A stretch of 62,141 nt of DNA from Omnitrophica bacterium GWA2_41_15 (GTDB taxonomy: Bacteria; Omnitrophota; Gorgyraeia; Gygaellales; Profunditerraquicolaceae), in assembly GCA_919902445.1 (NCBI GenBank), contig CAKKQZ010000060.1, positions 1 through 62,141 on the forward strand, written 5' to 3'. Of this stretch, positions 1 through 62,141 are shown piece by piece; positions within the stretch are counted from its first letter, which is position 1, and each line of letters starts with the position of its first letter. The translations under genes and the position numbers were made by a program. The notes beneath the pieces were generated by a model. That model saw only the letters and a list, made by a program, of their open reading frames with translations, ran no database searches and had not been told where the DNA came from.

Positions 1-2
1 TT

Positions 3-233
3 GAAGTTGAGCGGGAAGGCAGGCAAATCCAGCAAATTGTCTTTGGCGCGCAAGCAAAACTAACCAATATAGGCACAGTATCATTTAACCTAAGGAACAA
101 CTTAAACAAAGATATAGGCGCGGAACTTGAGTTGTCGCATAATATCTTTAACGAAGACGGACAGGTATTCCTGCGCCTGCTTAAAGAAAGACGGGAATTA
201 GCCATACTTGCAGGCGTTGGCTGGAGGTGGTAG
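3..233 (+). CDS. 3' end of an unidentified ORF running off the left edge (C-terminus ...LAILAGVGWRW)
   Basis: Frame 3 is open from the window edge to TAG 231-233. It is absent from the supplied track because no start codon lies inside the window. The aromatic C-terminus is weakly compatible with an outer-membrane beta-barrel. Confidence 0.3.
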   Translation, partial: EVEREGRQIQQIVFGAQAKLTNIGTVSFNLRNNLNKDIGAELELSHNIFNEDGQVFLRLLKERRELAILAGVGWRW

Positions 234-287
234 GAATACTTAAAAACGAAACAAAGTGATTTTGTCCCTCACAAAAAATTAAAATTC

Positions 288-316
288 TTGACAAAATCTT
301 ATATATGATATATAGT
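288..316 (+). promoter_or_regulatory. sigma70-type promoter (TTGACA-17 nt-TATAGT)
   Basis: TTGACA at 288-293, 17-nt spacer, TATAGT at 311-316, upstream of the MerR-like gene. Confidence 0.5.
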
Positions 317-327
317 TACTATAGTAT

Positions 328-345
328 TTATTGTAATTACAATAA
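328..345. promoter_or_regulatory. perfect 18-bp palindrome, candidate operator
   Basis: TTATTGTAATTACAATAA is its own reverse complement. It lies 12 nt downstream of the predicted -10 box. Confidence 0.4.
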
Positions 346-408
346 GTCTAAGATACATGTAAAATAATATTTCTGTATGCGAGGTGCTTTGTTAAATAAC
401 GAAAAGTT

Positions 409-645
409 ATGAACAAAAAGCTGATTACGGTAAAAGAAATTGTCAATAAATTCAATATTACATTTCAAACAGTTAATCACTATACCAACTTAGGCTTACT
501 GTCTGTGGTAACTAAAAAGGGAAATGTACGGCTGTATGGTGAGACAGAAGTTAGAGAGAGGTTAGCGCAAATAACAAGGCTTGTCAGTGAAGGATATTCG
601 CTGGGTTTAATTCGGAAGAAGTTAGTCGGGTTGCGAAGCATATAA
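409..645 (+). CDS. MerR-family helix-turn-helix protein
   Basis: N-terminus ITVKEIVNKFNITFQTVNHYTNLGLL is a typical MerR-type HTH. Small 78-aa protein. Confidence 0.65.
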   Translation: MNKKLITVKEIVNKFNITFQTVNHYTNLGLLSVVTKKGNVRLYGETEVRERLAQITRLVSEGYSLGLIRKKLVGLRSI

Positions 646-797
646 AAATGCAGATATAAGATGCTGTAAGTGCAATAGTTTCAAAAGGTTTTCTCTCTGC
701 TCTAAGCGATGTTCAGGAAATAGGTAGTCTATGGGAGACTATAATCTGTATTGAGAGGATGTGCTAAATAATAAGATGAACTTTCGGAGGTTTTTAA

Positions 798-1100
798 ATG
801 TCGCCGCAGCAAAAAGTAATTAAAGTTTTACGCAGGGAAATTCCTTATTTAAAAGAGAATTACGGCGTGAAAAAAATAGCGCTGTTCGGCTCGGTTGTTA
901 AGGGTAAATATACTAAATCTAGCGATATCGATATGGTAGTGAGATTTAAAGAGCCGGATTTTGATAAATTTATGGGCATGGCGTTTTATTTAGAGAATTT
1001 ATTTCACAGAAAAGTTGATATCCTAACCCCAGAGGGCATCAGGGGGATAAGGGTAAAAAAAGTAGCAGAGGATATTAAAAGGAGCTTGGTTTATGTCTAA
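798..1100 (+). CDS. mntA: MNT-type nucleotidyltransferase antitoxin
   Basis: GSVVKGKYTKSSDIDMVV matches the GS...D.D nucleotidyltransferase motif. It overlaps the downstream HEPN gene by 8 nt. Confidence 0.85.
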   Translation: MSPQQKVIKVLRREIPYLKENYGVKKIALFGSVVKGKYTKSSDIDMVVRFKEPDFDKFMGMAFYLENLFHRKVDILTPEGIRGIRVKKVAEDIKRSLVYV

Positions 1101-1428
1101 AAGAGGGGATATAGAATTTCTTAGCGATATCAAAGAAGCGATAAAAAGAATAGATGAATATACTAAAGAAATTGACTGCGGTAAATTCCTGAAAGATAAA
1201 AAAACCCAGGATGCCGTTGTTCGGAATCTTCAAATCATTGGTGAGGCGGCAAAAAATATCACCTCTGATTTTAAGAAAAAATATACGGATATTGAGTGGA
1301 AAAAGCTTGCTGGTTTAAGAGATAAGATTACCCATTATTATTTTGGGATAAACTGGGATATTGTCTGGGATGTGGCAAAGAATAAATTACCGGCATTATT
1401 CGGAAAAGTTAAAGATATCCTTAACTGA
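1093..1428 (+). CDS. hepT: HEPN (DUF86) toxin
   Basis: RNLQIIGEAAKNI plus RDKITHYY (R-x4-H HEPN motif). Translationally coupled to the MNT gene. Confidence 0.85.
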   Translation: MSKRGDIEFLSDIKEAIKRIDEYTKEIDCGKFLKDKKTQDAVVRNLQIIGEAAKNITSDFKKKYTDIEWKKLAGLRDKITHYYFGINWDIVWDVAKNKLPALFGKVKDILN

Positions 1429-1451
1429 TGGAAAGAAAATAAGGTGGATTT

Positions 1452-1514
<63 letters not shown>

Positions 1515-1550
1515 GATAACTGGCTTAGTAGCATATTTGGAAAAGTTAAG

Positions 1551-1586
1551 CCCGAGCGTCTAGTTTTTAGATGCTTGGGTTTTTTA
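1551..1586 (+). terminator. rho-independent terminator
   Basis: 12-bp stem CCCGAGCGTCTA / TAGATGCTTGGG (two G-U pairs), 5-nt loop, followed by TTTTTTATTT. Confidence 0.6.
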
Positions 1587-1602
1587 TTTCTTAAGGGTAG
1601 GT

Positions 1603-1839
1603 ATGGAATATAGAAATTATATGGAAGAGCTGGCGATGGAGATTTTGGAGGGTATCTTAAAGGATAAGAAAGAATTCTGCGGATGCCAGAGATGTAGATT
1701 GGATACAATCGCCCTTACTCTAAATAATCTTCCTGCTAAGTACTGTGTTACTGATATAGGATGGGCACATACCAAACTAAAAGCCGCAGAACTGCAATTT
1801 AGGGCAGATGTAGTTAGACGAATTGACCAGGCTTGCTAA
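1603..1839 (+). CDS. ComFB-family protein
   Basis: NYMEELAMEILE...CGCQRCRLDTIALTLNNLPAKY resembles the ComFB fold signature, including the Cys cluster. Confidence 0.55.
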   Translation: MEYRNYMEELAMEILEGILKDKKEFCGCQRCRLDTIALTLNNLPAKYCVTDIGWAHTKLKAAELQFRADVVRRIDQAC

Positions 1840-2101
1840 ATCAAAGGGCGTTAATCTTATCTCCATCACTCCTAAGCAAGTAAAGGAAAAAGAAGCCCAC
1901 TATAAAATTCTACCCATTGAGATGGAGATAGAATCTACCTATGAAGATTTGGGTATATTTTTAGGTGCATTAGATAAACTAGAAAAGAGTTTAGCTATCA
2001 TAGATAGTTTTAGCGTGATTTCGGAGAAAGAAAGGTCGTTAAAGCTCAAAACAAAACTAGTAATAAATATGTATCTGGTGAGCGGAGAATATGCAGAATA
2101 A
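1823..2101 (+). CDS. PilO-family C-terminal fragment, N-terminally truncated paralogue of the ORF at 27547
   Basis: Aligns by eye with the C-terminal half of the PilO-like ORF 27547-28107 (YEDLGIFLGALDKL vs YKNLGEYLHKLRTD). The frame is closed by TAG at 1811-1813, the start is TTG, and there is no TM or coiled-coil part. Confidence 0.45.
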   Translation: MTRLAKSKGVNLISITPKQVKEKEAHYKILPIEMEIESTYEDLGIFLGALDKLEKSLAIIDSFSVISEKERSLKLKTKLVINMYLVSGEYAE

Positions 2102-2516
2102 AAAATTGGTAGTATTGGCTGTTTTAGGGCTCCTGGCTATTTTTAGTTTATTCTACGGCATCTTCACTCCTTCTAAAACAAGACGTCTACCTCAAGTGAA
2201 AGAGTCAGATATTCAATCTGTGAGAAAAGTTTCAATGACAGAAAAACCTATTTTGGCCCAAAGAGTTACAAAGAGGACAAATTATACCTCTTGGGCTAGA
2301 AATCCGTTTACACTCCAGAAAACTTCATCCAAGGTATTTGAGGGCCTGATCTTGGGTGGTATAATGTGGGATAAAGAAAAACCTCTCGCGATAATAAACG
2401 ATGAGATAGTAAAAATAGGCGATAATGTTAGTGGGAATATAGTAGTTGATATTAAACAAGATAAAGTAATTTTAAAAGATGGCGCTAAGGATTTTGAACT
2501 TCGAATAGGAGAATGA
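2091..2516 (+). CDS. PilP-like small membrane-anchored pilus assembly protein, paralogue of 28110-28559
   Basis: N-terminal TM helix. C-terminus LILGGIMWDKEKPLAIINDEIVKIGDNV...DFELRI parallels LRLTGIVWDDKRPQALINGAIVQEGDAI...YFEIRL of ORF 28110. Confidence 0.5.
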   Translation: MQNKKLVVLAVLGLLAIFSLFYGIFTPSKTRRLPQVKESDIQSVRKVSMTEKPILAQRVTKRTNYTSWARNPFTLQKTSSKVFEGLILGGIMWDKEKPLAIINDEIVKIGDNVSGNIVVDIKQDKVILKDGAKDFELRIGE

Positions 2517-2843
2517 CGCAATCCTTTTGTACAAATATTTTTTAAGCCAATTAAGAAAAAAATCGCTTAAAGAGAAGGCAGAATGGAATAAGATTTATTA
2601 ACGAAAGGTAGTTTTTTAAAGAGATCTTCAAGGGTTTTTTCCTTAGAGGCAATAATGTAATGCTTCCTATGAGTCAAAGGAATTCCTAAACATTATCCTA
2701 CCGTACTTTCTTTTGTATAAATCTCAAAGGTATTATTCTTTAATCTTATCCTATTTATGCGGGACTTTGGAATCCAGAATTTCCTGCCATTATCTACCAG
2801 TATCGCCTTGTTTGTTTCAAACAGGCAGCCCACAGGAGAATCC

Positions 2844-2871
2844 TTGACTTCGCGGCTTTTGTGTGTATAAT
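2844..2871 (+). promoter_or_regulatory. sigma70-type promoter (TTGACT-16 nt-TATAAT)
   Basis: TTGACT at 2844-2849 and TATAAT at 2866-2871, about 75 nt upstream of eno. Confidence 0.5.
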
Positions 2872-2903
2872 TATCCTACTGCTTTGGAAGTTTTTATAAA
2901 ATT

Positions 2904-2925
2904 CCCTCTCCAAGCGGGGAGAGGG
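2904..2925 (+). other. GC-rich hairpin in the predicted eno 5' UTR
   Basis: CCCTCTCC (2904-2911) pairs with GGAGAGGG (2918-2925), followed by GGTTAGGGTGAGGGAGA that contains the RBS. Confidence 0.4.
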
Positions 2926-2934
2926 TTAGGGTGA

Positions 2935-4209
<1,275 letters not shown>

Positions 4210-4221
4210 ATATAGTGAGCG

Positions 4222-4506
4222 ATGCTACCGATATTAAGAAAGGCATTCTGGCTTTTTGGCCTCTCGGTTTTTTTACTGTTTATATTCTTGCCGGGTTACA
4301 CAAAGCTACAGGAATTAAGGGATAAGAATCGAGAGCTTGAAGTAAAGATAAAACATTTAAGCATAGATAACGCTCTTTTACAGCAGGAACTTAGCCGTAT
4401 CGAAAACGACCCCTTTTACCAGGAGAAAATAGCCAGGGAAAAGATGGGTGTTGTAAGAAAAGGCGAGGTTCCCGTAAAGATATTTATCGATAAAAATAAA
4501 AGATAA
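4222..4506 (+). CDS. ftsB: septum formation initiator FtsB/DivIC family
   Basis: One TM helix plus a coiled coil and DPFYQEKIAREKMGVVRKGE. Sits in the conserved position after eno. Confidence 0.75.
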   Translation: MLPILRKAFWLFGLSVFLLFIFLPGYTKLQELRDKNRELEVKIKHLSIDNALLQQELSRIENDPFYQEKIAREKMGVVRKGEVPVKIFIDKNKR

Positions 4507-4582
4507 TATACAATTCTCTGGCATTATCAGGATAATGTGATAAAATAAAATTCACTGTTCTTTAGAAAATTAAATAAGATTT

Positions 4583-4656
4583 AGCGGGGTGGAGCAGCCT
4601 GGTAGCTCGCAAGGCTCATAACCTTGAGGTCCTGAGTTCAAATCTCAGCCCCGCAA
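4583..4656 (+). tRNA. tRNA-Met (anticodon CAT), initiator-like
   Basis: A 74-nt cloverleaf folds by hand: acceptor GCGGGG/CCCCGC, D arm GAGC-AGCCTGGTA-GCTC, anticodon loop CTCATAA, T arm CTGAG-TTCAAAT-CTCAG. Position 1:72 is an A/A mismatch and 11:24 is A:T, as in initiator tRNA. No encoded CCA. Ends are +/-1 nt. Confidence 0.9.
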
Positions 4657-4662
4657 ATAAAT

Positions 4663-4704
4663 AAAGCCGTAGGAAGCTTAAATTTACCCTACGGCTTTAT
4701 TTTT
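4663..4704 (+). terminator. rho-independent terminator after the tRNA
   Basis: 11-bp stem AAAGCCGTAGG / CCTACGGCTTT followed by ATTTTTA. Confidence 0.6.
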
Positions 4705-4795
4705 ATCTTACGCTTTTATACTTAACATTTTAAAATAGTAATGTTTACCTAAAATGCCTTGAAAATGGCCGCTCCTTATGTTAACCTAATTCCCT

Positions 4796-6466
4796 ATGGA
4801 AAAACTCTGGGAATTTAAGTATCTATTAATTTTAATTATCCTTTCTTATTTTTTCCTGATGTTCGGGAACGGGATTCTTAGCCTGACTAATCCGGATGAG
4901 GTTTTTTACGCCCAGACAGCCAGGGAGATGGTTAAGCATAACAGCTGGATGACCCCTCACCTTTTCGGCCAGCCGCAGTTTGAAAAACCCATTCTTACCT
5001 ACTGGCTTTTAAGGCTCGCGTTCATTATCTTTGGGATTACTTCTTTTTCTGCGCGTTTCTTTCCTGCGCTTTTTGCAATGATTGGGGTTGTCGCTGTTTA
5101 TTTCTTCGGGCTGCTTTGGTTTAAAGACGAAAAAAAGGCATTTCTTTCCGGTTTAATCTTGATGTCCGGAGGGCTTTATATAGGGTTAGCCAGGACTTTA
5201 TTTACTGACCTGATTTTTTCAATTTTCATCCTGTTTTCATTATTGTCTTTTTTCTGGGGGTATTCTGCCCGAGACAAGAAGACAGCCGGATTATTGCTAT
5301 TTTTTATATTTTCTGCCTTAGCTGTTTTAACAAAAGGGCCGCTGGGATTTTTAATACCTATTTTTACCGTATGTGTATTCCTGTTTATTAAAGCAGATAT
5401 AAAATTTTTATTTTGCAAAAGTTTGGTTTGGGGTTTTTTAATATTTTTGGCGATATCCCTCCCATGGTATATGCTTATGGCCACTAAATTCGGACGCAGC
5501 TTTACCTACGAATTTTTCTATAATGACCATATCCGCCGCGTTTTAGAAGCAGAGCATAGCGGTAACGACACATGGTATTTTTACCCGGTCTCTATAATCG
5601 GGTGTATGTTTCCCTGGAGCCTGTTTGTTGCCGGCTCTTTGATGTACCTGCCGAAATATTTAAGGCGAAAAGAAAATCCGTTTCTTATATTTTTGGCCAG
5701 CTGGATCGTGGCTGTTTTTATCATTTTTCAATTCGCGCATTCAAAATTAACCAGCTATATTTTTCCGCTTTTCCCGGCGCTCGCCCTTTTTACCGCGCAT
5801 TTTATTACTGAAAAAATGGAAGCTAAAAAACGCATTATTTTATTCATCTCTTTGTTTAATATATTTATCCTTATTTTGATCCTGTCGGGGTTAATTTTTG
5901 GGTTAATCCGGTATCAGGGGCTAATAATTCAATATATGCAATCGGGCTTTCCGGTTTTTTTCCTGATCGCAGGTTTTTTCGCATTGATTATATTGATTAT
6001 AAAACTTATCCTTCAGAAAAAATTATTAAGGGCTGTGTGCTCTTTTGCCCTGGTTATGCCGGTAATATTAATCATTGTCCCTTTAATAAAAAATGGCATT
6101 GAGCAGTATCTGTCTTCAAAATTGGCAAGCGGCTACTTGTTAAAAAATTACGATGTGAAAAATACGATTATTTGCTCAAAGCCATATGTAAGGGGGGTGC
6201 GTTATTATACGCAAAAGGAGGTTGCCTGCACAAGTATCCCCGGGCTTCCTTTTTTTAGCCCTCACCCCATACCCTTCCTTAATAAGGATGAATTGGTGCA
6301 GGATTTCCTGCGTAAGCAATCCACAACTTATTGCGTGCTTAAGAAGTCTTCGATTGAGGATATCCAGCGTTTAACCGAAGGCAACGATTTCAAATGCACG
6401 TTATTAAAGGTAATCGGGAATGAATATCTTATAAAAATCGAGCATCTCTCCAAAGCTCAGAAATAA
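4796..6466 (+). CDS. ArnT/PMT-family (GT39/GT83-like) membrane glycosyltransferase
   Basis: Polytopic 556-aa protein. N-terminal PDEVFYAQTAREM...W..P...G.P.FEKP.L.YW motif is typical of ArnT/dolichyl-phosphate-mannose transferases. Confidence 0.75.
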   Translation: MEKLWEFKYLLILIILSYFFLMFGNGILSLTNPDEVFYAQTAREMVKHNSWMTPHLFGQPQFEKPILTYWLLRLAFIIFGITSFSARFFPALFAMIGVVAVYFFGLLWFKDEKKAFLSGLILMSGGLYIGLARTLFTDLIFSIFILFSLLSFFWGYSARDKKTAGLLLFFIFSALAVLTKGPLGFLIPIFTVCVFLFIKADIKFLFCKSLVWGFLIFLAISLPWYMLMATKFGRSFTYEFFYNDHIRRVLEAEHSGNDTWYFYPVSIIGCMFPWSLFVAGSLMYLPKYLRRKENPFLIFLASWIVAVFIIFQFAHSKLTSYIFPLFPALALFTAHFITEKMEAKKRIILFISLFNIFILILILSGLIFGLIRYQGLIIQYMQSGFPVFFLIAGFFALIILIIKLILQKKLLRAVCSFALVMPVILIIVPLIKNGIEQYLSSKLASGYLLKNYDVKNTIICSKPYVRGVRYYTQKEVACTSIPGLPFFSPHPIPFLNKDELVQDFLRKQSTTYCVLKKSSIEDIQRLTEGNDFKCTLLKVIGNEYLIKIEHLSKAQK

Positions 6467-6479
6467 CCCATTTTCCCAC

Positions 6480-6508
6480 TTGACAATATTCCCACTATAG
6501 TGTATACT
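6480..6508 (+). promoter_or_regulatory. sigma70-type promoter (TTGACA-17 nt-TATACT) with direct TTCCCACT repeats
   Basis: TTGACA at 6480-6485 and TATACT at 6503-6508. TTCCCACT occurs twice around the -35 box, a possible TA autoregulation site. Confidence 0.6.
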
Positions 6509-6529
6509 CTATGTGGAAAAGGAGGAGGT

Positions 6530-6874
6530 ATGAAAACAATTAAATCTCACAGCAAGACCAAGAAAGAAACAGTTGATATCCATGAGGAGTTCATCCCGTA
6601 CCAGACTAAGCCGCTTGACTCCAAATATAGGATTACTTTAGGTGGTAGACTTACTAAGTTAATTGGCAGGCGGATGAATGCGGAAGCATACCAGATTTTT
6701 GTCGGTAGAAATGGGGATATTTTGTTAAGGCCGTCAGTATCTATTCCTAGCAATGAGGCTTGGGTATACCAAAACCCTGAGGTCATTGAAAAGGTCCGTA
6801 AGGGTCTCCAAGAAGCACGGGAAGGCAAAACTGAACGCGTAGATGATCTGGAATCATTCTTGGATAAATTATGA
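6530..6874 (+). CDS. antitoxin, SpoVT/AbrB-like
   Basis: ATG 6530 is preceded by AAGGAGGAGG. The track start at 6500 (GTG) lies inside the -10 region. KYRITLGGRL looks AbrB-like. Overlaps the toxin gene by 4 nt. Confidence 0.55.
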   Translation: MKTIKSHSKTKKETVDIHEEFIPYQTKPLDSKYRITLGGRLTKLIGRRMNAEAYQIFVGRNGDILLRPSVSIPSNEAWVYQNPEVIEKVRKGLQEAREGKTERVDDLESFLDKL

Positions 6875-7167
6875 GGTTCTTCTTAAGCTTTACGCCAACC
6901 GCCAAGGCTAACCTTAAAGAGCTAAAGAAGCCAGTTCATCTTGAGAAGCGCTTTAAGTCAGTATCTAAAGCCTTGAAGTTTCTACAAGAGGACCCGCGCC
7001 ATCCTAGTTTGCAGACACATGAGTTCTCTTCGTTTAAGGGGCCCCGTGGAGAGAAAGTTTTTGAGGCTTATGCCGAGCAGAATACGCCTGCTGCCTATAG
7101 AATATTTTTCTTTTACGGCCAGCAGAAGGGAGAGATTGTTATTGTGGCAATCACGCCTCATCCATAG
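6871..7167 (+). CDS. RelE/ParE-family toxin
   Basis: 98 aa. DPRHPSLQTHEF...AYRIFFFY...IVIVAITPHP is a typical RelE/ParE C-terminus. Confidence 0.65.
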   Translation: MRFFLSFTPTAKANLKELKKPVHLEKRFKSVSKALKFLQEDPRHPSLQTHEFSSFKGPRGEKVFEAYAEQNTPAAYRIFFFYGQQKGEIVIVAITPHP

Positions 7168-7307
7168 AAGGAGGCAAGATCCTTGCTTGCGGTATTTGCA
7201 TTAAATCCCGCAATCAGGAAGGCACCGAGATGTGTCCTATCAACACGATGAAGGACATGTACTAAATCGTCAAGGAAAGCGATAAAGTAGTTACTTTTTA
7301 GATTGGA

Positions 7308-7664
7308 ATGAAAGAAAAAATAGAGAGCCTCTTTAAAACCATAGACAAAAAGGATGCAGCGGGATTCGTCTCTTTTCTCGCTGAAGGTGCCTCTTTTAAA
7401 TTCGCAAATACTCCGGAAGTAGTTGGCAGGGAGAATATCCAAAATGCTGTAGCTAACTTTTTCTCAAGTATAAAGGGCCTGCGCCACAGGATATTAATGG
7501 TATATGAAGCCGGAGATTTTTTAATTTGTGAAGGGGAGGTAACTTATATAAAGCATGACGGAACAGAATTGACCCTTCCATTCGCGGATATCCTGAAAAT
7601 CAAAGGCGGACTGATATCGGATTACCGCATTTATATGGACCCTTCCCCGCTTTACAATAAATGA
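7308..7664 (+). CDS. SnoaL/NTF2-like fold protein
   Basis: 118 aa. Pattern D...F..F......F.F......G...I......F resembles ketosteroid-isomerase-like proteins. Confidence 0.5.
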   Translation: MKEKIESLFKTIDKKDAAGFVSFLAEGASFKFANTPEVVGRENIQNAVANFFSSIKGLRHRILMVYEAGDFLICEGEVTYIKHDGTELTLPFADILKIKGGLISDYRIYMDPSPLYNK

Positions 7665-7686
7665 AAGTAATGTTATAATTAAACTC

Positions 7687-8181
7687 ATGAGAAATAAGAC
7701 AGTAGTAGAATCAGCGACAACGCTCTCAGAAGTAATGATGCCCATATACGCCAACCACTACGGAAGCGTGCATGGCGGGACGATTCTAAAGTTAGCCGAT
7801 GAAGCGGCATTTGTTAGTGCGACTAAACACGCCAGAAAAAATGTAGTAGTCGCCTCTATGGACCATATGGAATTCAGGCATCCTGTGAACGTCGGAGACC
7901 TGCTTTCCCTTTCCGCTTCAATATTCCACGTAGGAAGGACCTCAATGGATGTAGAGGTAAAAATTCAGGCGGAGAAGATCAAGGAGGGGAAGAAAGTCTA
8001 TATCGGCTCTGCGTACCTGACGATGGTGGCGCTTGATGAAAAAGGAAGGCCAACAAAAGTCCCGGGCCTTATTTTAAAGACAAAAGAGGAGAAGGAGAAA
8101 AGTAGAGAAATAAAATTAAGAAGAGAAAAGCGCATTGCGCACCTTGAGGGAAGAATAAAACTCAATGGACAATTGGAATAA
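7687..8181 (+). CDS. acyl-CoA thioesterase (hotdog fold, YciA-like)
   Basis: MPIYANHYGSVHGGTILKLADEAAFVSA and GRTSMDVEV motifs. Confidence 0.8.
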   Translation: MRNKTVVESATTLSEVMMPIYANHYGSVHGGTILKLADEAAFVSATKHARKNVVVASMDHMEFRHPVNVGDLLSLSASIFHVGRTSMDVEVKIQAEKIKEGKKVYIGSAYLTMVALDEKGRPTKVPGLILKTKEEKEKSREIKLRREKRIAHLEGRIKLNGQLE

Positions 8182-9649
8182 GTTAAATCTCCTCACCCGC
8201 AAAGAATTAAGGGAATTACAGAATAACAAACTGCGCTTTTTTCTATCCCGCCAGATATACCCCTTTAGCCAGTATTACCGCAAGTTATTAGACCAGCATA
8301 AGATCAAGCCGGAATATATAAAGACTGTCGAAGACCTTAGGATTATCCCCTTTACAAAAAAAGAAGATTTTCTTCCTACAAAAGAAAATCCCAGCCGTTT
8401 TGTTGATTTTATCCTTCATCCCGATGAATCGCTGATAAAAAAATACTGGCCAAAACATAAACTCCTTGGGATGCTGTTATTGAAGGCATTTAAAGGGAAT
8501 GAATATGTAAGGATGAGGCTTCAAAAAGAATACCGCCCGATTTTTCTGACCGCAACAACCGGCACCACAAACCAGCCGGTTTCTTTTTTGTACACCGATT
8601 ATGACATAGAAAATTTACGTATATCAGGATACAGGTTATTGGAGGTATTTGCGGGTAAAGGCGATATCCGCGCGGTAAATATTTTTCCTTATGCCCCGCA
8701 CCTTGCGTTTTGGCAGACAGTATTTGCAGGTTTAGCGCATAATAATTTTCTGCTTAGTACCGGAGGAGGAAAGGTAATGGGCACGCAGGGTAATATCGAC
8801 GCCATATCAAAAGCCAGGCCCAGCATTATCATTGGCGTGCCAAGTTATATGTATCATTTAATCCGCACAGCCAAAGAACTGGGCAAGGATTTTAGTTTTG
8901 TGCAGAAGGTTGTTTTAGGCGCCTCAGCTGTCCCTCTGGGGTTTAAAGAGAAGTTAGCCTCATTGTTAAAAAGCATGGGAGCAAAACACGTGAGAGTTTT
9001 CGGGACTTACGGGTTTACCGAGGCAAAATGCGCATGGGGAGAATGCCCTACTCCTGTAAAGATTTCAAGCGGATATCATACTTACCCTGATAAAGAAATT
9101 TTTGAGGTTATTGACCCGGAAACAGGCGACGTGAAAAATGAGGGAGAAGACGGAGAGCTTGTTTATACAAATATAGATGCGCGTGGAAGCTGCGTTTTGC
9201 GTTATCGCACAGGAGATTTAGTTAAAGGGGGGATTACTTATCAAAGATGCCCTTATTGCAAGAGGACCGTTCCGCGCATATCCAGCGAAATAACGCGCGC
9301 CTCTAATATTAAATCCTTACGCCTGTCAAAGATAAAAGGGGCATTGGTAAACCTGAATACCTTCGGCCAGATTTTAGAAGGGGAAAAAGTGGTTGAGGAG
9401 TGGCAGGTTGAAATCAGAAAAAAAGATAATGACCCTTATGAGGTTGATGAGTTGATTATTTACGTGAGTTTATCGCGCGGGGCCAAAGAGCAGGAGATAA
9501 AAGAGAAGTTAAGAAATAAGATTCATGATTCGACAGAAGTTACGCCGAATGAGGTAGTTGTCCTGCCGCATAAAGAGATGCTGGAACGGGTTGAGATGGA
9601 GATTTCCCATAAGGTAAAAAGGCTGGTTGACAAGCGGCCAAAGGCTTAA
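8165..9649 (+). CDS. PaaK-like adenylate-forming CoA ligase
   Basis: TATTGTTNQPVSF P-loop-like AMP motif, YGFTEA, and YRTGDL typical of phenylacetate-CoA ligase/F390 synthetase relatives. Confidence 0.7.
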   Translation: MDNWNKLNLLTRKELRELQNNKLRFFLSRQIYPFSQYYRKLLDQHKIKPEYIKTVEDLRIIPFTKKEDFLPTKENPSRFVDFILHPDESLIKKYWPKHKLLGMLLLKAFKGNEYVRMRLQKEYRPIFLTATTGTTNQPVSFLYTDYDIENLRISGYRLLEVFAGKGDIRAVNIFPYAPHLAFWQTVFAGLAHNNFLLSTGGGKVMGTQGNIDAISKARPSIIIGVPSYMYHLIRTAKELGKDFSFVQKVVLGASAVPLGFKEKLASLLKSMGAKHVRVFGTYGFTEAKCAWGECPTPVKISSGYHTYPDKEIFEVIDPETGDVKNEGEDGELVYTNIDARGSCVLRYRTGDLVKGGITYQRCPYCKRTVPRISSEITRASNIKSLRLSKIKGALVNLNTFGQILEGEKVVEEWQVEIRKKDNDPYEVDELIIYVSLSRGAKEQEIKEKLRNKIHDSTEVTPNEVVVLPHKEMLERVEMEISHKVKRLVDKRPKA

Positions 9650-9666
9650 AAGAAAGGTTAAAAGCA

Positions 9667-10914
9667 ATGCCGAGAATCGCGATAGTTGATGGGATAAGGA
9701 CGCCTTTTGCAAAGGCATGGACGGATTTCTGGGATATCCCGGCGCAGGAATTAGGAAGGATCGCGGTAAGGGAATTATTGGAGAGGAGTGCGCTTGAGCC
9801 AAAATTAATTGATGAGGTGATATTTGGGGCAGTGGCGCAGCCGGTTGAAGCGGCTAACGTCGCAAGGGTGATTTCTCTTTTAGCCGGAATCCCAAAAGAA
9901 AAGCGCGCCTACACTATATCGCGTAACTGCGCTTCGGGTTTTGAGTCAGTTACAAGCGCCGCGGAAAAAATAAATACCGGCCTTGATGAAATTGTGATTG
10001 CAGGGGGCGCTGAGTCTATGTCTAATATCCCGCTGCTTTACCGCAAAGATACCGCTAAGATATTTATGAAGATTAGCAGGGCAAAAAGCCCGCTTGAAAG
10101 ATTAAACTTGTTTTTAACTTTTCGGCCCAGCCATTTTTTAAAACCGGATATCGGCCTGCAATTCGGTTTAACTGACCCTGTCTGCGGTTTAAATATGGGC
10201 CAGACCGCGGAAGTATTGGCAAAAGAATTCGGAATTACCAAGATAGAGCAGGACGAGTTTGCTTTAATAAGCCACAAACGCGCATTGGCAGCCAGAGAGA
10301 AATTAAAAGAAGAAATTATTCCCGTGCCGGTTCCTCCTGAATATAAGAAATTCCTTGAGCGTGATAATGGCGTGCGCGAGAATATCACTATGGAAGACCT
10401 TGCTAAACTAAAGCCATATTTCGACAGATATTCCGGAACGGTAACAGTGGGTAATTCATGCCAGGTTAGCGATGGCGCCTGCGCGCTTTTAGTTATGAGG
10501 GAAGAAAAGGCAAAAGAATTAGGATTTACTCCTTTAGGGTATTTACGCGCCTATGCATATGTCGGTGTTGAGCCGCATAGGATGGGGATAGGCCCTGCTT
10601 TTGCTATCCCGGAAGTCCTGGAAAAAGCAAAACTTAAATTAAGCGAAATAGAGCTGATAGAAATAAATGAGGCATTCGCCGCGCAGGTAATTTCAGTTGA
10701 GAGGCAGCTTGAAACCAATAATATCGGAAAAATAAACAGGGATATACTCAATGTCAATGGAGGGGCAATCGCGCTTGGCCATCCTGTAGGCTCAACAGGG
10801 AGTAGGTTAATCCTCACGCTTCTTAAGGAGATGAAAAGAAGAAATCTTCATTTAGGTTTAGCTTCACTATGCGTGGGCGGCGGGCAGGGGGCGGCATTGG
10901 TTTTAGAGAGATAA
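9667..10914 (+). CDS. acetyl-CoA C-acyltransferase (thiolase)
   Basis: SRNCASGFES (active-site Cys), NVNGGAIALGHPVGSTG, CVGGGQG. Confidence 0.9.
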   Translation: MPRIAIVDGIRTPFAKAWTDFWDIPAQELGRIAVRELLERSALEPKLIDEVIFGAVAQPVEAANVARVISLLAGIPKEKRAYTISRNCASGFESVTSAAEKINTGLDEIVIAGGAESMSNIPLLYRKDTAKIFMKISRAKSPLERLNLFLTFRPSHFLKPDIGLQFGLTDPVCGLNMGQTAEVLAKEFGITKIEQDEFALISHKRALAAREKLKEEIIPVPVPPEYKKFLERDNGVRENITMEDLAKLKPYFDRYSGTVTVGNSCQVSDGACALLVMREEKAKELGFTPLGYLRAYAYVGVEPHRMGIGPAFAIPEVLEKAKLKLSEIELIEINEAFAAQVISVERQLETNNIGKINRDILNVNGGAIALGHPVGSTGSRLILTLLKEMKRRNLHLGLASLCVGGGQGAALVLER

Positions 10915-10916
10915 AG

Positions 10917-13013
10917 ATGAATTTAAAGTTAAGAATAGAAAATGAATTTGCGATAATAGAATTTGACCAGCCGGATTCCAAGGCGAATGTCTTGTCCCAA
11001 GCAAGCATGACGGAATTGCAGGAGATAATTCTTAAGCTAAATGCAAGAAATGATTTGAGGGGAGTTTGTATTTTAAGCAATAAACAGGATATCTTTATTG
11101 CCGGAGCGGATATAAAGGAGATTGAAAATATAACTACTGTTTCTGAGGCAATGGCAAAGGCGCAAGGGGGCCAGAAGATTCTGAATTCACTGGAAGGGCT
11201 TTCTATACCAACCATTGCCTTAATCAACGGAGCTTGTTTAGGCGGCGGTTTGGAATTGGCATTGGCGTGCGATTACCGCATCGCTGTTTTCGGCCATAAG
11301 GTAAAGATAGGCTTGCCCGAGGTAAAATTAGGGATAATCCCGGGGTTTGGCGGAACTAAGCGGCTTCCGCGGCTTATTGGTTTACGCAAAGGTTTAGAGC
11401 TTATACTCTCCGGTGAAGCCATATCCGCTAATGAGGCATTAAAGATTGGTTTAGTTGACGGTTTAACGGCCCAGAATAGGCTGCTTATCGAAGGAATGCA
11501 ATTCTTAAAGAAGAATAATTGCAAGCGCAAAGTTTATAAACCGAAACTTAAAGGTGGGTTTAATATTTTCTTAGATAAAACTTATCTTGGCCGCGCTATC
11601 TTAAAAAGCCGGACTAAAAAATTCGTCTTAAAAACTACCAAAGGGCATTACCCCGCTCCTTTAAAGGCGCTTGAGGTAGTTGCTAAAAATTACTCTTCTT
11701 CTAAAGAATTAGCCCTGTTAAGAGAGGCAAGAGTTTTCGGCGAATTGGCCATTGGAGCCATATCAAAGAATTTAATCTCTGTTTTTTACTTAGTTGAAAA
11801 ATATAAAAAGCAAAAGTGGGTAGAGGCCGAGCCGCGCCGGATACATAAGTGCGGGATATTAGGCGCAGGCGTTATGGGAGGAGGGATTGCCCAACTTTTC
11901 AGTTTTTACGGGCTGCCTGTGCGCATGAAGGATTTGAATTATCAGGCGCTCGGCTGCGCCTTAAGGCAGGCAAGAGAAGTTTATGAATATGCGGTTAAGA
12001 AGAAAAAGATAAGGCCTAATCAGGCGGTTGTCGGTGAGGGGTTGATTTCAACAACTACCGATTACAGCGGTTTTTCTAACGCGGATTTGATTGTTGAAGC
12101 AGTGGTTGAGGATATGAAGATAAAGAAATCCGTGTGGAAAGAGGTAGATGTTTTTACAAAGCCGGATGCAATATTTGCTTCTAATACATCCTGTTTATCT
12201 GTCAGTGAAATGACTGAAGGAGTAAAAAATAAATCGCAGGTTATCGGCATGCACTTTTTTAATCCTGTCCACCGCATGCCATTAGTCGAAGTTATACGCG
12301 CTAATGGGACAAGCGATGAAACTGTCGCAACAATAGTCGAATTCTCCAGGAAAATAGGAAAGACTCCTATTGTGGTAAAAGATTCCTGCGGATTTATGGT
12401 TAACAGGATTCTGCTTCCGTATCTGAATGAAGCGGGGTTCATGCTGGATGAAGGAATAAATTTTGAGAGGATTGATTCAATTTGTTTAAAATTTGGTATG
12501 CCGATGGGCCCTTTCAGTTTGGTAGATGAGATTGGTTTGGATGTGGGTTATAAAGTGGCTTTGATATTAGAAGAAAATTTTGGCGTTAGAATGAAAGTGG
12601 CTGAAATCTTAAAAAAGGCCTATGCTCAAAAATGGCTCGGAAAAAAGTGCGGAAAGGGTTTTTATATTCATAAAGGGAAAACCAAATTTCCTAATAAAGA
12701 AATTTATAATTTAACGCTCAGGCAGAAATCAAATGTATCTGACGAAGATATTTTAAAGCGCATGCTTTACAGGATGGTTAATGAGGCGGCGCTTTGCCTT
12801 CAGGAAAAAGTTTGCGCGCAGGCATCTGATGTAGATATAGGTCTGATTATGGGTATAGGCTTTCCGCCTTTTAGGGGAGGGCTCCTGCATTACGCGAATT
12901 CTGTAGGGTGCGATAAAATTAGAGGTGATTTAGAAAAATTTGCGCAACGTTTTAGTAATGACCGCTTTGCGCCTTGTGATTATTTAAAAAAACAGGGACG
13001 TTTCTTAACTTAG
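10917..13013 (+). CDS. bifunctional enoyl-CoA hydratase / 3-hydroxyacyl-CoA dehydrogenase (FadB/FadJ type)
   Basis: Crotonase part (FIAGADI, GGGLELALACD) followed by a Rossmann fold (GILGAGVMGGGIAQ). Start moved to ATG 10917 (MNLKLRIENEF), 3 nt after the thiolase stop. Confidence 0.9.
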   Translation: MNLKLRIENEFAIIEFDQPDSKANVLSQASMTELQEIILKLNARNDLRGVCILSNKQDIFIAGADIKEIENITTVSEAMAKAQGGQKILNSLEGLSIPTIALINGACLGGGLELALACDYRIAVFGHKVKIGLPEVKLGIIPGFGGTKRLPRLIGLRKGLELILSGEAISANEALKIGLVDGLTAQNRLLIEGMQFLKKNNCKRKVYKPKLKGGFNIFLDKTYLGRAILKSRTKKFVLKTTKGHYPAPLKALEVVAKNYSSSKELALLREARVFGELAIGAISKNLISVFYLVEKYKKQKWVEAEPRRIHKCGILGAGVMGGGIAQLFSFYGLPVRMKDLNYQALGCALRQAREVYEYAVKKKKIRPNQAVVGEGLISTTTDYSGFSNADLIVEAVVEDMKIKKSVWKEVDVFTKPDAIFASNTSCLSVSEMTEGVKNKSQVIGMHFFNPVHRMPLVEVIRANGTSDETVATIVEFSRKIGKTPIVVKDSCGFMVNRILLPYLNEAGFMLDEGINFERIDSICLKFGMPMGPFSLVDEIGLDVGYKVALILEENFGVRMKVAEILKKAYAQKWLGKKCGKGFYIHKGKTKFPNKEIYNLTLRQKSNVSDEDILKRMLYRMVNEAALCLQEKVCAQASDVDIGLIMGIGFPPFRGGLLHYANSVGCDKIRGDLEKFAQRFSNDRFAPCDYLKKQGRFLT

Positions 13014-13068
13014 CTATAAGGTGTCCCCATGGCGGGGACACCTTATATTCAGCTTAAGAAACGTCCCT
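12994..13068. repeat. 75-nt imperfect palindrome (REPIN-like) spanning the fadB-like stop codon
   Basis: 35-nt arms at 12994-13028 and 13034-13068 match at 15+13 positions around a 7-nt bubble. Outer arm is AGGGACGTTTCTT, inner arm is ATAAGGTGTCCCC. Confidence 0.7.
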
Positions 13069-13079
13069 ATGGAGAAGAT

Positions 13080-14945
13080 ATGGAGATGTATGATAAAAAG
13101 ATGAGCCATGAAAAAAAGGCGGCATTGGAATTGGCAGAGGCAAGCAGGCAGGCGGAATGGCTATATCCAAGTTTTGTGCGCGAGATTTTTCACGGCAAAT
13201 TATTCTGGAACCTGATTCATCCTTTTCCCCAGCAATCCCTTGAAGATAGGAAGATCGGCACGGAATATTCAGAAAAACTAAAAAGTTTTTTGTTAAATAA
13301 TCTTGACCCTGATCAGGTGGATAAGACCGGTGAAATACCTGATGAAGTTATCAAGGGTCTTAAGGATTTAGGCGCATTCGCCATGAAGATTTCACCCGAA
13401 TATGACGGGCTGGGGTTAAGCCAGGTCAATTACAACCGGGCAATTCATATGGTGGCAAGTTACTGCGGTTCTACCGCTGTTTTATTATCAGCTCATCAAA
13501 GTATAGGCGTTCCTTATCCGTTGAGCATTTTCGGGACCGAGGAGCAAAAAAGAAAATACCTTCCGCGGTTTAGAAAAGGCGCTATTTCCGGATTTGCCTT
13601 AACCGAGCCGGGCGCAGGCTCAGACCCTCACACTATGAAGACAATAGCTACGCCCGTTGAAGACGGAAAACATTATCTCATTAACGGAGAAAAATTATGG
13701 ATTTCAAACGGTAATATCGCGGATATTCTGGTAGTAATGTGCCTTACGCCTCCTAAAATAGAAAGAGGCAGAGAAAAAAAGCAGATTACCGCTTTTATTG
13801 TTGAAACAAATACTCCGGGATTCCAGGCAGCATACCGCTGCAGCTTTATGGGGCTTAACGGGGTAAAGTTAGGGCTTTTGAAGTTTAATAATGTCAAGGT
13901 TTCAAAAGAAAATATTCTCTTAGGCGAAGGCCAGGGTTTAAAATTAGCATTAGTTACTTTAAATACAGGCCGCCTTACCGTTCCTGCGGCAGTAACCGGA
14001 ATGAGCAAGTGGTGTATATCCGTAGCGCGCAAATGGGCGAAAGAAAGGAAACAGTGGGGAGCGCCGATAGGTGAGCACCAGGTAATAGCCACTAAGCTAG
14101 CGTCAATAACCTCATCCACATTTGCCATGGATGCAGTAACCTGGTTGACTTCTCATATGGCCGATGCAAAAAAACTGGATATAAGGCTTGAAGCGGCAAT
14201 GGCAAAGCTTTTTTGCACTGAGGCAAGCTGGAAGGTAATAGATGATACCTTTCAGATACGCGGAGGAAGGGGTTTTGAAACAGCCCTTTCTCTTAAAGGA
14301 AGGGGTGAGCCTGGGTATGCTGTTGAGCGTGCTTTCAGGGATTGCCGCGTAAACTTAATCATTGAAGGCACAAGCCAGATTATGCGGCTTTTTATCGCGC
14401 GTGAAGCATTAGATCCTCATTTAAAAAGAATTATGTCCATATTAAACCCCAGAGTTCCTATCCTAAAGAGAATAAAATCCGTTTTTTCAGCCGGGTTATA
14501 TTATATGTTTTGGTATCCGGGTTTATGGCTTCCAACCCTTGGTTTAAGAGGGGAGAAAGATTTACCGGTCCGGTTAAAAAAACATGTAAAATTCATACGT
14601 TGTAAGAGCAAACACTTAGCTAGGGAGATATTTTTAAAGATGATAATATACCAGCAGCGGCTGGAAGCAAAACAGAATATCTTAGCGCGCTTTGTGGATA
14701 TCGGCACCGATTTATTCGTTATGGCTTCAGCCTGCTCTTATGCCGCAAGCCTTGTTAACAAAAAAGATAACGCATACGGAAAAACTCCGGTTGAGTTGGC
14801 AGACCTTTTCTGCCGCGAGGCAAGGGCGCGCGTTACCAGGAATTTTCAGGATGTATGCAGGAATAACGACAAAATATCTACCGAAATCGGCAAAAAAATG
14901 CTTGGCAGCGAATATGAATGGTTAGAGAATGAAATCATCAAATAA
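13080..14945 (+). CDS. long acyl-CoA dehydrogenase (FadE-like)
   Basis: ACAD motifs (GFALTEPGAGSD, QIRGGRGF) plus a C-terminal extension. Start set at ATG 13080 after GGAGA, because the track start 13029 lies inside the palindrome. Confidence 0.85.
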   Translation: MEMYDKKMSHEKKAALELAEASRQAEWLYPSFVREIFHGKLFWNLIHPFPQQSLEDRKIGTEYSEKLKSFLLNNLDPDQVDKTGEIPDEVIKGLKDLGAFAMKISPEYDGLGLSQVNYNRAIHMVASYCGSTAVLLSAHQSIGVPYPLSIFGTEEQKRKYLPRFRKGAISGFALTEPGAGSDPHTMKTIATPVEDGKHYLINGEKLWISNGNIADILVVMCLTPPKIERGREKKQITAFIVETNTPGFQAAYRCSFMGLNGVKLGLLKFNNVKVSKENILLGEGQGLKLALVTLNTGRLTVPAAVTGMSKWCISVARKWAKERKQWGAPIGEHQVIATKLASITSSTFAMDAVTWLTSHMADAKKLDIRLEAAMAKLFCTEASWKVIDDTFQIRGGRGFETALSLKGRGEPGYAVERAFRDCRVNLIIEGTSQIMRLFIAREALDPHLKRIMSILNPRVPILKRIKSVFSAGLYYMFWYPGLWLPTLGLRGEKDLPVRLKKHVKFIRCKSKHLAREIFLKMIIYQQRLEAKQNILARFVDIGTDLFVMASACSYAASLVNKKDNAYGKTPVELADLFCREARARVTRNFQDVCRNNDKISTEIGKKMLGSEYEWLENEIIK

Positions 14946-16968
14946 CGATTACCCATTTTTTTCCCGGCAAGACCCGGACAGGTCCTTTATCGTCAATTAC
15001 GCCCCTATCTTTGCGCATCTTGATACTCTGGCCAAGAATATAATTATAGAAAAAAGTAAGGTAGTCGAGTATAAAAAAGGGGATATCGTCTATAAAAAGG
15101 GAGACCCTCCGGATGCATTTTATTGCCTGATAACGGGGAGGGTGAGGGTTTTTAATTATGGGGTTGAGAAAAAGAATACACTTGAGTATTTAAACTGCGG
15201 AAAATATTTTGGTATGATTTCAGTGTTAACTGGCGAACCGCATTCTGTTAGCGCAGAGGCAGTTAATGACTCAAAAATCTTAAGGATAAACAAAGAGGAT
15301 TTTAAGGAGATTCTGGATAGAATACCGAAATTGGCTATCGATTTAAGCAAAACGCTCTCGCGCCGCCTGAGAAAGAAGGATATAGATGAAAAAAAGATTT
15401 TTGAAAGCAGCATAATATCTATTTTTAGCGCAGTCCCGGAAGTCGGCCGCACGGCATACGCGGTTAACCTTGCGCATAGCTTGAAGAAAGAAACCGGCAG
15501 GAATGTTATCCTGATAAATGTACGCGAAAGCAAAAGTGAAGTAAGTGAGTCCCTGAACTTACTAGGGGCACATTTTCTTACAGACAGCGCAATAAAAGCG
15601 GCAATACCTAAAGACCAGTATAGGGATTTAAGTTTTTTAAATCTTAAGCATGAGAGCGAACACAGCGCGTATTTTAATAATCTTAATGCGCTTCTTACGT
15701 ATCTAACCGGAGAATACCATTTCATAATTGTTGACCTTCCGGTTTTAAAGGACCAGTGTATTTTTCAGATACTGAACCAGTCGGATAGCATCCATATCAT
15801 AACGGATTATGATATTTATAACCTGCAACAAACCAGATTCCTGATATCAGAACTTTTCCAGAAAGTCAATTACCCGCAGGATAAAATTAAGGTCATTACG
15901 AATGCGGGAAAGCATGGTAATACACGCGAGTACGATAAAGTATTCAGGTATTTGGATTACAGGGTATACGCAACACTCCCCACAGTTTCTATCTTAAGCG
16001 CAAATATAGTTTTAGAATCTCCGGAAACAGAATACTCAAAAGCAATCAGAAGAATAGCCAGAGAAGTTGGGGATGTGCGAGTTGGCCTTGCTTTAAGCGG
16101 CGGGGCGGCTTTCGGCATTGCGCATATGGGGGTAATAAAGGCTTTAGAAAAAGAGAATATAACGGTTGATATGGTTGTGGGTTCCAGCATCGGCGCTTTG
16201 GTCGGCGCTTTATGGGCAGCGGGATTAAATAGCAAAGAATTAGAAAAAATCGGCATGTGGCTTAATAATAATAAAAAAAGGGTATTCCGACTTCTGGTTG
16301 ACCCGTGTTTTCCTAAACTGTCTCTTGCCAAAGGAAGAGGGATAAGAAAGTTCTTAGAGAAGTATCTGGGCAATAAGACATTTCAGGATGTAAAATTCCC
16401 GTTTAAAATAGTTGCCTGCAACTTAAGCAAAAGGCAGGAGGTAATTTATGATTCAGGCAAGCTCCTTGATGCGGTTATGGCAAGTATCGCGATCCCCGGG
16501 GTTTTTGCTCCCGTAAAAAAAGAGGGTGAACTTATTATTGACGGAGGCATCGTAGAGCCTGTTCCTGTCGGAGCAATGGTCAGGATGGGGATAAAGAAAT
16601 TAATCGCGGTAAATGTTTTCCCCAGCCCCGAAGACATTGCCCATACCTGCGAGTTTAACAAAAAGCGCGCGGATGAGGAAAAGAAAAAGTGCGCAGCAAA
16701 AGGTTTTTTTGCTAAAATAATCTATAGTTTAGGTGCCCGGCTTAATAAGATGTTCTTCCCGAACATAATGGATGTTATTGTCAATAGTATCCAGGCACTG
16801 GAGTATGTGGTAGCGGAAAGCAATTGCCGGAGCGCGGATATAGTTTTAAGGCCTATTGTAACAGGGGTGGACTGGTTTGAATTTTTTAAGTCTGAGGAAA
16901 TGATTAAAAAAGGCGAGGAAGAAACCCTTAAGTTGCTTCCGGCAATAAAAACACTCATAAGCGAATAA
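14929..16968 (+). CDS. three-domain protein: cNMP-binding + degenerate MinD/ParA-like + patatin-like phospholipase
   Basis: CAP-type cNMP domain (YKKGDPPDAFYCLITGRVRV). Middle domain SAVPEVGRTAYAVNLA is a Walker A lacking Lys. Patatin motifs GLALSGGAAFG and GSSIGA, with DGG near VPV. Confidence 0.8.
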   Translation: MKSSNNDYPFFSRQDPDRSFIVNYAPIFAHLDTLAKNIIIEKSKVVEYKKGDIVYKKGDPPDAFYCLITGRVRVFNYGVEKKNTLEYLNCGKYFGMISVLTGEPHSVSAEAVNDSKILRINKEDFKEILDRIPKLAIDLSKTLSRRLRKKDIDEKKIFESSIISIFSAVPEVGRTAYAVNLAHSLKKETGRNVILINVRESKSEVSESLNLLGAHFLTDSAIKAAIPKDQYRDLSFLNLKHESEHSAYFNNLNALLTYLTGEYHFIIVDLPVLKDQCIFQILNQSDSIHIITDYDIYNLQQTRFLISELFQKVNYPQDKIKVITNAGKHGNTREYDKVFRYLDYRVYATLPTVSILSANIVLESPETEYSKAIRRIAREVGDVRVGLALSGGAAFGIAHMGVIKALEKENITVDMVVGSSIGALVGALWAAGLNSKELEKIGMWLNNNKKRVFRLLVDPCFPKLSLAKGRGIRKFLEKYLGNKTFQDVKFPFKIVACNLSKRQEVIYDSGKLLDAVMASIAIPGVFAPVKKEGELIIDGGIVEPVPVGAMVRMGIKKLIAVNVFPSPEDIAHTCEFNKKRADEEKKKCAAKGFFAKIIYSLGARLNKMFFPNIMDVIVNSIQALEYVVAESNCRSADIVLRPIVTGVDWFEFFKSEEMIKKGEEETLKLLPAIKTLISE

Positions 16969-16969
16969 A

Positions 16970-18937
16970 ATGAAGATAAAGACAGCGAAGAAAAAAATCC
17001 TGCGAAAAATCAGTTATATTAACTTATATCAGCCCGGTTTATTTCAGGACTTGATGAATAATACCACTGACGTGATTTATTTTAAGGATAAAGAGGGGAG
17101 ATTGATACTTGTTAACAGCGCGCACGCAAAATGCCTTGGGCTTACGCCCGAGCAGGTAGTCGGAAAAACTGATTTCGATATATTTGGCAGGGAGCGCGCA
17201 AAAAAGATGATCGAGGATGACCTGAGGGTAATAAAAACAGGAAAGCCTATCATTGATAAGGTAGAAAGGGGCACGCGCGCAGACGGGGTTGATAATTATG
17301 TTTCTACCACCAAGGTGCCAAGATATGACAAAAAGGGAAACATCATCGGGCTCATCGGCATTACGCGGGATATCACCAAACGTATGCAGCTTGAGCGCCT
17401 TAAGAATGAAAAGGCGCGTATCGAGAAAAAACTCGAGGCATTGCAGGAACTGAATAAATTAAAATCAGAGTTTATCTCAATCGTCTCTCACGAATTAAGG
17501 ACTCCGCTTGCAATAGTAAAAGAAGCGGTGCATCTTATTTCAGATGAGGTTCCGGGCCCGATTAACCTAAAACAGCGGGGTGTCCTTGAGAAAGCTCACA
17601 GTAATATTCAGCGGCTAAAAAAGCTGATTGACGACCTGCTGGATATTTCGCGCATAGAAGGAGCGCGACTCAAACTGCATTATTCTCTAGTTAATTTAAA
17701 TGACCTTTTGGATGAGTCAGATGATTTCTTCAAAAATTCCGCGCGTGAAAAAGGGGTTGATTTAAGCTATTCTTTACCTAAGAAGCAAGCCAATATCTTT
17801 ATTGATGCCGAGAGGATAAATCAGGTTATTTCCAACCTCATAAACAACGCCATAAAGTTTACTGAACAGGGAGGAAAAATCAGGGTCGAAGTCAAGGTAA
17901 TGGAAAATAAAGTAAGGGTAGGCGTTATAGATACCGGTATAGGAATATCCAGGCAGGATCTTAGTAAATTATTCCATAAATTTACTCAAGTTTCGGAAAA
18001 TGCCGAGGCGCAGAGGCAGGGGCTGGGTTTAGGTATTTATATTGCCAAGGAACTCATTGAGATGCACGGAGGAGAGATATGGGTAGAATCAAAATTTGGG
18101 GTGGGGAGTAAATTTTACTTCACCCTTCCGAGGTTCTATTCAAAGAACCTTTTAGATAAACATGTCAGAGAGCAGCTCAATGGCCTTTTAAGTACGGGTG
18201 TTTCTGTTTATCTTATCAACGTATTAATCGTTAACTTCACCAGGCTAAGAAAACAACTTAGATTGAAACCGCTAAAGTTTTTTGAAGAGTTAAAACACCT
18301 TATAAATCAAATAGTTGTGAATTTTAAGACTGCGCATAAAGAAAAGCCGCAGGTTTTATTGGTGAATATGGAAAACGCGGAAATAAGCCTTCTTTTCCCT
18401 AGGGCCAGCGAAAAAGAAGCCACGAGGCTATGCACCTTGGTTAAGGATGAAGTAAACAAATTCCTTAAAGAGAATAAAATAGATGGCATTTTTGTAAATT
18501 TAGCGGTCCTTTCTTATTCGCCGCAGGGTGAACCTATGACTAGTAAGGAACTCTTGGCGAATTTTAATATCAAGAAACTTTATATCGGCTCAGAGGTGCG
18601 CCGCCATAAAAGGATTAGTTACTCCTGCGAGATAGAAATATTGCATGAGGGCGGAAAAAAAGAATCCGCTCAAACTGTAGATATCTCAATAGGAGGCATC
18701 TGTTTTATGAGCAGGGAGCCGCTTGAGACCGACTCACGGATACGTATAAAGATGAAGCTTCCTGAGGAGGTAAAATCGCTGGTTATGCAAGGCAGGATCG
18801 CCTGGATAAAAAACATTATTGAGGATCTTACCGGAAAGAGGGCCATTAAGTACAAAATAGGTCTTGAGTTCACTGCCCTAGAAGGTAAAACCAAAAGAAT
18901 CCTCTCCAGATTTTTAAAGTATATATCAATAAAATAA
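16970..18937 (+). CDS. PAS sensor histidine kinase with C-terminal degenerate GGDEF-like and PilZ domains
   Basis: PAS, HisKA (SHELRTPL), HATPase (GLGLGIYIAKELIEMHGG). NMENAEISLLFP sits where GGDEF-AVLLP would be. PilZ motifs RRHKR and DISIGG. Confidence 0.8.
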   Translation: MKIKTAKKKILRKISYINLYQPGLFQDLMNNTTDVIYFKDKEGRLILVNSAHAKCLGLTPEQVVGKTDFDIFGRERAKKMIEDDLRVIKTGKPIIDKVERGTRADGVDNYVSTTKVPRYDKKGNIIGLIGITRDITKRMQLERLKNEKARIEKKLEALQELNKLKSEFISIVSHELRTPLAIVKEAVHLISDEVPGPINLKQRGVLEKAHSNIQRLKKLIDDLLDISRIEGARLKLHYSLVNLNDLLDESDDFFKNSAREKGVDLSYSLPKKQANIFIDAERINQVISNLINNAIKFTEQGGKIRVEVKVMENKVRVGVIDTGIGISRQDLSKLFHKFTQVSENAEAQRQGLGLGIYIAKELIEMHGGEIWVESKFGVGSKFYFTLPRFYSKNLLDKHVREQLNGLLSTGVSVYLINVLIVNFTRLRKQLRLKPLKFFEELKHLINQIVVNFKTAHKEKPQVLLVNMENAEISLLFPRASEKEATRLCTLVKDEVNKFLKENKIDGIFVNLAVLSYSPQGEPMTSKELLANFNIKKLYIGSEVRRHKRISYSCEIEILHEGGKKESAQTVDISIGGICFMSREPLETDSRIRIKMKLPEEVKSLVMQGRIAWIKNIIEDLTGKRAIKYKIGLEFTALEGKTKRILSRFLKYISIK

Positions 18938-19085
18938 TTCTGCCCCGCTTAATGAGCCAAAATCATCTTGCAATAAACTTTAGTTTAGTATAGAACATAA
19001 TTGTTATTGATAAGTATTATACAGGGTAAGTTATTATTGTATAACAATACTACTATAGTTATACAATCGAGTCAGGGAGAAAGTT

Positions 19086-19283
19086 GTGCTAGCTAAAAAT
19101 CTAAAGAAATACCGCAAAAAACTTAAACTAACTCAGGAAGGATTAGCCAGAAAAGCGAATATTTCATATAATACGGTAATAAAGTTAGAATCAAGGGGAA
19201 TCACTGATCCAAGAATGAATACTTTGAGAAAACTGGCTGTTGCTCTTGGCGTGAGCATTGATGGCCTTGTGGGGAAGGCCTGA
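19086..19283 (+). CDS. XRE-family HTH regulator
   Basis: LKKYRKKLKLTQEGLARKANISYNTVIKLE. GTG start after GGGAGA. Confidence 0.8.
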   Translation: MLAKNLKKYRKKLKLTQEGLARKANISYNTVIKLESRGITDPRMNTLRKLAVALGVSIDGLVGKA

Positions 19284-19298
19284 TCAGGGAGGTAGCGA

Positions 19299-19582
19299 AT
19301 GTCGCCACAGCAAAAAGCAATTAGAGTTTTACGCAGAGGAATTCCTTATTTAAAAGAGAATTACGGCGTGAAAAAAAAATAGCGCTGTTCGGTTCATTTG
19401 TGAAGGGTAAATATACTAAGACAAGCGATATTGATATGGTAGTAGAATTCATTAGGCCAATCGGCCTTAGGTTTATGGATTTGGCAGAATACCTTGAGAA
19501 AAGATTAGGCAGGAAAACTGATATCTTGACTGCCGACGGCATAAAAAGCATAAGAATTAAGAAAGGTTGCCCAGGATATTAA
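19299..19582 (+). pseudogene. frameshifted MNT nucleotidyltransferase, paralogue of 798-1100
   Basis: The first ~80 nt are nearly identical to 798-880, but the A7 run there is A9 here, giving TAG in frame. The rest continues in another frame (GKYTKTSDIDMVV), and a further shift occurs near the 3' end. Confidence 0.7.
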
Positions 19583-19596
19583 AAGGAGCCCGCTCT

Positions 19597-19689
19597 ATGT
19601 CTAAGAGACAGGATTTTGAGCTGCTTTGCGACATAAAAGAAGCTGTCAAAAGGATATCTACTTATATTGGTGAGTTAAGCTATTCTTGA
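19597..19689 (+). pseudogene. truncated HEPN (DUF86) remnant
   Basis: MSKRQDFELLCDIKEAVKRI matches MSKRGDIEFLSDIKEAIKRI of hepT at 1093, but stops after 30 codons where the promoter of the next gene begins. Confidence 0.6.
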
Positions 19690-19714
19690 CATAATGTACA
19701 AAATAGAGTATTCT
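19686..19714 (+). promoter_or_regulatory. sigma70-type promoter (TTGACA-17 nt-TATTCT), near-leaderless
   Basis: The -10 ends at 19714 and the ATG is at 19726, leaving only about 5 nt of leader and no RBS. Confidence 0.5.
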
Positions 19715-19725
19715 ATTATGCAGAT

Positions 19726-21012
19726 ATGATTAAAGAGAGAAAGGTATTCAAAAAACTATTAGTTGAAACGGGCAATGATAAGGTGTCGGTTGTATTGGGG
19801 CCGCGTCAGACCGGTAAAACCACCGCCCTTAAGTTTATACATGAAGCGCTAATAGGCCGCGACAAGGCGAGCGGCATATTTCTGGATTTGGACATATATT
19901 CCAATTTTGAGAAGGTCTCAAGCTACGAAAACGCATTGGCTACTTTTAAGTTAGCTGGGTATAATCCACAAAGCCCAAAGAGATTTTATGTCTTTCTCGA
20001 TGAGTTTCAAAGATTTAATGACCTCTCCATAATCATCAAAAATATTTATGACCATCATAAGAATATAAAAATATACGCTACCGGCTCATCATCTTTGGCT
20101 ATAAAACACAAAATACAGGAGAGCCTGGCCGGCAGAAAGATAATCACCCATTTATATCCGCTGGACTTTGAAGAATTTCTGCATTTTAAAGGAAGGAAAG
20201 AGCTGGTTACACAGGTAAAAAATACTTCTTTGTTAAATGGAGATAATTTATTTAGAGCCACCAGGGAACTTTATGCTGGGTTAGAGGAGTTTATAATTTT
20301 CGGCGGTTACCCTGAAGCCGCCTTAGTGGATAAAAAACAGACAAAGATAGAGATCCTAAAGAGCATCTTTGATCTATATGTAAAGAAGGAGCTGGTTGAA
20401 TACCTCAAACTTGATAAAATCCTTGAAGTAAAAAAACTGATTCAATATTTAGCGGTCAATAATGCCCAGAAGATCAAATATCAGAATATCGCCCAGATCG
20501 CAGGCCTATCACAAAAGACAGTGAAGATCTATATAGAGCTGCTTAAGGAAACTTTCCTGATAGCCGAAGTAAAGCCATTTTTCACGAATAAAAACAAGGA
20601 ATTAGTAAAAATTCCTAAGGTTTATTTTTTAGATTCAGGCGTTGCCAATTTTTTTATTAATAATTTTAACGGCTTTGAATTAAGGAAGGACGCACCCTTT
20701 TTGTTTGAAAATTATGTCCTCTCGGAATTGATTAAAGGCGGCATAGAGCCGGATACAATTAAATTCTGGCAGGATAAAAACCAAACTGAAGTAGACTTTC
20801 TGCTTGAAGGAAGCAAAAAGTTAACAGCAATAGAGGTAAAATTTAAACAGTCGTTGGCAAGCGACGATTTATCCGCGTTTAAAATCTTTGGAAGGGGCTA
20901 TTCCGGCGCGAGGTGCTTTTTAGTTAACTTATCCTGTCAGAAAGCCTTTAAAAAAGTAAAGGCGTTACTGCCTTATAAAGTTGCGCATACGATTCTTTCA
21001 TTTCATGCATAA
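19726..21012 (+). CDS. AAA+ ATPase with DUF4143-type C-terminal domain (COG1373 family)
   Basis: Walker A GPRQTGKTT and Walker B VFLDEFQ. Overall pattern is shared with the ORF at 23978. Confidence 0.8.
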   Translation: MIKERKVFKKLLVETGNDKVSVVLGPRQTGKTTALKFIHEALIGRDKASGIFLDLDIYSNFEKVSSYENALATFKLAGYNPQSPKRFYVFLDEFQRFNDLSIIIKNIYDHHKNIKIYATGSSSLAIKHKIQESLAGRKIITHLYPLDFEEFLHFKGRKELVTQVKNTSLLNGDNLFRATRELYAGLEEFIIFGGYPEAALVDKKQTKIEILKSIFDLYVKKELVEYLKLDKILEVKKLIQYLAVNNAQKIKYQNIAQIAGLSQKTVKIYIELLKETFLIAEVKPFFTNKNKELVKIPKVYFLDSGVANFFINNFNGFELRKDAPFLFENYVLSELIKGGIEPDTIKFWQDKNQTEVDFLLEGSKKLTAIEVKFKQSLASDDLSAFKIFGRGYSGARCFLVNLSCQKAFKKVKALLPYKVAHTILSFHA

Positions 21013-21030
21013 TGAGGACGGGAAAAAAAG

Positions 21031-21405
21031 ATGGACAAAATACTGATTATTCAAGACAGCCCTTCCGTGAATGCGATGTTTAAGTTCAGATTGGAATCAG
21101 CGGGGTTTTTCGTAGAGACAGCAGAGTCCGGTGAAGAGGGGATTAAAAAGGCAAAAGAAGCGCAATACCAACTTATCTTATTAGATTACACCCTTCCCTG
21201 TATGGATGGCGCAGAAGTATGCCGGATTTTAAAAAGCCAAAAGCATACCAAAGATATACCGGTGGTGTTTATGTCCGCTAAAGAAGAAGACGAGATATGC
21301 AAAATTACAGAAGACGCAGGCGCTAACGGTTATGTTTGCTTACCTCTTGAAGGAAAAGAATTGGTGGAGAAGATAGAAAGCCTGATAAAAAGTAGTAAGT
21401 TGTAA
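21031..21405 (+). CDS. single-domain response regulator (CheY-like)
   Basis: Receiver motifs ILIIQD, LILLDYTLPCMDG, VVFMSAK. Confidence 0.85.
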   Translation: MDKILIIQDSPSVNAMFKFRLESAGFFVETAESGEEGIKKAKEAQYQLILLDYTLPCMDGAEVCRILKSQKHTKDIPVVFMSAKEEDEICKITEDAGANGYVCLPLEGKELVEKIESLIKSSKL

Positions 21406-21422
21406 GTGGTAAGTCGTAAGTG
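21395..21422. repeat. tandem heptamer (GTAAGTN)4
   Basis: GTAAGTT GTAAGTG GTAAGTC GTAAGTG overlaps the CheY-like stop codon. The 12-mer AAGTCGTAAGTG recurs at 23887-23898, on the MCP stop codon. Confidence 0.6.
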
Positions 21423-21439
21423 AGAATGGAGATTATCTG

Positions 21440-21946
21440 ATGGAAGAAGAAAAGAAAATTACCCTTTACGAAGCGGATATCTATGAAAGGCAAGAGCCCA
21501 AAGAGGAAACACGGCAATTCATAATCTTTCGGATTTCCTCTGAATGGTATGCGCTTGAGATTATCAAGGTAAGAGGGATAACTAAGATAGACAAGATTAC
21601 TTATTTACCTTCTGCCCCGGGATATATTTCCGGGATTGTAAATTTGAGAGGCAATATTTTATCGGTTACAGATTTAAAAACCATCTTTGGCCTTGCTCAA
21701 GAGGAATTGACAGAAAAATCAAGGTTAATCGTAATTGAATTTGGGCCTTTAGAGACCGGTCTTTTGGTGGATGAAGTGGCTTGTGTGGCGGATGTCGCTG
21801 TAACCAGAATTGACCCCACGCTTACTACTTTGCCGCCAGAGAAAGCAGGGTATATTGAAGGAGAATTTAAATTAGAAGATAGATTAGTGGGGATATTAAA
21901 GGTAGAGAAGATATTAGCCAAGATTGAACCGCAAGTGGCAGGATAA
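21440..21946 (+). CDS. cheW: chemotaxis coupling protein CheW
   Basis: FIIFRISSEWYALEI...GIVNLRGNILSVTDL...VDEV is the CheW-domain pattern. Confidence 0.85.
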   Translation: MEEEKKITLYEADIYERQEPKEETRQFIIFRISSEWYALEIIKVRGITKIDKITYLPSAPGYISGIVNLRGNILSVTDLKTIFGLAQEELTEKSRLIVIEFGPLETGLLVDEVACVADVAVTRIDPTLTTLPPEKAGYIEGEFKLEDRLVGILKVEKILAKIEPQVAG

Positions 21947-21986
21947 CTTACGGCTTATGATTTACGACTGAAACGGAGGCAGGACA

Positions 21987-23894
21987 ATGACAAATATATT
22001 TAATAAGAGTTTAAAGAATAAAATTATCACCCTGGTTTTATCGCTAGTGCTTATTTGTATCGCGGCTGTGGGAGCCTTAGGTTACTTCTCAGGAAAGGCC
22101 GCGATTGAGAAGCAGGTTAAGGCCGGTTTACTCTCTATTGCTGAGTCACGGGAGCAGGCGATTGCCCAACTTTTAAAATTCCGCTTTGAGGAGATTGAGA
22201 TTTTGGCTACGAATAAAATCTTACAGGATATTATGGAGGCATGGAACAAAATAGAAGCGGGTGAGCCGGTGGAGAGGATTGCCTTAAAGAAAAATACGGA
22301 TAGCTTTGTGGAAATAGAGCTTCCTGAATATAGGCAAGTTGCGCCGTCTTTTTACGATTATATTTTTATCGGAAAGACAGGTAAGGTTTATTTTGCCACG
22401 GATAAATCTATAATAGGTAAAAACCTATCCGAGGATTAGAGATTTAAAAGAGGCCTAAAAGAAAAATTCCTTAGTGATGTAAAAATGGATGAGAAAACCG
22501 GCAAGCCGCATAGAGAAACGATTGTGCCCATATTTTCACATCAGGCAATACATAAAGAGCCGATAGGCGTAGTGATGGTGAAGACAAAAGTAGAGGTGCT
22601 GAATAAGGTTACTACGAATAGGAAAGGGATGGGTGAGACCGGCGAAGTTTATATTGTGAATAAAGACGGCTTTATGATTACTGAAAGCAGGTTTATAAAA
22701 GACGCGATTCTTAAACAAAAGGTAGATACTGAACCGGTAAGGTTGTTTCAGAGAGAGAAGAAGGTGATGACCGGCGTTTATCCGGATTACCGCGGGGTGC
22801 CGGTTTTGGGCGCTTCTATGGGTGATGAGCTGGCAGAAGAATTTGGTTATTTAGGCTGGACAATTCTTGCAGAGATAGATGCTCAAGAGGCATTTGCGCC
22901 GATTATTGCCTTAAGAAATCACATCCTATTTGTGGGTCTTCTGATGAGTATTTTAGCGGTTTTAATTGCTTATTATTTAGCTATCCAGATTTCCCGGCCC
23001 CTAAAAGAAATTTCTATTCTGGCTAAGGCCGTGGCAGGAGGTTACTTAAACCAAGAAGTTAAAGAATATAAGTCAGAAGATGAGGCCGGGGTGCTTTCAA
23101 GGAGTATGAAGGAGATGGTCACAAATTTAAGGGGATTGGTCAGCCAAATTAACACCGCCTCCCTCTCTATAACCTCCAGCGTCTCTCAAATCCACTCTTC
23201 GGTGGAAGAAGAAGCCAGCGGAGCCCAGGAGCAGTCCTCATCCATCACTGAAATCGCCTCTACCATTCAGGAATTCTCTGCCACTGCCGCCAAGATTGCC
23301 GAAGGAGCGGAGAAAGTAGCTTTAGTCGCGGAAAAGACCCTCTCCGGCATCCAGCAGATGCATACCAAGATAGAGGAGACTTCTCAAAAGATGCTCTCAC
23401 TTGGCCAGCGCTCCCAATCCATAGGTAATGTCACCAAGCTTATTGATGATATTGCCGAGCAGACCAACCTCTTGGCCTTAAACGCGGCTATTGAGGCCGC
23501 CAGAGTCGGTGAGCAGGGTAGAGGTTTTGCCGTAGTGGCTTCAGAAATCAGGAAATTAGCCGAGCGCTCCAGTGAGTCTACCACGGATATCCGTAACCTG
23601 ATCACAGAAATCCAGAATGAAACCTCCTCCACCATTATGGGCATTGAAGAATCCTTAAAATGGGCGCAAAAAGGCTTAGAGCTTACCCAGGAAACCACCC
23701 AGACCGCCAAAGAAATCTCGCTTGCCACCCAGCAACAACGCTCTGCCTCAGAGCAGACGGTTATCGCAGTCCAGTCTATCAACACCGTGGCCAAACAATT
23801 TGCCGCCTCAGCCAAGCAGACCGCTGCCTCAGCCACACAATTAAACCGGCTGGCAGGCGAACTGAAGAAGGCAGTGGGAGGGTTTAAGTCGTAA
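21987..23894 (+). pseudogene. methyl-accepting chemotaxis protein interrupted by one in-frame TAG (22437-22439)
   Basis: ORFs 21987-22439 and 22485-23894 are in the same frame with no other stop between them. Read-through gives TM1 - Cache-like - TM2 - HAMP - MCP signalling domain ([33 protein letters not shown]). Confidence 0.75.
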
Positions 23895-23942
23895 GTGGTC
23901 AAATGTGAGAAGTAAAAAGTGCATTAAGAATGCAAATTTGTC

Positions 23943-23971
23943 TTGACACACCATAACCATAATGATATAAA
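23943..23971 (+). promoter_or_regulatory. sigma70-type promoter (TTGACA-17 nt-TATAAA) giving a leaderless mRNA
   Basis: The -10 ends at 23971 and the ATG at 23978 is exactly where a transcription start is expected. Confidence 0.55.
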
Positions 23972-23977
23972 GAAGTT

Positions 23978-25207
23978 ATGCTAAGACAAAAAGATAAATA
24001 TATTCCTCGATTTATAGAAAAGGCCCTAAAAAATTCGCTGAAATATTTTCCTGCTTTAGCTCTTAGCGGCCCACGTCAATCTGGCAAGTCTACTTTGGTT
24101 AAACATATTTTTTCTAAGACCCATACATTTATTTCATTTGATGACCCGGTTACCAGAGAGATGGCAATTTCTGACCCCAGATTATTTTTAGAAACCTGCG
24201 GCGAAAAGATAATCCTTGATGAGATCCAATATGTCCCTGAGTTGCTCGCGTATATTAAGATACTCATTGATAATAGGCGCCAAAAAATGGGCAGGTTTGT
24301 TATTACCGGTTCGCAGCAGTTTAATCTGATAAAAAATATTGGAGATACCTTGGCGGGGAGAATCGCATTATTTGATTTACTCCCTTTTAGTATTGAAGAA
24401 AAAGGAGAGGTTTCATTCTTAAGCAAGATACTTTCCTCTGCCGAGGGCTGTTTTATACACTCTTGTTTACGAGGCTCTTTCCCCGAGGTTACTATTCAGG
24501 CGAATATAGATGCGCGCACCTGGTATGGTAGTTACTTGCAGACGTATCTTGAGCGAGATATCCGCACAATTTACGACGTAGGTATTTTGAGAGAATTCCA
24601 GCAGTTCTTGCGGTTATTGGCCGCTCGCACTGCGCAAATATTGAATTTAAGTAGCCTGGCTTCAGATTTAGGAGTAAGTGTTAACACAATTAAAAAATGG
24701 CTTTCAATATTAGAGGCGAGCCGGATTGTTTATCTCTTAGCCCCTTACTACCGAAATTTAGGTAAACGAATCAGCAAGAGCCCAAAGATATATTTTTTAG
24801 ATTTAGGATTAACCTGCTATTTGACCGGCATAAGCAATAAAGAGAGCCTGCTCGGCGGGCCTTTATCCGGAGCATTATTTGAGAATTTTATTATCCAAGA
24901 GACATTAAAATACTTTTTTAATAGAGGCATAAGCCCAAATCTATTTTACCTGCGGACCCATAATAATCTGGAGATTGATTTGATTATAGAAAATAATCTT
25001 GAGCTTTATCCGTTTGAGATTAAATTGACTAAAACGCCCAATATAAGAATGGCCGATTCTATAGAAAGATGCAAAAAAATATTCTCCAAATTAAAGATTA
25101 ATACGGGCAGGATTATTTCTTTAGCCCAAAACGACATAAATCTCACCAAGAACGTATCAGTAATGGGGCTGAATTCCTATCTGAGATATTTAAAGCGGTT
25201 TATTTAG
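23978..25207 (+). CDS. AAA+ ATPase with DUF4143-type C-terminal domain (COG1373 family), second paralogue
   Basis: Walker A GPRQSGKST and Walker B IILDEIQ. Same architecture as 19726-21012. Confidence 0.8.
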   Translation: MLRQKDKYIPRFIEKALKNSLKYFPALALSGPRQSGKSTLVKHIFSKTHTFISFDDPVTREMAISDPRLFLETCGEKIILDEIQYVPELLAYIKILIDNRRQKMGRFVITGSQQFNLIKNIGDTLAGRIALFDLLPFSIEEKGEVSFLSKILSSAEGCFIHSCLRGSFPEVTIQANIDARTWYGSYLQTYLERDIRTIYDVGILREFQQFLRLLAARTAQILNLSSLASDLGVSVNTIKKWLSILEASRIVYLLAPYYRNLGKRISKSPKIYFLDLGLTCYLTGISNKESLLGGPLSGALFENFIIQETLKYFFNRGISPNLFYLRTHNNLEIDLIIENNLELYPFEIKLTKTPNIRMADSIERCKKIFSKLKINTGRIISLAQNDINLTKNVSVMGLNSYLRYLKRFI

Positions 25208-25210
25208 TAG

Positions 25211-25891
25211 ATGGATAACCAAAGCGTAGACAAACTATTCGAACTTTCCATATTGGCAGAGAGAATAATGCAGGATTATTATTCTGGTTTGACCGAGAAG
25301 TTTTCTCACCTGCCGCAAATCCAGGCTTTTTGGCAGAGTATGGCTGATGACGAAATCGAACACATCCAGGAATTAGAAAATACCCGCAAAGAGATAGGAT
25401 TTGAGAAACTCTTTTTACCGGTTGGCCCTGAACTATTTGAAAAAATAAAGTGCGGCTTAAAGTTTTCCGTCCTGGATATGTTAGGGAAAGTTAAAAATTT
25501 AGATGAGGCCTATGAATTTAGCCATGAGCTGGAGTATTCTGAGTCAAACGCAATCTTTAAGTTCCTAGCCACAAAGTTTATCAGCTCTTTAGAGCGGGAG
25601 AAGTTTGTGAGTGAAATAATTGCCCGCGCAAATTCAAATTTAGCTTCTGCCCTTACTGTAGATACCAGCGCAAACGTAACCGGGCTTTTGTATCAATACG
25701 ATACTACTAATACCGGAGAAACAGATATTGCCTCCGCAACCATAACCGGAAGCCTGATTGCAAATCAATTTGACGGGAACTCCATAAGCTCTATGACTAT
25801 AACCTATAATCCTTCGGCTATTCCTGACCCGCCGCCAGAAGGTTTTGATGGTTTTACCACCAAGAAGGCAGATTCCTGGAGCGGAAATTGA
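25211..25891 (+). CDS. ferritin/rubrerythrin-like N-terminal domain fused to an unrelated Thr/Ser/Asn-rich C-terminal segment
   Basis: N-terminal ~135 aa has ferritin-like helices (MADDEIEHIQELE, ELEYSESNA). From about 25620 the character changes to TVDTSANVTGLLYQYDTTNTGE...ITYNPSAIPDPPPEG. Confidence 0.45.
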   Translation: MDNQSVDKLFELSILAERIMQDYYSGLTEKFSHLPQIQAFWQSMADDEIEHIQELENTRKEIGFEKLFLPVGPELFEKIKCGLKFSVLDMLGKVKNLDEAYEFSHELEYSESNAIFKFLATKFISSLEREKFVSEIIARANSNLASALTVDTSANVTGLLYQYDTTNTGETDIASATITGSLIANQFDGNSISSMTITYNPSAIPDPPPEGFDGFTTKKADSWSGN

Positions 25892-25930
25892 TACAATTAT
25901 TTAGATTTTATGCTATACTGTTAAATTAAT

Positions 25931-27550
25931 ATGAAAGCCGAATTCGAAAAAATCCTAGCTAATTTATTCTCCAAGAAAATTACTTCTATTATTGTAGTTG
26001 ATATCAGCTCCGAACTTAAACTGCTTAATGTTGAACTTAATGGCCAGCCGAAAATCACAGCCATTAAAACAACCGTTCTGCCTACGGATAAAAAGGACGA
26101 GTCCATCATTGAGTCGCTGCGCTCATTTATTAAAGAAAATAACATCCATCATAATAACGCAATCCTTAGCCCGGCATTAAAATCATTCCTTATTAAGCGC
26201 CTGCAACTGCCGGCAGTGCCTAAGCAGGAATTGCCGCAGACTTTAAGGTGGCAGATTAAGGATGAGGCATCCTTTGATGCTTCAAAGGCTCTCCTTGATT
26301 ATCAGATTATCAAAAAGACAGTTAAAAGCGATGGTTCAGAGGTTCTCGATATTATCTGTGTTGCTGCAGAATACGAAGAGGTTAAAAAACAGGTTCTGTT
26401 ATTAAAGCAGTCAGGCCTTACCTGCCATTCGGTAAATATCCTTCCCTTCGGATATGCAAGGTTAATAGAAAAATATATTAACCAGCAGGATAGCCAGGCA
26501 ACCGGGGTTTTACATCTTAAAGAAGATGCCTGCTACATTGCGCTTTTTAAAAATAACAAACTGGATTTTTATAGAGATATTCCGGTGACAATTAACAGGT
26601 TAAAAGAGCTGCTGGGAGGCACGTTGGTTACGGATGCCGGAAAAGTTCAATTGACTGCCCTGGAAATCGAGGAAGCTTTGTTCAAACAAGGGATTCCTGT
26701 CGAAGTTTCCGCGAACGTTAAGGGGATGACCGCAGGGCAGATTTTAGGGATGTTGCGCCCGGAATTAGAACGGCTGGCACAGGAGATAAAGCGCTCCCTC
26801 GCTTATTATGATTCACAGTTTCAAGGAGGCCCTGTTAAAAAGATTCTGCTATCCGGAAAAGGGGCAGGGATAGTTAATTTGGATAAGTTTTTAAGCAGTG
26901 AGTTGGCTATGGATATTTCCAACCTTTCCTTGGCGCAAAATATCGGCTTAAGCCGGGGAGTAAATCCTGATTTACTATCGGAAAATTACGCCGCCTTTGG
27001 TTTGACTTTTGACTGTGAAACAGGAGTAAACCTCCTTCCGCCAGAATTCCGCAGCGAGAAGATAGAAAAGTTTCAAAAGGTGTCTTTGCGTTGGATAGCT
27101 TTTGTTGCGGCATTGCTTCTTATTTTATCTTTTTTCTTAGGAAAAGCAAGGATAGCGGCTTATCAGAAGCGCCTTGAAAATTCACTCTATCAGTTGACTA
27201 TATTATCGGAGATTAAACAAATAAAAGTGCGTATCGATGCTCTTAATACCTTCGAAGCGCAGATCCGCGGATTGGAAAGCCCGTTAGGCGCTATCTTAAA
27301 GAAAATAAGCAATATTGCGCCCAAGGAATTGTTTTTTAACACGCTATCACTGGATTGCGAAACTAAGTTAGGTTCCATAAGCGGATTCGTCAAGGGGGCA
27401 GGCGGTAATCCGGATAGCATCCTCACTCAGTTTATAAGCGATATGAATAGTTCCGGTTATTTTAAGAATATAAATATTTCCTCGGTGACAAAGAGTTTCG
27501 TACAGGGCCAAGGGGTGGCTGCTTACGAAGTCAACTTTAAAGTGCAATGA
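25931..27550 (+). CDS. pilM: type IV pilus assembly PilM-PilN fusion
   Basis: Actin-like PilM region of about 370 aa, then LLPPEFRSEKIEKFQK plus a TM helix and a PilN-like periplasmic part. Confidence 0.75.
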   Translation: MKAEFEKILANLFSKKITSIIVVDISSELKLLNVELNGQPKITAIKTTVLPTDKKDESIIESLRSFIKENNIHHNNAILSPALKSFLIKRLQLPAVPKQELPQTLRWQIKDEASFDASKALLDYQIIKKTVKSDGSEVLDIICVAAEYEEVKKQVLLLKQSGLTCHSVNILPFGYARLIEKYINQQDSQATGVLHLKEDACYIALFKNNKLDFYRDIPVTINRLKELLGGTLVTDAGKVQLTALEIEEALFKQGIPVEVSANVKGMTAGQILGMLRPELERLAQEIKRSLAYYDSQFQGGPVKKILLSGKGAGIVNLDKFLSSELAMDISNLSLAQNIGLSRGVNPDLLSENYAAFGLTFDCETGVNLLPPEFRSEKIEKFQKVSLRWIAFVAALLLILSFFLGKARIAAYQKRLENSLYQLTILSEIKQIKVRIDALNTFEAQIRGLESPLGAILKKISNIAPKELFFNTLSLDCETKLGSISGFVKGAGGNPDSILTQFISDMNSSGYFKNINISSVTKSFVQGQGVAAYEVNFKVQ

Positions 27551-28107
27551 AAAAACTTTCTCGTGAGCAGGAAAAGATTATTTATATTACCGGTGTGGCA
27601 ATAATCTTTTTAATTTTATTTATTATCTTTGTTTATTCCCCCCAGAAGCGAAAATTATCCGATATCAAAAAGAAATTAAGCTATGCTGAAAGCGAGATTG
27701 CCGAGATTAACCGGATAACGCAAGGCAAACCCCTCGAGCAGGCAGTCAGCGGCCTGAATCTACAGCTTAAGAATCTTACTGCGCAGTTGCCTTTTAGGAT
27801 AGAAGATGTGGTAAAGAGCTTATCGGATGCAGCAAGGCAATTTAAAGTAGATGTAAAAAATATTGCCTTTTCAGCGGAGCAGAAATATTCCGGTAAAATC
27901 CCCGGTTATATTGTTAAAGAACTGCCTATTTCCATGAAACTTTCCAGCGAATACAAGAACTTGGGCGAGTATCTGCATAAATTAAGGACAGATTTTCCGG
28001 TTTTTATCAGAGTGAAGCAGCTTGCCATAGAGGGTAGCGGAGAAGGAGTGCCTGAGCTATCAGTATCTTTACAGGTCTCTGCTTATTTATCGGAAAGCCA
28101 GCAATAA
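27547..28107 (+). CDS. pilO: type IV pilus assembly PilO-like protein
   Basis: N-terminal TM, coiled coil and C-terminal ferredoxin-like part. Translationally coupled to pilMN. Confidence 0.65.
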   Translation: MKKLSREQEKIIYITGVAIIFLILFIIFVYSPQKRKLSDIKKKLSYAESEIAEINRITQGKPLEQAVSGLNLQLKNLTAQLPFRIEDVVKSLSDAARQFKVDVKNIAFSAEQKYSGKIPGYIVKELPISMKLSSEYKNLGEYLHKLRTDFPVFIRVKQLAIEGSGEGVPELSVSLQVSAYLSESQQ

Positions 28108-28109
28108 AG

Positions 28110-28559
28110 ATGGATGATAAACAGCGAAAACTCTTAATTATAACTCTTATTTTAATCCCTGTTTTCATTCTTGCTTTAGCTAGTAGTATAAGAAAAATAC
28201 AGCCAAGATATAAGCCGTTGCCTAATTTATCAACGCCTGCTGGGCAATTACCTGTATTATCCACAGCAGAAGCCCCTAATTCAGCTGTACCGGTTGGCGC
28301 ACCCGAGCAGAAAAAAGATGATTCAGATTGGATAAGATGCCCCTTTAGCGGAAAGATTTATTCCGGCAGGGAAGGCGGGACAATAGATTTAAGGCTTACG
28401 GGAATTGTCTGGGATGATAAAAGGCCGCAGGCATTGATCAACGGAGCAATTGTGCAGGAGGGTGATGCCATCGGAAACTTTAGAGTCCTAAAGATATATA
28501 AAGATAAAGTTAAGATCTTCTCAGAGGGGACTTATTTTGAAATTCGGCTAGAGCAATAG
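28110..28559 (+). CDS. PilP-like small membrane-anchored pilus assembly protein
   Basis: TM helix, Pro-rich linker, and a C-terminal beta domain shared with ORF 2091-2516. Confidence 0.5.
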   Translation: MDDKQRKLLIITLILIPVFILALASSIRKIQPRYKPLPNLSTPAGQLPVLSTAEAPNSAVPVGAPEQKKDDSDWIRCPFSGKIYSGREGGTIDLRLTGIVWDDKRPQALINGAIVQEGDAIGNFRVLKIYKDKVKIFSEGTYFEIRLEQ

Positions 28560-28565
28560 AGCAAT

Positions 28566-28590
28566 AGGGACGTTCCCTCAGGTGCCACCC
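28566..28590. repeat. left REP-like inverted repeat AGGGACGTTCCCTCAGGTGCCACCC
   Basis: Its reverse complement matches 29279-29303 at 21 of 25 positions. Contains the hairpin AGGGA-CGT-TCCCT. Confidence 0.7.
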
Positions 28591-28688
28591 TTGACTTACG
28601 TAACCCATTGATTTCCGTTAAGTAAAAAAAATAGTCGTTAGATTTTCCCTCCACAAGCGTCAATTATAGTAGAAAGGAGGGATTTTTT

Positions 28689-29279
28689 ATGCCTAGAAGA
28701 GCGAGGGTTTTAATCGATGGGGGTTATTATCATATCCTAACAAGGGGTAATGACCGCAGAAAGCTATTTCGCTACAAATCAGATTACAGGTATTTCATAA
28801 ATATCTTGAAAAAATATTTAGCTAAATCTAATCTCAATATTCTTAATTACTGTATTATGCCAAACCATATTCATTTATTGATTCGCGCGGAAATTGCCCA
28901 GGAATTACCTAAGTTTATGCAGGGGGTTCTTCAAGTGTACGCGGATTGTTTTCGCAAAAAATACAATTCTACGGGATTTGTTTTCCAAAACAGATACAAA
29001 AGTTTACTTATTGAGAAGGATAGTTACCTTTTTGAGTACGGGCGCTATATCGAACGCAATCCTTTAAGGGCCGGTATAGTTCAAAACCTCTCTGATTACG
29101 AATTCAGTAGTTATGCCTTTTATGCGGAGGGGATAAAAGATAAGCTAATCACAGTAATGAATCCGTTATATTTGGAATTAGCTCAGAATGAAATAGAGCG
29201 CCTGCAGTTATACAAAAAGTATGTTTTAACTGAGAGGCCTTACGAAGTCATAGTAGATCAAGCACTTAGGATAAGCTAG
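28689..29279 (+). CDS. REP-associated tyrosine transposase (IS200/IS605 TnpA-like, Y1 HUH)
   Basis: YHILTRGNDRRKLF, HUH motif MPNHIHLLI, FQNRYKS, and catalytic-Tyr region YGRYIERNPLRAG. Confidence 0.85.
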   Translation: MPRRARVLIDGGYYHILTRGNDRRKLFRYKSDYRYFINILKKYLAKSNLNILNYCIMPNHIHLLIRAEIAQELPKFMQGVLQVYADCFRKKYNSTGFVFQNRYKSLLIEKDSYLFEYGRYIERNPLRAGIVQNLSDYEFSSYAFYAEGIKDKLITVMNPLYLELAQNEIERLQLYKKYVLTERPYEVIVDQALRIS

Positions 29280-29303
29280 GGTGGTACCTAGGGGAACGTC
29301 CCC
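29279..29303. repeat. right REP-like inverted repeat GGGTGGTACCTAGGGGAACGTCCCC
   Basis: Partner of 28566-28590. Overlaps the RAYT stop codon and the last five codons plus the stop codon of ispH on the opposite strand. Confidence 0.7.
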
Positions 29304-30127
29304 AGGTGTTTTATAACTTCTTGAGTGGTGGAATCAGGGGTGGAAGCGCCGGCAGTAACGCCGACGCTTTTTGTATTTTTAAACCATTCTTTTTTTATCT
29401 CACTCTTAGAACTTACCCAATGAGACCGATCATTCAAAGATTTAGATATCTCGTAAAGCCGCTTGGTATTAGCGCTTGATTTTGAGCCGATAATAATCAT
29501 CACATCATTTTCTTTGGGCATTATTTTTATCTCTTGTTGCTTTCTACGGGTGTGATTACAAATGGTATTGCAAAATTTTAGCTCTTTGATAGGTTGCCTT
29601 AAGGCATTCACTATCCGGAGGACATTCTCAAGATTTTGGGTTGACTGTACTACAACCGCAGCTTTACCTATATTTTTAAGTTGCCTTAGCGGAATATGGG
29701 CTGCATTGTCAATAACTATGGCCTTAGTTTTAAGTTGCCCTATTATCCCCTGCACTTCATCATGCTTTTTATCTCCGACCACAATGATTTTATAACCCCC
29801 ATGTTCCATTTCTTTGGCAATTTTATGTATCTCTTTAACCATCGGGCAGGTTGCGTCTATAATTTTGTAGCCGAAGGCGCTTGCCTTATCAAAAGTGTTT
29901 ATCGGAGAGCCGTGCGCGCGGATTAAAAGAGTTTTATTTTTTCCTTTACCAAGCCCTTTAATCTTTTTTATACCGGATTTTTCCACTTCCCGCACCACAT
30001 CTTCGTTGTGCACGATATCCCCGAGCATATAAACCTTTTTTTCGGATTTCGCCGTGTCAAAGGCAATATTCAAAGCCCTTTTCACTCCAAAACAAAACCC
30101 AGCCGACCTAGCCAAATTTATTTTCAT
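29288..30127 (-). CDS. ispH: 4-hydroxy-3-methylbut-2-enyl diphosphate reductase
   Basis: MKINLARSAGFCFGVKRAL, HNEDVV, ATCPMV, and CNHT region. Start set at the second Met (30127), because the first 8 codons of the track ORF are encoded by a repeat element. Confidence 0.9.
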   Translation of the reverse strand: MKINLARSAGFCFGVKRALNIAFDTAKSEKKVYMLGDIVHNEDVVREVEKSGIKKIKGLGKGKNKTLLIRAHGSPINTFDKASAFGYKIIDATCPMVKEIHKIAKEMEHGGYKIIVVGDKKHDEVQGIIGQLKTKAIVIDNAAHIPLRQLKNIGKAAVVVQSTQNLENVLRIVNALRQPIKELKFCNTICNHTRRKQQEIKIMPKENDVMIIIGSKSSANTKRLYEISKSLNDRSHWVSSKSEIKKEWFKNTKSVGVTAGASTPDSTTQEVIKHLGTFP

Positions 30128-30209
30128 AGGGACACCCTTGAAACTAATCAAGGGACACCCTTAGCTTTGGCAGAAAGAACGGCTTAGCTTTGGCAAAAAG
30201 GATATCCCT
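30128..30209. repeat. 59-nt TIR element (copy A, 30151-30209) plus an extra AGGGACACCCTT half-site (30128-30139)
   Basis: GGGACACCCTTAGCTTTGGCAGAAAGAACGGCTTAGCTTTGGCAAAAAGGATATCCCT aligns with the reverse complement of 57632-57690. Confidence 0.65.
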
Positions 30210-30256
30210 AATATTTATGATAACATATTTAAATCCCCGAATCCAGAATAATTTAC

Positions 30257-30285
30257 TTGCAAAGATTATTTATTTGTGCTATAAG
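30257..30285 (+). promoter_or_regulatory. sigma70-type promoter (TTGCAA-17 nt-TGcTATAAG)
   Basis: -35 at 30257-30262. Extended -10 TGCTATAAG ends at 30285, upstream of the nqr operon. Confidence 0.5.
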
Positions 30286-30328
30286 AATACTTTCAATGCA
30301 CTTTATAATGGTGTTTACACAATAGATA

Positions 30329-31828
30329 ATGTTTAAAGCATTCAGGACATTTAAAGGCGGCTTCAGGTTTAAAAACTACGCAGGACAGGCCTTACCTATA
30401 CTAATAGAGTCCAGGATTCCTTCCCGTGTTATCATTCCGTTAAGGCAGGGTTTTGGTACAGAAGTAAAACCACTTGTAAAAGTAGGGGATGCGGTTTTTG
30501 CCGGGCAGATTATCGCAAGGGATGATGCCACTATATCGTCTCCCATACATTCATCCATAAACGGAGTAGTTGAAGATATAAAGCGGATGAACTATTTCAA
30601 GCGCGAGATCAACATGGTGGTAATCCGCGCAAGCAACCTTTCTGCGGAAGTCCCGCGGCTTACCGGACATTCCCATGAATGGTGGAAACTAAGCAACGAG
30701 CAGATAGAAGAATTAATTTACCTCTCGGGGGCTGGTTCTCTTGACAGGGAAGGCATCCCCACCCATTTTAAAAGTTCAATAATCTCACCCGAAGATGTCA
30801 AGCACCTGATTATACATGGCGTCGGCTCAGAACCATATAATATTTCGCTGGATTTATTGCTGGAAGGCAAGAATTTCCTGCATTTTTTCGAAGGAGTAAA
30901 AATACTAAAAAGGATAATGCCAAAGGCCAAAGTGCATCTGGCTATCAATGCGCATAAGCGCAAGATTATCGAGCAACTCGTGAAGTTATCTACAGAGCTG
31001 GACTGGCTTGATATTTACCCGCTGGAACCAAAATACCCACAGGGTTATGATGAGATGCTCGTGCCTACGATCTTAGGGCAAAAATTCCCATACGGGTATT
31101 CTGCGGCTAATATCGGAGCTGTTGTTTTAAATATTCAGGCAGTATTGGGGGTTTACAATGCGGTGGTTGAAGGAATGCCTTTAGTTGAAAGGATTATAGC
31201 CCTCTGCGGCCCAAACATAAAAGAGAATATCCATGTAAGGGTGCGCGTAGGTACCCCGCTTAGCGAATTTATCACAGAGCGCCTTAAAACAGAGGAATCT
31301 GCAAGGGTGGTATTGAACAGTTTACTTACCGGCTTTACCTTAAACGAATTCTCTCTTCCTATTGATAGGACATTTTCCCAGATAATCGCAATATCAGAAA
31401 ATAAGCAGAGAAAGTTTTTAGCTTTTATGCGCCCGGGCTCAAAGCGCGATTCCTACACACGGGCGTTTCTTTCGAAATGGATTCCCGGAGCTCCGAAGAT
31501 ATCCGATACAAATAAACACGGAGATGAAAGGCCCTGTATATCCTGCGGTTTTTGCGAAGAGGTTTGCCCTGTAAGGATAATACCGCATCTTTTAAGTAAA
31601 TACGTAACACGCAATATTATAGATGAGGCATTGACAAATTATAATATCTTTTATTGTATCGAATGCGGGTTATGCAATTTTACCTGCCCTTCAAAAATTT
31701 CTTTGATGCAGCATATAAAGGAAGGGCAGGATAAATTAACTATGGAGGGCTGTGACCGCGGGCAGTGCATATTACCGTATTTTGACCTTAAGGGGATAGA
31801 GGAGTACCGCGGTGTCACCAAGCTTTAA
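30329..31828 (+). CDS. nqrA: NqrA/RnfC-family subunit retaining two C-terminal 4Fe-4S ferredoxin motifs
   Basis: RnfC_N-like VIIPLRQGFGTEVKPLVKVGDAVFAGQIIA. Degenerate nucleotide site SGAGSLDREGIPTHFK. CISCGFCEEVCP and CIECGLCNFTCP. Confidence 0.75.
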   Translation: MFKAFRTFKGGFRFKNYAGQALPILIESRIPSRVIIPLRQGFGTEVKPLVKVGDAVFAGQIIARDDATISSPIHSSINGVVEDIKRMNYFKREINMVVIRASNLSAEVPRLTGHSHEWWKLSNEQIEELIYLSGAGSLDREGIPTHFKSSIISPEDVKHLIIHGVGSEPYNISLDLLLEGKNFLHFFEGVKILKRIMPKAKVHLAINAHKRKIIEQLVKLSTELDWLDIYPLEPKYPQGYDEMLVPTILGQKFPYGYSAANIGAVVLNIQAVLGVYNAVVEGMPLVERIIALCGPNIKENIHVRVRVGTPLSEFITERLKTEESARVVLNSLLTGFTLNEFSLPIDRTFSQIIAISENKQRKFLAFMRPGSKRDSYTRAFLSKWIPGAPKISDTNKHGDERPCISCGFCEEVCPVRIIPHLLSKYVTRNIIDEALTNYNIFYCIECGLCNFTCPSKISLMQHIKEGQDKLTMEGCDRGQCILPYFDLKGIEEYRGVTKL

Positions 31829-31838
31829 AGGATAAATT

Positions 31839-32876
31839 ATGCGCATTTTACATAAGGTAATAGATAGTATGTACGGCTTGATAGGAAAGAATAAATTTCT
31901 TAGCAAGTTTAAGCCGGTGCTTGTTGCTACCGATGAGTTCTTTTTTGGTACTGATAAGGTAACCAACCTGCCGCATATAGTTGACTATATGGATATCAAG
32001 CGCTTTATGGCATTGGTGGTTGTCGCGCTTATACCTGTTACGATAGCTTCCGTATATTTCTGGGGTTTACGTGTTTTAGCAATAATCGCTGTTTCTTATG
32101 CTTTTGGCGGAATGGTAGAGGTTGCTTTTGCGGCAATTAGAAAAAAGGAGATCCACGAAGGATTTCTGGTAACGGGCCTTATATTCCCGCTGATACTTCC
32201 TCCCACAACCCCCTTATGGGTGGTAGCGGTAGGTGTGGTATTCGGGGTTTTATTCGGCAAGGAGGTTTTTGGGGGCACGGCGCGTAATATCTTTAATCCA
32301 GCCATAGTCGGAAGGATATTTTTAAGTATCGCATTCCCTAAAATAATGAGCAGCGAATGGCGGGTCCCTTTAACTGACGCCATAACTTCTGCAACTCCGC
32401 TGGTGCTTTTTAAGAATCAGGGGATAATAACCTCCTACACTGATATGCTCTTTGGTTTTAATTCCGGTTGCATCGGAGAAACATTCCGTATCGGTATCAT
32501 TGCCGGAGGAATCTTTTTGATTCTTTTAAAAATAGTTGACTGGCGGATACCTTTTGCGTTTTTAACAACTGCCGCGGCCTTTCCTTGGATTAGTAATCAT
32601 CTGTTTCACACAAATTTTGCTCCGCCATTATTCCAACTGCTTTCTGGAGGCCTGCTTTTCGGAGCCTTCTTCATGGCTACTGACCCCGTAACCAGCCCGT
32701 TTACAAGGTCCGGAAAGTGGATTGCAGGAATATTGCTTGGTTTTTTAACCGTTTTAATCAGGGCGCTCTCAGGTTATGTTGAAGGCGTTATGTTTAGCAT
32801 ACTTTTAGTGGATACCTTCACTCCGTTAATAGATACATTAGTGCTAGGGGCAAGATACAAGAAGAAAACAAAATAA
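31839..32876 (+). CDS. nqrB: NqrB/RnfD-family membrane subunit
   Basis: Polytopic. FNPAIVGR and the FMN-attachment region DAITSATPL. Confidence 0.85.
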   Translation: MRILHKVIDSMYGLIGKNKFLSKFKPVLVATDEFFFGTDKVTNLPHIVDYMDIKRFMALVVVALIPVTIASVYFWGLRVLAIIAVSYAFGGMVEVAFAAIRKKEIHEGFLVTGLIFPLILPPTTPLWVVAVGVVFGVLFGKEVFGGTARNIFNPAIVGRIFLSIAFPKIMSSEWRVPLTDAITSATPLVLFKNQGIITSYTDMLFGFNSGCIGETFRIGIIAGGIFLILLKIVDWRIPFAFLTTAAAFPWISNHLFHTNFAPPLFQLLSGGLLFGAFFMATDPVTSPFTRSGKWIAGILLGFLTVLIRALSGYVEGVMFSILLVDTFTPLIDTLVLGARYKKKTK

Positions 32877-32877
32877 A

Positions 32878-33444
32878 GTGAAAGCATTAAAAATTTTTAT
32901 TTTTGTGTTGGTAATGGGGACGGTTTCAGGCGCTATGCTGGTGGGGATAAGCGCCTTTACTTCCCCTTTGATTCAAAAGAATGAAGAGTTCAGATTAAAA
33001 TCCGCTATTCTTGATGTCCTTGAAATTCCTCATGAAAAACCCACCGTTGTAAAGATATTTGATGAGCAGGTAAAGATAATAAAAAAGGGAAATTATACAT
33101 TTTATAATGCTACAGACGGAAGCCTTGCTTTTGAATTCCGCGGGCCTGGGCTGTGGGGGCCTGTCGTAGGGATCATTAGTTTAGAGAAGGACCTGAAGAC
33201 AATACGCAAGATTAAAGTTACCTATCAGGAAGAAACCCCCGGTTTAGGCAGCCGTATCGCAGAGTCAAATTACCTGAAGCAGTTTAAAAGTAAGGAATTC
33301 TCACCGCGCCTGGTATTTGTACCGGAGGGAAAAGCCAGCGGAAAGAATCAAGTGGATGCCATAACCGGAGCCACAGGTTCAAGTAAGGCCTTTGAAAAAC
33401 TTATTAATGAGAATGTGCAGAAATATTTAGCGGTATTAAAATAA
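32878..33444 (+). CDS. nqrC: NqrC/RnfG-family FMN-binding subunit
   Basis: N-terminal TM and the FMN attachment motif DAITGATGSS. GTG start. Confidence 0.8.
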   Translation: MKALKIFIFVLVMGTVSGAMLVGISAFTSPLIQKNEEFRLKSAILDVLEIPHEKPTVVKIFDEQVKIIKKGNYTFYNATDGSLAFEFRGPGLWGPVVGIISLEKDLKTIRKIKVTYQEETPGLGSRIAESNYLKQFKSKEFSPRLVFVPEGKASGKNQVDAITGATGSSKAFEKLINENVQKYLAVLK

Positions 33445-33447
33445 TCC

Positions 33448-34077
33448 ATGCCGAAAAAACAATTTAAAAGGAGTTTTAAACAGGCAAAGTGGTTTAAGGT
33501 TTTAACTGCCGGGCTTTGGCAGGACCATCCCACATTCTGCATGGTCTTAGGCATATGCTCTATGTTAGCAGTTACAAACCGCGTTGATAATGCCATTGCC
33601 ATGGGGGCTGGTGTTACATTCTGCACCGCATTCAGTTCGCTATTCGTTTCCCTTTTCCGTAATACAATACCGAGCAGGGTAAGGATGCTTGCTTATATGG
33701 TTATTATCGCGACATTTGTTATTTGCGTGGATAGGTTTCTAAAAGCGTATTTTCCTCCCATAAGCGAGGCGTTAGGCCCGTATGTAGGTTTGATTATTAC
33801 TAACTGCATCCTTATGGGCCGGGCCGAGGCATTTGCCATTAAAAACGGGCCGTGGTTATCCTTTTTAGACGGATTAGGATGCGGTGTGGGTTATAGTTTT
33901 ATGCTTGTTTTAATGGGTATTATCAGGGAGCCCTTAGGTTTCGGGACTCTTTTAGGCCACAGGGTAATGCCGAGTTCCTGGACAAACTGGGTAGTTTTAA
34001 CCTTAGCTCCCGGAGCATTCTTTTTATTAGGTGTGTATTTGTGGATTTTTAGGACTATAGCCAAAAAAACGGAGTAG
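33448..34077 (+). CDS. nqrD: NqrD/RnfE-family membrane subunit
   Basis: Six-TM pattern. NP.F..VLG.C and GLIITNCILMGRAEAFA. Confidence 0.85.
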   Translation: MPKKQFKRSFKQAKWFKVLTAGLWQDHPTFCMVLGICSMLAVTNRVDNAIAMGAGVTFCTAFSSLFVSLFRNTIPSRVRMLAYMVIIATFVICVDRFLKAYFPPISEALGPYVGLIITNCILMGRAEAFAIKNGPWLSFLDGLGCGVGYSFMLVLMGIIREPLGFGTLLGHRVMPSSWTNWVVLTLAPGAFFLLGVYLWIFRTIAKKTE

Positions 34078-34080
34078 ATA

Positions 34081-34674
34081 ATGAACACAACCAGCCCTTT
34101 AATTTTACTTATTGCTTCAATATTCACCCATAATATCGCCCTTACCTATATATTGGGGATGTGCCCGTTTATAGTCATCTCCAAGAATTTTAAAACAGCG
34201 GTCGGTATGGGGGTTTCGATTATCTTTGTAGTTACCTTGACCGCAGTCATCAACTGGCCCATATACTGGCTTATTCTGGTTCCGGCAAAAGCGCAGATTG
34301 TTTCGTATTTAATATTTATCATCGTGATTGCGGCAACGGTCCAATTACTTGAGATGCTTATTGAAAAATTCTTTCCTACTTTGCAGTCTTCCTTCGGAAT
34401 ATTCCTTCCCTTGATTACGGTTAACTGTATTGTTTTGGCTGTATGTTTATTCATGGTCTTAAGGAATTATAATTTTATCCAGACGGTTTTTTATTCTTTC
34501 GGCACAAGCGCCGGCTGGGCGTTCGCCATCGTTATTATGGCGGCAATAAAAGAAAAACTTGCGTTAGTCGCAGATATACCCTTAGGGCTAAGAGGGGCGG
34601 GTATCACCATGATTATCGCAGGGCTTATGGCTTTTGCTTTTATGGGTTTTGCCGGGATGATTACCCTCCAGTAA
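34081..34674 (+). CDS. nqrE: NqrE/RnfA-family membrane subunit
   Basis: FTHNIALTYILGMCPF and LITVNCIVLAV motifs. Confidence 0.85.
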   Translation: MNTTSPLILLIASIFTHNIALTYILGMCPFIVISKNFKTAVGMGVSIIFVVTLTAVINWPIYWLILVPAKAQIVSYLIFIIVIAATVQLLEMLIEKFFPTLQSSFGIFLPLITVNCIVLAVCLFMVLRNYNFIQTVFYSFGTSAGWAFAIVIMAAIKEKLALVADIPLGLRGAGITMIIAGLMAFAFMGFAGMITLQ

Positions 34675-34720
34675 CTAATATTTGATACGAGAACTGAGAA
34701 TCTAGCATCAAGGATATAGA

Positions 34721-35794
34721 ATGATACCAATATTCATAATGAATGGAATTCTGGTAGTGATTGCCATACTCCTGGTTGTGGCGGAGAAATTCCTTGTTAC
34801 TTACGGTGAATGTAAGATTACCATCAATAAAGAGAAAATATTAACTGTAAGCGGAGGTGAAAATTTATTAAGTTATTTTGGGCAGAATAAAATATTCATT
34901 CCTTCGGCTTGCGGCGGAAAGGCAACCTGCGGCTATTGTAAGGTGGAGGTTTTAAGCGGGGGCGGCCATATCCTGCCTACGGAAGAAGTTTTTATCCCGC
35001 GCAAAGACCGGCTTAAGGGGGTGCGGCTCGCCTGCCAAGTCAAGGTAAAAAACGATATTGATGTCTTGATTTCCTCTGACCTTTTGGAAGCCCAGGAGTT
35101 TAAAGTAACCGTTTCGCAGATAAAAGACCTTACTTCGGATATAAAGCTGGTATATTTAAGGTTAGATGAGCCCTCATCGCTGAAATTTAAACCCGGGCAA
35201 TACGTTCAGTTTAAAATCCCCGAGACAGATGAACTCCGCGCTTATTCTATCGCCTCGCCTCCTTCTTCGGAGAATGCGATAGAGCTTGTTGTGCGCTTAG
35301 TGCCGGGAGGGATCTGCTCTACATATATCCATGAGGTATTGGATATAAACGACACAATTACTATAACCGGCCCATTTGGGGATTTTTATTTAAGGGAGGA
35401 TTCTGGCAGGAATATAGTCTGTATCGGCGGCGGCTGCGGCATGGCACCTATACGCTCAATTTTATTGCATTTGAAAGAAAAAGGCATCCCCAGAAAGACC
35501 ATGTATTTCTTCGGCGCGCGCAGCAAAAAAGATTTGTTTTTTACGGAAGAACTTTTTGCTTTGGAGCGCGAATACCCTAATTTTAAATATATCCCCGCGC
35601 TCTCCGAGCCAAAACCGCATGATAACTGGGATGGCGAGACCGGCCTTATAACACAGGTAGTGGAAAGGCTTGTCCATGACGGGCCGAACACAGAAGCGTA
35701 TCTTTGCGGCCCTCCTCCTATGATTGATGCGTCTATAAAGGTGCTTACGAAAAAGGGCGTCCACGAGATACACATCTATTACGATAAATTTTAA
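34721..35794 (+). CDS. nqrF: NqrF (TM + 2Fe-2S ferredoxin + FAD/NADH oxidoreductase)
   Basis: CGGKATCGYCKV...LACQ (2Fe-2S), RAYSIAS (FAD), GGGCGMAP (NADH). Confidence 0.85.
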   Translation: MIPIFIMNGILVVIAILLVVAEKFLVTYGECKITINKEKILTVSGGENLLSYFGQNKIFIPSACGGKATCGYCKVEVLSGGGHILPTEEVFIPRKDRLKGVRLACQVKVKNDIDVLISSDLLEAQEFKVTVSQIKDLTSDIKLVYLRLDEPSSLKFKPGQYVQFKIPETDELRAYSIASPPSSENAIELVVRLVPGGICSTYIHEVLDINDTITITGPFGDFYLREDSGRNIVCIGGGCGMAPIRSILLHLKEKGIPRKTMYFFGARSKKDLFFTEELFALEREYPNFKYIPALSEPKPHDNWDGETGLITQVVERLVHDGPNTEAYLCGPPPMIDASIKVLTKKGVHEIHIYYDKF

Positions 35795-36732
35795 TGAGCA
35801 CAAAAGAATCCTCTTCATTGAGAAAATGGCTGAAAGCTATCCGCGTGCCTTTTTCTACCGCAACCATAATCCCCATTACGCTGGGGGCAATAATTGGCTG
35901 GTTTGATACGGGGGTTTTTTTGTGGATGAGGTTCTGGCTGACTCTTTGCGGAGGCCTGATTATCCATTTTGCCACAAATATGGCTAATGATTATTTTGAC
36001 CATGTAAGCGGCTGCGATGAGGCAAACCCTACGCCCACACCTTTTAGCGGAGGCAGCAGGGTAATACAGGAGGGACTGATCCCCGCAAAACATGTTTTAT
36101 ATGCCTGCCTGATTGCCTTTAGCATCGGCGCAGCAATAGGCCTTTACCTTAATTATATTTCCGGCGGGAATGTAATTCTTATCTTAGGGTTGATAGGGAT
36201 ACCTTTAGCATTTTTTTATACCGCAAGGCCCCTGCGTTTGGGTTACGGGGCTTTTGGGGAAATTGCCGTGGGGGTCGGATTTGGGCCGCTGATGGTATTG
36301 GGTTCTTATTATGTCCAGGCGCAGGCGCTCTCACTTAGGGCGTTTCTTGTTTCAATTCCGGTCGGGATTCTTATCGCCTTAGTTTTATATATCAACGAAT
36401 TTCCCGACTATACGGGAGACAAAAGCGTAGGTAAAAGAAATTTAGTGGTATTGCTCGGAAAAAAACGGGCGGTGATTTTGTACCATATTTTACTTGCCAG
36501 CGTATATTTGATTATACTTTTATTAGTGATATTCAAATTTTTACCGTTAATAGCGCTGATTGTTTTTTTAAGTTTGCCCCTGGCATTAAAGGCATACGCG
36601 GTTTCTAAGAAAAATTTTGACAAAGTTTTTGAATTACTTCCGGCAAACGCATCGACAATAGGTTTACATTCTCTTATCGGATTATTACTCTGTGCAAGTT
36701 TTATATTGGAAAAACTTTTCGGTAAAGGTTAG
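35794..36732 (+). CDS. menA: UbiA-family prenyltransferase, MenA-like (DHNA polyprenyltransferase)
   Basis: NMANDYFDHVSGCD plus the second Asp-rich region YINEFPDYTGD. Polytopic. Confidence 0.75.
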   Translation: MSTKESSSLRKWLKAIRVPFSTATIIPITLGAIIGWFDTGVFLWMRFWLTLCGGLIIHFATNMANDYFDHVSGCDEANPTPTPFSGGSRVIQEGLIPAKHVLYACLIAFSIGAAIGLYLNYISGGNVILILGLIGIPLAFFYTARPLRLGYGAFGEIAVGVGFGPLMVLGSYYVQAQALSLRAFLVSIPVGILIALVLYINEFPDYTGDKSVGKRNLVVLLGKKRAVILYHILLASVYLIILLLVIFKFLPLIALIVFLSLPLALKAYAVSKKNFDKVFELLPANASTIGLHSLIGLLLCASFILEKLFGKG

Positions 36733-36741
36733 AAGGTCGTT

Positions 36742-37725
36742 ATGCGGTTAAAAGATATTTATCAGCCAATCAGTAAAGAATTAGATGATGTTGAGGATTT
36801 ATTAAGGGTAAGCCTTGCCAATACAGGTTACAAGTCCATATCAGAAGTAAACAATTATTTGTTGGAGGCGAAAGGAAAAAGGTTAAGGCCTGCATTGGTA
36901 ATATTCTCCGCCAAGGCAGCCAAGGAAACTCATCAGTTAAATAAGCATTCAATGGCTTCGCTTGCCTGTGCCGTAGAGCTAATCCATATCGCCTCTTTAA
37001 TCCACGACGATGTTATGGACCACGCTGCCTTAAGGCACCATAAGCCGACAATAAATTCAAGGTACGGTGAGGATGTTTCCATAACTTTAGGCGATTACCT
37101 TTATTCAAAGGCCTTTGAGTTGATTGCGAATTGCAAGGATATAGATATATTATCATGCGTTAGCCAGGCAACGCGGCTTATGTGCGAGGGCCAGCTAATA
37201 CAGGTTTGCGAAAGGGATAATTTAGAGTTGTTAAAAAGCAGGTATATTATCGTGGTCAAGAAAAAGACCGCCGCGCTTTTTGCGGCTTCCTGCCGGGCAG
37301 GAGCGATACTCGCCGATGCCAGGGATCCTTATAAAAATACCCTGGGAGAATACGGCCTTAATTTTGGGGTAGCCTTTCAAATAATAGATGACTGCCTTGA
37401 TTTAATCGCGAAGGTCGAGGATCTCGGAAAAGACCCCGGGGCTGACCTGAAAATGGGTGAGTTAACGCTTCCGGTATTAAATTTACTCTCTAAGGCCAAG
37501 GATAAAAACAGGATACTGTCATTAATAAGTGCGAAGGATAATGGGGAAACGTTCAGGGAGCTAAGGGAAAGGTTTATTAATTCCGAGGCAGCGCTTGCTA
37601 CAAAAAAAGATATTTTATTTTACATCAGGAAAGCCAAGAAGAGTTTAAGCGGGCTTGAAGAATCCTGCTTCAAGCAAAGTATGTGCGCGTTAGCGGATTT
37701 TATGGTTGAGAGATTAAAGCTATGA
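36742..37725 (+). CDS. long-chain polyprenyl diphosphate synthase
   Basis: FARM LIHDDVMD and SARM IIDDCLD. Confidence 0.85.
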   Translation: MRLKDIYQPISKELDDVEDLLRVSLANTGYKSISEVNNYLLEAKGKRLRPALVIFSAKAAKETHQLNKHSMASLACAVELIHIASLIHDDVMDHAALRHHKPTINSRYGEDVSITLGDYLYSKAFELIANCKDIDILSCVSQATRLMCEGQLIQVCERDNLELLKSRYIIVVKKKTAALFAASCRAGAILADARDPYKNTLGEYGLNFGVAFQIIDDCLDLIAKVEDLGKDPGADLKMGELTLPVLNLLSKAKDKNRILSLISAKDNGETFRELRERFINSEAALATKKDILFYIRKAKKSLSGLEESCFKQSMCALADFMVERLKL

Positions 37726-38939
37726 TTAGTGTTGATGATGCCTTAAGAAAAGTGCTTAAGGCAATAAAAGTTATCGGTAAAGAAACAATAGCGCTTAGGG
37801 ATTCTTTGGGCAGGGTCTTAGCAGAAGATATTTATTCTGATTCTGATATCCCCGGGTTTGACAACTCTGCCATGGATGGATACGCGCTAAATTTTACGGA
37901 TACAACCAAGGCATCTGTTGAAGACCCTAAGATATTAGAAGTAATAGAAGATGTTAAGGCAGGGGATATCCCCAAGAAGAAATTAAATAAACTTCAGGCA
38001 ATAAGGATTATGACCGGGGCAATACTTCCTAAAGACGCTGACGCGGTAGTAATGGTGGAGGTAACGAAGAAGGTAAAAATTAAGGGAAAAGAATTTGTAG
38101 AAATATACAAGTGCGCCAAGCGCAATGAGAATGTAAGAAGAGCAGGGGAAGATATAAAAAAGGGCGAGTTAGTTTTACGTAATGGCACCCTCTTAAATAG
38201 CGCGCATATAGGGGTATTGGCAAGCGTGGGAAAATCTAAAGTGCGCGTGGCAAGAAAGCCAATGGTAGCTATTTTAGCCACGGGAAATGAAGTAATTGAT
38301 GTTAATGAAAGGTTGACTCCCGGTAAGATCCGCAGTTCCAATTCTTATACTTTATACAGCCAGGTTATTAGCGCCGGAGGTATTGCGAAAAATTTAGGCA
38401 TTGCAAAGGATACTCCCTCGCAGCTAATAAACAAGATTAAGCAATCGCTTGGCTGCGATTTGCTCATTACATCAGGCGGCGTATCCGTGGGTGATTATGA
38501 CCTGGTCAAAGATATATTATCAAAGTTAGGTACAAATATAGAGTTCTGGAAGGTAGCTATGCGCCCGGGTAAACCTATGGTCTTCGGGCTCATCAGGGGC
38601 ATTCCCGTATTCGGCCTTCCCGGAAATCCCGTATCCAGTATGGTGGCATTTGAGGTTTTTGTAAGGCCTGCAATCGCAAAAATGCTAAATCAGAGTGCGC
38701 CTTCCCGTAAAGAAGCTGAAGCAATACTGCAAGAAGATATCAGCAAGAAAAAGGGTTTAAGGTATTTTTTAAGAGGCAACACTACCTGGAGGAATAGTTC
38801 CTATCAGGCCCGCACCACTGGCCCGCAGGGCTCAGGTATCTTAAAGTCTATGGCGCAAGCCAATAGTCTAATCATCCTTCCTGAAGAAAAAGAGGTTATA
38901 AAAAAAGGATCGAAGGTAAAGGTAAGGTTACTGGATTAA
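37722..38939 (+). CDS. moeA: molybdopterin molybdenumtransferase
   Basis: SAMDGYA, RIMTGA, ATGNE, TSGGVSVGDYD, and PGKP..FG..PGNPVS. Confidence 0.9.
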   Translation: MISVDDALRKVLKAIKVIGKETIALRDSLGRVLAEDIYSDSDIPGFDNSAMDGYALNFTDTTKASVEDPKILEVIEDVKAGDIPKKKLNKLQAIRIMTGAILPKDADAVVMVEVTKKVKIKGKEFVEIYKCAKRNENVRRAGEDIKKGELVLRNGTLLNSAHIGVLASVGKSKVRVARKPMVAILATGNEVIDVNERLTPGKIRSSNSYTLYSQVISAGGIAKNLGIAKDTPSQLINKIKQSLGCDLLITSGGVSVGDYDLVKDILSKLGTNIEFWKVAMRPGKPMVFGLIRGIPVFGLPGNPVSSMVAFEVFVRPAIAKMLNQSAPSRKEAEAILQEDISKKKGLRYFLRGNTTWRNSSYQARTTGPQGSGILKSMAQANSLIILPEEKEVIKKGSKVKVRLLD

Positions 38940-38942
38940 AAA

Positions 38943-40121
38943 ATGATTTCCTGGACAAAATTATTATCCTCCCCGAATGATTTAAAGAGGGGTTTTGAGA
39001 ATAACGGCCAGGATATAAAACCGGTAATAGTCTGGAATATAACTTCGTCCTGCAACCTCTCATGCTGTCATTGTTACCTTGAGTCATCAAAGATTCCTGC
39101 AGCCGAGATTCTCGATACGCAAAAATGCAAGAAAATCATCCTTGATTTAGCGGGATTTGGCGTTCCTGCGCTTCTTTTTTCCGGAGGAGAGCCGCTTTTA
39201 CGCAAAGACATATTTGAACTGGCAGAATTTTCCCGCCGATACGGTATAAGGCCGGTGCTTTCCAGCAACGGAACTTTAATTACCGAATCTAAGGCAAGGA
39301 AGATAAAAACTTCAGGCATAGAATATGCCGGTATAAGTATTGACGGTAAACCGGATACTCATGATAAATTGCGCGGCGAGAAAGGTTCATTTAAGAAGGC
39401 CGCCCTTGGGATAAGGAATTGTAAAGATGCGGGGGTAAAAGTTGGCGTGCGCTTTACTTTAATGAAGGATAATTCAAAAGATTTAGATTTTATTTTTAAT
39501 TTTGCGAGAAAAGAAAAGGTCAATCGCCTCTGCATTTACCATTTGGTTTATTCCGGGAGAGGAAGGCGGGAGAAAGAACTTTCCTTGGAAGAGAAAAGGG
39601 ACTGCCTTGAATTAATCTGGAATTACTCGGATACTTTCCATAGAGAGGATGAGCAAACCGAGATTCTTACAGTGGATAACCACTGCGACGGGGTATGGAT
39701 TTACCATAAAATGCTAAAATTCGATGAAGAGAGGGCAAACAAAATATTGAATTCTCTTTTGAAAAGCGGGGGAAACCAATCAGGGGTTTGTATCGGCTGC
39801 ATTGATTACCGGGGAGATGTTTATATAGATCAGTTTACGCGCGGGCATTCTTTAGGTAATGTAACCAAGAGGAAATTCGGTGAAATATGGGAGGATGAAA
39901 GCAATCTTTTGCTTTACGGATTAAGGCACCGCAAGGATTTTATCAAAGGAAGGTGCAAAGGATGCAGTTTTTTTTCTATCTGTAACGGCAATATGCGCGC
40001 CAGGGCGCAAGCAGTATACGGAGATTTCTGGGAAGAAGACCCCGGCTGTTACTTAAGCAACGAGGAGATAAATGTTGACGGATATCCGGCTGATATTCTG
40101 GGAAACTACAAGGGCTTGTAA
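38943..40121 (+). CDS. radical SAM/SPASM protein, AhbC/AhbD/NirJ family
   Basis: CNLSCCHCY radical SAM cluster, GGEPLL, and a C-terminal Cys-rich SPASM-like region CKGCSFFSICNGNMRA. Confidence 0.7.
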   Translation: MISWTKLLSSPNDLKRGFENNGQDIKPVIVWNITSSCNLSCCHCYLESSKIPAAEILDTQKCKKIILDLAGFGVPALLFSGGEPLLRKDIFELAEFSRRYGIRPVLSSNGTLITESKARKIKTSGIEYAGISIDGKPDTHDKLRGEKGSFKKAALGIRNCKDAGVKVGVRFTLMKDNSKDLDFIFNFARKEKVNRLCIYHLVYSGRGRREKELSLEEKRDCLELIWNYSDTFHREDEQTEILTVDNHCDGVWIYHKMLKFDEERANKILNSLLKSGGNQSGVCIGCIDYRGDVYIDQFTRGHSLGNVTKRKFGEIWEDESNLLLYGLRHRKDFIKGRCKGCSFFSICNGNMRARAQAVYGDFWEEDPGCYLSNEEINVDGYPADILGNYKGL

Positions 40122-41112
40122 CCTCGGATGCCCTCATTGTAGGGCTAGCGCAACCACTGAACCTTCACCCGAAGATTTAACCACGGATGAAGTAAAGAAA
40201 TTTATGGAACAGGCGGCTACATTTAGCAGGCCGATTTTAGTATTTTCCGGAGGAGAGCCGATATTGCGTAATGATCTGTATGAACTGCTTAGTTACGCAA
40301 ACAAGTTGGGATTAAAGCCGGCGCTGGCAACCAACGCCACTTTGATTTCCGAAGAAATTGCCTATAAATTAAAAGATAATGGCCTTAGCCTTGCTTCTGT
40401 TTCGATTTATGGCGCAAATGCAGAATCTCACGATTCATTTTGCGGGTTAAACGGCGCCTTTGAGAAGACATTAAAAGGAATAAATAATCTAAAAAAGGCA
40501 AAAGTCAATGTGCAGATAAATACTACTATAAGCAAAAAAAATTTAAAAGAATTGGAGGTAATAGGAGATTTTGCTTTAAAAATCGGCGCAGTAGCGTACC
40601 ATACCTTCTTTTTAGTTCCCACAGGCAGAGGAAGATATATCGAGGATGATGAAATATCCTCTCAAGAATATGAGAAGGCATTCAATCGCTTATATGATTA
40701 TCAGAAAGTTTTTCCTCTACGCATAAAAGCAACTTGCGCTCCCCATTATTACCGGATTTTACATATGAAAGAAGCAAAAACTAACGAAAGGTCAGACAAT
40801 GAGAAAAGTCGAGGCAAAGGATGCCTTGCCGGTCAGGGTGTTTGCTTTATCTCTCATAAGGGTGAGGTATTTGGTTGTGGATATTTACCTATTATAGCCG
40901 GTAACATTAGAAAACAAGATTTTAGGGATATTTGGTTTAAAAGTGAACTTTTTATAACCTTAAGAGATAATTCAAGATTACAGGGTAAATGCGGAGTTTG
41001 TGAATTTAAGGATGTCTGTGGTGGTTGTAGGGCGCGTGCCTATGCAGCCACAGGAAATTATTTAGAGGAGGATACAAAATGCGCCTATCAGCCCTTGACA
41101 AAAAGATTTTAA
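40072..41112 (+). CDS. radical SAM/SPASM protein, AhbC/AhbD/NirJ family (second copy)
   Basis: CNLGCPHC, GGEPIL, and C-terminal CGVCEFKDVCGGCRARA. Confidence 0.7.
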   Translation: MLTDIRLIFWETTRACNLGCPHCRASATTEPSPEDLTTDEVKKFMEQAATFSRPILVFSGGEPILRNDLYELLSYANKLGLKPALATNATLISEEIAYKLKDNGLSLASVSIYGANAESHDSFCGLNGAFEKTLKGINNLKKAKVNVQINTTISKKNLKELEVIGDFALKIGAVAYHTFFLVPTGRGRYIEDDEISSQEYEKAFNRLYDYQKVFPLRIKATCAPHYYRILHMKEAKTNERSDNEKSRGKGCLAGQGVCFISHKGEVFGCGYLPIIAGNIRKQDFRDIWFKSELFITLRDNSRLQGKCGVCEFKDVCGGCRARAYAATGNYLEEDTKCAYQPLTKRF

Positions 41113-41528
41113 ATAAAATTCAAGAAGATATTCCGTTAGTTCCTGAGCCATTTAAGGCATTGGCTAAAGATACAGGCGTTACTGAAGAGGATTTATTTAA
41201 GAGAATAGAAGAATTAAAAAACAAAGGAATCATCAGAGGCCATGCTGTAGGCATAAATCATAAAATTTTAGGTTTTAAGAGTACGCTTTTGGGCTTAAGA
41301 GTGTTGCAAGATAAGGTTGAAAGCTTAGGTAAAGAACTTGCGGCATATCCGGAAATTACCCATTGTTTCCAGCGTAAAGGTGAATTTAATCTCTGGGCTG
41401 TATTCATTTATAAGGATGGGAGATTAAAAGAGTTCCTGGATAAACTTGGCCAAAAAATTGGCAAAGAAAATATCTTGAATCTCAAGACATTAAGAAAGTT
41501 TAAGCTAAAGACAAGATTGAAGATTTAA
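41079..41528 (+). CDS. AsnC/Lrp-fold siroheme decarboxylase subunit (AhbA/AhbB/NirDLGH family)
   Basis: LDKKILNKIQEDIPLVPEPFKALAKDTGVTEEDLFKRIEELKNKGIIRG is the typical N-terminus of this family. Confidence 0.7.
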   Translation: MRLSALDKKILNKIQEDIPLVPEPFKALAKDTGVTEEDLFKRIEELKNKGIIRGHAVGINHKILGFKSTLLGLRVLQDKVESLGKELAAYPEITHCFQRKGEFNLWAVFIYKDGRLKEFLDKLGQKIGKENILNLKTLRKFKLKTRLKI

Positions 41529-41541
41529 ATGAAAATTTTTC

Positions 41542-41570
41542 TTGACAAACAGGATTAAGTTATTTATCAT
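41542..41570 (+). promoter_or_regulatory. sigma70-type promoter (TTGACA-17 nt-TATCAT)
   Basis: The TTG taken as the ORF start in the track is the -35 hexamer. The -10 is at 41565-41570. Confidence 0.55.
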
Positions 41571-41622
41571 AGGTTTATTCAGTTGTTTATTCAGTAACAG
41601 GTGTGCCATGAGGGAGGTTAGG

Positions 41623-42963
41623 ATGGGAAGAAAAAATCTGGTATTGTTAGGTATAAGTTTTTTTATGAGTTTATTTTTTATTAATTCTGCTTTTGCTATA
41701 CCTACCTTTGCCCGTAAGTATCGCACCAGTTGTAATACCTGCCATATAGCCATACCCAAACTAACTGCTTTTGGTGAATCTTATCGTTTGAATGGTTATC
41801 AGATTCCCGAAGGAGATGCAGCCTATGTAAAAGAAGAGCCGGTAAGTTTAGGTGCGCCTGCCTGGAAAAGGGTCTGGCCCGAGGCAGTTTGGCCGGGTAT
41901 GATTCCAGGGCCGGTGCCACTTTCCGTAAGAATCATTTCTGATTTTAAAGTTAATCAGGCAAGTGAAGCCGCAAGTACAGACTTTAATTTTCCCCATGAA
42001 ATAGAGTTGATGATGGCTGGCCTTTTAGATGAAAATCTGCCATTTTTTGCCGAAATTGAATTTGAAAAAGAGACTAGTTCAAGTTCAGTAGAAACTGATG
42101 TTGAGGCCTGGCTTGGTTTCTATAATCTATTTAGTAATGCATTACCGGAAAGGGCTCTTAATCTGAAAGTGGGAACGCTGGGGATTAATCCTTTACCTAT
42201 GGCTAATGACCACCTAAGAATCGGAAAGAACCACTATTTATATAATGACTGGAGATTAAGTAGCGCTTCTTCTGGAGCCAATGGTTTTCGTTTGAGAGAT
42301 CATCGAGGAGGTTTAGAACTGAATGGAATTTTGGCTGACCGCTTCTGGTACGGTGGCGGTGTAGTTAATGGAGTAAATTCTACGGATAAAGACGGTTATA
42401 TTATTACAAGATATAAATTCGGCGGGACACCTTTTAGCAAGTCAGCTCCTGGCGGAGGAACTGAAGAGGCCATAAAAGGGAAGGCAAGTGGTTTCTGGGT
42501 GGATAATGCCTTGGAGTTAGCCAGCTTTGGCTATTTTGGTTCCACGGAGATTGGTGCAGCAGCTACTGCTAACCAGGAAGACGATAAATTCTGGCGCGCG
42601 GGATTTGCTTTGCGCAATACCTACCAAAATTTTGATCTTAATGCCGGCTATATCTGGGGCAACAATGATGATCCTTATGGTAGTAGTAGCGCTCAGAACA
42701 TAAATTCACAAAGTTGGTTTGTGGAGACAAACTATGTATTTAAACCCTGGCTTATCGGAGAATTAAGATACGAAGCACTTGACGTAGATATGCCCACAGA
42801 TTTCACAGTTACCAATTTAGATAGGGCAAGGTGGGTTCCTGGTTTAATCTTTCAGATCAGGCCCAATATTAAGCTGGTGGCAGAGGCTTTAATCTACAGT
42901 AAGTATAAAGTAGCCAGTGATAGACAGAATAACTTTGTAGCGCGTTTGGATGCCAACTTTTAG
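41623..42963 (+). CDS. fused monoheme cytochrome c / outer-membrane beta-barrel, Cyc2-like candidate
   Basis: ATG 41623 after GGGAGG. Signal peptide ending SAFA, then PTFARKYRTSCNTCH (single CXXCH). About 400 aa rich in Gly and aromatic residues, ending in ...FVARLDANF (OMP-type C-terminal Phe). Confidence 0.6.
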   Translation: MGRKNLVLLGISFFMSLFFINSAFAIPTFARKYRTSCNTCHIAIPKLTAFGESYRLNGYQIPEGDAAYVKEEPVSLGAPAWKRVWPEAVWPGMIPGPVPLSVRIISDFKVNQASEAASTDFNFPHEIELMMAGLLDENLPFFAEIEFEKETSSSSVETDVEAWLGFYNLFSNALPERALNLKVGTLGINPLPMANDHLRIGKNHYLYNDWRLSSASSGANGFRLRDHRGGLELNGILADRFWYGGGVVNGVNSTDKDGYIITRYKFGGTPFSKSAPGGGTEEAIKGKASGFWVDNALELASFGYFGSTEIGAAATANQEDDKFWRAGFALRNTYQNFDLNAGYIWGNNDDPYGSSSAQNINSQSWFVETNYVFKPWLIGELRYEALDVDMPTDFTVTNLDRARWVPGLIFQIRPNIKLVAEALIYSKYKVASDRQNNFVARLDANF

Positions 42964-43004
42964 TGAGTGTTAGCAGTATCTTAGTTTGGCTACTTAAAAT
43001 TGAG

Positions 43005-43044
43005 AACCCTTCCCCCCTTTTTATGAGGGGAAGGGTTATTTTTT
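43005..43044 (+). terminator. rho-independent terminator
   Basis: 11-bp stem AACCCTTCCCC / GGGGAAGGGTT followed by ATTTTTT. Confidence 0.65.
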
Positions 43045-43058
43045 AAGGAGGTAAGCAA

Positions 43059-43640
43059 ATGGGAAGAGTCATTTCTATTTTTTTGTTTTTGGTTATTTTC
43101 TGTTCAGAACCCTCTTTTGCAGGAGTAATTAAAGGCAAAGTTTCAACAGCGAAGTTAAAGGCACCCAAAGACATTGTAGTATATATAGACAAAATAGAAG
43201 GAAAAGAGCTTTCTTCATCTGGAGAGCCTGCAAAGATGGACCAGATTAAGCTGGTGTTTATCCCTTATGTTCTTCCTATAATCAAAGGCACAACTGTTGA
43301 GTTTCATAATAGTGATGATGTAAAGCATAATGTCTTTGCTGTAGGTACAGAAAATTTTGATTTAGGTACCTGGACCAAGGGGATCACCAAGTCATATACC
43401 TTTAATAAATTAGGAGATACAGCCATTCTTTGTAATGTGCATCCTGAAATGGAGGCATATGTTTTTGTGCTCCAGAATCCCTATTTTGCTATTACTGATG
43501 AAAATGGACAATACCAGATAAAAGATGTTCCCAGTGGTAGCTATAAATTAAAGGCCTGGCATAATCGGTTAAAGCCGGTTACAAAAGATGTGGATGTAGC
43601 TGCATCAGGAGAACTAAGTGTAGATTTTGAGCTCAAATAG
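43059..43640 (+). CDS. secreted type-1-like cupredoxin fused to a carboxypeptidase-regulatory-like (CarboxypepD_reg) domain
   Basis: Signal peptide. Candidate Cu ligands FHNSDDVKHNV ... CNVHPEM. Then ITDENGQYQIKDVPSGSYKLKAWH. Confidence 0.7.
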   Translation: MGRVISIFLFLVIFCSEPSFAGVIKGKVSTAKLKAPKDIVVYIDKIEGKELSSSGEPAKMDQIKLVFIPYVLPIIKGTTVEFHNSDDVKHNVFAVGTENFDLGTWTKGITKSYTFNKLGDTAILCNVHPEMEAYVFVLQNPYFAITDENGQYQIKDVPSGSYKLKAWHNRLKPVTKDVDVAASGELSVDFELK

Positions 43641-44150
43641 ATGAAAATAAAAAACAATATTCTTATCTTAGGTTTTTTATTTTGTGGTCTGGGTATTTTA
43701 GCAGGCCTTTTGCTGGCGAAGGCTAAGGTTTCTCTTCCTGTGCATAGACAGATTAGTATTGTATCTTATAAATATGGATATGAGCCAGCTGTGATACGGG
43801 TAAATCAAGGAGATACGATTACTTTGAAGTTAAAATCTAAAGACGTAACCCATGGTTTTTATCTTGAGGGGTATGATTTTGATGCCAAGGTAAGAGGGGA
43901 GATGCCGAGTTTCTGGATCAGGCATCCTTCGAAAAGCGAAGAATACGATAAAAACCCGATAGAAACCTATACCTTTGTGGCAAATAAGCCGGGTAAGTTT
44001 CGTTACCGTTGTTCTATAACTTGCGGCTCATTTCACCCATTTATGCAGGGAGAAATGATTGTTGTGCCCAATTACCTCTTCCCTGTTTCTACCGGGTTAG
44101 CTTTAGGTATGGTCTTTACCTGCCTGATTTATTTTAAGCGAAAAAGATGA
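43641..44150 (+). CDS. membrane-anchored cupredoxin with CuA-type motif (type A)
   Basis: N- and C-terminal TM helices. DVTHGF plus CSITCGSFHPFM (C-x3-C-x3-H-x2-M). Paralogue of 57711-58187. Confidence 0.65.
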   Translation: MKIKNNILILGFLFCGLGILAGLLLAKAKVSLPVHRQISIVSYKYGYEPAVIRVNQGDTITLKLKSKDVTHGFYLEGYDFDAKVRGEMPSFWIRHPSKSEEYDKNPIETYTFVANKPGKFRYRCSITCGSFHPFMQGEMIVVPNYLFPVSTGLALGMVFTCLIYFKRKR

Positions 44151-46978
44151 TTGATTTATTTGAAAAATTGCCCTTTTTATTAAAAGTCTGTAAAAGCCGA
44201 TGGCTGCAGTTTATCATTGTCTTTCCTACCTTATTAATATTTATTGTTTTTCTTTATGCCGGCATTTTTGGAACTCCGGTAGGAAACAAAAATATTATCA
44301 TTGTGTTTGTTTGGATTTTCTGGTGGATTTTGCTTATCGGTTTTATGGTGCCATTTGCATCACGTATATGGTGCTTGGTATGTCCTTTCCCGATTATTGG
44401 CGAATGGCTTCAACGTATGGCATTTATTAAGGTAAGGACTAGCGATACCCTATCAGGCTTAAAAAGTAAATACTTCGGAAAAAATAAACCTTGGCCAAAG
44501 AAACACAGGCACATCTGGTTTCAAAGCCTGGGTTTTCTATCCTTGGCGGTATTCAGCCCATTTTTAGTTACGCGCCCCTTTGTAAGTTTCATTGTCTTGG
44601 GTGGGTTATTTGCGGCGGCAACAGCATTAAGTTTAATCTATAAACAAAGGGTATTTTGTATGTATCTTTGCCCGGTAAGTGGATTCTTAGGGCTTTATTC
44701 TATGACCTCAAAACTTGGGCTTCGGGCAAAAGATGTAGAGTTGTGCAACCGCATTAAGAAAGATGAAGAGTTTAATTTTGATTATGGCATTGCAGCTTGT
44801 AGATTAAGCTGTCCCACAGGCATGGATGCCTCAAGTTATATTGCACTTATAGGCAGAGGCAGATACAAAGAAGCCCTGGAGGTAATAAAAGAAGCATCCC
44901 CCTTTGCTGGCGTTTTAGGCAGGGTGTGCACTCACCCCTGCGAGACTGAATGTGTTCGCAAAGAACTGGATGAGCCCATTTCTATTTGCCGCCTGAAGAG
45001 GTTTGTGGGAGATTATATAGGCTACAATGAGATGCAGCCAGCACAGGAGTTTAAACCGCGTTATAAAGAAAAAATAGCTATTATAGGCGCTGGACCTGCA
45101 GGTTTATCCTGCGCCTATCATTTAGTCAGGAATGGATACCAGACTACTGTTTATGAGGCACTTCCTGTTGCCGGCGGGATGATAAGAGTGGGCATTCCTT
45201 CATATAGACTGCCCAAAGACATTGTTGATAGAGAGATAGAGTATATAAAAAATAGTGGCGCGGATATTCGGACCAATATAGAGATTGGTCGGGATTTAGA
45301 TTTTGAGGAATTAAGAAAGGAGAACCAAGCAATATTTATTGCTGTTGGCGCTTCAGAGTCAAGGAGGCTGAAGATAGAAGGAGAGGATTTAAAAGGTGTT
45401 TACAATGCAATAGATATTTTACAGAAAGTAAGTTTGGGAGAGAAATTAGATTTGGGTAAAAGGGTTATAGTTATTGGCGGAGGTGATACAGCAATAGATA
45501 CAGCCCGGGCAATGCTCAGGCTGGGTTGCAATGAAGTCAGGATAGCATATCGGCGCACTAGAGACGAAATGCCTGCTATACCTGAAGAGGTAGTTGCTGC
45601 AGAAAAGGAAGGTATAAAAATAGATTTTCTTACTGCGCCGGTAAAGATTGAAGGAAGCAATGGCAGGGCAACATCCCTTCTCTGCACAAAGATGAGGTTA
45701 GGTCAACCTGATGAATCTGGAAGGCCACAACCTGTGCAAATCAAGGGTTCTGAGTATCTGATTTCAACTGACAGTATAATTGTAGCTACCGGACAATATT
45801 CAGATATAAACTTTTTACCCAAGGAATTAAGCATAAGTACTGCTGGCACCATAATCGTGGATACTCAAGACATGGTTACTAATATCCCTGGTATTTTTGC
45901 TGGTGGAGATGTGGTGAGCGGGCCTGATATTCTCGTTAAGGCCTTAGGTATGGGTAGGAGGGCTTCTATCGCCATTGACAGGTACCTGCGAGGTGAAGAA
46001 TTAAGCCGTATTTCTTTTTATCCTTCAGAGAAGAGGGTTGAGGAGGTACCCATAGGAATAATTGACAGAGAAGATAGGGTTAAATCACGCTTTCGACCAA
46101 TTGAGGAACGCATTAAAGATTTTAAAGAAGTAGAAGAGGTGTTTACAGAAAATATGGCAGTTCGGGAAGCCAAGAGATGCTTGAGTTGCGGAATATGCGG
46201 GGCGTGTTACCGTGGTTCAGATAAAGGATGGGCCTGCGCTTGGTTTGAAAAGATGGGGGGAATGGATAGAAATAATTATTGTGGCTTATGTATGGAGTGC
46301 GTAAAAAGCTGCCCCTATGATAATATCGGGCTCTATTGGCGGCCATTTGCTTGGGATAAAGATATCAAGGGTTATGATGAATCCTGGAAGTCCTTTATTA
46401 TGCTAGTCTTAGCGATTATTTATTCTATCAATTTGTTAAGCCCTTGGGGCAAGCTTAAGAATTTTCTTAACTTTACTGAAACAGGCACAGTAGGTCATTT
46501 TATCTTACTTAGTGTGAATATGCTTTTATGGTGCCTGGCACTATTTCCATCTATTCATTATCTCTTCTGCAAATTTTCCCAGTTGTTATCTAGGTCTAAA
46601 GAGGTGGAGACAAAAGAATTATTCTTAAAGTATTCCTATGCTTATGTTCCTTTGGGTCTTATGGCCTGGGTGTGTTTTAGCGTGCCGCTACTATTGATTA
46701 ATGGCAGTTATATCCTGGCAGTGATTTCCGACCCCTTTGGTTGGGGCTGGAACCTTTTTGGCACAGCGCATCTTCATTGGAGCCCTATATTACCGCACTG
46801 GGTTCCTTACATACAGGCACTTTTTATATTAGCAGGACTTTTCTACTCTGTAGTATCTGTATTTAAAATAGCCAAGAGGATATTTTCTCAAAAAGAAGAG
46901 GCTTTAAAAAGTATTATTCCCATAGTTGCGCTGCTTTTAATAATAACTATAATCTTTTTTAGGTTATATTTGGGTTAG
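44147..46978 (+). CDS. NapH-like polytopic Fe-S membrane protein with an inserted GltD-like NAD(P)H flavoprotein module
   Basis: WCLVCPFP and FCMYLCPVSG in the TM region. Insert carries CPTGMD...CTHPCETEC, IAIIGAGPAGL and VIGGGDTAID. It rejoins at CGLCMECVKSCPYDN, and the C-terminal TM part ISDPFGWGWNLFGTAH is shared with ORF 58180. Confidence 0.75.
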   Translation: MIDLFEKLPFLLKVCKSRWLQFIIVFPTLLIFIVFLYAGIFGTPVGNKNIIIVFVWIFWWILLIGFMVPFASRIWCLVCPFPIIGEWLQRMAFIKVRTSDTLSGLKSKYFGKNKPWPKKHRHIWFQSLGFLSLAVFSPFLVTRPFVSFIVLGGLFAAATALSLIYKQRVFCMYLCPVSGFLGLYSMTSKLGLRAKDVELCNRIKKDEEFNFDYGIAACRLSCPTGMDASSYIALIGRGRYKEALEVIKEASPFAGVLGRVCTHPCETECVRKELDEPISICRLKRFVGDYIGYNEMQPAQEFKPRYKEKIAIIGAGPAGLSCAYHLVRNGYQTTVYEALPVAGGMIRVGIPSYRLPKDIVDREIEYIKNSGADIRTNIEIGRDLDFEELRKENQAIFIAVGASESRRLKIEGEDLKGVYNAIDILQKVSLGEKLDLGKRVIVIGGGDTAIDTARAMLRLGCNEVRIAYRRTRDEMPAIPEEVVAAEKEGIKIDFLTAPVKIEGSNGRATSLLCTKMRLGQPDESGRPQPVQIKGSEYLISTDSIIVATGQYSDINFLPKELSISTAGTIIVDTQDMVTNIPGIFAGGDVVSGPDILVKALGMGRRASIAIDRYLRGEELSRISFYPSEKRVEEVPIGIIDREDRVKSRFRPIEERIKDFKEVEEVFTENMAVREAKRCLSCGICGACYRGSDKGWACAWFEKMGGMDRNNYCGLCMECVKSCPYDNIGLYWRPFAWDKDIKGYDESWKSFIMLVLAIIYSINLLSPWGKLKNFLNFTETGTVGHFILLSVNMLLWCLALFPSIHYLFCKFSQLLSRSKEVETKELFLKYSYAYVPLGLMAWVCFSVPLLLINGSYILAVISDPFGWGWNLFGTAHLHWSPILPHWVPYIQALFILAGLFYSVVSVFKIAKRIFSQKEEALKSIIPIVALLLIITIIFFRLYLG

Positions 46979-46983
46979 GGGTA

Positions 46984-47457
46984 ATGAAAAAAGAAAATAT
47001 AATAGAGATTTTTCTTTTAGTTTTAGTGGTGGCGTCGGTCATTTTACTCCCCCTTGTTATTATAAAAATTGATAAATACTATCTGGCCAGAAAATTTCCT
47101 AAAAATGCACAGGTGATAACCCTTTACGGCATAGCCAAGGGAGGCCTCTGGACCCAGGAACCGGTTAACAGCTTTAATTACTGGTGGAAGAGGTTTAAAC
47201 GTGCAGAAGAAATTCCCATCCGTGATGACGGCACTCCTATTTTTTTCCGCATAACCAGCACAGACGTGGTACACAGTTTTGCTATTCCTCTTTATCGTAT
47301 AGGTCCTTATGATATAAAGCCAGGAGAATTTACAGAGGTTGAACTTAAAACAGATAAAGAATTAGTAGATACGGGCTTTCTCTGTTGGCAATATTGCGAT
47401 AAAGACCACGAACATATGAAAGGCAGATTAGTTATCTTACCTAAAAATGAGGAGTGA
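46984..47457 (+). CDS. N-terminally anchored cupredoxin with CuA-type motif (type B)
   Basis: TM helix. DVVHSF plus CWQYCDKDHEHM (C-x3-C-x3-H-x2-M). Paralogue of 59609-59998. Confidence 0.6.
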   Translation: MKKENIIEIFLLVLVVASVILLPLVIIKIDKYYLARKFPKNAQVITLYGIAKGGLWTQEPVNSFNYWWKRFKRAEEIPIRDDGTPIFFRITSTDVVHSFAIPLYRIGPYDIKPGEFTEVELKTDKELVDTGFLCWQYCDKDHEHMKGRLVILPKNEE

Positions 47458-48110
47458 AAATTTTTAAAAAATTTATTTTTGTTAGCTTTTTAGCAATATT
47501 TTTTTCACTTATTATAGCCAGCCTCTTTCCTGAAGAAGCTAGCCATAAGTATTTCTATCAGGCACCTTGGTTTAAGTTCCTCTGGTTTATTGTTTCTATT
47601 GGTATAATTATTGTTTTTGTTAATTCTGTCCAAAGAAGAGATTTTGGATTTTCTATAATTTACCTGGGCCTTCTTCTTGTTTTACTGGCGGGCCTTTTGG
47701 CATCCTTATTCAAAGAAGAAGGGTTTATGGAGATGAAAAAAGGCCAGACTCAAGATGACTTCTGGATTAATGATGAGTCTTCAAAATCCTTAGGCTTTTC
47801 CCTATCTTTAAAGGATTTTTCAGTGGAATTTTATCCTAAAGAAGTAAAAGGGATGCGTTTTATTAAAGCTTATAAGACTTCCGTAGGAATTAGCAGAAAT
47901 GGGAAATTGCTTAAAGAGGCTACTATCGAAGTAAACAAGCCTTTAACCTTTGAGGGGTTTTGGTTTTATCAGTATGGTTATGAACCTAAGCTTCCTGAGC
48001 AAACTGTCCTGCAAGTAGTTAAAGATCCCGGACTTCCTTTAGCCTATAGTGGATATTTAATTTTGATGTTAGGTCTAGTGTTCTCATTCAGACGCCTATG
48101 GAAAATTTAG
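47454..48110 (+). CDS. ccsB: short ResB/CcsB-like cytochrome c biogenesis protein
   Basis: TM helices flank LSLKDFSVEFYP...EVNKPLTFEGFWFYQYGY...VVKDPGLP, a ResB-like periplasmic pattern. Much shorter than typical ResB. Confidence 0.6.
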   Translation: MKIFKKFIFVSFLAIFFSLIIASLFPEEASHKYFYQAPWFKFLWFIVSIGIIIVFVNSVQRRDFGFSIIYLGLLLVLLAGLLASLFKEEGFMEMKKGQTQDDFWINDESSKSLGFSLSLKDFSVEFYPKEVKGMRFIKAYKTSVGISRNGKLLKEATIEVNKPLTFEGFWFYQYGYEPKLPEQTVLQVVKDPGLPLAYSGYLILMLGLVFSFRRLWKI

Positions 48111-48862
48111 TTTTAATTTTATATTTACTTTCTTTACTTTTCTATTTTTTATCTTATTTTTTTAAACATAAGTTTTTTTCTCGCTTAGGCTTAATATTTT
48201 TAAGCACAGGACTCCTGTGTAGCTTCTATTTAGCAAGCACACATTTTTATACTACTCAACGCTTACCCTTAACTAACACATCTGAGACTCTTTTTTCACT
48301 GGTTACTCTTGTGGTTCTAGTGTATCTGGCATTAGAATGGAAGTTAGGATTGCCCAGAATATTGGGCTTGAGTGTTAGCTTGATTTCTCTTTCAGGTCTA
48401 TATTTAGCCTTTTACTTTTTCAAAAAGCCTTTGTTGCCTTTACTGCCTGCCCTGCAGAGCAGATGGCTGGTTTTTCATGTTTCAAGTTGTATTGTTGCTT
48501 ATGGTTTTTTTACCCTTGCATTTATCTGCGCAATAATTTACCTTGCCAGGAGCAATCCCGCGCTCATTATTTTCTCTATTATGCACCGTTCTATCTCTGT
48601 GGGGTTTTTATTTCTAACGCTGGGAATAATCTTGGGTTCAATCTGGGGTAAGTCTGCGTGGGGGCACTGGTGGAATTGGGATCCCAAGGAGACCTGGGCG
48701 TTAATTACCTGGTTTATTTATGCTGGCTATATGCATGCCAAATTATTTGGTAATTGGCCTAAAAGGAAACTTGCCCAAATAGCCGTCTTAGGATTTTTGT
48801 CTTGTCTTTTTACTTACCTAGGTGTAAATTATATTTTAAGAGGTTTACATAGCTATGCGTAA
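48098..48862 (+). CDS. ccsA: cytochrome c assembly protein CcsA (system II)
   Basis: Trp-rich WAWGHWWNWDPKETWALITW motif and polytopic profile. Confidence 0.85.
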   Translation: MENLVLILYLLSLLFYFLSYFFKHKFFSRLGLIFLSTGLLCSFYLASTHFYTTQRLPLTNTSETLFSLVTLVVLVYLALEWKLGLPRILGLSVSLISLSGLYLAFYFFKKPLLPLLPALQSRWLVFHVSSCIVAYGFFTLAFICAIIYLARSNPALIIFSIMHRSISVGFLFLTLGIILGSIWGKSAWGHWWNWDPKETWALITWFIYAGYMHAKLFGNWPKRKLAQIAVLGFLSCLFTYLGVNYILRGLHSYA

Positions 48863-49652
48863 AAATAAAATTAAAAATCAAAAAACTCTGCCAGAGAACG
48901 CGGTATATTCACCAATAATTATGGTGGAAAAAATAAAAATTATATTTGGCCTTTTACATTTTGTATCTGTCTTGTTGTTGCCTAGCATTGGATTTTGTGA
49001 CGTCTTGCGTTTGAGAGAAGTCCCAAAAGACAAAGAGGGAAATGAAGTTGAAATCTTGGAGGAAAAAGCAGACGCCTTTATTATTAAGGTTCCCAAGGAC
49101 GAGATTGAAGTAATCCTGAGAAAGCGCCCCACAGAGGCGAAGCTTTGGCATGAAAAACGAATTCTCTGGGAAGAAACCGGCGACTACATAACTATTTATT
49201 TACCAAAAGAAAAGATTATACTTCCTGAGGACTATAAAGGCGATGAATATGATGCCGCCAAAGGCTTAAAAAAAGAACTAACCTCAACAGGAGCTGAAGG
49301 AAGGCCTCCGGAGGCTACTTTTTGGAAAGGCACAAGCAAGATAACTGGTAGAATTTTAAATGGAGGAAACCCTTTATCTGGAGTTAAGATTAGAATTGTC
49401 AATGTTCCTTCTCAGGTGAGCGCGCTCTCCCAGATTCTTGGACCAAAGGTAGAAAGTCAGAAGGAATTGGTCTTTGATGCTACGACAAATGAATTAGGCT
49501 GGTATGAGTTAACTAATATCCCTATGGGAGAATATGATATCTTTTGGTCACTTCCCGGCAGTGAAAGTTGGTATCGCAAGCTAAGTGAAAAACCCAACAT
49601 CACCGTAAGACCGGGTGAGACAGTAAATTATCCAGATATAGAAACAAAATAG
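48855..49652 (+). CDS. secreted hypothetical protein with a CarboxypepD_reg-like C-terminal domain
   Basis: Hydrophobic N-terminus. ITGRILNGGNPLSGVKIRIVN and GWYELTNIPMGEYDIFW. Start codon is uncertain. Confidence 0.4.
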   Translation: MRKNKIKNQKTLPENAVYSPIIMVEKIKIIFGLLHFVSVLLLPSIGFCDVLRLREVPKDKEGNEVEILEEKADAFIIKVPKDEIEVILRKRPTEAKLWHEKRILWEETGDYITIYLPKEKIILPEDYKGDEYDAAKGLKKELTSTGAEGRPPEATFWKGTSKITGRILNGGNPLSGVKIRIVNVPSQVSALSQILGPKVESQKELVFDATTNELGWYELTNIPMGEYDIFWSLPGSESWYRKLSEKPNITVRPGETVNYPDIETK

Positions 49653-49657
49653 CGAAA

Positions 49658-50752
49658 ATGGACTTTTTGATTTTAGGGTTAAATCATAAAACTGCGCCTG
49701 TAGAAATTAGAGAAAGGGTTTCTTTTTCTACATCCGGTATTTCCTGCGCCTTAAGACTCTTACAAAAATACCCTTTTGTTAGTGAGTCTCTTATACTTTC
49801 TACCTGTAACCGAGTTGAGCTCTATGCAGTTGTGGAAGATAAAGTAGAAGGTTTAAAGAGCCTTAAAGAATTTCTATACCGATATCATGAACTCAAAGAT
49901 TCCTTAGACCCGTATCTTTATTTTTATGAAAATGAGCTTGCGCTTAGACATACCTTTAGAGTTACATCATCATTAGACTCTATGGTCGTAGGAGAAAATC
50001 AGATACTCCATCAGGTAAGGCAGGCGTATCTGAGGGCGCAGGAAGCAGGTTCAACGGGTAGAGTTTTAACTTCCGTCTTTCAGGAGGCCTTGCGGGTGGC
50101 AAAGATGGCGCGCACTCAAACTGGAATCAATAAAGGAGCCGTTTCCATAGGTAGTGTAGCTGTAGAATTGGCAAAGGAGATATTAAAGGATTTAAAAGAT
50201 AAAAAAATATTAATTATTGGTGCAGGAAAAGTTAGTGAGCTAACAGTAAAAAACTTAGCAGAGCGAGGAGTAAATTTAATTCTGGTGGCAAACCGTACCT
50301 TTGAAAATGCTCTAAAGCTTGCCCAAATCTTTCAAGGTGAGGCTATAAAGTTTGATAAGTTAAATGAGGTTTTAAAAGAGGTTGATATTGTAATCAGTTC
50401 TACCAATTCTCCCCATTATATTTTAAGAAAAAAAGATATACTTTCAGTTATTAGTGAAAGAGGCCATAAGCCATTATTTCTTATCGACTTAAGCGTTCCC
50501 AGAAATATAGAACACGCTGTCTCAGAGATCAAAGATACGCATCTTTATAATATTGATGACCTTCAGAAGATAAGCCAGTTAAATCTAAAGGAAAGATTAA
50601 AAGAAGCCCATAAAGCAGAGAAAATAGTTAAAGAAGAATCAGATAAGTTTTATGCTAAGATAACAGATATCTTTTTATATGGGCATATGATTGTTGATGT
50701 GAAAGAGGCAATGATGGGATGTTTAAACATCCCCTTTGTGGGTAGTTCATAA
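49658..50752 (+). CDS. hemA: glutamyl-tRNA reductase
   Basis: LGLNHKTAPVEIRE, LSTCNRVELY, GENQIL, IGAGK. C-terminal dimerisation region is shorter than usual. Confidence 0.9.
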   Translation: MDFLILGLNHKTAPVEIRERVSFSTSGISCALRLLQKYPFVSESLILSTCNRVELYAVVEDKVEGLKSLKEFLYRYHELKDSLDPYLYFYENELALRHTFRVTSSLDSMVVGENQILHQVRQAYLRAQEAGSTGRVLTSVFQEALRVAKMARTQTGINKGAVSIGSVAVELAKEILKDLKDKKILIIGAGKVSELTVKNLAERGVNLILVANRTFENALKLAQIFQGEAIKFDKLNEVLKEVDIVISSTNSPHYILRKKDILSVISERGHKPLFLIDLSVPRNIEHAVSEIKDTHLYNIDDLQKISQLNLKERLKEAHKAEKIVKEESDKFYAKITDIFLYGHMIVDVKEAMMGCLNIPFVGSS

Positions 50753-50795
50753 AAAGCCTTGACAATCGCAATGGTTAGTTATATTTTTTGAATTG

Positions 50796-51176
50796 ATGGC
50801 TAATACAAAAATACTGATAGTTGACGACGAAAAAGAGATATTAGATGCCTTAAGCAGTATTTTAAAGCGCGCTAACTATAAAGTTTTCCACAACTAAAGG
50901 AAAAGAGGCGGTTGATTAGCCAAAAAAATAATTCCTGACGCAATTATCCTGGACATTATGATGCCTGATATGTCAGGAGATGAAGTTACTGCCGCGCTAT
51001 TAAAAGGCCATTCCACTGCAAAAATCCCCATAATATTCTTAACCGCAATCCTTACCAAAGAAGAAGAAATGGTAAGAGGAAATTTTGGCAGGCAGTTTGT
51101 CATAGTAAAGCCTACCACCGTAGAGAAAATCCTGGAAATGGTTAAGAACGTCCTTGCCGCTAATCCAGCCAGTTAA
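50796..51176 (+). pseudogene. response-regulator receiver with a compensated pair of frameshifts
   Basis: MANTKILIVDDEKEILD...KVF in frame A. STTKGKEAVD is readable only in frame +1 (50887-50916). LAKKIIPDAIILDIMMPDMSGDEV...VIVKP is back in frame A. Frame A has TAA at 50895 and TGA at 50913. Confidence 0.65.
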
Positions 51177-51207
51177 ATCTTAAATGACACCCAGCATACT
51201 AAAAAAC

Positions 51208-51235
51208 TTGACACCTGTGAGTTTTATATTATACT
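51208..51235 (+). promoter_or_regulatory. sigma70-type promoter (TTGACA-16 nt-TATACT)
   Basis: -35 at 51208-51213 and -10 at 51230-51235, upstream of the Rrf2 gene. Confidence 0.5.
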
Positions 51236-51272
51236 AATTTAAGATAAAAATAGTCCCAAATAAAATCAACCC

Positions 51273-51677
51273 ATGCAATTTATCCTACGCAATTCTGACT
51301 ACGCATTAAGAAGCCTCAGCTTTTTGGCAGGCCTTCCTAGGGGTAAGAAAATCAAAGTAAGCACAATAGCGGAAAAACAGGATCTGCCCCCTGCTTTTTT
51401 AAGGAAGATCCTTCTTAAGCTATCCAAGGCGAGGATTGTTGAGTCCAGATCCGGGCCCTGCGGAGGTTTCTCTTTGTCAAGGAAGCCGTCTCAGATTAGC
51501 TTAAAAGAGGTTTTAGAGGCGGTTCAGGGCCGCGTTTCCCTGAATGACTGCCTGTATGATTCTAATTTCTGCAGCCGCTGGAGAAGGTGCAGTGTCAGGC
51601 CGGGGTTATCCGTAATACAGGATAAGTTAATAGGCCTGCTCGATGAATGTAATCTCGGGGATTTTCTTAAGTTATGA
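51273..51677 (+). CDS. Rrf2-family (IscR/NsrR-like) Fe-S transcriptional regulator
   Basis: N-terminal wHTH (DYALRSLSFLA) and a three-Cys cluster CLYDSNFCSRWRRC. The stop codon overlaps the start of the molybdoenzyme gene. Confidence 0.85.
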   Translation: MQFILRNSDYALRSLSFLAGLPRGKKIKVSTIAEKQDLPPAFLRKILLKLSKARIVESRSGPCGGFSLSRKPSQISLKEVLEAVQGRVSLNDCLYDSNFCSRWRRCSVRPGLSVIQDKLIGLLDECNLGDFLKL

Positions 51678-54600
51678 AAAAAATAACACGTAAGCAGTTT
51701 TTAAAGATTTCCCTTGCTTCTTTTGCCGGGTTAATGATGAGTAAGCCGCTCCTTGCAAGCCTCAAGGTAATCCCTGAAGTAGATGATCCATTGCAATATT
51801 ATCCTGATAGGGACTGGGAGAAGATTTACCGCGACCAGTATAGGTATGACTCAACCTTTCACTTCCTATGCGCGCCCAATGATACGCATAACTGTTTATT
51901 AAAGGCTTATGTAAAGAACGATACTGTAATCAAAATAGGCCCGAGTTACGGATACGGAAAGGCAAAGGATATTTACGGTAATCAGGCAAGCCACAGGTGG
52001 GATCCCCGCCTTTGCCAAAAAGGATTGGCTTTAATCCGCAGGATCTACGGCCCAAGAAGAGTGAAGTATCCGATGGTAAGGGAGGGTTTTAAGAAATGGC
52101 TGGATGCAGGATTCCCGAGGGATGAACTGGGGAGGATTCCTCAGGAGTACATTAACCGCGGGAAAGAATCATTTGTAAAGGTTACCTTTGAAGAGGCGAG
52201 CGAGATCGTAGCAAAGGCAATGGTTAATATCGCAACTACTTACACCGGGGATACCGGCAAAGAATTACTGACTAAACAGGGATATGATGAAGCGATGATT
52301 GAGGCAATGAAAGGTGCCGGGACGCAGGTATTAAAGGTACGCGGCGGAATGCCGCTTTTAGGCGCAACCAGGATTTTTGGATTCCAACGTTTTGCTAATT
52401 CCATTGCCTTGCTTGATGATAAAATCAGGAATGTTGGAAAAGAGAACGCCATAGGCGCGCGCAGCTGGGATAGTTATTCTTGGCATACGGATTTGCCTCC
52501 GGGCCACACCATGGTCTGCGGCCAGCAGACAATAGATTTTGATTTAGCCACGGTAGAAAATTCAAAGATAGTGATCTGCTGGGGGATGAACTGGATTTCA
52601 ACCAAGATGCCCGACGCGCATTGGCTCACCGAGGCAAGGGTTAAAGGGACAAAGGTAATAACAATAGCTTGCGAATACCAGTCTACCTCCAATAAGGCAG
52701 ACGCAGCGATAGTCATCCGTCCGGGAAGCGACACTGCTTTTGCGCTGGGGATGGCCAATATTATAATCAGCGAGAAACTTTATGACGTTGATTTTATAAA
52801 AGCCCAGACAGACCTCCCGTTTTTAGTGCGTATGGATACCCTTAAACTTTTAAAGCCGCAGGATGTTATACGTGATTATAAAAATAAGGAATTGCAAAAT
52901 ACGCAGGTTCTTAAAAAAGGAGAAGAAGCCCTAGCGCCTATAAAACAGGACCGCCAGGTAATCGCGGAAAATTTGCGGGAAGAATGGGGAGATTTTCTCG
53001 TATGGAGCCTTGATAAAAATAAAATAGAGGTGATTAGCAGGGATGATGCCGCGGTTGCGGGTAATTTTGCCCTGGAAGGAGAATTTACCCTTGAAACAGT
53101 TGACGGCAAGAAAATTACTGCGCGCCCGGTATTTGATTTAGTAAAAGAGAATGCCTCTTATTTTACTCCGGAAGTAACAAGCGATATCTGCCATGTGAGC
53201 AAAGAGGCGGTAGTTGAGCTTGCGCGTCAAATAGCCGCAGATAAATCCCAAACCTTAATCGCTGTCGGCATGGGGCCAAATCACTTCTTTAATAATGACC
53301 TTAAAGACCGCGCGATATTCCTCGTATGCGCCCTGACAAAAAACATCGGATTCCATAGCGGTAATATAGGCAGTTTCGCCGGAAATTACCGCGGCGCGTA
53401 TTTTAACGGACTGCCTTTTTATATTACAGAAGACCCGTTCAATATAGAATTAGAGCCGGAGAAATTACCGCATAAAAAATCTTACTACAAGGCAGAGTCA
53501 GCGCATTATTATAATTACGGCGATAGGCCTTTACGGGTAGGCAACAAGCTTTTTACAGGTAAGACCCACATACCCACCCCTACTAAATTTATGTGGTTTG
53601 GAAACGGAAATTCCATTCTCGGCAATTTGAAGTGGCACCATGATTTTGTGATGAACACCCTCCCTAAGATAGAATGTGTAGTGGTTAACGAATGGTGGTG
53701 GACTGCATCCTGCGAATACGCTGATGTTGTCTTTGCGGTTGATTCCTGGGCGGAGTTTAAATTCCCGGATATGACAGCCGCCGTGACAAACCCGTTTTTT
53801 CAAATATTTCCCCGCACGCCTTTAAAAAGGCTGCACGACACAAGAAGCGATATTGAGACATTTGCGCAGGTAAGCAAGGCGCTGGCAGCAATTACAGGCG
53901 ACAGCCGTTTTATTGACTACTGGAAATTCGTGCATGAAGGCAAAGTTGAAACTTATTTACAAAGGATAATCGATAATTCGAGCACGCTTAAAGGTTATAA
54001 TATAGAAGAAGTAGAGGCGAATGCAAAAGAAGGGATACCCGCTTTGATTATGACGCGCACCTATCCGAAAATAATGGGTTGGGAGCAGTCAAATGAAAAC
54101 AAGCCGCATTATACAAAATCGGGAAGGATGGAGTTTTACCGGGATGAAAACGAATTTTTAGAGTACGGTGAAAATATTCCGGTGCACCGCGAGCCTGTGG
54201 ATGCGACTTTTTATGAGCCGAATGTTATTGTCTGCGGAGCAAAAGATTTAATCAGGCCCAAGGGCCCGCAGGATTACGGATTATCCCTTGAGGATCAATC
54301 CTGCGAAGTGAGGCAGGTGCGCAATGTGGTGGTTGCCCCGGCAAATCTTACAAAAACCAAACATCCAAGAATAAAAGACGGCTTAGCATTTATTTATATC
54401 ACCCCTAAGTACCGCCACGGAGCGCATACGACTCCGGTTGATACCGATATTATCTCCATGTGGTTCGGCCCGTTCGGCGACCCGTATCGCAGGGACAACA
54501 GGATGCCCTGGGTCGGCGAAGGTTATGTGGATATAAACCCTGAAGACGCCAAGGAATCAGGTATCGAAGACGGGGATTACGTATATATTGACGCTGATCC

Positions 54601-55096
54601 TGATGACAGGCCTTTCAGGGGTTGGCAGAAAAAACCTGAAGACTATAAAGTGCACCGGGCGATGATGCGCGCAAGATATTATCTTGGTATTCCAAGGGGG
54701 ATTTTACGCTCGTGGTTTAATATGTACGTTGCTACCTACGGCTCAGTTGAAGGGCATGAGCAGAATTCGGATAAACTCGCCAGAAACCCGCGCACTGGAT
54801 ATCAGGCGATGTTTAGATACGGGTCGCATCAATCGGCAACAAGGGCGTGGCTTAAGCCGACCTTGATGACAGACTCCTTGGCAAGGAAAGAATACTTCGG
54901 CCAGGTTATAGGAAAAGGTTTTGCCGCCGATATCTACTGCACTACCGGAGCTCCGAAAGAATCATTTGTAAAGATAAGCAAGGCAGAGGATGGCGGGATA
55001 AAGGATAAATTATGGCGGCCTGCAAAATTGGGTTTGCGCCCGGGATATGAAACTGAAGCAATGAAAAAATTCCTCAAGGGAGAATTTATTACATGA
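51674..55096 (+). CDS. type II DMSO-reductase-family molybdopterin oxidoreductase, alpha subunit (Nxr/Nar/Ser/Ebd-like, periplasmic)
   Basis: 1140 aa. Tat-like TRKQFLK signal. N-terminal Fe-S site [12 protein letters not shown]...C. Length and pattern match NarG/NxrA-type catalytic subunits. Confidence 0.85.
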
Positions 55097-56235
55097 ACTA
55101 TAAGGTTTATAACTGGCAATTAAAACGCCAGATGGATTATAAATACCCGGATAACCGGCCTAAAAAGCAGGTTGCCTGGGTTTTTGATACCAATAAATGC
55201 ATTGCCTGCCAGACCTGCACGCTTGCCTGCAAGAATGCCTGGACATCCGGAAAGGGCCAGGAGTATATGTGGTGGAATAATGTAGAGTCCAAGCCCTGGG
55301 GATTTTATCCGTTAGGTTGGGATGTGCGGCTTCTGGAAAAATTAGGGCCCCAGGACTGGAAGGGGGATAAATATATAGGTAAGACCATTTTTGAAAGCGC
55401 ACCCGAAGGCGAGGAGGTGTTGGGGATTACACCGGAAGTAGTTGAGTGGGTGTACCCGAATATCGGAGAAGATGAGGTGAGCAGCATTATACATAATAAG
55501 GATTATATAAAGATCCCGCAGCAGCCATGGATGTTTTATTTACAGAGGATCTGTAATCACTGCACCTATCCCGGCTGTTTGGCTGCCTGTCCGAGGAAGT
55601 CTATTTATAAAAGGCAGGAGGACGGGATAGTCCTTATCGACCAGGAAAGATGCCGCGGGTACCAGGAGTGCGTGCAGGGCTGCCCGTATAAAAAATCGAT
55701 GTTTAGGCCTCATACGCAAAAGTCAGAAAAATGCATCTCTTGTTATCCCGCAGTAGAAAAGGGAATGCAGACCCAGTGCGTGATAAATTGTATCGGAAAA
55801 ATTAGGTTATTCGGTTTTAAAGGCAGATACGGCTCGCCGCGCGAAGATAACCCTATAGACTACCTCATACATTTTAAAAAAATTGCCTTGCCGCTTTATC
55901 CGCAGTTTGGCACTGAGCCGAATGTTTATTATATCCCGCCGATAAATGTCCCGCACGCCTTTAACCAGCAATTATTCGGCCCCGGCTCGAAAAAGTCCGT
56001 TGAGTCATACAAAAAGGCTGTTGAGGATAAGCGCCTTATAGGGCTGCTGATGCTTTTCGGCGCTACTGATTTGATTATTGATTCATTTGATGTCAAGGGG
56101 GGTATAAATGACGGCTTTTGCATCGGCTATAACGATAAGGGTGAAGAGATTGTAAGGGTTCCTTTAAAAGAGCCGGTTATTATTAGGAAAGAATATGATG
56201 AAGAGCGAGATGTGCGTAGAGTTAGTATTACCTAA
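55093..56235 (+). CDS. Fe-S beta subunit (NarH/NxrB-like)
   Basis: Four Cys groups: CIACQTCTLAC, CNHCTYPGCLAACP, CRGYQECVQGCP, CISCYP...CVINC. Confidence 0.85.
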   Translation: MNYKVYNWQLKRQMDYKYPDNRPKKQVAWVFDTNKCIACQTCTLACKNAWTSGKGQEYMWWNNVESKPWGFYPLGWDVRLLEKLGPQDWKGDKYIGKTIFESAPEGEEVLGITPEVVEWVYPNIGEDEVSSIIHNKDYIKIPQQPWMFYLQRICNHCTYPGCLAACPRKSIYKRQEDGIVLIDQERCRGYQECVQGCPYKKSMFRPHTQKSEKCISCYPAVEKGMQTQCVINCIGKIRLFGFKGRYGSPREDNPIDYLIHFKKIALPLYPQFGTEPNVYYIPPINVPHAFNQQLFGPGSKKSVESYKKAVEDKRLIGLLMLFGATDLIIDSFDVKGGINDGFCIGYNDKGEEIVRVPLKEPVIIRKEYDEERDVRRVSIT

Positions 56236-56794
56236 ATCAAAAGCGTTATCAAGCCAATTCGAAAAAGTTGCGCAGGAGAGGCTGTTTGCTTATAAAATGT
56301 TTTCTGCGGCGTTCAATTATCCAGACGATACCTTTTTAAGTTTTTTCCCGGAAGAAAATAAAGAAAAGCTTTTACCGGAATATGATTCGCTTTTCCGCGC
56401 CAATGAAATCTGGCTTTATAGCACAGAGTATTTGGCTGAAAATGAATTCCAGAGGGCAAATTTCCTTGCCGATATATCCGGTTTTTACCGCGCCTTCGGG
56501 CTAGAAATAGATAAAGAAAGGCCTGATTTCCTGGCCACGGAGCTTGAATTTATGCATTTTCTGATTTTTAAGCAGATGTACGCTCTTTGCCGTAATATCA
56601 ATGATTCAAAAGAAAAAGCCGCCATATGCCTTGATGCTCAAAAAAAGTTTTTCAATACATATATTTATCCCTCAGCAAAAAGAATCGCTCAAAAAGTTAT
56701 TGGCAAGAGCAAAGCGGGCTTTTATAAAAGAAAAGCGATAGAGATGCTTGAGTTTCTTGAGTTAGAAATGAAATACATGGAAAAGAAGAAATGA
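56195..56794 (+). CDS. TorD/NarJ-family maturation chaperone (delta subunit)
   Basis: RLFAYKMFSAAFNYP...YDSLF...PDFLATELEFMHFL matches the TorD-like pattern. Start is uncertain because of a 41-nt overlap with the beta subunit. Confidence 0.65.
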   Translation: MMKSEMCVELVLPKSKALSSQFEKVAQERLFAYKMFSAAFNYPDDTFLSFFPEENKEKLLPEYDSLFRANEIWLYSTEYLAENEFQRANFLADISGFYRAFGLEIDKERPDFLATELEFMHFLIFKQMYALCRNINDSKEKAAICLDAQKKFFNTYIYPSAKRIAQKVIGKSKAGFYKRKAIEMLEFLELEMKYMEKKK

Positions 56795-57633
56795 AGAAAT
56801 CTGTTATAATCCTGATCTGCATTGCGGCAGTAATATTATTCGCTCTCCTTGTCAATTACGGAGCTACACATGTCAGGGGAGTTCCGGTTAAAATAGTAGA
56901 ACAGAAGGCCGAGGTTCTTGAAGTGCCGTTTTTTGACAAAGACATAGACTTGAATAAGGGCATTGCAACGGATTTCTGGAGCGGCCTTAAGCCGCAGGAA
57001 ATAAAACTTATTTATCAACTCATGGCCTTACCCTGGCCAAAAAGCTCAACGCCTATGGTTAAAGTAACAGCGTTTCATAATACCAAAGATATTTATTTTT
57101 ACATGGAATGGATTGATGAGACTGAGGATAAGATTTTAGGAGTAAATAAGTTCTCTGATGCCTGCGCAATTATGTTTCCGATGGATGAAAAGGCGCAGGC
57201 CCCGACGCTGATGATGGGTTTTCTGGGAAGAGCGGATATCTGGCACTGGAAGGCAAGCCGGGACATTCAGTTCTGGTTGAAGGAAGAGCCTGTAAATAAT
57301 AAGGTGTATGTAGACCTGTATTATCCGTTTGAAGACAAAGAGACGCTGGTAGTTTCCAAGGAAATCGTAAAGTCAGCAGTAAATGACCTTACGGCTATAA
57401 GAGTAGGCACGGTTACTCCTAAAGAAAACCAGTATGTTGAGGGAAGAGGGTTTTATAATCAGGGTGTATGGCAGGTAGTCTTTAAACGTTCACTTAAAGC
57501 GGTTGATGCGCAGAATGATGCGATTTTTAATAGCGGCAAGCGGCTATGCGCCTTTGCCGTCTGGAACGGCTCAAAAGGAGAGCGCGGCGGCAGAAAATCC
57601 ATCTCAGACTGGGTAGAACTACTAATTAAATAG
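56791..57633 (+). CDS. heme-b gamma subunit, ethylbenzene-dehydrogenase-gamma (EB_dh) family
   Basis: N-terminal hydrophobic segment. SDACAIMFPMDE...MMGFLGRADIWHWKA...AFAVWNGS resembles EbdC/SerC/NxrC-type gamma subunits. Confidence 0.65.
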   Translation: MKKSVIILICIAAVILFALLVNYGATHVRGVPVKIVEQKAEVLEVPFFDKDIDLNKGIATDFWSGLKPQEIKLIYQLMALPWPKSSTPMVKVTAFHNTKDIYFYMEWIDETEDKILGVNKFSDACAIMFPMDEKAQAPTLMMGFLGRADIWHWKASRDIQFWLKEEPVNNKVYVDLYYPFEDKETLVVSKEIVKSAVNDLTAIRVGTVTPKENQYVEGRGFYNQGVWQVVFKRSLKAVDAQNDAIFNSGKRLCAFAVWNGSKGERGGRKSISDWVELLIK

Positions 57634-57690
57634 GGACACCCTTTCTGCTAAAGCTAAGCCGCTCTTTCTGCCAATCTTAAGGGTGTCCCC
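57632..57690. repeat. 59-nt TIR element (copy B)
   Basis: AGGGACACCCTT ... AAGGGTGTCCC terminal inverted repeats (11 bp). The interior matches copy A at 30151-30209 in reverse orientation. Confidence 0.7.
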
Positions 57691-57710
57691 AATAAGGTAA
57701 GGAATAAGAA

Positions 57711-58187
57711 ATGAAAAAACTAATTATTGTCCTGCTCTCGGTTTTATGTTTTACAGCTACTTCTTACGCAGCTGAAAGGTTCTTTGAAATCAAGGCGAAA
57801 AGATTTGTCTATACTCCCAGCATTATCAAGGTAAATAAGGGTGATTTAGTCAGGATCCGCCTTATTAGCGAAGATGTGACCCACGGTTTTTTCCTCGACG
57901 GTTACGGCCTAAATACGTCTACGCATCCGGGACAGGAAGGATTCCTGCAATTTGTTGCGGATAAGCCGGGAAGATTTACTTTTAGGTGCTCGGTTACCTG
58001 CGGAGAATTTCATCCTTATATGGTAGGATATTTTGTAGTAGAAAAAAACCTGCGCCTTTACTTATTTGTGCTTTTGACCGTTCTTTTAGGAGTGGGAAGC
58101 CTTTTAATAATTCTTAAGAATAAACCGCAACAGGCTCATGATAATAATCCGCCGCAGGAGCCAACTATGAATACCAGTAATGGATAA
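57711..58187 (+). CDS. cupredoxin with CuA-type motif (type A), signal peptide plus C-terminal TM anchor
   Basis: DVTHGF plus CSVTCGEFHPYM. Paralogue of 43641-44150. Confidence 0.65.
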   Translation: MKKLIIVLLSVLCFTATSYAAERFFEIKAKRFVYTPSIIKVNKGDLVRIRLISEDVTHGFFLDGYGLNTSTHPGQEGFLQFVADKPGRFTFRCSVTCGEFHPYMVGYFVVEKNLRLYLFVLLTVLLGVGSLLIILKNKPQQAHDNNPPQEPTMNTSNG

Positions 58188-59604
58188 TAAAGATAAATTA
58201 TTCGGCTTGATAGATCTAAACTGGAGGTTTGAACTCACAAAGTTTAAGCAGGTCGGGAAGCTTTTTAAATCCCGCTGGTTTCCGCTCCTTCCTATTATCG
58301 TAAATCTTTTTATTTTTGTCATAATTTTACTCGCCGGTTTTATCGGAGGCTATTCCTCCGGGAGTTACAATTTCGGGATCATGATTGTCTGGATACTCTG
58401 GTGGGTAATGCTGATGTTTATTCTGGTTCCCGGTTTTTCGCGGTCATGGTGCCTTATGTGCCCGTTTCCCATATTCTCCGACTGGTTTCAAAGGAAAAGG
58501 CTCTTCGGCGTCAGGCAGGGTAAGCTGGAAGGGCTGGGGCTTAAATGGCCGAAACAACTTAAAAATATGTGGGTGATGAATATCGGTTTTTTAGTCACGA
58601 CATTCTTCTCCGGGCTTTTTACCGTAAAACCTTTCGCTACTTTTGTGCTTTTGGGAGGAATAATTCTGCTTGCTTTCTTAATCGGTTTAATCTTTGAAAA
58701 GCGCTCTTTTTGTTTGTACGTCTGCCCGGTTTCAGGATTCCAGGGGCTTTATGCACAGTTTGCGACTGCTGAAATAAGAAGGATGAACCCTGAGCTTTGC
58801 AAGAACCATAAAGTTAAAACCTGTTTTGTGGGTAATGAATGCGGATACGGCTGCCCTTGGATGCTCACCCCCTTTGATTTTAAGAAAAATACTTACTGCG
58901 GTATGTGCCTTGAATGTTTTAAGACCTGCCCTTATGATAATATGGGATTTTTCCTAAGGCCGCCCGGAGTAGATTTGCTTTCCGATACTCCGAGAGAGCC
59001 GCGCCGGCTTGATGAGGCGTGGAAGGCCTTTATTATGCTTGGGATTGCCGCTGTGTTTTTCTTAACTATGCAGGGGCCATGGGGGGTATTAAAGGATATG
59101 GTCCGCCAGGCGACATTTAAGGGCTGGCTTATTTTTATAACCCTGCATTCATTCTTCTGCCTTGTCGGTATACCGGGGATTTTCTTTATCTTCTCATGCC
59201 TCTCCAAATTATTCAGCGGAAACAAAGAGGTTTCCTTAAGGCAAATTTTTATAAATTTCGCTTACACTCTTGTGCCTATTGGGTTAGGCGTTTGGATTGC
59301 ATTTAGCGTCGGGATAATACTTCCTAACGGCAGCTACCTCATTCATGTGATCTCTGACCCCTTTGCCTGGGGTTGGAATCTTTTTGGCACAGCGCATTTC
59401 CCTTGGACTCCGGTATTCACCGGAAGCTTGGGGTATATACAAGGCTTTGTCCTGGTAATTTTTTACTTATTCGCAACAGCCTTAGGGTTTCGTCTTTCAA
59501 AGCAGACTTACCTCGACTTAAGCCAGGCAAAGCGGGGTTGGATTCCGATTTTAATATTCTTAACTTTAGTTACGATATTATTTTTGTGGTTATATCTGGG
59601 GTGA
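58180..59604 (+). CDS. NapH-like polytopic Fe-S membrane protein (no flavoprotein insert)
   Basis: WCLMCPFP, FCLYVCPVSG, CFVGNECGYGCPW, CGMCLECFKTCPYDN, and C-terminal ISDPFAWGWNLFGTAH. Collinear with the N- and C-terminal parts of ORF 44147. Confidence 0.7.
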   Translation: MDNKDKLFGLIDLNWRFELTKFKQVGKLFKSRWFPLLPIIVNLFIFVIILLAGFIGGYSSGSYNFGIMIVWILWWVMLMFILVPGFSRSWCLMCPFPIFSDWFQRKRLFGVRQGKLEGLGLKWPKQLKNMWVMNIGFLVTTFFSGLFTVKPFATFVLLGGIILLAFLIGLIFEKRSFCLYVCPVSGFQGLYAQFATAEIRRMNPELCKNHKVKTCFVGNECGYGCPWMLTPFDFKKNTYCGMCLECFKTCPYDNMGFFLRPPGVDLLSDTPREPRRLDEAWKAFIMLGIAAVFFLTMQGPWGVLKDMVRQATFKGWLIFITLHSFFCLVGIPGIFFIFSCLSKLFSGNKEVSLRQIFINFAYTLVPIGLGVWIAFSVGIILPNGSYLIHVISDPFAWGWNLFGTAHFPWTPVFTGSLGYIQGFVLVIFYLFATALGFRLSKQTYLDLSQAKRGWIPILIFLTLVTILFLWLYLG

Positions 59605-59608
59605 GAAT

Positions 59609-59998
59609 ATGCAGAAAAAAGAATTAATCGCTGGTTTACTAGTGGTTTTATCAACAGTAGGGACTGTTGCCGGTATTTACGGTATTGAGAATTACCGCAG
59701 GAAAAAATTCTATACTGTTGAACTTATTGCCCGGGCCCCTGAAAACGGAAATTGGTACCCGCAGCAGCTCAAAATCCCCTACGGGATGAAAGAAGTGAAG
59801 ATCCTCATACGCAATATAGAAACTGTTACCCACGGATTCGCTATTCCTGATTTAGGTGTTGCGGTTGGCCAGATTAAGGCAGGAGAGGTAAAGGTAGTCA
59901 GGTTTATCCCTGACAAAAGAGGAACTTTCCCGTTTATGTGCACGGTCTGGTGCTCAACCCGCCATATGCAGATGCGCGGCGAATTGATTATTGAATAA
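59609..59998 (+). CDS. N-terminally anchored cupredoxin with CuA-type motif (type B)
   Basis: TVTHGF plus CTVWCSTRHMQM. Paralogue of 46984-47457. Its 3' end overlaps the convergent kinase gene by 11 nt. Confidence 0.6.
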   Translation: MQKKELIAGLLVVLSTVGTVAGIYGIENYRRKKFYTVELIARAPENGNWYPQQLKIPYGMKEVKILIRNIETVTHGFAIPDLGVAVGQIKAGEVKVVRFIPDKRGTFPFMCTVWCSTRHMQMRGELIIE

Positions 59999-61106
59999 TA
60001 AAATCACGTTTAGTGTTTTTGTTAAGGGTGAGAAGTTCAAAATAGAATTTGCTTCCTTTAGCCACCGTGCTCTCAACCCAGATTCTTCCATGATGCATTT
60101 CCAAAATCCGCTTACTTATAGTTAGGCCCAAGCCGCACCCGCCGTATTTTCTCTTTCCCGAAGAATCCACCTGATAAAATTTATCAAAAATCCTATCCAG
60201 TTTATCCTGTGTTATTCCTATACCTGTATCCAAGATGCAAAAAACTATCTTCTCATTTTGCGTAGAAGTATCCGCAGCTATAGAAACTTTACCTCCCGCA
60301 CGGTTGAATTTAATCGCATTCTCAAGAAGATTGGTTATTACCTGCAGTATCCTTTCTGCGTCAGCTAATACCAAAGGCAGGCCTTTTGGCAGGCTGTTTT
60401 CCAGGGTAATGCCCTGTTCGTTTGCAAGAATCTGCAGGGAAGCTTTTGCTTTTTCCGCAACTTCCAAAATATCCACAGGGCGCAGGTTAACCTTGAATTC
60501 CCCAGCTTCTATCTTTGAAAGATCCAGCAGTTCTTCTATCAAATGGTTAAGATGAATAGCGCTTTCTTCGCTTAGCCGTAGGCATTCTTTTTGCCCGGGA
60601 TTTAAACTTCCGGATTTCTCGCTTATTAAAAAAGAAATGTACCCTTGTATAGTGGTAAGCGGCGTGCGTAATTCATGGGAGACCATGGATAAAAAATTAG
60701 ATTTAAGCCGGTCTAATTCCTTTAGCTTTTTATTTACAAGTTCCAGTTCCAGGTTTTTTTTGATAAGGTTTTTTTCAAATTCCTCTATTTTCTGTTGTTT
60801 GGTCTGCCTTATAGTCCCCATTGCCCCGAAGACTACGCCAAAAAATAGAGGATGCAGCAGGAATATGATTTGAAAAGGGTGGATAGAGATTAAATGGTTT
60901 ATATTGGATAGAGTTACATTTAGCCCCGAGGAAAGTAAGTCAATCCCTAAGGTTACAAAGGGTATGGGAATACCCCAGAGAATGCCAAAGAAACAATACC
61001 AGTTTTTAAAGAGATTATAAGTTCTTTTCTGGCAAAGGGCCCTTATAAATTCCCTGACTACCTGCGCGAAAGACGCAAAATCAATATTTAAACCGGGTTT
61101 ATCCAT
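59988..61106 (-). CDS. membrane sensor histidine kinase
   Basis: TM N-terminus, HisKA SHELRTPL, HATPase GGCGLGLTISKRILEMHHG. Confidence 0.85.
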   Translation of the reverse strand: MDKPGLNIDFASFAQVVREFIRALCQKRTYNLFKNWYCFFGILWGIPIPFVTLGIDLLSSGLNVTLSNINHLISIHPFQIIFLLHPLFFGVVFGAMGTIRQTKQQKIEEFEKNLIKKNLELELVNKKLKELDRLKSNFLSMVSHELRTPLTTIQGYISFLISEKSGSLNPGQKECLRLSEESAIHLNHLIEELLDLSKIEAGEFKVNLRPVDILEVAEKAKASLQILANEQGITLENSLPKGLPLVLADAERILQVITNLLENAIKFNRAGGKVSIAADTSTQNEKIVFCILDTGIGITQDKLDRIFDKFYQVDSSGKRKYGGCGLGLTISKRILEMHHGRIWVESTVAKGSKFYFELLTLNKNTKRDFIIQ

Positions 61107-61678
61107 TATTCAATGAGGAGGTATTCTTTGATTTTTTTTACCAGTTCCTGGGCTTTAAAGGGCTTGGAAATGTAGTCACTTGCTCCGCAGGAGAGCATTT
61201 TCTTAACTTCCTTGGGGCCTTTTAAGACTGTCACCGCTATAATAGGTATATCCTTGGTTTTTTCGTCAGCCTTAAGCTGTTTGCATACTTCAAAACCGTT
61301 CATTTCCGGCATAAGGAAATCAAGAATCACTATATCCGGGAGTTCTTTAGAGATCAATAGCCCCGCCTGAAATCCGCTGCTTGCGGTTGAAACTTCAAAA
61401 TCCGCTTCTGCCGAAAGTACGGTTTCAATCATCCTCAGGATCTTTGGGTCATCATCCACAACCAATACCCTGTGTTTTTCCGCTTTCAGCAATTCTTCAG
61501 GGATGGGCATATTATTTTTCTTCATCAGTTTTAATAAATCATCCCTTTTGATTCTGCGATGGCCTCCGGGAGTGGAATAGGCAGGGAGCAGGCCTTCCTT
61601 TACCCAGTTTATGACCGTGGTAGGATAGACATCGCAGAATTTGCTTATTTCATGCGTGGTATAAAATTTTTTACCCAT
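61106..61678 (-). CDS. response regulator with N-terminal excisionase/MerR-type HTH
   Basis: YTTHEISKFCDVYPTTVINWVKEGLLPAYSTPGGHRRI, then receiver motifs VLVVDDD, VILDFLMPEMNG and TVLKGP. Confidence 0.85.
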   Translation of the reverse strand: MGKKFYTTHEISKFCDVYPTTVINWVKEGLLPAYSTPGGHRRIKRDDLLKLMKKNNMPIPEELLKAEKHRVLVVDDDPKILRMIETVLSAEADFEVSTASSGFQAGLLISKELPDIVILDFLMPEMNGFEVCKQLKADEKTKDIPIIAVTVLKGPKEVKKMLSCGASDYISKPFKAQELVKKIKEYLLIE

Positions 61679-61697
61679 CTTTAATCACCCCGATTAC

Positions 61698-61726
61698 ATT
61701 TTATCCTATTAAGATTACTTTGTCAA
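61698..61726 (-). promoter_or_regulatory. sigma70-type promoter on the minus strand (TTGACA-17 nt-TAAAAT)
   Basis: Reverse complement of 61721-61726 is TTGACA and of 61698-61703 is TAAAAT. Drives the RR-HK operon. Confidence 0.5.
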
Positions 61727-61745
61727 ACTTAAAGTAAAATTCTGC

Positions 61746-61774
61746 TTGACAAATAGGCTATAATATTGTATAAA
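61746..61774 (+). promoter_or_regulatory. sigma70-type promoter (TTGACA-17 nt-TATAAA), divergent from the previous one
   Basis: -35 at 61746-61751 and -10 at 61769-61774. Confidence 0.45.
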
Positions 61775-62031
61775 TACAAAAAGTAGTAAAGATAGTATTA
61801 GTCCTTTTTTTATTCCCTGCGCATATAAAATTTGCTTACATTAAGGAGGTTAGAAAATGGAGCCTTTTAAGTTTTACAAAGCGCCGCTGAGCCTGAAACT
61901 TTTGGTAACCATGGCGCTTTTTCAATTGACTTATATACATTCTTTGTATACAATCTATGAATAAGGTTTATATTAAAAATAGCATTCCTACAAATAACTT
62001 AACAACTATTTTTAAGAAAGGAGAAGCTAAG

Positions 62032-62141
62032 ATGCGTAAGTATGTTTTTTGTGCAGGGTTGATTTCGGCTTTTATTTTGATGTCCAACATTACTTTTGTA
62101 AAGGCTGATGAGCGTGACGATGAAATAGGGGCCTTAAAAAC
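62032..62141 (+). CDS. 5' end of a secreted protein running off the right edge
   Basis: ATG after AAAGGAGAAG. MRKYVFCAGLISAFILMSNITFVKA looks like a signal peptide. The frame is open to the window end. Confidence 0.4.
   Translation, partial: MRKYVFCAGLISAFILMSNITFVKADERDDEIGALK

Follow-up and report, generated by a model that had tools for sequence, protein, structure and literature searches.

Does a single gene really join an NADPH-dependent flavoprotein to a membrane Fe-S protein and, if so, what could such a protein do among genes for periplasmic copper proteins? The question is raised by a 943-aa ORF in the window, the whole 62,141-nucleotide stretch of Omnitrophica DNA that was analysed.

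The fused gene and its unfused paralogue

The 943-aa protein was compared with a paralogue encoded in the same window.

44147-46978, + strand: fused ORF, 943 aa, membrane Fe-S host carrying an NADPH/FAD cassette as an insert
58180-59604, + strand: unfused paralogue, 474 aa, with CuA cupredoxin genes on both sides (57711-58187 and 59609-59998)

BLASTP aligned residues 13-223 of the fused protein with residues 27-226 of the paralogue (39% identity, 1e-42) and residues 686-943 with residues 214-474 (38% identity, 5e-62), as expected from the collinearity claimed in the first-pass annotation. About 478 residues had no match in the paralogue. This fits the insert span first proposed (44759-46190, residues 205-682), which was refined to residues 206-683 (nt 44762-46195).

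The unusual architecture is all that speaks for the view that two genes were joined by an artefact of assembly or gene calling. The reading frame is uninterrupted, the host sequence resumes collinearly beyond the insert, and a database search for the same fusion found about 32 independent homologues (38-80% identity) that share the architecture. Therefore, the 943-aa ORF is not a mis-assembly. Twenty-nine of the homologues, from separate assemblies, are full-length and the others are partial; some of the full-length proteins (921-1260 aa) belong to different phyla. An identical protein (P0001) carries the database label 'FAD-dependent oxidoreductase [Candidatus Omnitrophota bacterium]'. The alignment of the 29 fused homologues (A1) has 16 invariant Cys residues, and the cofactor motifs are conserved across the family. 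The artefact reading is effectively refuted, with a negligible probability left to it. The fused gene is real and conserved, and its product is a polytopic membrane Fe-S protein with an NADPH flavoprotein module in a cytoplasmic loop, in line with the covalent fusion originally described.

The inserted NADPH/FAD cassette

The insert consists of the following parts.

44762-46195, + strand: circularly permuted GltD-type NADPH/FAD/2x[4Fe-4S] cassette, residues 206-683, with the boundaries of the StnC GltD module (aa 102-565)
44792-45019, + strand: Fer4_20 positions 30-108, residues 216-291, with C218, C222-P, C261, C265, C269 and K284 (nt 44996-44998)
45071-45955, + strand: FAD and NADPH Rossmann domains, residues 309-603, with GAGPAG (45086-45103), GGGDTA (45476-45493), YRR (45548-45556) and FAGGDVVSGP
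45956-46108, + strand: linker between what were the C- and N-termini of the GltD fold, residues 604-654, mostly of low model confidence
46109-46192, + strand: Fer4_20 positions 1-28, residues 655-682, the displaced N-terminal leader F.EVE..F.E..A..EAKRC678LSC681G

Pfam searches matched Fer4_20 at residues 216-291 (75.9 bits) and Pyr_redox_2 at 309-603 (116.3 bits, cut-off 26.1), both scores exceeding their cut-offs. All the dinucleotide-binding and GGD(V)V motifs quoted in the first-pass annotation are present (IAIIGAGPAGL, VIGGGDTAID, FAGGDVVSGP), together with AYRRTRDEMPA, and the FAD- and NADPH-binding residues are intact when aligned to solved relatives. The FAD fold has GxGxxG and the acidic residue that follows it (KIAIIGAGPAGL...VYEA), with G314, G316, P317 and G319 invariant in A1, and the second Rossmann fold has GGGxTAxD (VIGGGDTAIDTA). 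AYRRTRDEMPA aligns with IYRRTIDEMPA of StnC; the YRR motif presumably binds the NADPH 2'-phosphate in the GltD/NfnB/DPD family. The putative ligands of two [4Fe-4S] clusters, C678, C681, C218, C222-P, C261, C265 and C269 plus K284, are invariant in the 29 homologues, as are the neighbours of K284, which aligns with StnC K170.

The order of these parts is not canonical. An intact Fe-S domain would lie N-terminal to the flavin domains; here, HMM positions 1-28 follow the flavin domain, and the displaced leader brings with it C678 and C681, Cys 1 and 2 of the GltD Fe-S motif. The two Fer4_20 halves scored 25.6 and 67.3 bits separately and 100.1 bits when re-joined, and only the re-joined construct matched HMM positions 1-108 contiguously. 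The fused protein scored below the cut-off of every NCBIfam GltD/GltA model (TIGR01317, 250.4 vs 447.7; TIGR01318, 294.6 vs 482.95; TIGR01316, 383.7 vs 471.75), and none of the annotated ORFs encodes a glutamate synthase large subunit. Of the 'complete glutamate-synthase-small-subunit-type module' proposed at first, the FAD, NADPH and Fe-S motifs stand, while the domain order and the family assignment do not: the insert is a circularly permuted StnC/NfnABC-type cassette and not a canonical GltD.

The closest known systems are StnC of Sporomusa ovata StnABC (8OH5 chain C) and NfnA of NfnABC (9BOV, 9N5U), with 39-44% identity over the whole insert and Foldseek E-values of 1e-38 to 1e-41. The segment from C218 to C681-G682 aligns with residues 103-567 of StnC and 103-568 of 9BOV chain A. 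All share the FAD/NADPH motifs, the EAxRCLxCG leader after the flavin domain and the location of the module inside a host Fe-S protein. In StnC, NADPH enters through the GltD module (aa 102-565), which does not bifurcate and which feeds an Fe-S chain; NADPH is bound in the structure, and K170 is a Lys at the FAD-proximal cluster (PMC10482914). The StnC and NfnABC hosts are soluble, NuoG/FdhF-like and part of a bifurcating transhydrogenase, whereas the host here is a polytopic membrane protein, lacks the NuoG/FdhF-like character and the HydBC-like partners, and has no NuoE/F-like genes adjoining its ORF. StnC C114 is replaced by Ala. NfnB/NfnL, GltD and the N-terminal half of dihydropyrimidine dehydrogenase share the fold (target-normalised TM-scores 0.76-0.80) and the cofactor set of FAD, NADPH and two [4Fe-4S] clusters. 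They differ from the fused cassette in their canonical order, with the RCxxC leader N-terminal. At the proximal cluster, NfnB has Glu where the cassette has Lys, and the NfnB flavin bifurcates (PMC10482914). In the cassette, the permutation opens the first Fe-S motif after its second Cys and before its third; these new ends would place the distal [4Fe-4S] cluster at the junction with the host clusters.

The membrane host and its gene partners

The host sequence lies on both sides of the cassette.

44147-44761, + strand: N-terminal half, residues 1-205, four TM helices (BLASTP to the paralogue, TM scan, AF2 helices)
44372-44386, + strand: CLVCP, residues 76-80, cytoplasmic end of TM2
44657-44674, + strand: CMYLCP, residues 171-176, cytoplasmic end of TM4
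44744-44746, + strand: C200, first ligand of host Fe-S motif 1
46196-46324, + strand: rest of the ferredoxin-like domain, residues 684-726, with C684, C687 and C697 (motif 1 tail) and C712-x2-C715-x2-C718-x3-C722-P (motif 2)
46373-46975, + strand: C-terminal five-helix membrane domain, residues 743-943, periplasmic loop SDPFGWGW (nt 46727-46750) conserved

The counterparts of paralogue C207, C215 and C225 are C200, which precedes the insert, and C687 and C697, which follow it. The first Cys cluster of the loop, thought to have been replaced by the insert, is thus split and retained. Among 150 host-family members, the four CX2-3CP Cys and C200 are 96-99% conserved, and the eight ferredoxin-ligand positions are conserved, seven of them as Cys in at least 97%. 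Position 210 is Cys in 52% of the 150 and His in the unfused set A2. The positive-inside rule and the NADPH-binding insert put the Fe-S loop in the cytoplasm; the fusion thereby also fixes the topology of the ferredoxin loop. Every conserved Cys of the host faces the cytoplasm. The helices and periplasmic loops of the 150 members contain no conserved His, Met or Cys, and no conserved haem or copper ligands were seen in the same set.

A search for solved structures resembling the host found none. The paralogue matched PF12801 (27.2 bits, cut-off 22) and scored 21.0 bits with the NapH/MauN model TIGR02163 against a cut-off of 213.05; this model was absent from the best 25 of 61 NCBIfam matches for the fused protein. 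The name 'NapH-like' used in the first-pass annotation holds for the PF12801 motif domain, the only common ground, and the host appears to be only distantly NapH-like. In NapH, two CX3CP motifs follow TM helices and the 2x[4Fe-4S] domain is cytoplasmic. NosR works for NosZ, a CuA enzyme, and has a flavin domain of its own, a periplasmic FMN domain N-terminal to the membrane part. Like NapH/MauN, NosR/NosH and CcoG, the host has CX3CP-type motifs at cytoplasmic helix ends, a two-cluster cytoplasmic ferredoxin domain and periplasmic redox partners. Unlike NapH, NosR and CcoG, it has one motif of the CX2CP form (CLVCP) and an extra five-helix C-terminal domain. Neither the fused protein nor the paralogue had a Pfam match to FMN_bind, the NosR domain, and CcoG/FixG-type domains or models, FixG_C included, were absent from the Pfam and NCBIfam matches at the thresholds used; the flavin here is a cytoplasmic FAD/NADPH module, whereas that of NosR is periplasmic FMN.

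The fused ORF is part of a tightly packed string; the genes around it overlap or are 0-5 nt apart.

41542-42963, + strand: Cyc2-type fused cytochrome-porin candidate, 473 aa, signal peptide, AIPTFARKY-RTS-CNTCH-IAI-PKL, C-terminal F
43059-43640, + strand: protein with a type-1 copper motif (H..CNVHPEM) and a CarboxypepD_reg domain, 193 aa, kept in the cluster
43641-44150, + strand: upstream CuA-type cupredoxin, 169 aa, signal peptide and C-terminal TM anchor, CSITCGSFHPFM, 4-nt overlap with the fused ORF
46984-47457, + strand: downstream partner, CuA-type cupredoxin, 157 aa, N-terminal TM anchor, CWQYCDKDHEHM
47454-48862, + strand: ResB-like (218 aa) and CcsA (254 aa) cytochrome c biogenesis proteins, same gene string

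The four cupredoxins flanking the fused ORF and the paralogue are all CuA-type, with the motif H...C-x3-C-x3-H-x2-M in CSITCGSFHPFM, CWQYCDKDHEHM, CSVTCGEFHPYM and CTVWCSTRHMQM and an upstream His in each. The best PDB matches of the 158-aa cupredoxin were the CuA domains of COX2 (ba3 oxidase subunit II) and NosZ. Many relatives have a cupredoxin domain as part of the host protein; in P0024, P0027 and P0226, this domain is homologous to the upstream cupredoxin. The downstream CuA gene is kept 3' of fused and unfused hosts. Scalindua and 23-30 of 80 genome loci keep the gene order Cyc2/blue copper/CuA/host/CuA. The cassette-free cluster occurs in many phyla, including Desulfoluna limicola, and another locus (L009) has the same ResB-like/CcsA arrangement as the window. 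The ORF at 41542-42963 has AxPxFAR[Q/K][T/Y] before its single CXXCH, PxL after it and at least 365 aa, as in the published Cyc2 definition (PMC8406198). It is 37% identical to its Scalindua homologue, had no Pfam matches and ends in Phe; taken together, these features suggest a 16-strand beta-barrel porin domain. About 13 kb upstream of the fused ORF is an RnfC-like gene whose product has a Complex1_51K domain.

These data support a genetic tie between the fused protein and periplasmic copper proteins, through both flanking genes and fused cupredoxin domains. The host family and its two CuA cupredoxins are widespread neighbours of Cyc2, in a cultured sulfate reducer as well, which makes the family a candidate inner-membrane partner of Cyc2 pathways beyond the classical iron oxidisers.

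Possible routes of electron transfer

The explanation that we favour, with a probability of roughly 0.55 for the whole, is that the host is a nine-helix inner-membrane 'polyferredoxin' (two CX2-3CP motifs, a 2x[4Fe-4S] loop and a C-terminal five-helix domain with no solved relative) and that the cassette most likely acts as an NADP(H) port wired into its cytoplasmic 2x[4Fe-4S] domain. This reading starts from the architecture, permutation, cofactor-motif conservation, recurrence, cytoplasmic loop and conserved gene partners established here. The fused protein would probably link cellular NADPH to the copper-protein chain and the outer-membrane cytochrome-porin. FAD would take a hydride from NADPH, and single electrons would then cross the two [4Fe-4S] clusters of the cassette, the FAD-side one having Lys at the StnC K170 position. 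From there they would reach the two [4Fe-4S] clusters of the host and then the membrane part, which may trade electrons with the products of the two adjoining genes, both of them membrane-anchored CuA cupredoxins, and through these with the type-1 copper protein and the Cyc2-type cytochrome-porin. The potential of NADPH is about -320 mV and that of CuA about +250 mV, so outward flow from NADPH oxidation is thermodynamically favoured, and we infer this direction. Against it, flow from NADPH to the periplasm alone would not conserve energy, and a clustered Cyc2 homologue is normally read as an iron oxidase, with electrons moving inward. The StnC-type module works reversibly in Stn, which also counts against this reading (PMC10482914). 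The neighbourhood resembles the Cyc2 iron-oxidation pathway, with its carrier such as rusticyanin or cytochrome c, in having cupredoxins after a Cyc2-motif protein; known Cyc2 pathways end in haem-copper oxidases or bc1, whereas the inner-membrane partner here is a polyferredoxin with an NADPH module.

It had been proposed that the fused protein couples the pyridine-nucleotide pool to the copper proteins without a quinone intermediate. Such a direct NAD(P)H:cupredoxin oxidoreductase would carry a continuous Fe-S chain across the membrane, and we consider it very unlikely. In its favour, both the fusion and the adjacent cupredoxins do exist, and the four CX2-3CP Cys could hold a further cluster near the membrane surface. 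Nevertheless, the cytoplasmic location of every conserved Cys and the lack of conserved His or Met in the membrane and periplasmic parts (n = 150) leave about 30 A of membrane with no visible redox centre. An unbroken series of Fe-S clusters reaching the periplasm is therefore not evident, and the quinone-free part of the proposal finds no support; a genetic tie to the copper proteins does. Since haem or copper ligands are not conserved in the host, we think that electrons can cross the membrane only through a quinone or some other cofactor not visible here. Just upstream, polyprenyl synthase and UbiA-family genes are compatible with quinone use, although they do not prove it. NADPH oxidases, ferric reductases and STEAP proteins also have a cytoplasmic NADPH/FAD domain fused to a membrane domain, which passes electrons to the outside as in the favoured reading (PMC7558416); this is an analogy only. 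Their flavin domain is unrelated and their membrane carriers are transmembrane haems, whereas the fused protein has Fe-S clusters and no haem ligands.

A role in maturation has to be weighed too. The host and CcoG both have a PF12801 domain. CcoG, itself membrane-bound, contains two [4Fe-4S] clusters and two Cu sites, and its physiological donor is unknown (PMC7558416). The fused protein could likewise be a cupric reductase whose cytoplasmic [4Fe-4S] clusters and Cys motifs convert Cu(II) to Cu(I) for the loading of the copper proteins of the cluster, with the cassette as electron donor. Five copper proteins and the cytochrome c biogenesis genes are close by, and Sco1-like genes are present in the Scalindua and L009 clusters. 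However, no CcoG-type model was among the Pfam or NCBIfam matches, the strict one-to-one-to-one order and the frequent CuA-host fusions resemble a stable electron-transfer complex more than a chaperone and its client, and the unfused form ends NarG-like operons in the manner of a structural subunit. In the window, the paralogue closes a NarG-like/NarH-like/NarJ-like/EB_dh operon (51674-57633). A role as cupric reductase or maturation factor is quite unlikely.

A further reading starts from other unfused hosts. Six of the unfused loci have a GltD-like gene of its own, 1-2 kb downstream of the host gene. In L025, the one such locus inspected, it is permuted, has a C-terminal ferredoxin domain and directly precedes Rieske, cytochrome b and multihaem c genes. 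In 2013, Kartal et al. reportedly described anammox Rieske/cytochrome b (R/b) complexes with a GltD-like subunit. The parallel extends to the bifurcation proposed for these complexes, as summarised in bioRxiv 10.1101/855817. By analogy, the fused protein could be a quinol-bifurcating NADPH generator, in which menaquinol is oxidised, one electron going to CuA/blue copper and the other up the Fe-S chain to FAD and NADP+. With menaquinol at -74 mV and an acceptor at +250 mV the energetics are feasible, and NADPH would be supplied to organisms with a Cyc2 chain. Against this, no quinol site was identified in the host, and bifurcation would need an undefined quinone site in a protein with neither haems nor a Rieske centre. 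The cassette is closest to StnC, whose flavin is non-bifurcating, and it shares 39% identity with the R/b-associated GltD-like protein and 50-56% with HdrA-like soluble ones. We regard bifurcation as a rather unlikely alternative. It is also unlikely that the fused protein is the inner-membrane end of a haem-poor copper chain running across the envelope through Cyc2, the blue-copper protein and the CuA cupredoxins, and that it makes NADPH directly from this chain by menaquinol bifurcation via four [4Fe-4S] clusters. If it were, it would provide an 'uphill' NADPH route independent of bc1 and complex I, and cassette capture would mark the lineages that adopted it.

Returning to the NADP(H) port, the fusion bears on the role of the cytoplasmic clusters of NapH/NosR/CcoG-like proteins and on what feeds them, the CcoG donor being one example. 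An NADPH/FAD module wired several times into the ferredoxin loop argues that these clusters are a real point of electron entry or exit toward the cytoplasm. The cassette-bearing proteins are polyphyletic, have two junction types and have unfused sisters that are 74-78% identical, which points to repeated capture of the cassette by the host. The permuted GltD cassette plugs into this membrane host in addition to NuoG-like and HdrA-like soluble hosts.

Structure of the fused protein and its cassette

The 943-aa fused protein was compared by BLASTP with the unfused 474-aa paralogue encoded in the same window. Residues 13-223 matched paralogue residues 27-226 (39% identity, 1e-42) and residues 686-943 matched paralogue residues 214-474 (38% identity, 5e-62), leaving an extra segment between them.

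44147-46978, + strand: fused ORF, 943 aa (translated ORF)
58180-59604, + strand: unfused paralogue, 474 aa (translated ORF)
44762-46195, + strand: extra segment (insert), approximately residues 206-683 (BLASTP against the paralogue)

This span agrees with the 44759-46190 given in the first-pass annotation, which had claimed a GltD-like flavoprotein inside a NapH-like membrane protein. Pfam domains Fer4_20 (residues 216-291) and Pyr_redox_2 (residues 309-603) were detected with scores far over the cut-offs, and the FAD- and NAD(P)H-binding motifs on which that claim depended (the FAD motif GAGPAG, the NADPH motifs GGGDTA and YRR, and FAGGDVVSGP) were all found in the insert. The NCBI entry for the identical protein is named 'FAD-dependent oxidoreductase [Candidatus Omnitrophota bacterium]'. 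A database search for the same fusion, a check proposed in the annotation, recovered the architecture in 29 full-length homologues (38-80% identity) and in partial ones, with Scalindua, Latescibacter and a Spirochaetes MAG among the source labels. Since these homologues come from independent assemblies, a mis-assembly joining two genes is next to inconceivable and was dismissed. As read from the ORF, the cytoplasmic two-cluster domain of the host, the membrane Fe-S 'polyferredoxin' part of the protein, has an intact NADP(H)/FAD/2x[4Fe-4S] module built into the same polypeptide by covalent fusion.

The insert is nearest to the GltD-like modules of NfnABC-NfnA (9BOV, 9N5U) and StnC (8OH5), with 39-44% identity and Foldseek E values of 1e-38 to 1e-41, whereas NfnB, GltD and DPD are farther away in sequence and in fold. 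The aligned stretch extends from C218 through C681-G682 and corresponds to StnC residues 103-567. In StnC a GltD domain (aa 102-565) is inserted in a NuoG-like protein, where it binds NADPH and FAD and passes single electrons into the Fe-S chain; its flavin is non-bifurcating and its proximal cluster is ligated by K170, a place occupied by Glu in NfnB (PMC10482914). K284 of the fused protein aligns with StnC K170 and is invariant in our alignment of 29 fused homologues.

The two halves of the Fer4_20 domain are found in swapped order. HMM positions 1-28, which include the leader F.E..F.E..A..EA.RCxxC, matched residues 655-682 (25.6 bits), on the C-terminal side of the flavin domains, and positions 30-108 matched residues 216-291 (67.3 bits); artificial joining of residues 648-682 to 216-300 gave a single contiguous match to positions 1-108 (100.1 bits). 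These matches indicate that the cassette is a circular permutant of the canonical GltD order and, given the swapped order, that its new ends fall within the first Fe-S motif, after the second Cys and before the third. By reference to cluster ligation in DPD, we take this motif to hold the distal, electron-exit cluster, which would place that cluster at the new ends. Among soluble proteins the closest relatives are HdrA-like and NuoG-like; in every one of them RCxxC comes only after the NADPH domain, and they therefore carry the same permuted cassette. The description as a GltD-type module thus stood as to its intact FAD, NADPH and Fe-S motifs but not as to their order, and none of the NCBIfam GltD/GltA models reached its cut-off on the fused protein.

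Junctions and probable recurrent capture

In an alignment of 36 closely related unfused proteins, the host loop has two ligand motifs, C207-x2-H210-x4-C215-x9-C225-P and C240-x2-C243-x2-C246-x3-C250-P; a further Cys of the window paralogue, C221, is not conserved among these proteins. Among 150 diverse members of the host family, seven of the eight ferredoxin-ligand positions, as well as the four Cys of the CX2-3CP motifs, are Cys in at least 96%, and the remaining one, position 210, has Cys in 52%. The insert had been thought to replace the first Cys cluster of the loop. Instead, it splits the motif: C200 (paralogue C207) precedes the insert, and C687 and C697 (C215 and C225) follow it. A second junction type was found in five homologues (P0028, P0270, P0030, P0031 and P0368), with the full first motif before the cassette and only RCxxC-G after it.

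In a neighbour-joining tree built from host-only columns, cassette-bearing proteins occupy at least five separate places, each beside unfused proteins, and fused/unfused sister pairs share 77.7% (P0029/P0276) and 73.7% (P0030/P0307) identity in their host parts. The cassettes are likewise not monophyletic, that of the fused protein being 53-56% identical to soluble HdrA-like cassettes and only 38-47% identical to those of other membrane-fused clades. Although the neighbour-joining trees are crude, the trees and the two junction types combined speak against a single event and for either several independent captures or a combination of captures and recombination. Origin of the cassette from the neighbouring Rieske/cytochrome b-associated GltD-like gene found no support in identity, which is 39% against 50-56% for the soluble HdrA-like cassettes. 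By these sequence counts the fused form is rare within the host family, at about 7 of the 150 best 50%-identity representatives and 1 of the 80 best host loci in species-level genomes. Two candidates for a 'host-N-less' form were discarded: P0089 is a soluble, Hdr-context protein and P0036 a truncated type II fusion. Short host sequences occur on both sides of the cassette in P0029 (TPDC...NPTL-KEC, compared with P0276) and P0030 (IDQR...IDRN, compared with P0307); they resemble small target duplications and are too short to interpret.

The host membrane protein and the copper/Cyc2 cluster

The host consists of four N-terminal helices, the ferredoxin loop and five more helices; CLVCP lies at the cytoplasmic end of TM2, and CMYLCP at that of TM4. 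K+R counts are 4 at the N-terminus, 10 in the TM2-3 loop and 8 in the post-TM4 segment, and 1, 1 and 0 in the remaining loops; a cytoplasmic ferredoxin loop is independently required by the NADPH-binding insert. The likeness to NapH is weak: PF12801 scored 27 bits, and TIGR02163 reached 21 bits against a cut-off of 213. No solved relatives of the host were found in the PDB by Foldseek or sequence search. The best-conserved periplasmic element among the 150 family members is D-P-x-G-x-G-W in the TM7-8 loop. No conserved His or Met was found anywhere in the host among these members, and a transmembrane haem b wire was rejected for want of a conserved His.

Most likely, NADPH would reduce FAD, and the electrons would then travel along four [4Fe-4S] clusters into the membrane part and on to CuA, blue copper and Cyc2 or other acceptors. 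This outward direction would be favoured by redox potentials and membrane potential. As no transmembrane cofactor site is visible in the host, a quinone, reduced on the cytoplasmic side and oxidised on the periplasmic side, would be the most economical link. The same observation tells against the quinone-free wire from NAD(P)H to the cupredoxins proposed in the first-pass annotation, the least probable of the mechanisms considered here.

41542-47457: Cyc2-type cytochrome-porin/type-1 Cu-CarboxypepD_reg/CuA/polyferredoxin/CuA cluster (also L090 6565-11254, and loci L020, L027 and L004)

Of the 5' neighbours of the fused gene, one encodes a type-1-copper/CarboxypepD_reg protein and another a protein of 473 aa fitting the published Cyc2 motif criteria, and ResB-like, CcsA and HemA genes lie 3'; most of this string shows overlaps or gaps of 0-13 nt. 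The motif C-x3-C-x3-H-x2-M of CuA is present in all four cupredoxins adjoining the two paralogues, each membrane-anchored on the periplasmic side. The upstream CuA domain is covalently joined to the host in many unfused members, giving proteins of 615-633 aa, and in some cassette-bearing ones (P0027, P0021-P0025). Gene order and fusions thus couple the host genetically to periplasmic CuA proteins. An NADPH:Cu(II) reductase resembling CcoG (PMC7558416) would also join NADPH to copper; we consider it improbable, if slightly less so than the quinone-free wire.

The order Cyc2, blue copper, CuA, host, CuA recurs in Scalindua, and locus L009 keeps it from the blue-copper gene onward, with a Sco1-like gene before it at the contig end. 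A cassette-free version of the cluster was found at 23 (by motif) to 30 (by tblastn) of 80 genome loci; these span many phyla, and the cultured sulfate reducer Desulfoluna limicola ASN36, with its complete genome, is one of the sources (L090, NZ_AP024488.1). Unfused hosts of Cyc2 clusters are 49-61% (N-terminal half) and 45-50% (C-terminal half) identical to the host parts of the fused protein, and the window paralogue only about 39-40%; the fused gene therefore derives from the Cyc2-associated subfamily. In Cyc2 pathways, the conserved cluster may supply a so far undescribed inner-membrane end. The parts are of known kinds, and the permuted cassette is already known inserted in soluble hosts. 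A search of the accessible literature, covering NapH-like or polyferredoxin proteins with cupredoxin, Cyc2 or nitrite oxidoreductase, found no account of this module, nor of its insertion in a polytopic membrane protein, its recurrence or the Cyc2/CuA context.

In Latescibacter-type clusters (L001 2239-5538, L010 4013-6071) the genes ahead of the fused one encode a beta-barrel-like protein that lacks a haem motif and ends in Phe and, separately, small monohaem cytochromes c; together they may be a split counterpart of Cyc2. An N-terminal AhpC/TSA thioredoxin-fold domain of about 150 residues precedes the CuA domain in P0021-P0025 and P0241 (e.g., L001 5585-6050). This domain and the CcdA/TlpA neighbours of P0030 had suggested a periplasmic thiol reductant (CcdA/TlpA-like), an idea weakened by the lack of CxxC, or of any Cys in the active-site region, and by occurrence of the domain in fused and unfused (P0241) hosts alike. 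In the ResB-like/CcsA pair at 47454-48862, the ResB-like protein has only 218 aa and covers just the middle of a 486-position profile, and in L009 (4879-5847) ResB-like and CcsA form one 322-aa fusion; the pair is a minimal System II cytochrome c synthase within the copper-protein cluster. Neither CcdA nor ResA was found among the annotated ORFs of the window. Two radical-SAM/SPASM genes and a NirD/L-like gene stand on one side of the copper cluster and HemA on the other (38943-41528, 49658-50752); the same set accompanies HemC/HemD in L007 and L009. It looks more like a candidate siroheme-dependent (Ahb) haem pathway than like haem d1 synthesis.

The paralogue operon and other loci

51674-59998: NarG-like (1140 aa, periplasmic-type)/NarH-like/NarJ-like/EB_dh haem-b operon ending in CuA/474-aa polyferredoxin/CuA

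Members of the window paralogue's subfamily stand at the end of NarG-like/NarH/NarJ/EB_dh operons, with CuA-polyferredoxin-CuA in place of a known membrane anchor. The layout recurs elsewhere (loci L006, L007 and L008), with 'Ca. Hakubella', a MAG labelled Undinarchaeales and others among the sources, and hosts in such operons are 62-94% identical across more than 100 clusters. The NarG-like start (51674-51760) is Tat-signal-like with R-K in place of the twin arginines. The Kuenenia nxr cluster was considered for a NapH-like or cupredoxin gene and dropped, because kustd1709-1711 turned out to be haem proteins.

A separate GltD-like gene lies downstream of the host in six unfused loci (L025, L013, L023, L024, L029 and L030). 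In the L025 set (11080-17862) this gene has the permuted order and encodes a ferredoxin domain at the C-terminus, and genes for a Rieske protein, a split cytochrome b and multihaem cytochrome c come after it; by gene content this set is an anammox-style Rieske/cytochrome b complex in which one subunit is NAD(P)-linked. Anammox Rieske/cytochrome b complexes reportedly have a GltD-like subunit. Quinol bifurcation has been proposed for such complexes (bioRxiv 10.1101/855817), and the same reaction producing NADPH in the fused protein, opposite to the outward path preferred here, is unlikely, though less so than the other rivals.

RnfC-, RnfD-, RnfG-, RnfE- and RnfA-like genes at 30329-35794 are followed by an NqrF-like gene (2Fe-2S/FAD/NAD) and not RnfB, an arrangement resembling a hybrid of Rnf and Nqr operons; next come UbiA-family, polyprenyl synthase and MoeA genes. 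Between a beta-oxidation set (7687-14945) and the respiratory island, the stretch 19726-29279 holds two AAA_14/DUF4143 ATPase genes, chemotaxis genes (CheY-like, CheW, MCP), PilM/PilO-like genes and an IS200-type transposase.

Follow-up and report, generated by a model that had tools for sequence, protein, structure and literature searches.

The window analysed here is a stretch of 62,141 nucleotides from an Omnitrophota host, an uncultured groundwater bacterium with a very small genome (1.29 Mb, 94.6% complete). Between 51273 and 57633 on its + strand lie five tightly overlapping ORFs, which encode an Rrf2-family regulator (51273–51677, 134 aa), a catalytic NxrA/NarG-like alpha subunit (51674–55096, 1140 aa), an NxrB/NarH-like beta subunit (55093–56235, 380 aa), a cytoplasmic maturation chaperone of the NarJ/TorD type (56195–56794, 199 aa) and an NxrC/Orf7-like gamma subunit of the EB_dh haem b type (56791–57633, 280 aa). 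The coordinates and strand of all five agree with the original prediction, as does the gene order alpha-beta-chaperone-gamma with its EB_dh haem-b subunit. The prediction was right in these five genes and wrong in ending the operon at 57633, as three further + strand genes follow to 59998, namely those of CuA-type cupredoxin 1 (57711–58187, 158 aa), a NapH-like polytopic membrane Fe-S protein (58180–59604, 474 aa) and CuA-type cupredoxin 2 (59609–59998, 129 aa), the last of the series, whose 3' end is overlapped by a convergent histidine-kinase gene. The sole intergenic gap of the operon carries a hairpin element (GGGACACCCTT ... AAGGGTGTCCC; 57634–57691, + strand). Neighbouring genes show ATGA-type overlaps of 4–8 bp and are for this reason translationally coupled; read from its sequence, 51273–59998 is one intact eight-gene operon.

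Ahead of the Rrf2 gene lies a sigma-70-like promoter (TTGACA-16 nt-TATACT, 11/12 matches; 51208–51235, + strand), whose -10 is overlapped by an AT-rich imperfect palindrome (TTTTATATTA / TAAGATAAAA, 90% complementary; 51222–51249, + strand). In the relative L095 the palindrome is kept and the stretch from the -10 to the leader is nearly identical, though the gene upstream differs; we infer, and no more than that, a candidate Rrf2 operator here. In a family-model search the regulator matches PF02082 and scores 97.6 bits against TIGR00738 (cut-off 73.3), so sharing the winged-helix Rrf2 fold family with Streptomyces coelicolor NsrR (PDB 5N07), whereas it falls far under the equivalog cut-offs of NsrR, IscR, RirA and SufR and has the Cys spacing C-x6-C-x5-C. 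Its Asp9, Cys93, Cys100 and Cys106, present in 15/15 homologues, align with the [4Fe-4S] cluster ligands of the Streptomyces protein (Asp8/Cys93/Cys99/Cys105). The family is small, with 15 clusters in 5.8 billion proteins, and its genes mostly lie directly 5' of nxrA. The overlap of the Rrf2 stop with the alpha start and the three-Cys set had both been predicted, and we find them as a shared ATGA and the spacing given above; L004, L095 and L096 show the same ATGA coupling, and L099 a 1-bp overlap. The regulator, encoded by the first gene, may control its own operon, with an Fe-S cluster as the sensor of NO, O2/redox state or Fe-S supply.

The alpha subunit belongs to the Molybdopterin oxidoreductase family, with a type II DMSO-reductase alpha model as its top NCBIfam match. 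Among solved structures the best match, at E 1.6e-270 and over residues 3–1139, which is the full length, is NXR-A of Kuenenia stuttgartiensis (PDB 7B04). The ligands of its FS0 cluster are C66/D70/C74/C114 (3Cys/1Asp, motif C66-x3-D70-x3-C74...C114), and both the substrate residue Asn69 and the Mo ligand Asp273 are present; C66/N69/D70/C74/C114/D273 are invariant in an alignment of 13 sequences and correspond to C67/N70/D71/C75/C115/D275 of KsNXR, for which a 3Cys/1Asp FS0 with D71 has been described (PMC8387239). The motif H-x2-C-x3-D-x3-C of the original prediction is present, and its Asp does belong to the cluster as in the periplasmic NXR; its His is not a ligand, the position of His63 being taken by T, V, Y, C and others among 80 relatives. 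A Tat-like signal can be read in the sequence as had been noted, its motif being RK, not RR. The predicted assignment to the periplasmic type II DMSO-reductase family, as an enzyme of the NxrA kind, is supported.

The beta subunit (Fer4_11; type II beta family) matches NXR-B of 7B04 at E 5.7e-113 and keeps all four of its Cys groups, three of four Cys and one of three (CRGYQECVQGC), the last of which is expected to hold a [3Fe-4S] cluster. No signal peptide was found in beta, which would therefore be exported together with alpha. The chaperone falls in the Nitrate_red_del family (PF02613, 53 bits), its match to TIGR03482 lying under the cut-off of that model. In gamma, an EB_dh protein with a hydrophobic signal or anchor at its N-terminus, NXR-C of 7B04 (E 7.5e-21) and EbdC (2IVF) are both matched, and the haem ligands are retained as a Met (PTLMMG) and Lys269 (GRKSIS). 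The ligand residues show an alpha subunit with Mo-ligand Asp, substrate Asn and a 3Cys/1Asp FS0, a beta subunit with four further Fe-S clusters and a gamma subunit with a Met/Lys-ligated haem b.

Cupredoxin 1, with the motif H58...C93-x3-C97-x3-H101-x2-M104, carries a Sec signal and a membrane helix at its C-terminus; in cupredoxin 2 the motif is H75...C111-x3-C115-x3-H119-x2-M122 and the membrane helix is N-terminal. The NapH-like protein between them has about 8–9 helices and Cys clusters in a cytoplasmic loop. The gene of cupredoxin 1 keeps its place after nxrC in 10 related loci. The cassette NxrA-B-D-C-CuA-NapH-CuA is kept in L003, L005–7, L012, L015, L019 and L059; L053 has it too, with neither NxrD nor NxrC detected, and the copy in L013 runs up to CuA1, where the contig stops. 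The order reported for Methanoperedens is NarG-NarH-NarJ-Orf7-HCOII-NapH-HCOII, with a 'NapH' of 9 TM (PMC4683180), so that the cupredoxins correspond to its 'HCO II' and the NapH-like protein to its 'NapH'. When methane is oxidised with nitrate, transcription of all genes of that cluster is high (PMC4683180 Table 1).

The host genome encodes TatC and MoeA. Searches of it, as a 94.6%-complete draft of 97 contigs in which absence is no proof, found no COX1/NOR family member, cytochrome bd or cytochrome b, and none of the nitrite reductases NrfA, NirK and NirS. Among its CxxCH proteins the only credible one is a Cyc2-like outer-membrane cytochrome-porin, whose gene lies 9 kb upstream in a block directly preceding the nxr operon, together with two more CuA proteins, a GltD-NapH fusion and CcsBA. 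Quinone-related genes are present as an Nqr-like operon (an Nqr-type complex at 30329–35794), a UbiA prenyltransferase and a polyprenyl synthase. The futalosine family and MenD above its cut-off were not found in the host genome, which makes the step from quinol to the NapH-like protein uncertain.

The window alpha is 79–81% identical to other Omnitrophica enzymes and 76–77% to those of three Methanoperedens genomes, and all of these form one 9-row clade (99% SH-aLRT). An alpha phylogeny had been proposed as the test of the original prediction; it places the enzyme in a clade of known substrate, which lowers its novelty, with electron partners, CuA and NapH-like, that are non-standard and had already been noted for Methanoperedens (PMC4683180). 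The predicted NxrA kind is borne out, whereas the canonical Nitrospira/anammox clade is not where the enzyme falls: it lies outside the anammox/Nitrospina group (38% identity to KsNXR-A), in a sister clade. In published trees the nitrate reductases of Methanoperedens likewise group with NxrA, having been laterally acquired (PMC7327174). The substrate, at first left open, is narrowed to nitrate/nitrite by the conserved Asn69 and by comparison with the Methanoperedens nitrate reductase, to which the enzyme is 77% identical and whose cluster architecture it shares without change.

We consider it probable that the enzyme encoded by the operon is a nitrate/nitrite oxidoreductase of the Methanoperedens type, with Mo-bis-MGD as cofactor and exported to the periplasm by Tat. 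Its most likely task is to respire nitrate, with release of the nitrite formed; neither an oxygen reductase nor cytochrome b was detected in the genome, nor were NrfA, NirK and NirS, which makes nitrate to nitrite the likely direction. This direction, though likely, is drawn from genome context only, because enzymes of the NXR lineage are bidirectional (PMC8387239) and the sister clade reportedly holds the nitrite oxidiser Nitrotoga. The alpha-beta pair would be exported folded via Tat, despite RK for RR, after maturation of alpha by the NarJ-type chaperone. The gamma haem would receive its electrons from the cytoplasmic side by way of the NapH-like membrane Fe-S protein and the two CuA cupredoxins anchored in the membrane, a path that would stand in for the cytochrome c/bc1 route missing from the genome. 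Energy would be conserved at an earlier step, for instance in the Nqr-type complex, and not by the reductase itself, much as in Nap systems.

The upstream block raises the question of whether the reductase instead ends nitrate-dependent Fe(II) oxidation or extracellular electron uptake, with electrons running from the Cyc2-like porin through the CuA cupredoxins to the gamma haem and bypassing cytoplasmic donors. The porin is the sole credible c-type cytochrome of the genome, its block stands immediately 5' of the operon, and the Cyc2-to-Nxr synteny recurs in a distant Omnitrophota genome (L013, NxrA 65% identity). However, in L095, whose NxrA is 94% identical, MoeA, Ahb-like genes, Rrf2 and NxrA are contiguous and the block is absent, so the enzyme can do without it; Methanoperedens and the other cassette-bearing loci, L013 excepted, also lack it. 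Since, moreover, a wholly periplasmic route from Fe(II) to nitrate would conserve no energy and the role of Cyc2 is itself a prediction, we regard this route as unlikely.

We give still less credence to operation as a nitrite oxidoreductase in the manner of Nitrotoga, Nitrospira or anammox bacteria, with nitrite as electron donor to the CuA/NapH chain. KsNXR does oxidise nitrite (PMC8387239), the Nitrotoga NXR has been reported from the sister clade (PMC6050957), and a high-potential Met/Lys haem b with CuA centres would fit electrons at about +0.4 V, but such electrons would meet no acceptor among the haem-copper oxidases, cytochrome bd or cytochrome b sought in the 94.6%-complete genome, and the nearest organism of known physiology, Methanoperedens, with 77% identity and the same cassette, reduces nitrate. 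Slimmest of all is the chance that chlorate, perchlorate, selenate or a similar oxyanion serves as the physiological substrate. The alpha-beta-delta-gamma order with an EB_dh gamma is common to Ser/Clr/Ddh/Ebd/Pcr enzymes, perchlorate reductase (E 3.9e-61) and ethylbenzene dehydrogenase are the next-best solved structures for alpha, and a review suggests that Methanoperedens nitrate reductases may reduce perchlorate and similar substrates too (PMC13046784). Those enzymes, however, are much more distant, about 35% identical over part of the length, and branch outside the NXR/NAR group, of which the 3Cys/1Asp FS0 is a mark, and the Asn invariant in the alignment, which in KsNXR is described as coordinating the substrate, is replaced by Ile in ethylbenzene dehydrogenase (PMC8387239).

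The enzyme can be set against three known systems. The NXR-ABC of Kuenenia (Chicano et al. 2021, PMC8387239) is homologous from end to end in each of its three subunits, with identical FS0 ligands, substrate Asn, Mo-ligand Asp and Met/Lys haem b, but Kuenenia stands in the other sister clade and has an NXR-T tubule protein and an anammoxosome, neither of which the window organism has; in the window cluster the partners are CuA/NapH proteins, and genes for cytochrome c are absent. The clade of the window enzyme, sister to that of anammox/Nitrospina/NC10, would be the one in which the 'Ca. Nitrotoga fabula' NXR and the periplasmic NAR of Hydrogenobacter thermophilus are reported (Kitzinger et al. 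2018, PMC6050957), a co-membership that we infer from topology and identity levels, the Nitrotoga and Hydrogenobaculum enzymes being about 40% identical to KsNXR-A (PMC8387239), a level similar to that of the window alpha; Nitrotoga oxidises nitrite aerobically and has terminal oxidases, which the window genome lacks. Models of Methanoperedens feed its enzyme via a Rieske/cytochrome b complex, whereas the window genome has none, nor NrfA or multihaem cytochromes; its operon differs also in the Rrf2 gene translationally joined at the front and in the RK motif, and its host is a bacterium of 1.29 Mb, not an archaeon. The Methanoperedens cluster (Arshad et al. 2015, PMC4683180) nonetheless has the same seven genes in the same order, with a Tat signal on alpha and a Sec signal on gamma in both, and with identities of 76–77% for alpha, 74–76% for beta, 56–58% for gamma, 56–57% for the NapH-like protein and 44–57% for CuA, so that the Omnitrophota operon adds to a known, widespread kind of nitrate/nitrite enzyme.

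The operon occupies 51273-59998 and opens with the gene of a 134-aa Rrf2-family regulator (51273-51677, + strand; PF02082; TIGR00738 at 97.6 bits, cut-off 73.3), preceded by a promoter-like site, TTGACA-16-TATACT, at 51208-51235. On the same strand follow the genes, assigned from the ORF listing and family profiles, for alpha, a molybdopterin oxidoreductase of 1140 aa (51674-55096), beta, a four-cluster ferredoxin subunit of 380 aa (55093-56235), a NarJ-type chaperone (delta) of 199 aa (56195-56794) and gamma, an EB_dh haem-b protein of 280 aa (56791-57633). The original prediction described these five tightly packed + strand ORFs, in the order alpha-beta-chaperone-gamma with an EB_dh gamma subunit; the ORF listing places them at exactly the positions predicted and the family assignments agree with the order and, as the ORFs are long and the homologies very strong, chance is not at issue. 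The operon does not stop at 57633, where the stretch originally described ends; three further genes carry it to 59998: cupredoxin 1 (CuA1) with the CuA motif C93-x3-C97-x3-H101-x2-M104 (57711-58187), a polytopic membrane protein of 474 aa with Fer4_5/NapH-like Cys clusters (58180-59604) and a second CuA cupredoxin (CuA2; 59609-59998). A histidine-kinase gene in convergent orientation bounds the unit. The overlap originally described between the Rrf2 stop codon and the alpha start is confirmed as a shared ATGA, and the same overlap joins alpha to beta and delta to gamma. The only intergenic gap inside the operon, 77 nt between the gamma gene (nxrC) and that of CuA1, contains a perfect hairpin with an 11-bp stem (57634-57691; GGGACACCCTT…AAGGGTGTCCC). 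Elsewhere in the window, at 28689-29279, lies an IS200/Y1-type transposase gene (PF01797), of a kind associated with REP-like repeats.

Amongst solved structures, the closest relative of the enzyme is the nitrite oxidoreductase of Kuenenia stuttgartiensis (PDB 7B04). Its alpha subunit, KsNXR-A, aligns with residues 3-1139 of the 1140 residues of the window alpha (E 1.6e-270), and the next solved relatives, perchlorate reductase (E 3.9e-61), ethylbenzene dehydrogenase and NarG, give far weaker and partial matches; beta and gamma likewise find their best solved matches in chains of 7B04 (E 5.7e-113 and 7.5e-21, respectively). In KsNXR-A the N-terminal [4Fe-4S] cluster, FS0, is held by C67, D71, C75 and C115, N70 faces the molybdenum as the substrate-coordinating residue and the metal is bound by D275 (Chicano et al., PMC8387239). 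Sequence alignment to 7B04 places C66, N69, D70, C74, C114 and D273 of the window alpha opposite C67, N70, D71, C75, C115 and D275, and all six are invariant in an alignment of 13 sequences (A1). In place of the 3Cys/1Asp FS0 motif, outgroup type II enzymes show patterns with Cys or His. The motif originally read as H-x2-C-x3-D-x3-C is thus correct in its C-x3-D-x3-C part, including the invariant D70, and wrong in counting the His as a member, its true form being C-x3-D-x3-C...C. His63 was rejected as a cluster ligand because this position, which holds T, V, Y, C and others amongst the 80 relatives, is unconserved outside the subclade and because the aligned structure has Cys67 as ligand there.

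The remaining subunits are similarly intact. Three groups of four Cys and one of three are kept in beta, giving four Fe-S cluster motifs, and gamma retains the Met (PTLMMG) and Lys (GRKSIS) that are the haem-b ligands in KsNXR-C and EbdC. Alpha reaches 324.2 bits with TIGR03479 'DMSO_red_II_alp' (cut-off 984.75) and 162.6 bits with TIGR01580 'narG' (cut-off 1084.15), and the window proteins fall below the cut-offs of the curated NCBIfam type II models for beta, gamma and delta, which indicates a lineage that those models do not cover. An AlphaFold2 model of alpha, from the shallow 13-sequence alignment, has a mean pLDDT of 46 and a pTM of 0.40, too low for use. In full-length homology, the 3Cys/1Asp FS0, the beta clusters and the haem-b ligands, alpha, beta and gamma agree with the periplasmic NXR/NAR lineage.

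The putative export signal of alpha reads T-R-K-Q-F-L-K, with RK where the twin-arginine motif has RR. RK is common in this subclade, being shared by 14 of the 34 closest homologues (one other has RS), and is no error of the assembly. A homologous protein 80% identical to alpha (P0011) carries T-R-S-E-F-L-K, in which a single member of the twin-arginine pair is basic, and so departs from the motif even more than the RK of the window. Beta lacks a signal, gamma has an N-terminal hydrophobic segment and a TatC gene lies 7 kb downstream on the same contig.

To place alpha amongst its relatives, a GTDB-wide scan for signature peptides of the family returned more than 600 stretches, of which the best 80 were kept. 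Two trees were built from these loci together with KsNXR-A (its first 940 residues only), named relatives of KsNXR-A (Brocadiia, NC10, Nitrospinota and others) and distant type II enzymes. Both show two sister clades within an NXR/NAR group of 100% support. One, also with 100% support, holds Kuenenia, Brocadiia, NC10 and Nitrospinota, and the window enzyme lies outside it. Nitrospira is counted in this canonical NXR clade by the literature. The window alpha belongs to the sister clade, in a group of nine rows (98-99% SH-aLRT in both trees) comprising the window, two Omnitrophica MAGs (79-81% identical to it), two Planctomycetota MAGs, one Aquidulcis MAG and three Methanoperedens genomes (76-77%), with Elusimicrobia as next neighbours.

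The prediction that alpha is related to periplasmic NxrA, and with it the original interpretation as a whole, is essentially right on the grounds of homology, residues and tree; its association with the Nitrospira/anammox clade is not, the enzyme lying in the sister clade. Membership of the canonical NXR clade is ruled out by the tree and by an identity to KsNXR-A of 38%, about the same as that of the Nitrotoga and Hydrogenobaculum enzymes to Kuenenia (PMC8387239). Kitzinger et al. described a sister clade containing the Nitrotoga NXR together with putative or proven periplasmic nitrate reductases (PMC6050957), and we infer that the window clade corresponds to it. The lineage includes enzymes of either direction, and here the genome (1.29 Mb, 97 contigs) bears on the choice. 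At 94.6% completeness, no COX1/NOR family member, cytochrome bd or cytochrome b was found in it, nor any NrfA, NirK or NirS, and its sole credible CxxCH protein is a Cyc2-like porin (41542-42963). With no acceptor more oxidising than nitrate, electrons from nitrite oxidation would be without a destination; nitrate reduction with release of nitrite is, from this absence of O2 reductases, the coherent reading. Such cells would convert nitrate to nitrite in anoxic groundwater, feeding anammox or denitrifying neighbours.

For nitrate reduction the enzyme would require a source of electrons. The genome has one c-type cytochrome and lacks bc1, oxidase and nitrite reductase, so that only the CuA and NapH-like proteins are plausible feeders. 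No link to the cytoplasmic side is visible other than the one that the NapH-like protein would form with the two CuA proteins, and a paralogous upstream NapH-like protein with a GltD-type NAD(P)H module (44147-46978) could provide a quinone-independent route. The window also encodes MoeA, a UbiA prenyltransferase, a polyprenyl synthase, Ahb-type haem genes and an Nqr-type complex (30329-35794), which lies with UbiA and the polyprenyl synthase in the region 30329-37725. In a search of this genome for quinone biosynthesis, the futalosine family was absent and MenD was found only below cut-off. The cell may obtain the quinone head group by salvage or have no classical quinone pool. With the CuA and NapH-like proteins as its only plausible feeders, the organism, or the operon in recombinant form, offers a cleaner system than Methanoperedens for testing their function.

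The three-Cys cluster predicted for the Rrf2 protein is borne out as C93, C100 and C106. With Asp9 these align with Cys93, Cys99, Cys105 and Asp8 of Streptomyces NsrR (ScNsrR, 5N07), in which three Cys and the N-terminal Asp are the [4Fe-4S] ligands. The family is small (15 clusters among 5.8 billion proteins), and D9 and the spacing C-x6-C-x5-C are kept in 15/15 homologues. The NsrR equivalog NF008240 gives 53.5 bits against a cut-off of 182 and the scores with the models for IscR, RirA, SufR and CymR likewise miss their cut-offs, so that only the superfamily model TIGR00738 passes; NO, O2/redox and Fe-S supply are candidate signals. The coupling to nxrA recurs in relatives, as an ATGA overlap in two loci with 86% identical Rrf2 proteins (L095 and L096) and in a Planctomycetia locus (L004, Rrf2 41%) and as a one-base overlap in a further locus (L099, 61%), and is hence a conserved, lineage-typical feature. 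In another locus (L015) the Rrf2 gene is divergent and 2 kb upstream of nxrA, and on one further contig a 52% identical homologue has a 747-aa gene directly 3'. That the family is exclusive to nxr operons was rejected: a 55% identical homologue in two loci (L097, 5425-6926, and L098) is ATGA-coupled to a radical-SAM/NAD-epimerase fusion gene, adjoined by MutH-like and N6/N4 methyltransferase genes. A candidate Rrf2 operator is the AT-rich palindrome at 51222-51249, which overlaps the -10 element and is conserved in L095. Just upstream of the Rrf2 promoter, a CheY-like response-regulator gene (50797-51177) is broken; its frame exits and re-enters over ~35 nt (…YKVF|STTKGKEAVD|LAKKIIPD…) with two in-frame stops, and it is either a pseudogene or the product of two assembly indels.

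A more ambitious reading, which taken as a whole we consider unlikely, is that in these ultra-small Omnitrophota the enzyme ends a cytochrome-c-free, bc1-free, copper-wired chain under Rrf2 control. Membrane Fe-S proteins of the NapH kind, one of them carrying an inserted NAD(P)H flavoprotein module, would pass electrons straight across the membrane to the CuA cupredoxins, which would hand them to the nitrate reductase; in some strains the copper wire would also join an outer-membrane Cyc2-type porin, and the operon-dedicated, Fe-S-sensing Rrf2 protein would control the whole. If true, the Cyc2 link would let Fe(II) or extracellular electrons drive nitrate reduction.

In the near relative L095 (1-4314; NxrA 94% and Rrf2 86% identical), MoeA, two radical-SAM genes and a NirDL-like gene lead directly into Rrf2-nxrA, whereas in the window (41542-50752) a ~9.7-kb block of Cyc2-like porin, CuA proteins, GltD-NapH fusion, CcsBA and HemA, together with the broken regulator gene (~520 bp), intervenes; near relatives thus differ by an insertion or deletion of the Cyc2-to-HemA block. 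A distant Omnitrophota MAG (L013, 40-16400; NxrA 65%) has the same whole arrangement as the window, in the order Cyc2-like, CarboxypepD_reg protein, CuA, NapH-like, CuA, ResB, CcsA ... NxrABDC, CuA, so that in at least two lineages the nitrate reductase is accompanied by the iron/copper block. Beside the Cyc2-like porin, the only protein in the genome for which CxxCH is credible, the genome retains a dedicated CcsBA pair for maturation, HemA and Ahb-type haem genes. Of the 80 related loci, 31 (within the range L028-L081; mostly from Acidobacteriota, Planctomycetota and Binatota) have, ~4-6 kb upstream of nxrA, a gene with 29-36% identity to the GltD-like NAD(P)H part of 44147-46978, in some cases with a distant Rrf2 gene before it. 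Enzymes of this clade may repeatedly have an NAD(P)H flavoprotein as partner.

Within the Omnitrophota, an NxrA-like gene occurs in 23 of 401 genomes, the window type in only about six of them. Of the other 17 (for example G028, G380 and G148), most have enzymes 41-44% identical to that of the window and belong to another type, which may be the Kuenenia/Nitrospina-type clade, since proteins labelled Omnitrophica at NCBI are 64-65% identical to KsNXR-A. One of these genomes, G028, carries besides the 41-44% type a copy of clade B with 60% identity to the window enzyme. No NxrA-like gene was found among the 20 same-family genomes listed, in keeping with a lateral spread of the cassette. Of modest interest are the Rrf2 regulator dedicated to the operon, the RK signal and a respiratory background so extremely reduced that the copper/NapH partners are left as sole candidates for electron delivery.

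The kind of enzyme is not new: related operons occur in hundreds of genomes and are already in the literature, forming a recognised and widespread branch of the periplasmic NXR/NAR lineage that has received little biochemical study. To our knowledge, the Methanoperedens-type nitrate reductase is physiologically anchored and biochemically uncharacterised. When the 80 loci were searched by tblastn with the window proteins, the order NxrA-NxrB-chaperone-NxrC-CuA-NapH-like-CuA was found in an Omnitrophica locus (L003), in Methanoperedens (L005-L007) and in L012, L015, L019 and L059. A Hadarchaeota locus (L053) has the copper and NapH part, with NxrD and NxrC undetected by tblastn, and the contig of L013 stops after CuA1, so that the cassette is seen only that far.

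Arshad et al. list the Methanoperedens cluster as NarG, NarH, NarJ, Orf7, HCO II, NapH and HCO II (their Table 1) and report a Tat signal on NarG and high transcription of the whole cluster in nitrate-dependent methane oxidation (PMC4683180), and Leu et al. placed the Methanoperedens enzymes with NxrA and regarded them as laterally acquired (PMC7327174). Gene content and order are the same as in the window at 51674-59998 and the alpha enzymes group together (98-99% SH-aLRT), which makes the window operon a bacterial counterpart of the Methanoperedens nitrate reductase system. Of the bacterial operons compared here it comes closest to that laterally acquired cluster and, with Omnitrophota- and Planctomycetota-like bacteria as nearest relatives, it bears on the source from which the archaeon obtained it.

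Follow-up and report, generated by a model that had tools for sequence, protein, structure and literature searches.

How does a molybdoenzyme that faces the periplasm exchange electrons with the rest of the cell when its genes are followed by those for two cupredoxins and an Fe-S membrane protein? The locus that raises this question lies in a contig of Omnitrophica bacterium GWA2_41_15 (CAKKQZ010000060.1), and by "the window" we mean the whole 62,141-nucleotide stretch analysed. The cupredoxin and membrane protein genes, cupA, mem and cupB (the triad), lie at the downstream end of an operon with the order rrf2-alpha-beta-delta-gamma-cupA-mem-cupB (Table 1), in which successive genes are spaced by -4, -4, -41, -4, +77, -8 and +4 nt. 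The 3' end of the operon is marked by a convergent two-component gene pair. The coordinates agree with the 11-nt overlap (59988-59998) reported in the initial annotation between the 3' end of cupB (59998) and the minus-strand histidine kinase ORF. That annotation also proposed that the triad takes the place of a cytochrome partner. This is borne out: CxxCH motifs are absent from every gene of the cluster, no c-type cytochrome is encoded there, and the sole CxxCH-containing ORF within the whole window is at 41542-42963. No heme-copper subunit I or oxidase was identified in the window. The Rrf2-family regulator scores 53.5 bits with the NCBIfam NsrR model, which is under the cut-off. Its homologue also occurs upstream in other loci (L006, L009, L017, L021 and L052) and in NosZ-linked loci.

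Table 1. Coordinates of the operon and associated features in the window.
Feature	Position	Strand	Supporting evidence
Rrf2-family regulator (NsrR/IscR-like)	51273..51677	+	Pfam Rrf2 104.7 bits; NCBIfam rrf2_super 97.6 bits
alpha, molybdopterin catalytic subunit, NXR/periplasmic-Nar clade	51674..55096	+	1140 aa; Pfam Molybdopterin; DMSO_red_II_alp 324 bits
beta, Fe-S subunit (NarH/NxrB-like)	55093..56235	+	Fer4_11 95.9 bits; DMSO_red_II_bet 266 bits
delta, NarJ/TorD-type assembly chaperone	56195..56794	+	Nitrate_red_del 53 bits
gamma, heme-b subunit (Orf7/NxrC-like), N-terminal signal or anchor	56791..57633	+	EB_dh 99.2 bits
Palindromic REP-like repeat, 59 nt, in gamma-cupA gap	57631..57689		Inverted copy elsewhere in window
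cupA, predicted CuA-type cupredoxin (HCO II-like), signal peptide and C-terminal membrane anchor	57711..58187	+	Cupredoxin_1 36.6 bits; COX2 31.5 bits
mem, ~9-helix Fe-S membrane protein, distant NapH/NosH relative	58180..59604	+	Fer4_5 27.2 bits
cupB, predicted CuA-type cupredoxin (HCO II-like), N-terminal membrane helix	59609..59998	+	Cupredoxin_1 36.3 bits
Two-component pair, convergent: histidine kinase (59988-61106) and response regulator (61106-61678)	59988..61678	-	HisKA/HATPase_c; Response_reg/HTH_17
Triad 1: cupA1, mem1 with GltD-like NAD(P)H flavoprotein insert, cupB1	43641..47457	+	Paralogue of cupA/mem/cupB

The 59-nt repeat previously noticed before the triad is real. An inverted copy with 86% complementarity is found at 30152-30210, and the repeat arms occur four times in the window, compared with 0.41 expected occurrences. 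The repeat folds into an 11-bp hairpin (-21.7 kcal/mol), and in a 94%-identical relative (L161) the arms are identical at the corresponding site and the loop differs. We rejected roles in intrinsic termination or as a promoter region, given the lack of a U tract, a z of just -1.2, and the finding of no terminator-like, promoter-like or sigma-70-like match in the 77-nt gap. The hairpin is treated as a REP-like intergenic repeat.

The best solved relative of alpha is Kuenenia NxrA (7b04_B), matched over the full length with 904 bits, and gamma matches NxrC (7b04_C, E 7.5e-21). At its N-terminus alpha has a Tat-like TRKQFLK motif, with RK where the twin-arginine motif has RR. It is 77-78% identical to the proteins of Methanoperedens loci (L029, L032, L040, L042 and L044). 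The alpha clade groups many nitrite oxidisers together with nitrate reducers; thus, the direction of the reaction cannot be read from the sequence.

The cupredoxins of the triads had been described as blue copper proteins, an identification that we do not retain. The ligand motifs of cupA (H...CSVTCGEFHPYM) and cupB (H...CTVWCSTRHMQM) instead fit the His...Cys-x3-Cys-x3-His-x2-Met set of CuA centres (H...CxxxCxxxHxxM), shared by 119 of 129 homologous cupredoxin ORFs. In all four cupredoxins of both triads the CuA-typical CxxxC pair has its second Cys, and this rules out a type-1 (mononuclear, single Cys ligand) site. With the Pfam COX2 model (cut-off 22), cupA passes and cupB falls narrowly under (21.8 bits). 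Partial matches to NosZ and to the CoxB C-terminal domain were found for cupA, and matches to the NosZ C-terminal domain for cupB. Foldseek aligned cupA with the CuA domains of N2OR (prob 1.0, E 7e-5, 27-33% identity), and the matches of a fused model are confined to these domains. cupA and cupB are thus predicted to be of the binuclear CuA type (COX2/NosZ-like). Fusions of cupA to mem in at least six protein clusters (P0027, P0046, P0068, P0080, P0101 and P0106) place cupA outside and the N-terminus of mem inside. The positive-inside rule gives an ambiguous result for cupB (mean K+R of ~2 on the short N-terminal side vs ~3 over the 15 residues that follow the helix). From two indirect arguments, that no mem-cupB fusions were seen and that Sco1 is present, we infer that cupB is periplasmic.

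The earlier label of mem as NapH-like holds in so far as the protein is a relative, but it is a distant one. The napH model (TIGR02163, NapH/MauN), whose cut-off is 213 bits, gives mem 21 bits, and the only model that mem passes is the generic Pfam Fer4_5 (cut-off 22). Nevertheless, mem displays the NapH-type pattern of two Cys-x(2-3)-Cys-Pro motifs and two ferredoxin-type clusters, one of which has an atypical motif. The motifs are CxxCP (C91/C94-P), CxxxCP (C178/C182-P), C-x7-C-x9-CP (C207/C215/C225-P) and CxxCxxCxxxCP (C240/C243/C246/C250-P), and the 11 Cys are kept in 97% or more of 76 homologues, across the close and distant clades. The secondary structure of an AF2 model (pLDDT 75.5, pTM 0.81) comprises about nine helices, four of them NapH-like and five in a C-terminal extension. 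No solved relative was identified by sequence (phmmer against PDB, no match at E <= 1) or by fold (Foldseek of the AF2 model, best E 0.28, prob 0.07). Genes for NapG and NapAB were not identified in the cluster and, given also the napH score, we rejected canonical NapH membership. A heme b in mem was considered as a trans-membrane carrier and rejected, as conservation of the two His kept in the close clade, H323 and H389, does not extend to mem1 or the distant clade. Among the 76 homologues we found no conserved site for heme or another cofactor that could bridge the membrane.

A paralogous triad is encoded elsewhere in the window. Its membrane protein, mem1 (44147-46978, 943 aa), aligns with mem on either side of a GltD-like insert (approximately residues 224-685). 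The second triad does lack the flavoprotein insert, as initially proposed. Insert-bearing forms similar to mem1 recur in the family (P0123 and others). The NAD(P)H-flavoprotein sits inside the cytoplasmic Fe-S domain of mem1, which places those clusters on an electron path. mem1 belongs to the distant mem clade, in which linkage to alpha, beta or gamma occurs in 0/24 loci. The window also encodes an Nqr-like NADH dehydrogenase, prenyl/polyprenyl genes, MoeA and genes for beta-oxidation. The presence of the Nqr-like NADH:quinone oxidoreductase and of prenyltransferase genes suggests a quinone pool.

Does the triad belong to the molybdenum enzyme? We surveyed gene neighbourhoods anchored on mem, for which the close clade comprises 56 genome loci from many phyla. 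In this clade alpha is upstream and on the same strand in 30/35 loci with enough flanking sequence, gamma is upstream of mem in 40/41, cupA is present in 45/45, and cupB is downstream of mem in 51/51. Comparison of the neighbourhoods of homologous alpha subunits, the check suggested in the initial annotation, was positive: the triad is present at 17 of the 38 metagenome loci and absent from 21. Its presence tracks the type of gamma (39-64% vs 25-35% identity) and the order of the genes rather than the identity of alpha, and the triad-less relatives in this dataset differ in both gamma type and order. Gamma and cupA are fused in two loci (L021 and L023). The nearest genome loci are from Omnitrophota and Planctomycetota. 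Gene order and strand are kept across bacteria and archaea, and mem is 56-80% identical across close-clade loci from many bacterial phyla and archaea. In Methanoperedens, transcription of all seven genes from alpha to cupB is high (RPKM 630-1396) while methane is oxidised at the expense of nitrate (PMC4683180). Synteny, fusions and this transcription agree with the functional tie originally claimed, and we conclude that the link of the triad to the molybdenum enzyme is strong. Many clusters include a gene for Sco1/SenC, a CuA assembly factor; as Sco1 is encoded separately, the triad is a client of CuA assembly and not itself an assembly factor. In four loci (L024, L027, L030 and L035) gamma and the triad adjoin NosZ instead of alpha, and some family members have cytochrome c554-like domains where cupA would be. 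These variants fit a generic electron-delivery module.

The triad is probably a membrane electron-input module for a periplasm-facing nitrate-reducing enzyme of the NXR/Nar type. In such a module, mem would draw electrons either from the quinol pool or, via its cytoplasmic Fe-S clusters, from a donor in the cytoplasm, and would reduce the CuA centres on the membrane's outer face. Electrons would then move from cupA to the heme b of gamma and through the Fe-S chain of beta to the molybdenum site, where nitrate would be reduced to nitrite. We infer the order of carriers, the donor and the direction of electron flow. Consistent with the proposal, the genes overlap or abut, and the 77-nt gap yielded no promoter-like or terminator-like site. 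Points against it are the predicted placement of the Fe-S clusters in the cytoplasm and of the CuA domains in the periplasm, with no bridging site found, the 21 related enzymes mentioned above that manage without a triad, the ambiguous topology of cupB and the low napH score. NapH relatives are regarded as quinol dehydrogenases (PMC4683180, citing Brondijk 2004 and Kern & Simon 2008). Given how far mem scores under the NapH cut-off, quinol oxidation by mem rests on a distant analogy.

The same complex could instead be fed by ferredoxin or another soluble cytoplasmic donor that reduces the Fe-S clusters of mem, with electrons crossing to CuA without quinol. The GltD-like insert of mem1, which would oxidise NAD(P)H in the same Fe-S domain, and the similar forms elsewhere in the family point this way, as does retention of all 11 Cys of the cytoplasmic motifs in both clades. 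In Methanoperedens BLZ2, moreover, the cluster adjoins two genes for CO dehydrogenase, a source of reduced ferredoxin (PMC13079737). We nevertheless consider this route rather unlikely, as it too lacks an identified membrane-bridging cofactor site, and the accepted role of NapH relatives and the quinone-related genes of the window argue for quinol.

Distinctly improbable is operation in the opposite direction, as a nitrite oxidoreductase, with the triad draining electrons from the gamma heme via CuA to quinone or another membrane acceptor. The relationship of alpha to the Kuenenia nitrite oxidoreductase, the many nitrite oxidisers in its clade and the reversibility of NXR are compatible with this direction, and the high potentials of CuA would suit electrons from nitrite. 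However, Methanoperedens, the closest characterised organisms with exactly this cluster, are nitrate reducers, and so is Thermogutta terrifontis, whose enzyme falls in the same alpha clade and of which a family-level relative (L017) carries the cluster. Furthermore, the window lacks an oxidase, transfer of electrons from nitrite into quinone would be strongly uphill, and the NosZ-linked variants require delivery of electrons, not their removal. That the triad is a mere neighbour, involved in copper handling, CuA maturation or a nitrogen-oxide enzyme of its own, is highly improbable: it does occur without the molybdoenzyme (24/24 distant-clade and 5/35 close-clade loci), behind a hairpin repeat, and along with Sco1 and thioredoxin-like domains, but the gamma-cupA and cupA-mem fusions, the strict coupling of its presence to gamma type and the conserved order and strand oppose this, and no candidate catalytic metal site beyond CuA and Fe-S was found.

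Returning to the electron-input reading, two CuA proteins and a NapH-like protein form a mobile, highly conserved package for which the heme-b subunit gamma is the docking point, and which can also serve NosZ. A family search (E <= 1e-30) recovered 250 proteins, each representing one 50%-identity cluster. We tentatively suggest, as a possibility short of an even chance, that the triad founds a widespread family of heme-free membrane modules in which CuA replaces c-type cytochromes and wires the membrane or cytoplasm to varied periplasmic partners. The partners would be NXR/Nar-type enzymes, via the heme-b subunit, and NosZ; the flavoprotein-insert form found in this window would serve a blue-copper protein together with one resembling a porin-cytochrome, perhaps in extracellular electron transfer. 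The cluster alone reveals no new kind of system. It bears on how periplasm-facing Nar/NXR enzymes that lack NarI connect to the membrane and on energy conservation at that step, with relevance to nitrate-dependent methane oxidation and to many uncultured lineages that have NXR-like genes. The gamma type together with the triad provides an annotation marker for this wiring, and the cluster offers concrete targets for purification and spectroscopy.

Like the CuA domains of COX2 and N2OR, cupA and cupB combine a cupredoxin fold with the CuA ligand set, and relatives encode Sco1/SenC nearby. Unlike them, cupA and cupB are stand-alone proteins anchored by a single helix, in a cluster without heme-copper subunit I or a CuZ propeller. 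The triad resembles NapGH, NosGH and NosR, the quinol-dehydrogenase modules that serve periplasmic nitrate and nitrous oxide reductases, in having a polytopic membrane protein whose motifs are of the CxxxCP type and whose ferredoxin-type Cys clusters are cytoplasmic, and in lying adjacent to the gene for a periplasmic N-oxide reductase (NosZ for some relatives of the module). However, it lacks the periplasmic ferredoxin NapG/NosG and the flavin domain of NosR, mem has five extra helices, and the periplasmic partners are CuA cupredoxins.

The periplasmic NXR of anammox bacteria, Nitrospira and Nitrospina and the haloarchaeal pNar (NarGH-Orf7 with NarBC) have homologous alpha, beta and gamma subunits and a periplasmic orientation in common with the system described here. 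They are reportedly wired not by this triad but via c-type cytochromes, blue copper proteins, membrane-anchored NxrC or Rieske/cytochrome b. The anammox nxr cluster encodes copper proteins (PMC11791136), which backs the mention in the initial annotation of blue-copper proteins there. We considered a Brocadiaceae-labelled locus (L023) as a canonical anammox nxr cluster, but we take its alpha (1037 bits to Kuenenia NxrA) as a relative and not as the anammox enzyme itself, so it was not counted as a triad in a bona fide anammox nxr cluster.

The copper-based arrangement has not gone unnoticed: under the name "non-canonical nitrate reductase", the cluster NarG-NarH-NarJ-Orf7-HCOII-NapH-HCOII (MPEBLZ_02035-02041) has been published for the methane-oxidising archaeon Methanoperedens (PMC4683180, Arshad et al., 2015; see also PMC13079737). 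In the literature searched, we found no biochemical characterisation of any cluster member and no paper on the triad in bacteria or beside NosZ. The Methanoperedens cluster includes two HCO II-like proteins with one helix each and a NapH-like protein with nine helices, five of which form an extension at the C-terminus, and it likewise lacks NapG/NapAB partners (PMC4683180). The corresponding proteins here have the same architecture. The seven genes are in identical order on one strand, collinear with the five Methanoperedens loci listed above, to which identities for subunits other than alpha are 74-76% (beta), 50-58% (gamma), 56-58% (mem), 47-57% (cupA) and 44-57% (cupB). The present cluster differs from that of Methanoperedens in its bacterial host, in having no cooS genes next to it, in the joining of an Rrf2 gene to the operon, in the REP-like hairpin that precedes cupA, and in the second, flavoprotein-bearing triad paralogue of the genome. 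Judged by sequence, the operon is the bacterial counterpart of the known Methanoperedens system.

The ORF map and profile searches confirmed the genes described in the initial annotation. A regulator gene, the genes for the catalytic (alpha), Fe-S (beta), chaperone (delta) and heme-b (gamma) subunits of the molybdoenzyme, and the triad cupA-mem-cupB occupy positions 51273-59998 of the window. Intergenic distances from rrf2 to cupB are -4, -4, -41, -4, +77, -8 and +4 nt, and the final 11 nt of cupB run into the 3' end (stop codon included) of a convergent histidine-kinase gene. CxxCH motifs are absent from the translations of every gene in the cluster; the sole ORF with this motif in the 62-kb window is at 41542-42963. 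A single-domain response-regulator gene (50796-51176) seems to be broken by two in-frame stop codons (~50895 and ~50913), leaving an ORF of only the last 72 codons, and is likely a pseudogene.

Genes of the molybdoenzyme-triad operon, from the ORF map and profile searches
Gene	Product	Position	Strand	Remark
rrf2	Rrf2 regulator	51273-51677	+	overlaps alpha start
alpha	molybdopterin subunit, 1140 aa	51674-55096	+	
beta	four-cluster Fe-S subunit	55093-56235	+	
delta	NarJ-type chaperone	56195-56794	+	
gamma	EB_dh-family heme-b subunit	56791-57633	+	
cupA	cupredoxin, 158 aa	57711-58187	+	77-nt gap after gamma
mem	membrane protein, 474 aa	58180-59604	+	
cupB	cupredoxin, 129 aa	59609-59998	+	

Both cupA and cupB carry the ligand motif His...Cys-x3-Cys-x3-His-x2-Met, the set with which cytochrome oxidase subunit II and NosZ bind their binuclear CuA center. 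In profile searches both proteins match COX2 (Pfam) and the C-terminal domains of NosZ and CoxB. When a naturally occurring fusion of cupA and mem was modelled with AF2, its only PDB fold matches were N2OR CuA domains (prob 1.0). Of 129 homologous ORFs, 119 contain the motif; contig ends truncate several of the remaining 10, and the rest are divergent low-identity matches. The ligand set and the COX2/NosZ matches rule out a type-1 blue copper identity, and the blue-copper assignment of the initial annotation was thus wrong.

For the membrane protein mem, the generic Fer4_5 profile is the only one matched above threshold; its score with the NapH model is 21 bits, far short of the cut-off of 213. 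The 76 homologues compared, from both clades of the family (one close to mem, one distant), retain 11 cysteines: CxxCP follows helix 2, CxxxCP follows helix 4, and C-x7-C-x9-CP and CxxCxxCxxxCP account for the rest. These homologues also share a VWIxWW helix and an SDPxxxGW loop; none of the histidine positions is conserved in the whole set. AF2 models (pLDDT 74-75.5, pTM 0.78-0.81) have about nine long helices, with the cysteine-rich domain between helices 4 and 5. We identified no PDB relative by sequence or by fold. The full-library search recovered a family of 250 proteins (E <= 1e-30), each representing one 50%-identity cluster. Some members have N-terminal cytochrome c554-like or AhpC/TSA thioredoxin-like domains (family members P0190, P0235, P0121 and P0123), and several have a flavoprotein insert.

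Scanning genomes with mem as query yielded 80 loci, distributed among Omnitrophota, Planctomycetota, Acidobacteriota, Chloroflexota, Hakubella, Methanoperedens and others. The close clade comprises 56 of these (mem identity at least 50%). Of its 35 loci whose flank reaches 7.5 kb or more, 30 encode alpha upstream in the same orientation; gamma (40/41), cupA (45/45) and cupB (51/51) are nearly or fully constant. The distant clade (24 loci) resembles the first triad of the window; alpha, beta or gamma were found in 0 of these 24 loci, and both cupredoxins are retained almost always. Reciprocally, scanning metagenomes with alpha as the anchor produced 38 loci that extend 6 kb or more downstream. 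The triad is present in 17; these all run alpha-beta-delta-gamma, and their gamma shares 39-64% identity with that of the window. In the 21 loci without the triad this gamma identity is only 25-35%, and alpha-beta-gamma-delta is the usual order. Two triad-less loci have CxxCH in the gamma-matching ORF and another in a nearby ORF. As alpha identities overlap (60-81% with the triad versus 56-72% without), and triad presence tracks gamma type and gene order, we conclude that the triad follows the gamma subunit. The link to the molybdoenzyme proposed in the initial annotation therefore holds, and the triad represents one wiring among several alternatives in this enzyme clade.

In two MAGs gamma and cupA form one ORF (EB_dh plus Cupredoxin/COX2; loci L021, 8614-9924, and L023, 8496-9956), with the old cupA signal peptide retained as a linker. 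In at least six protein clusters cupA and mem are a single protein, an arrangement that puts cupA on the outer side and the N-terminus of mem on the inner side, in line with NapH topology. Many loci encode Sco1/SenC, a CuA assembly factor, either between gamma and cupA or downstream of cupB. Four loci lacking Nar genes have the order rrf2-gamma-cupA/mem-cupB-Sco1-cupredoxin-NosZ-like (L035, 8315-15063; L024, L027 and L030), and L028 ends after Sco1. Against the Sec-type NosZ model the NosZ-like protein reaches 482 bits, short of the 625-bit cut-off. Together with the family variants, these features describe a modular membrane electron-transfer unit with a periplasmic head of CuA or heme c. In Acidobacteriota-type loci, cupA and mem are separated by a rubrerythrin gene (L033, 9418-9927; similar spacing in L036-L039).

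The first triad of the window (cupA1-mem1-cupB1, 43641-47457, + strand) includes a 943-aa paralogue of mem (44147-46978). Residues 27-226 and 214-474 of mem align with 13-223 and 686-943 of this protein (38-39% identity), on either side of a GltD-like flavoprotein insert; the second triad is thus correctly described as a copy without the insert. Two ORFs precede the first triad (region 41542-47457). One, of 473 aa, has a single N-terminal CxxCH and no family match, and by eye looks porin-cytochrome/Cyc2-like. The other, of 193 aa, has a CarboxypepD_reg domain and a C-x2-H-x2-M motif that is a possible type-1 copper site. Homologues of the 193-aa and 473-aa proteins occur in 10/24 and 7/24 distant-clade loci, respectively, and ResB/CcsA is encoded downstream of the triad. 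The first triad and these two ORFs may constitute an extracellular electron-transfer route.

The gap between gamma and cupA contains a repeat (57631-57689) with an inverted copy at 30152-30210 (86% complementarity). Its predicted fold is an 11-bp hairpin of -21.7 kcal/mol that lacks a U tract, and a 94%-identical relative keeps the arms at the same position with a different loop. Neither terminator-like nor promoter-like sites were found in the 77-nt gap, and we treat the repeat as a REP-like intergenic element. Further palindromic intergenic elements with GGGAC(A/G)... arms are at 30129-30210, where a tandem partial copy adjoins the second 59-nt element, at 12994-13068, and at 28567-28612 with 29257-29302; the last two are 46-nt inverted repeats flanking a 196-aa ORF (28689-29279). 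Also present are a ~350-bp duplicated segment (797-1152 and 19298-19656, 76-94% identical) covering a small two-gene pair (100 aa and 111 aa in the first copy), and a tetranucleotide microsatellite at 1444-1514, in which (AAAC)n gives way to (AAGC)n.

The triad is best read as a module that feeds electrons into periplasmic nitrate reduction. Electrons would pass from a donor to the Fe-S centers of mem, the CuA sites of cupA and cupB, the gamma heme b, beta and finally Mo. We infer the direction (nitrogen-oxide reduction versus oxidation) from the organisms carrying the cluster, not from sequence. Quinol is the most likely donor, by analogy with the distantly related NapH and because the window also encodes an Nqr-like operon and prenyl genes. 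The donor may instead be cytoplasmic, as paralogue mem1 has an NAD(P)H flavoprotein inserted in the same Fe-S domain. The passage of electrons across the membrane is the main gap in the path: conservation among the 76 homologues revealed no cofactor site bridging the membrane in mem, and the positive-inside rule favours neither orientation of cupB. The triad would gain significance should it turn out to serve generally as a CuA-based route free of heme.

The six-gene Nqr-like operon encodes RnfC/NqrA-like, RnfD/NqrB, FMN_bind, two Rnf-Nqr and NqrF-type 2Fe-2S/FAD/NAD subunits, and is followed by UbiA prenyltransferase, polyprenyl synthetase and MoeA (all within 30329-38939). Next come two radical-SAM/SPASM genes and a putative AsnC-like ORF (38943-41528), which may belong to alternative heme biosynthesis. 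A fatty-acid beta-oxidation set (8165-14945: AMP-binding ligase, thiolase, enoyl-CoA hydratase/3-hydroxyacyl-CoA dehydrogenase and acyl-CoA dehydrogenase) suggests that the host is a respiring heterotroph.

The best solved relative of alpha is Kuenenia NxrA, a full-length match. According to the literature, the alpha clade mixes nitrite oxidizers with nitrate reducers (e.g., Methanoperedens, Thermogutta), and we identified the full cluster in a Thermoguttaceae MAG (L017). Copper proteins in the anammox nxr cluster, mentioned in the initial annotation, are supported by the literature; none of the loci gathered shows a bona fide anammox nxr cluster with the triad. The literature searched yielded no biochemical study of the triad, and no papers on its bacterial spread, its fusions or its NosZ-linked form. 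The arrangement itself is not novel: it was published for Methanoperedens as NarG, NarH, NarJ, Orf7, HCO II, NapH and HCO II, all highly transcribed, with a NapH of 9 helices (five extra at the C-terminus). The same paper suggested that the cluster forms "an unusual nitrate reducing membrane-bound complex" (PMC4683180). A 2026 paper names it the non-canonical nitrate reductase (PMC13079737). This is the same gene cluster as that of the window, with alpha 77-78% identical, and the operon is a new bacterial member of this known, biochemically uncharacterized system.
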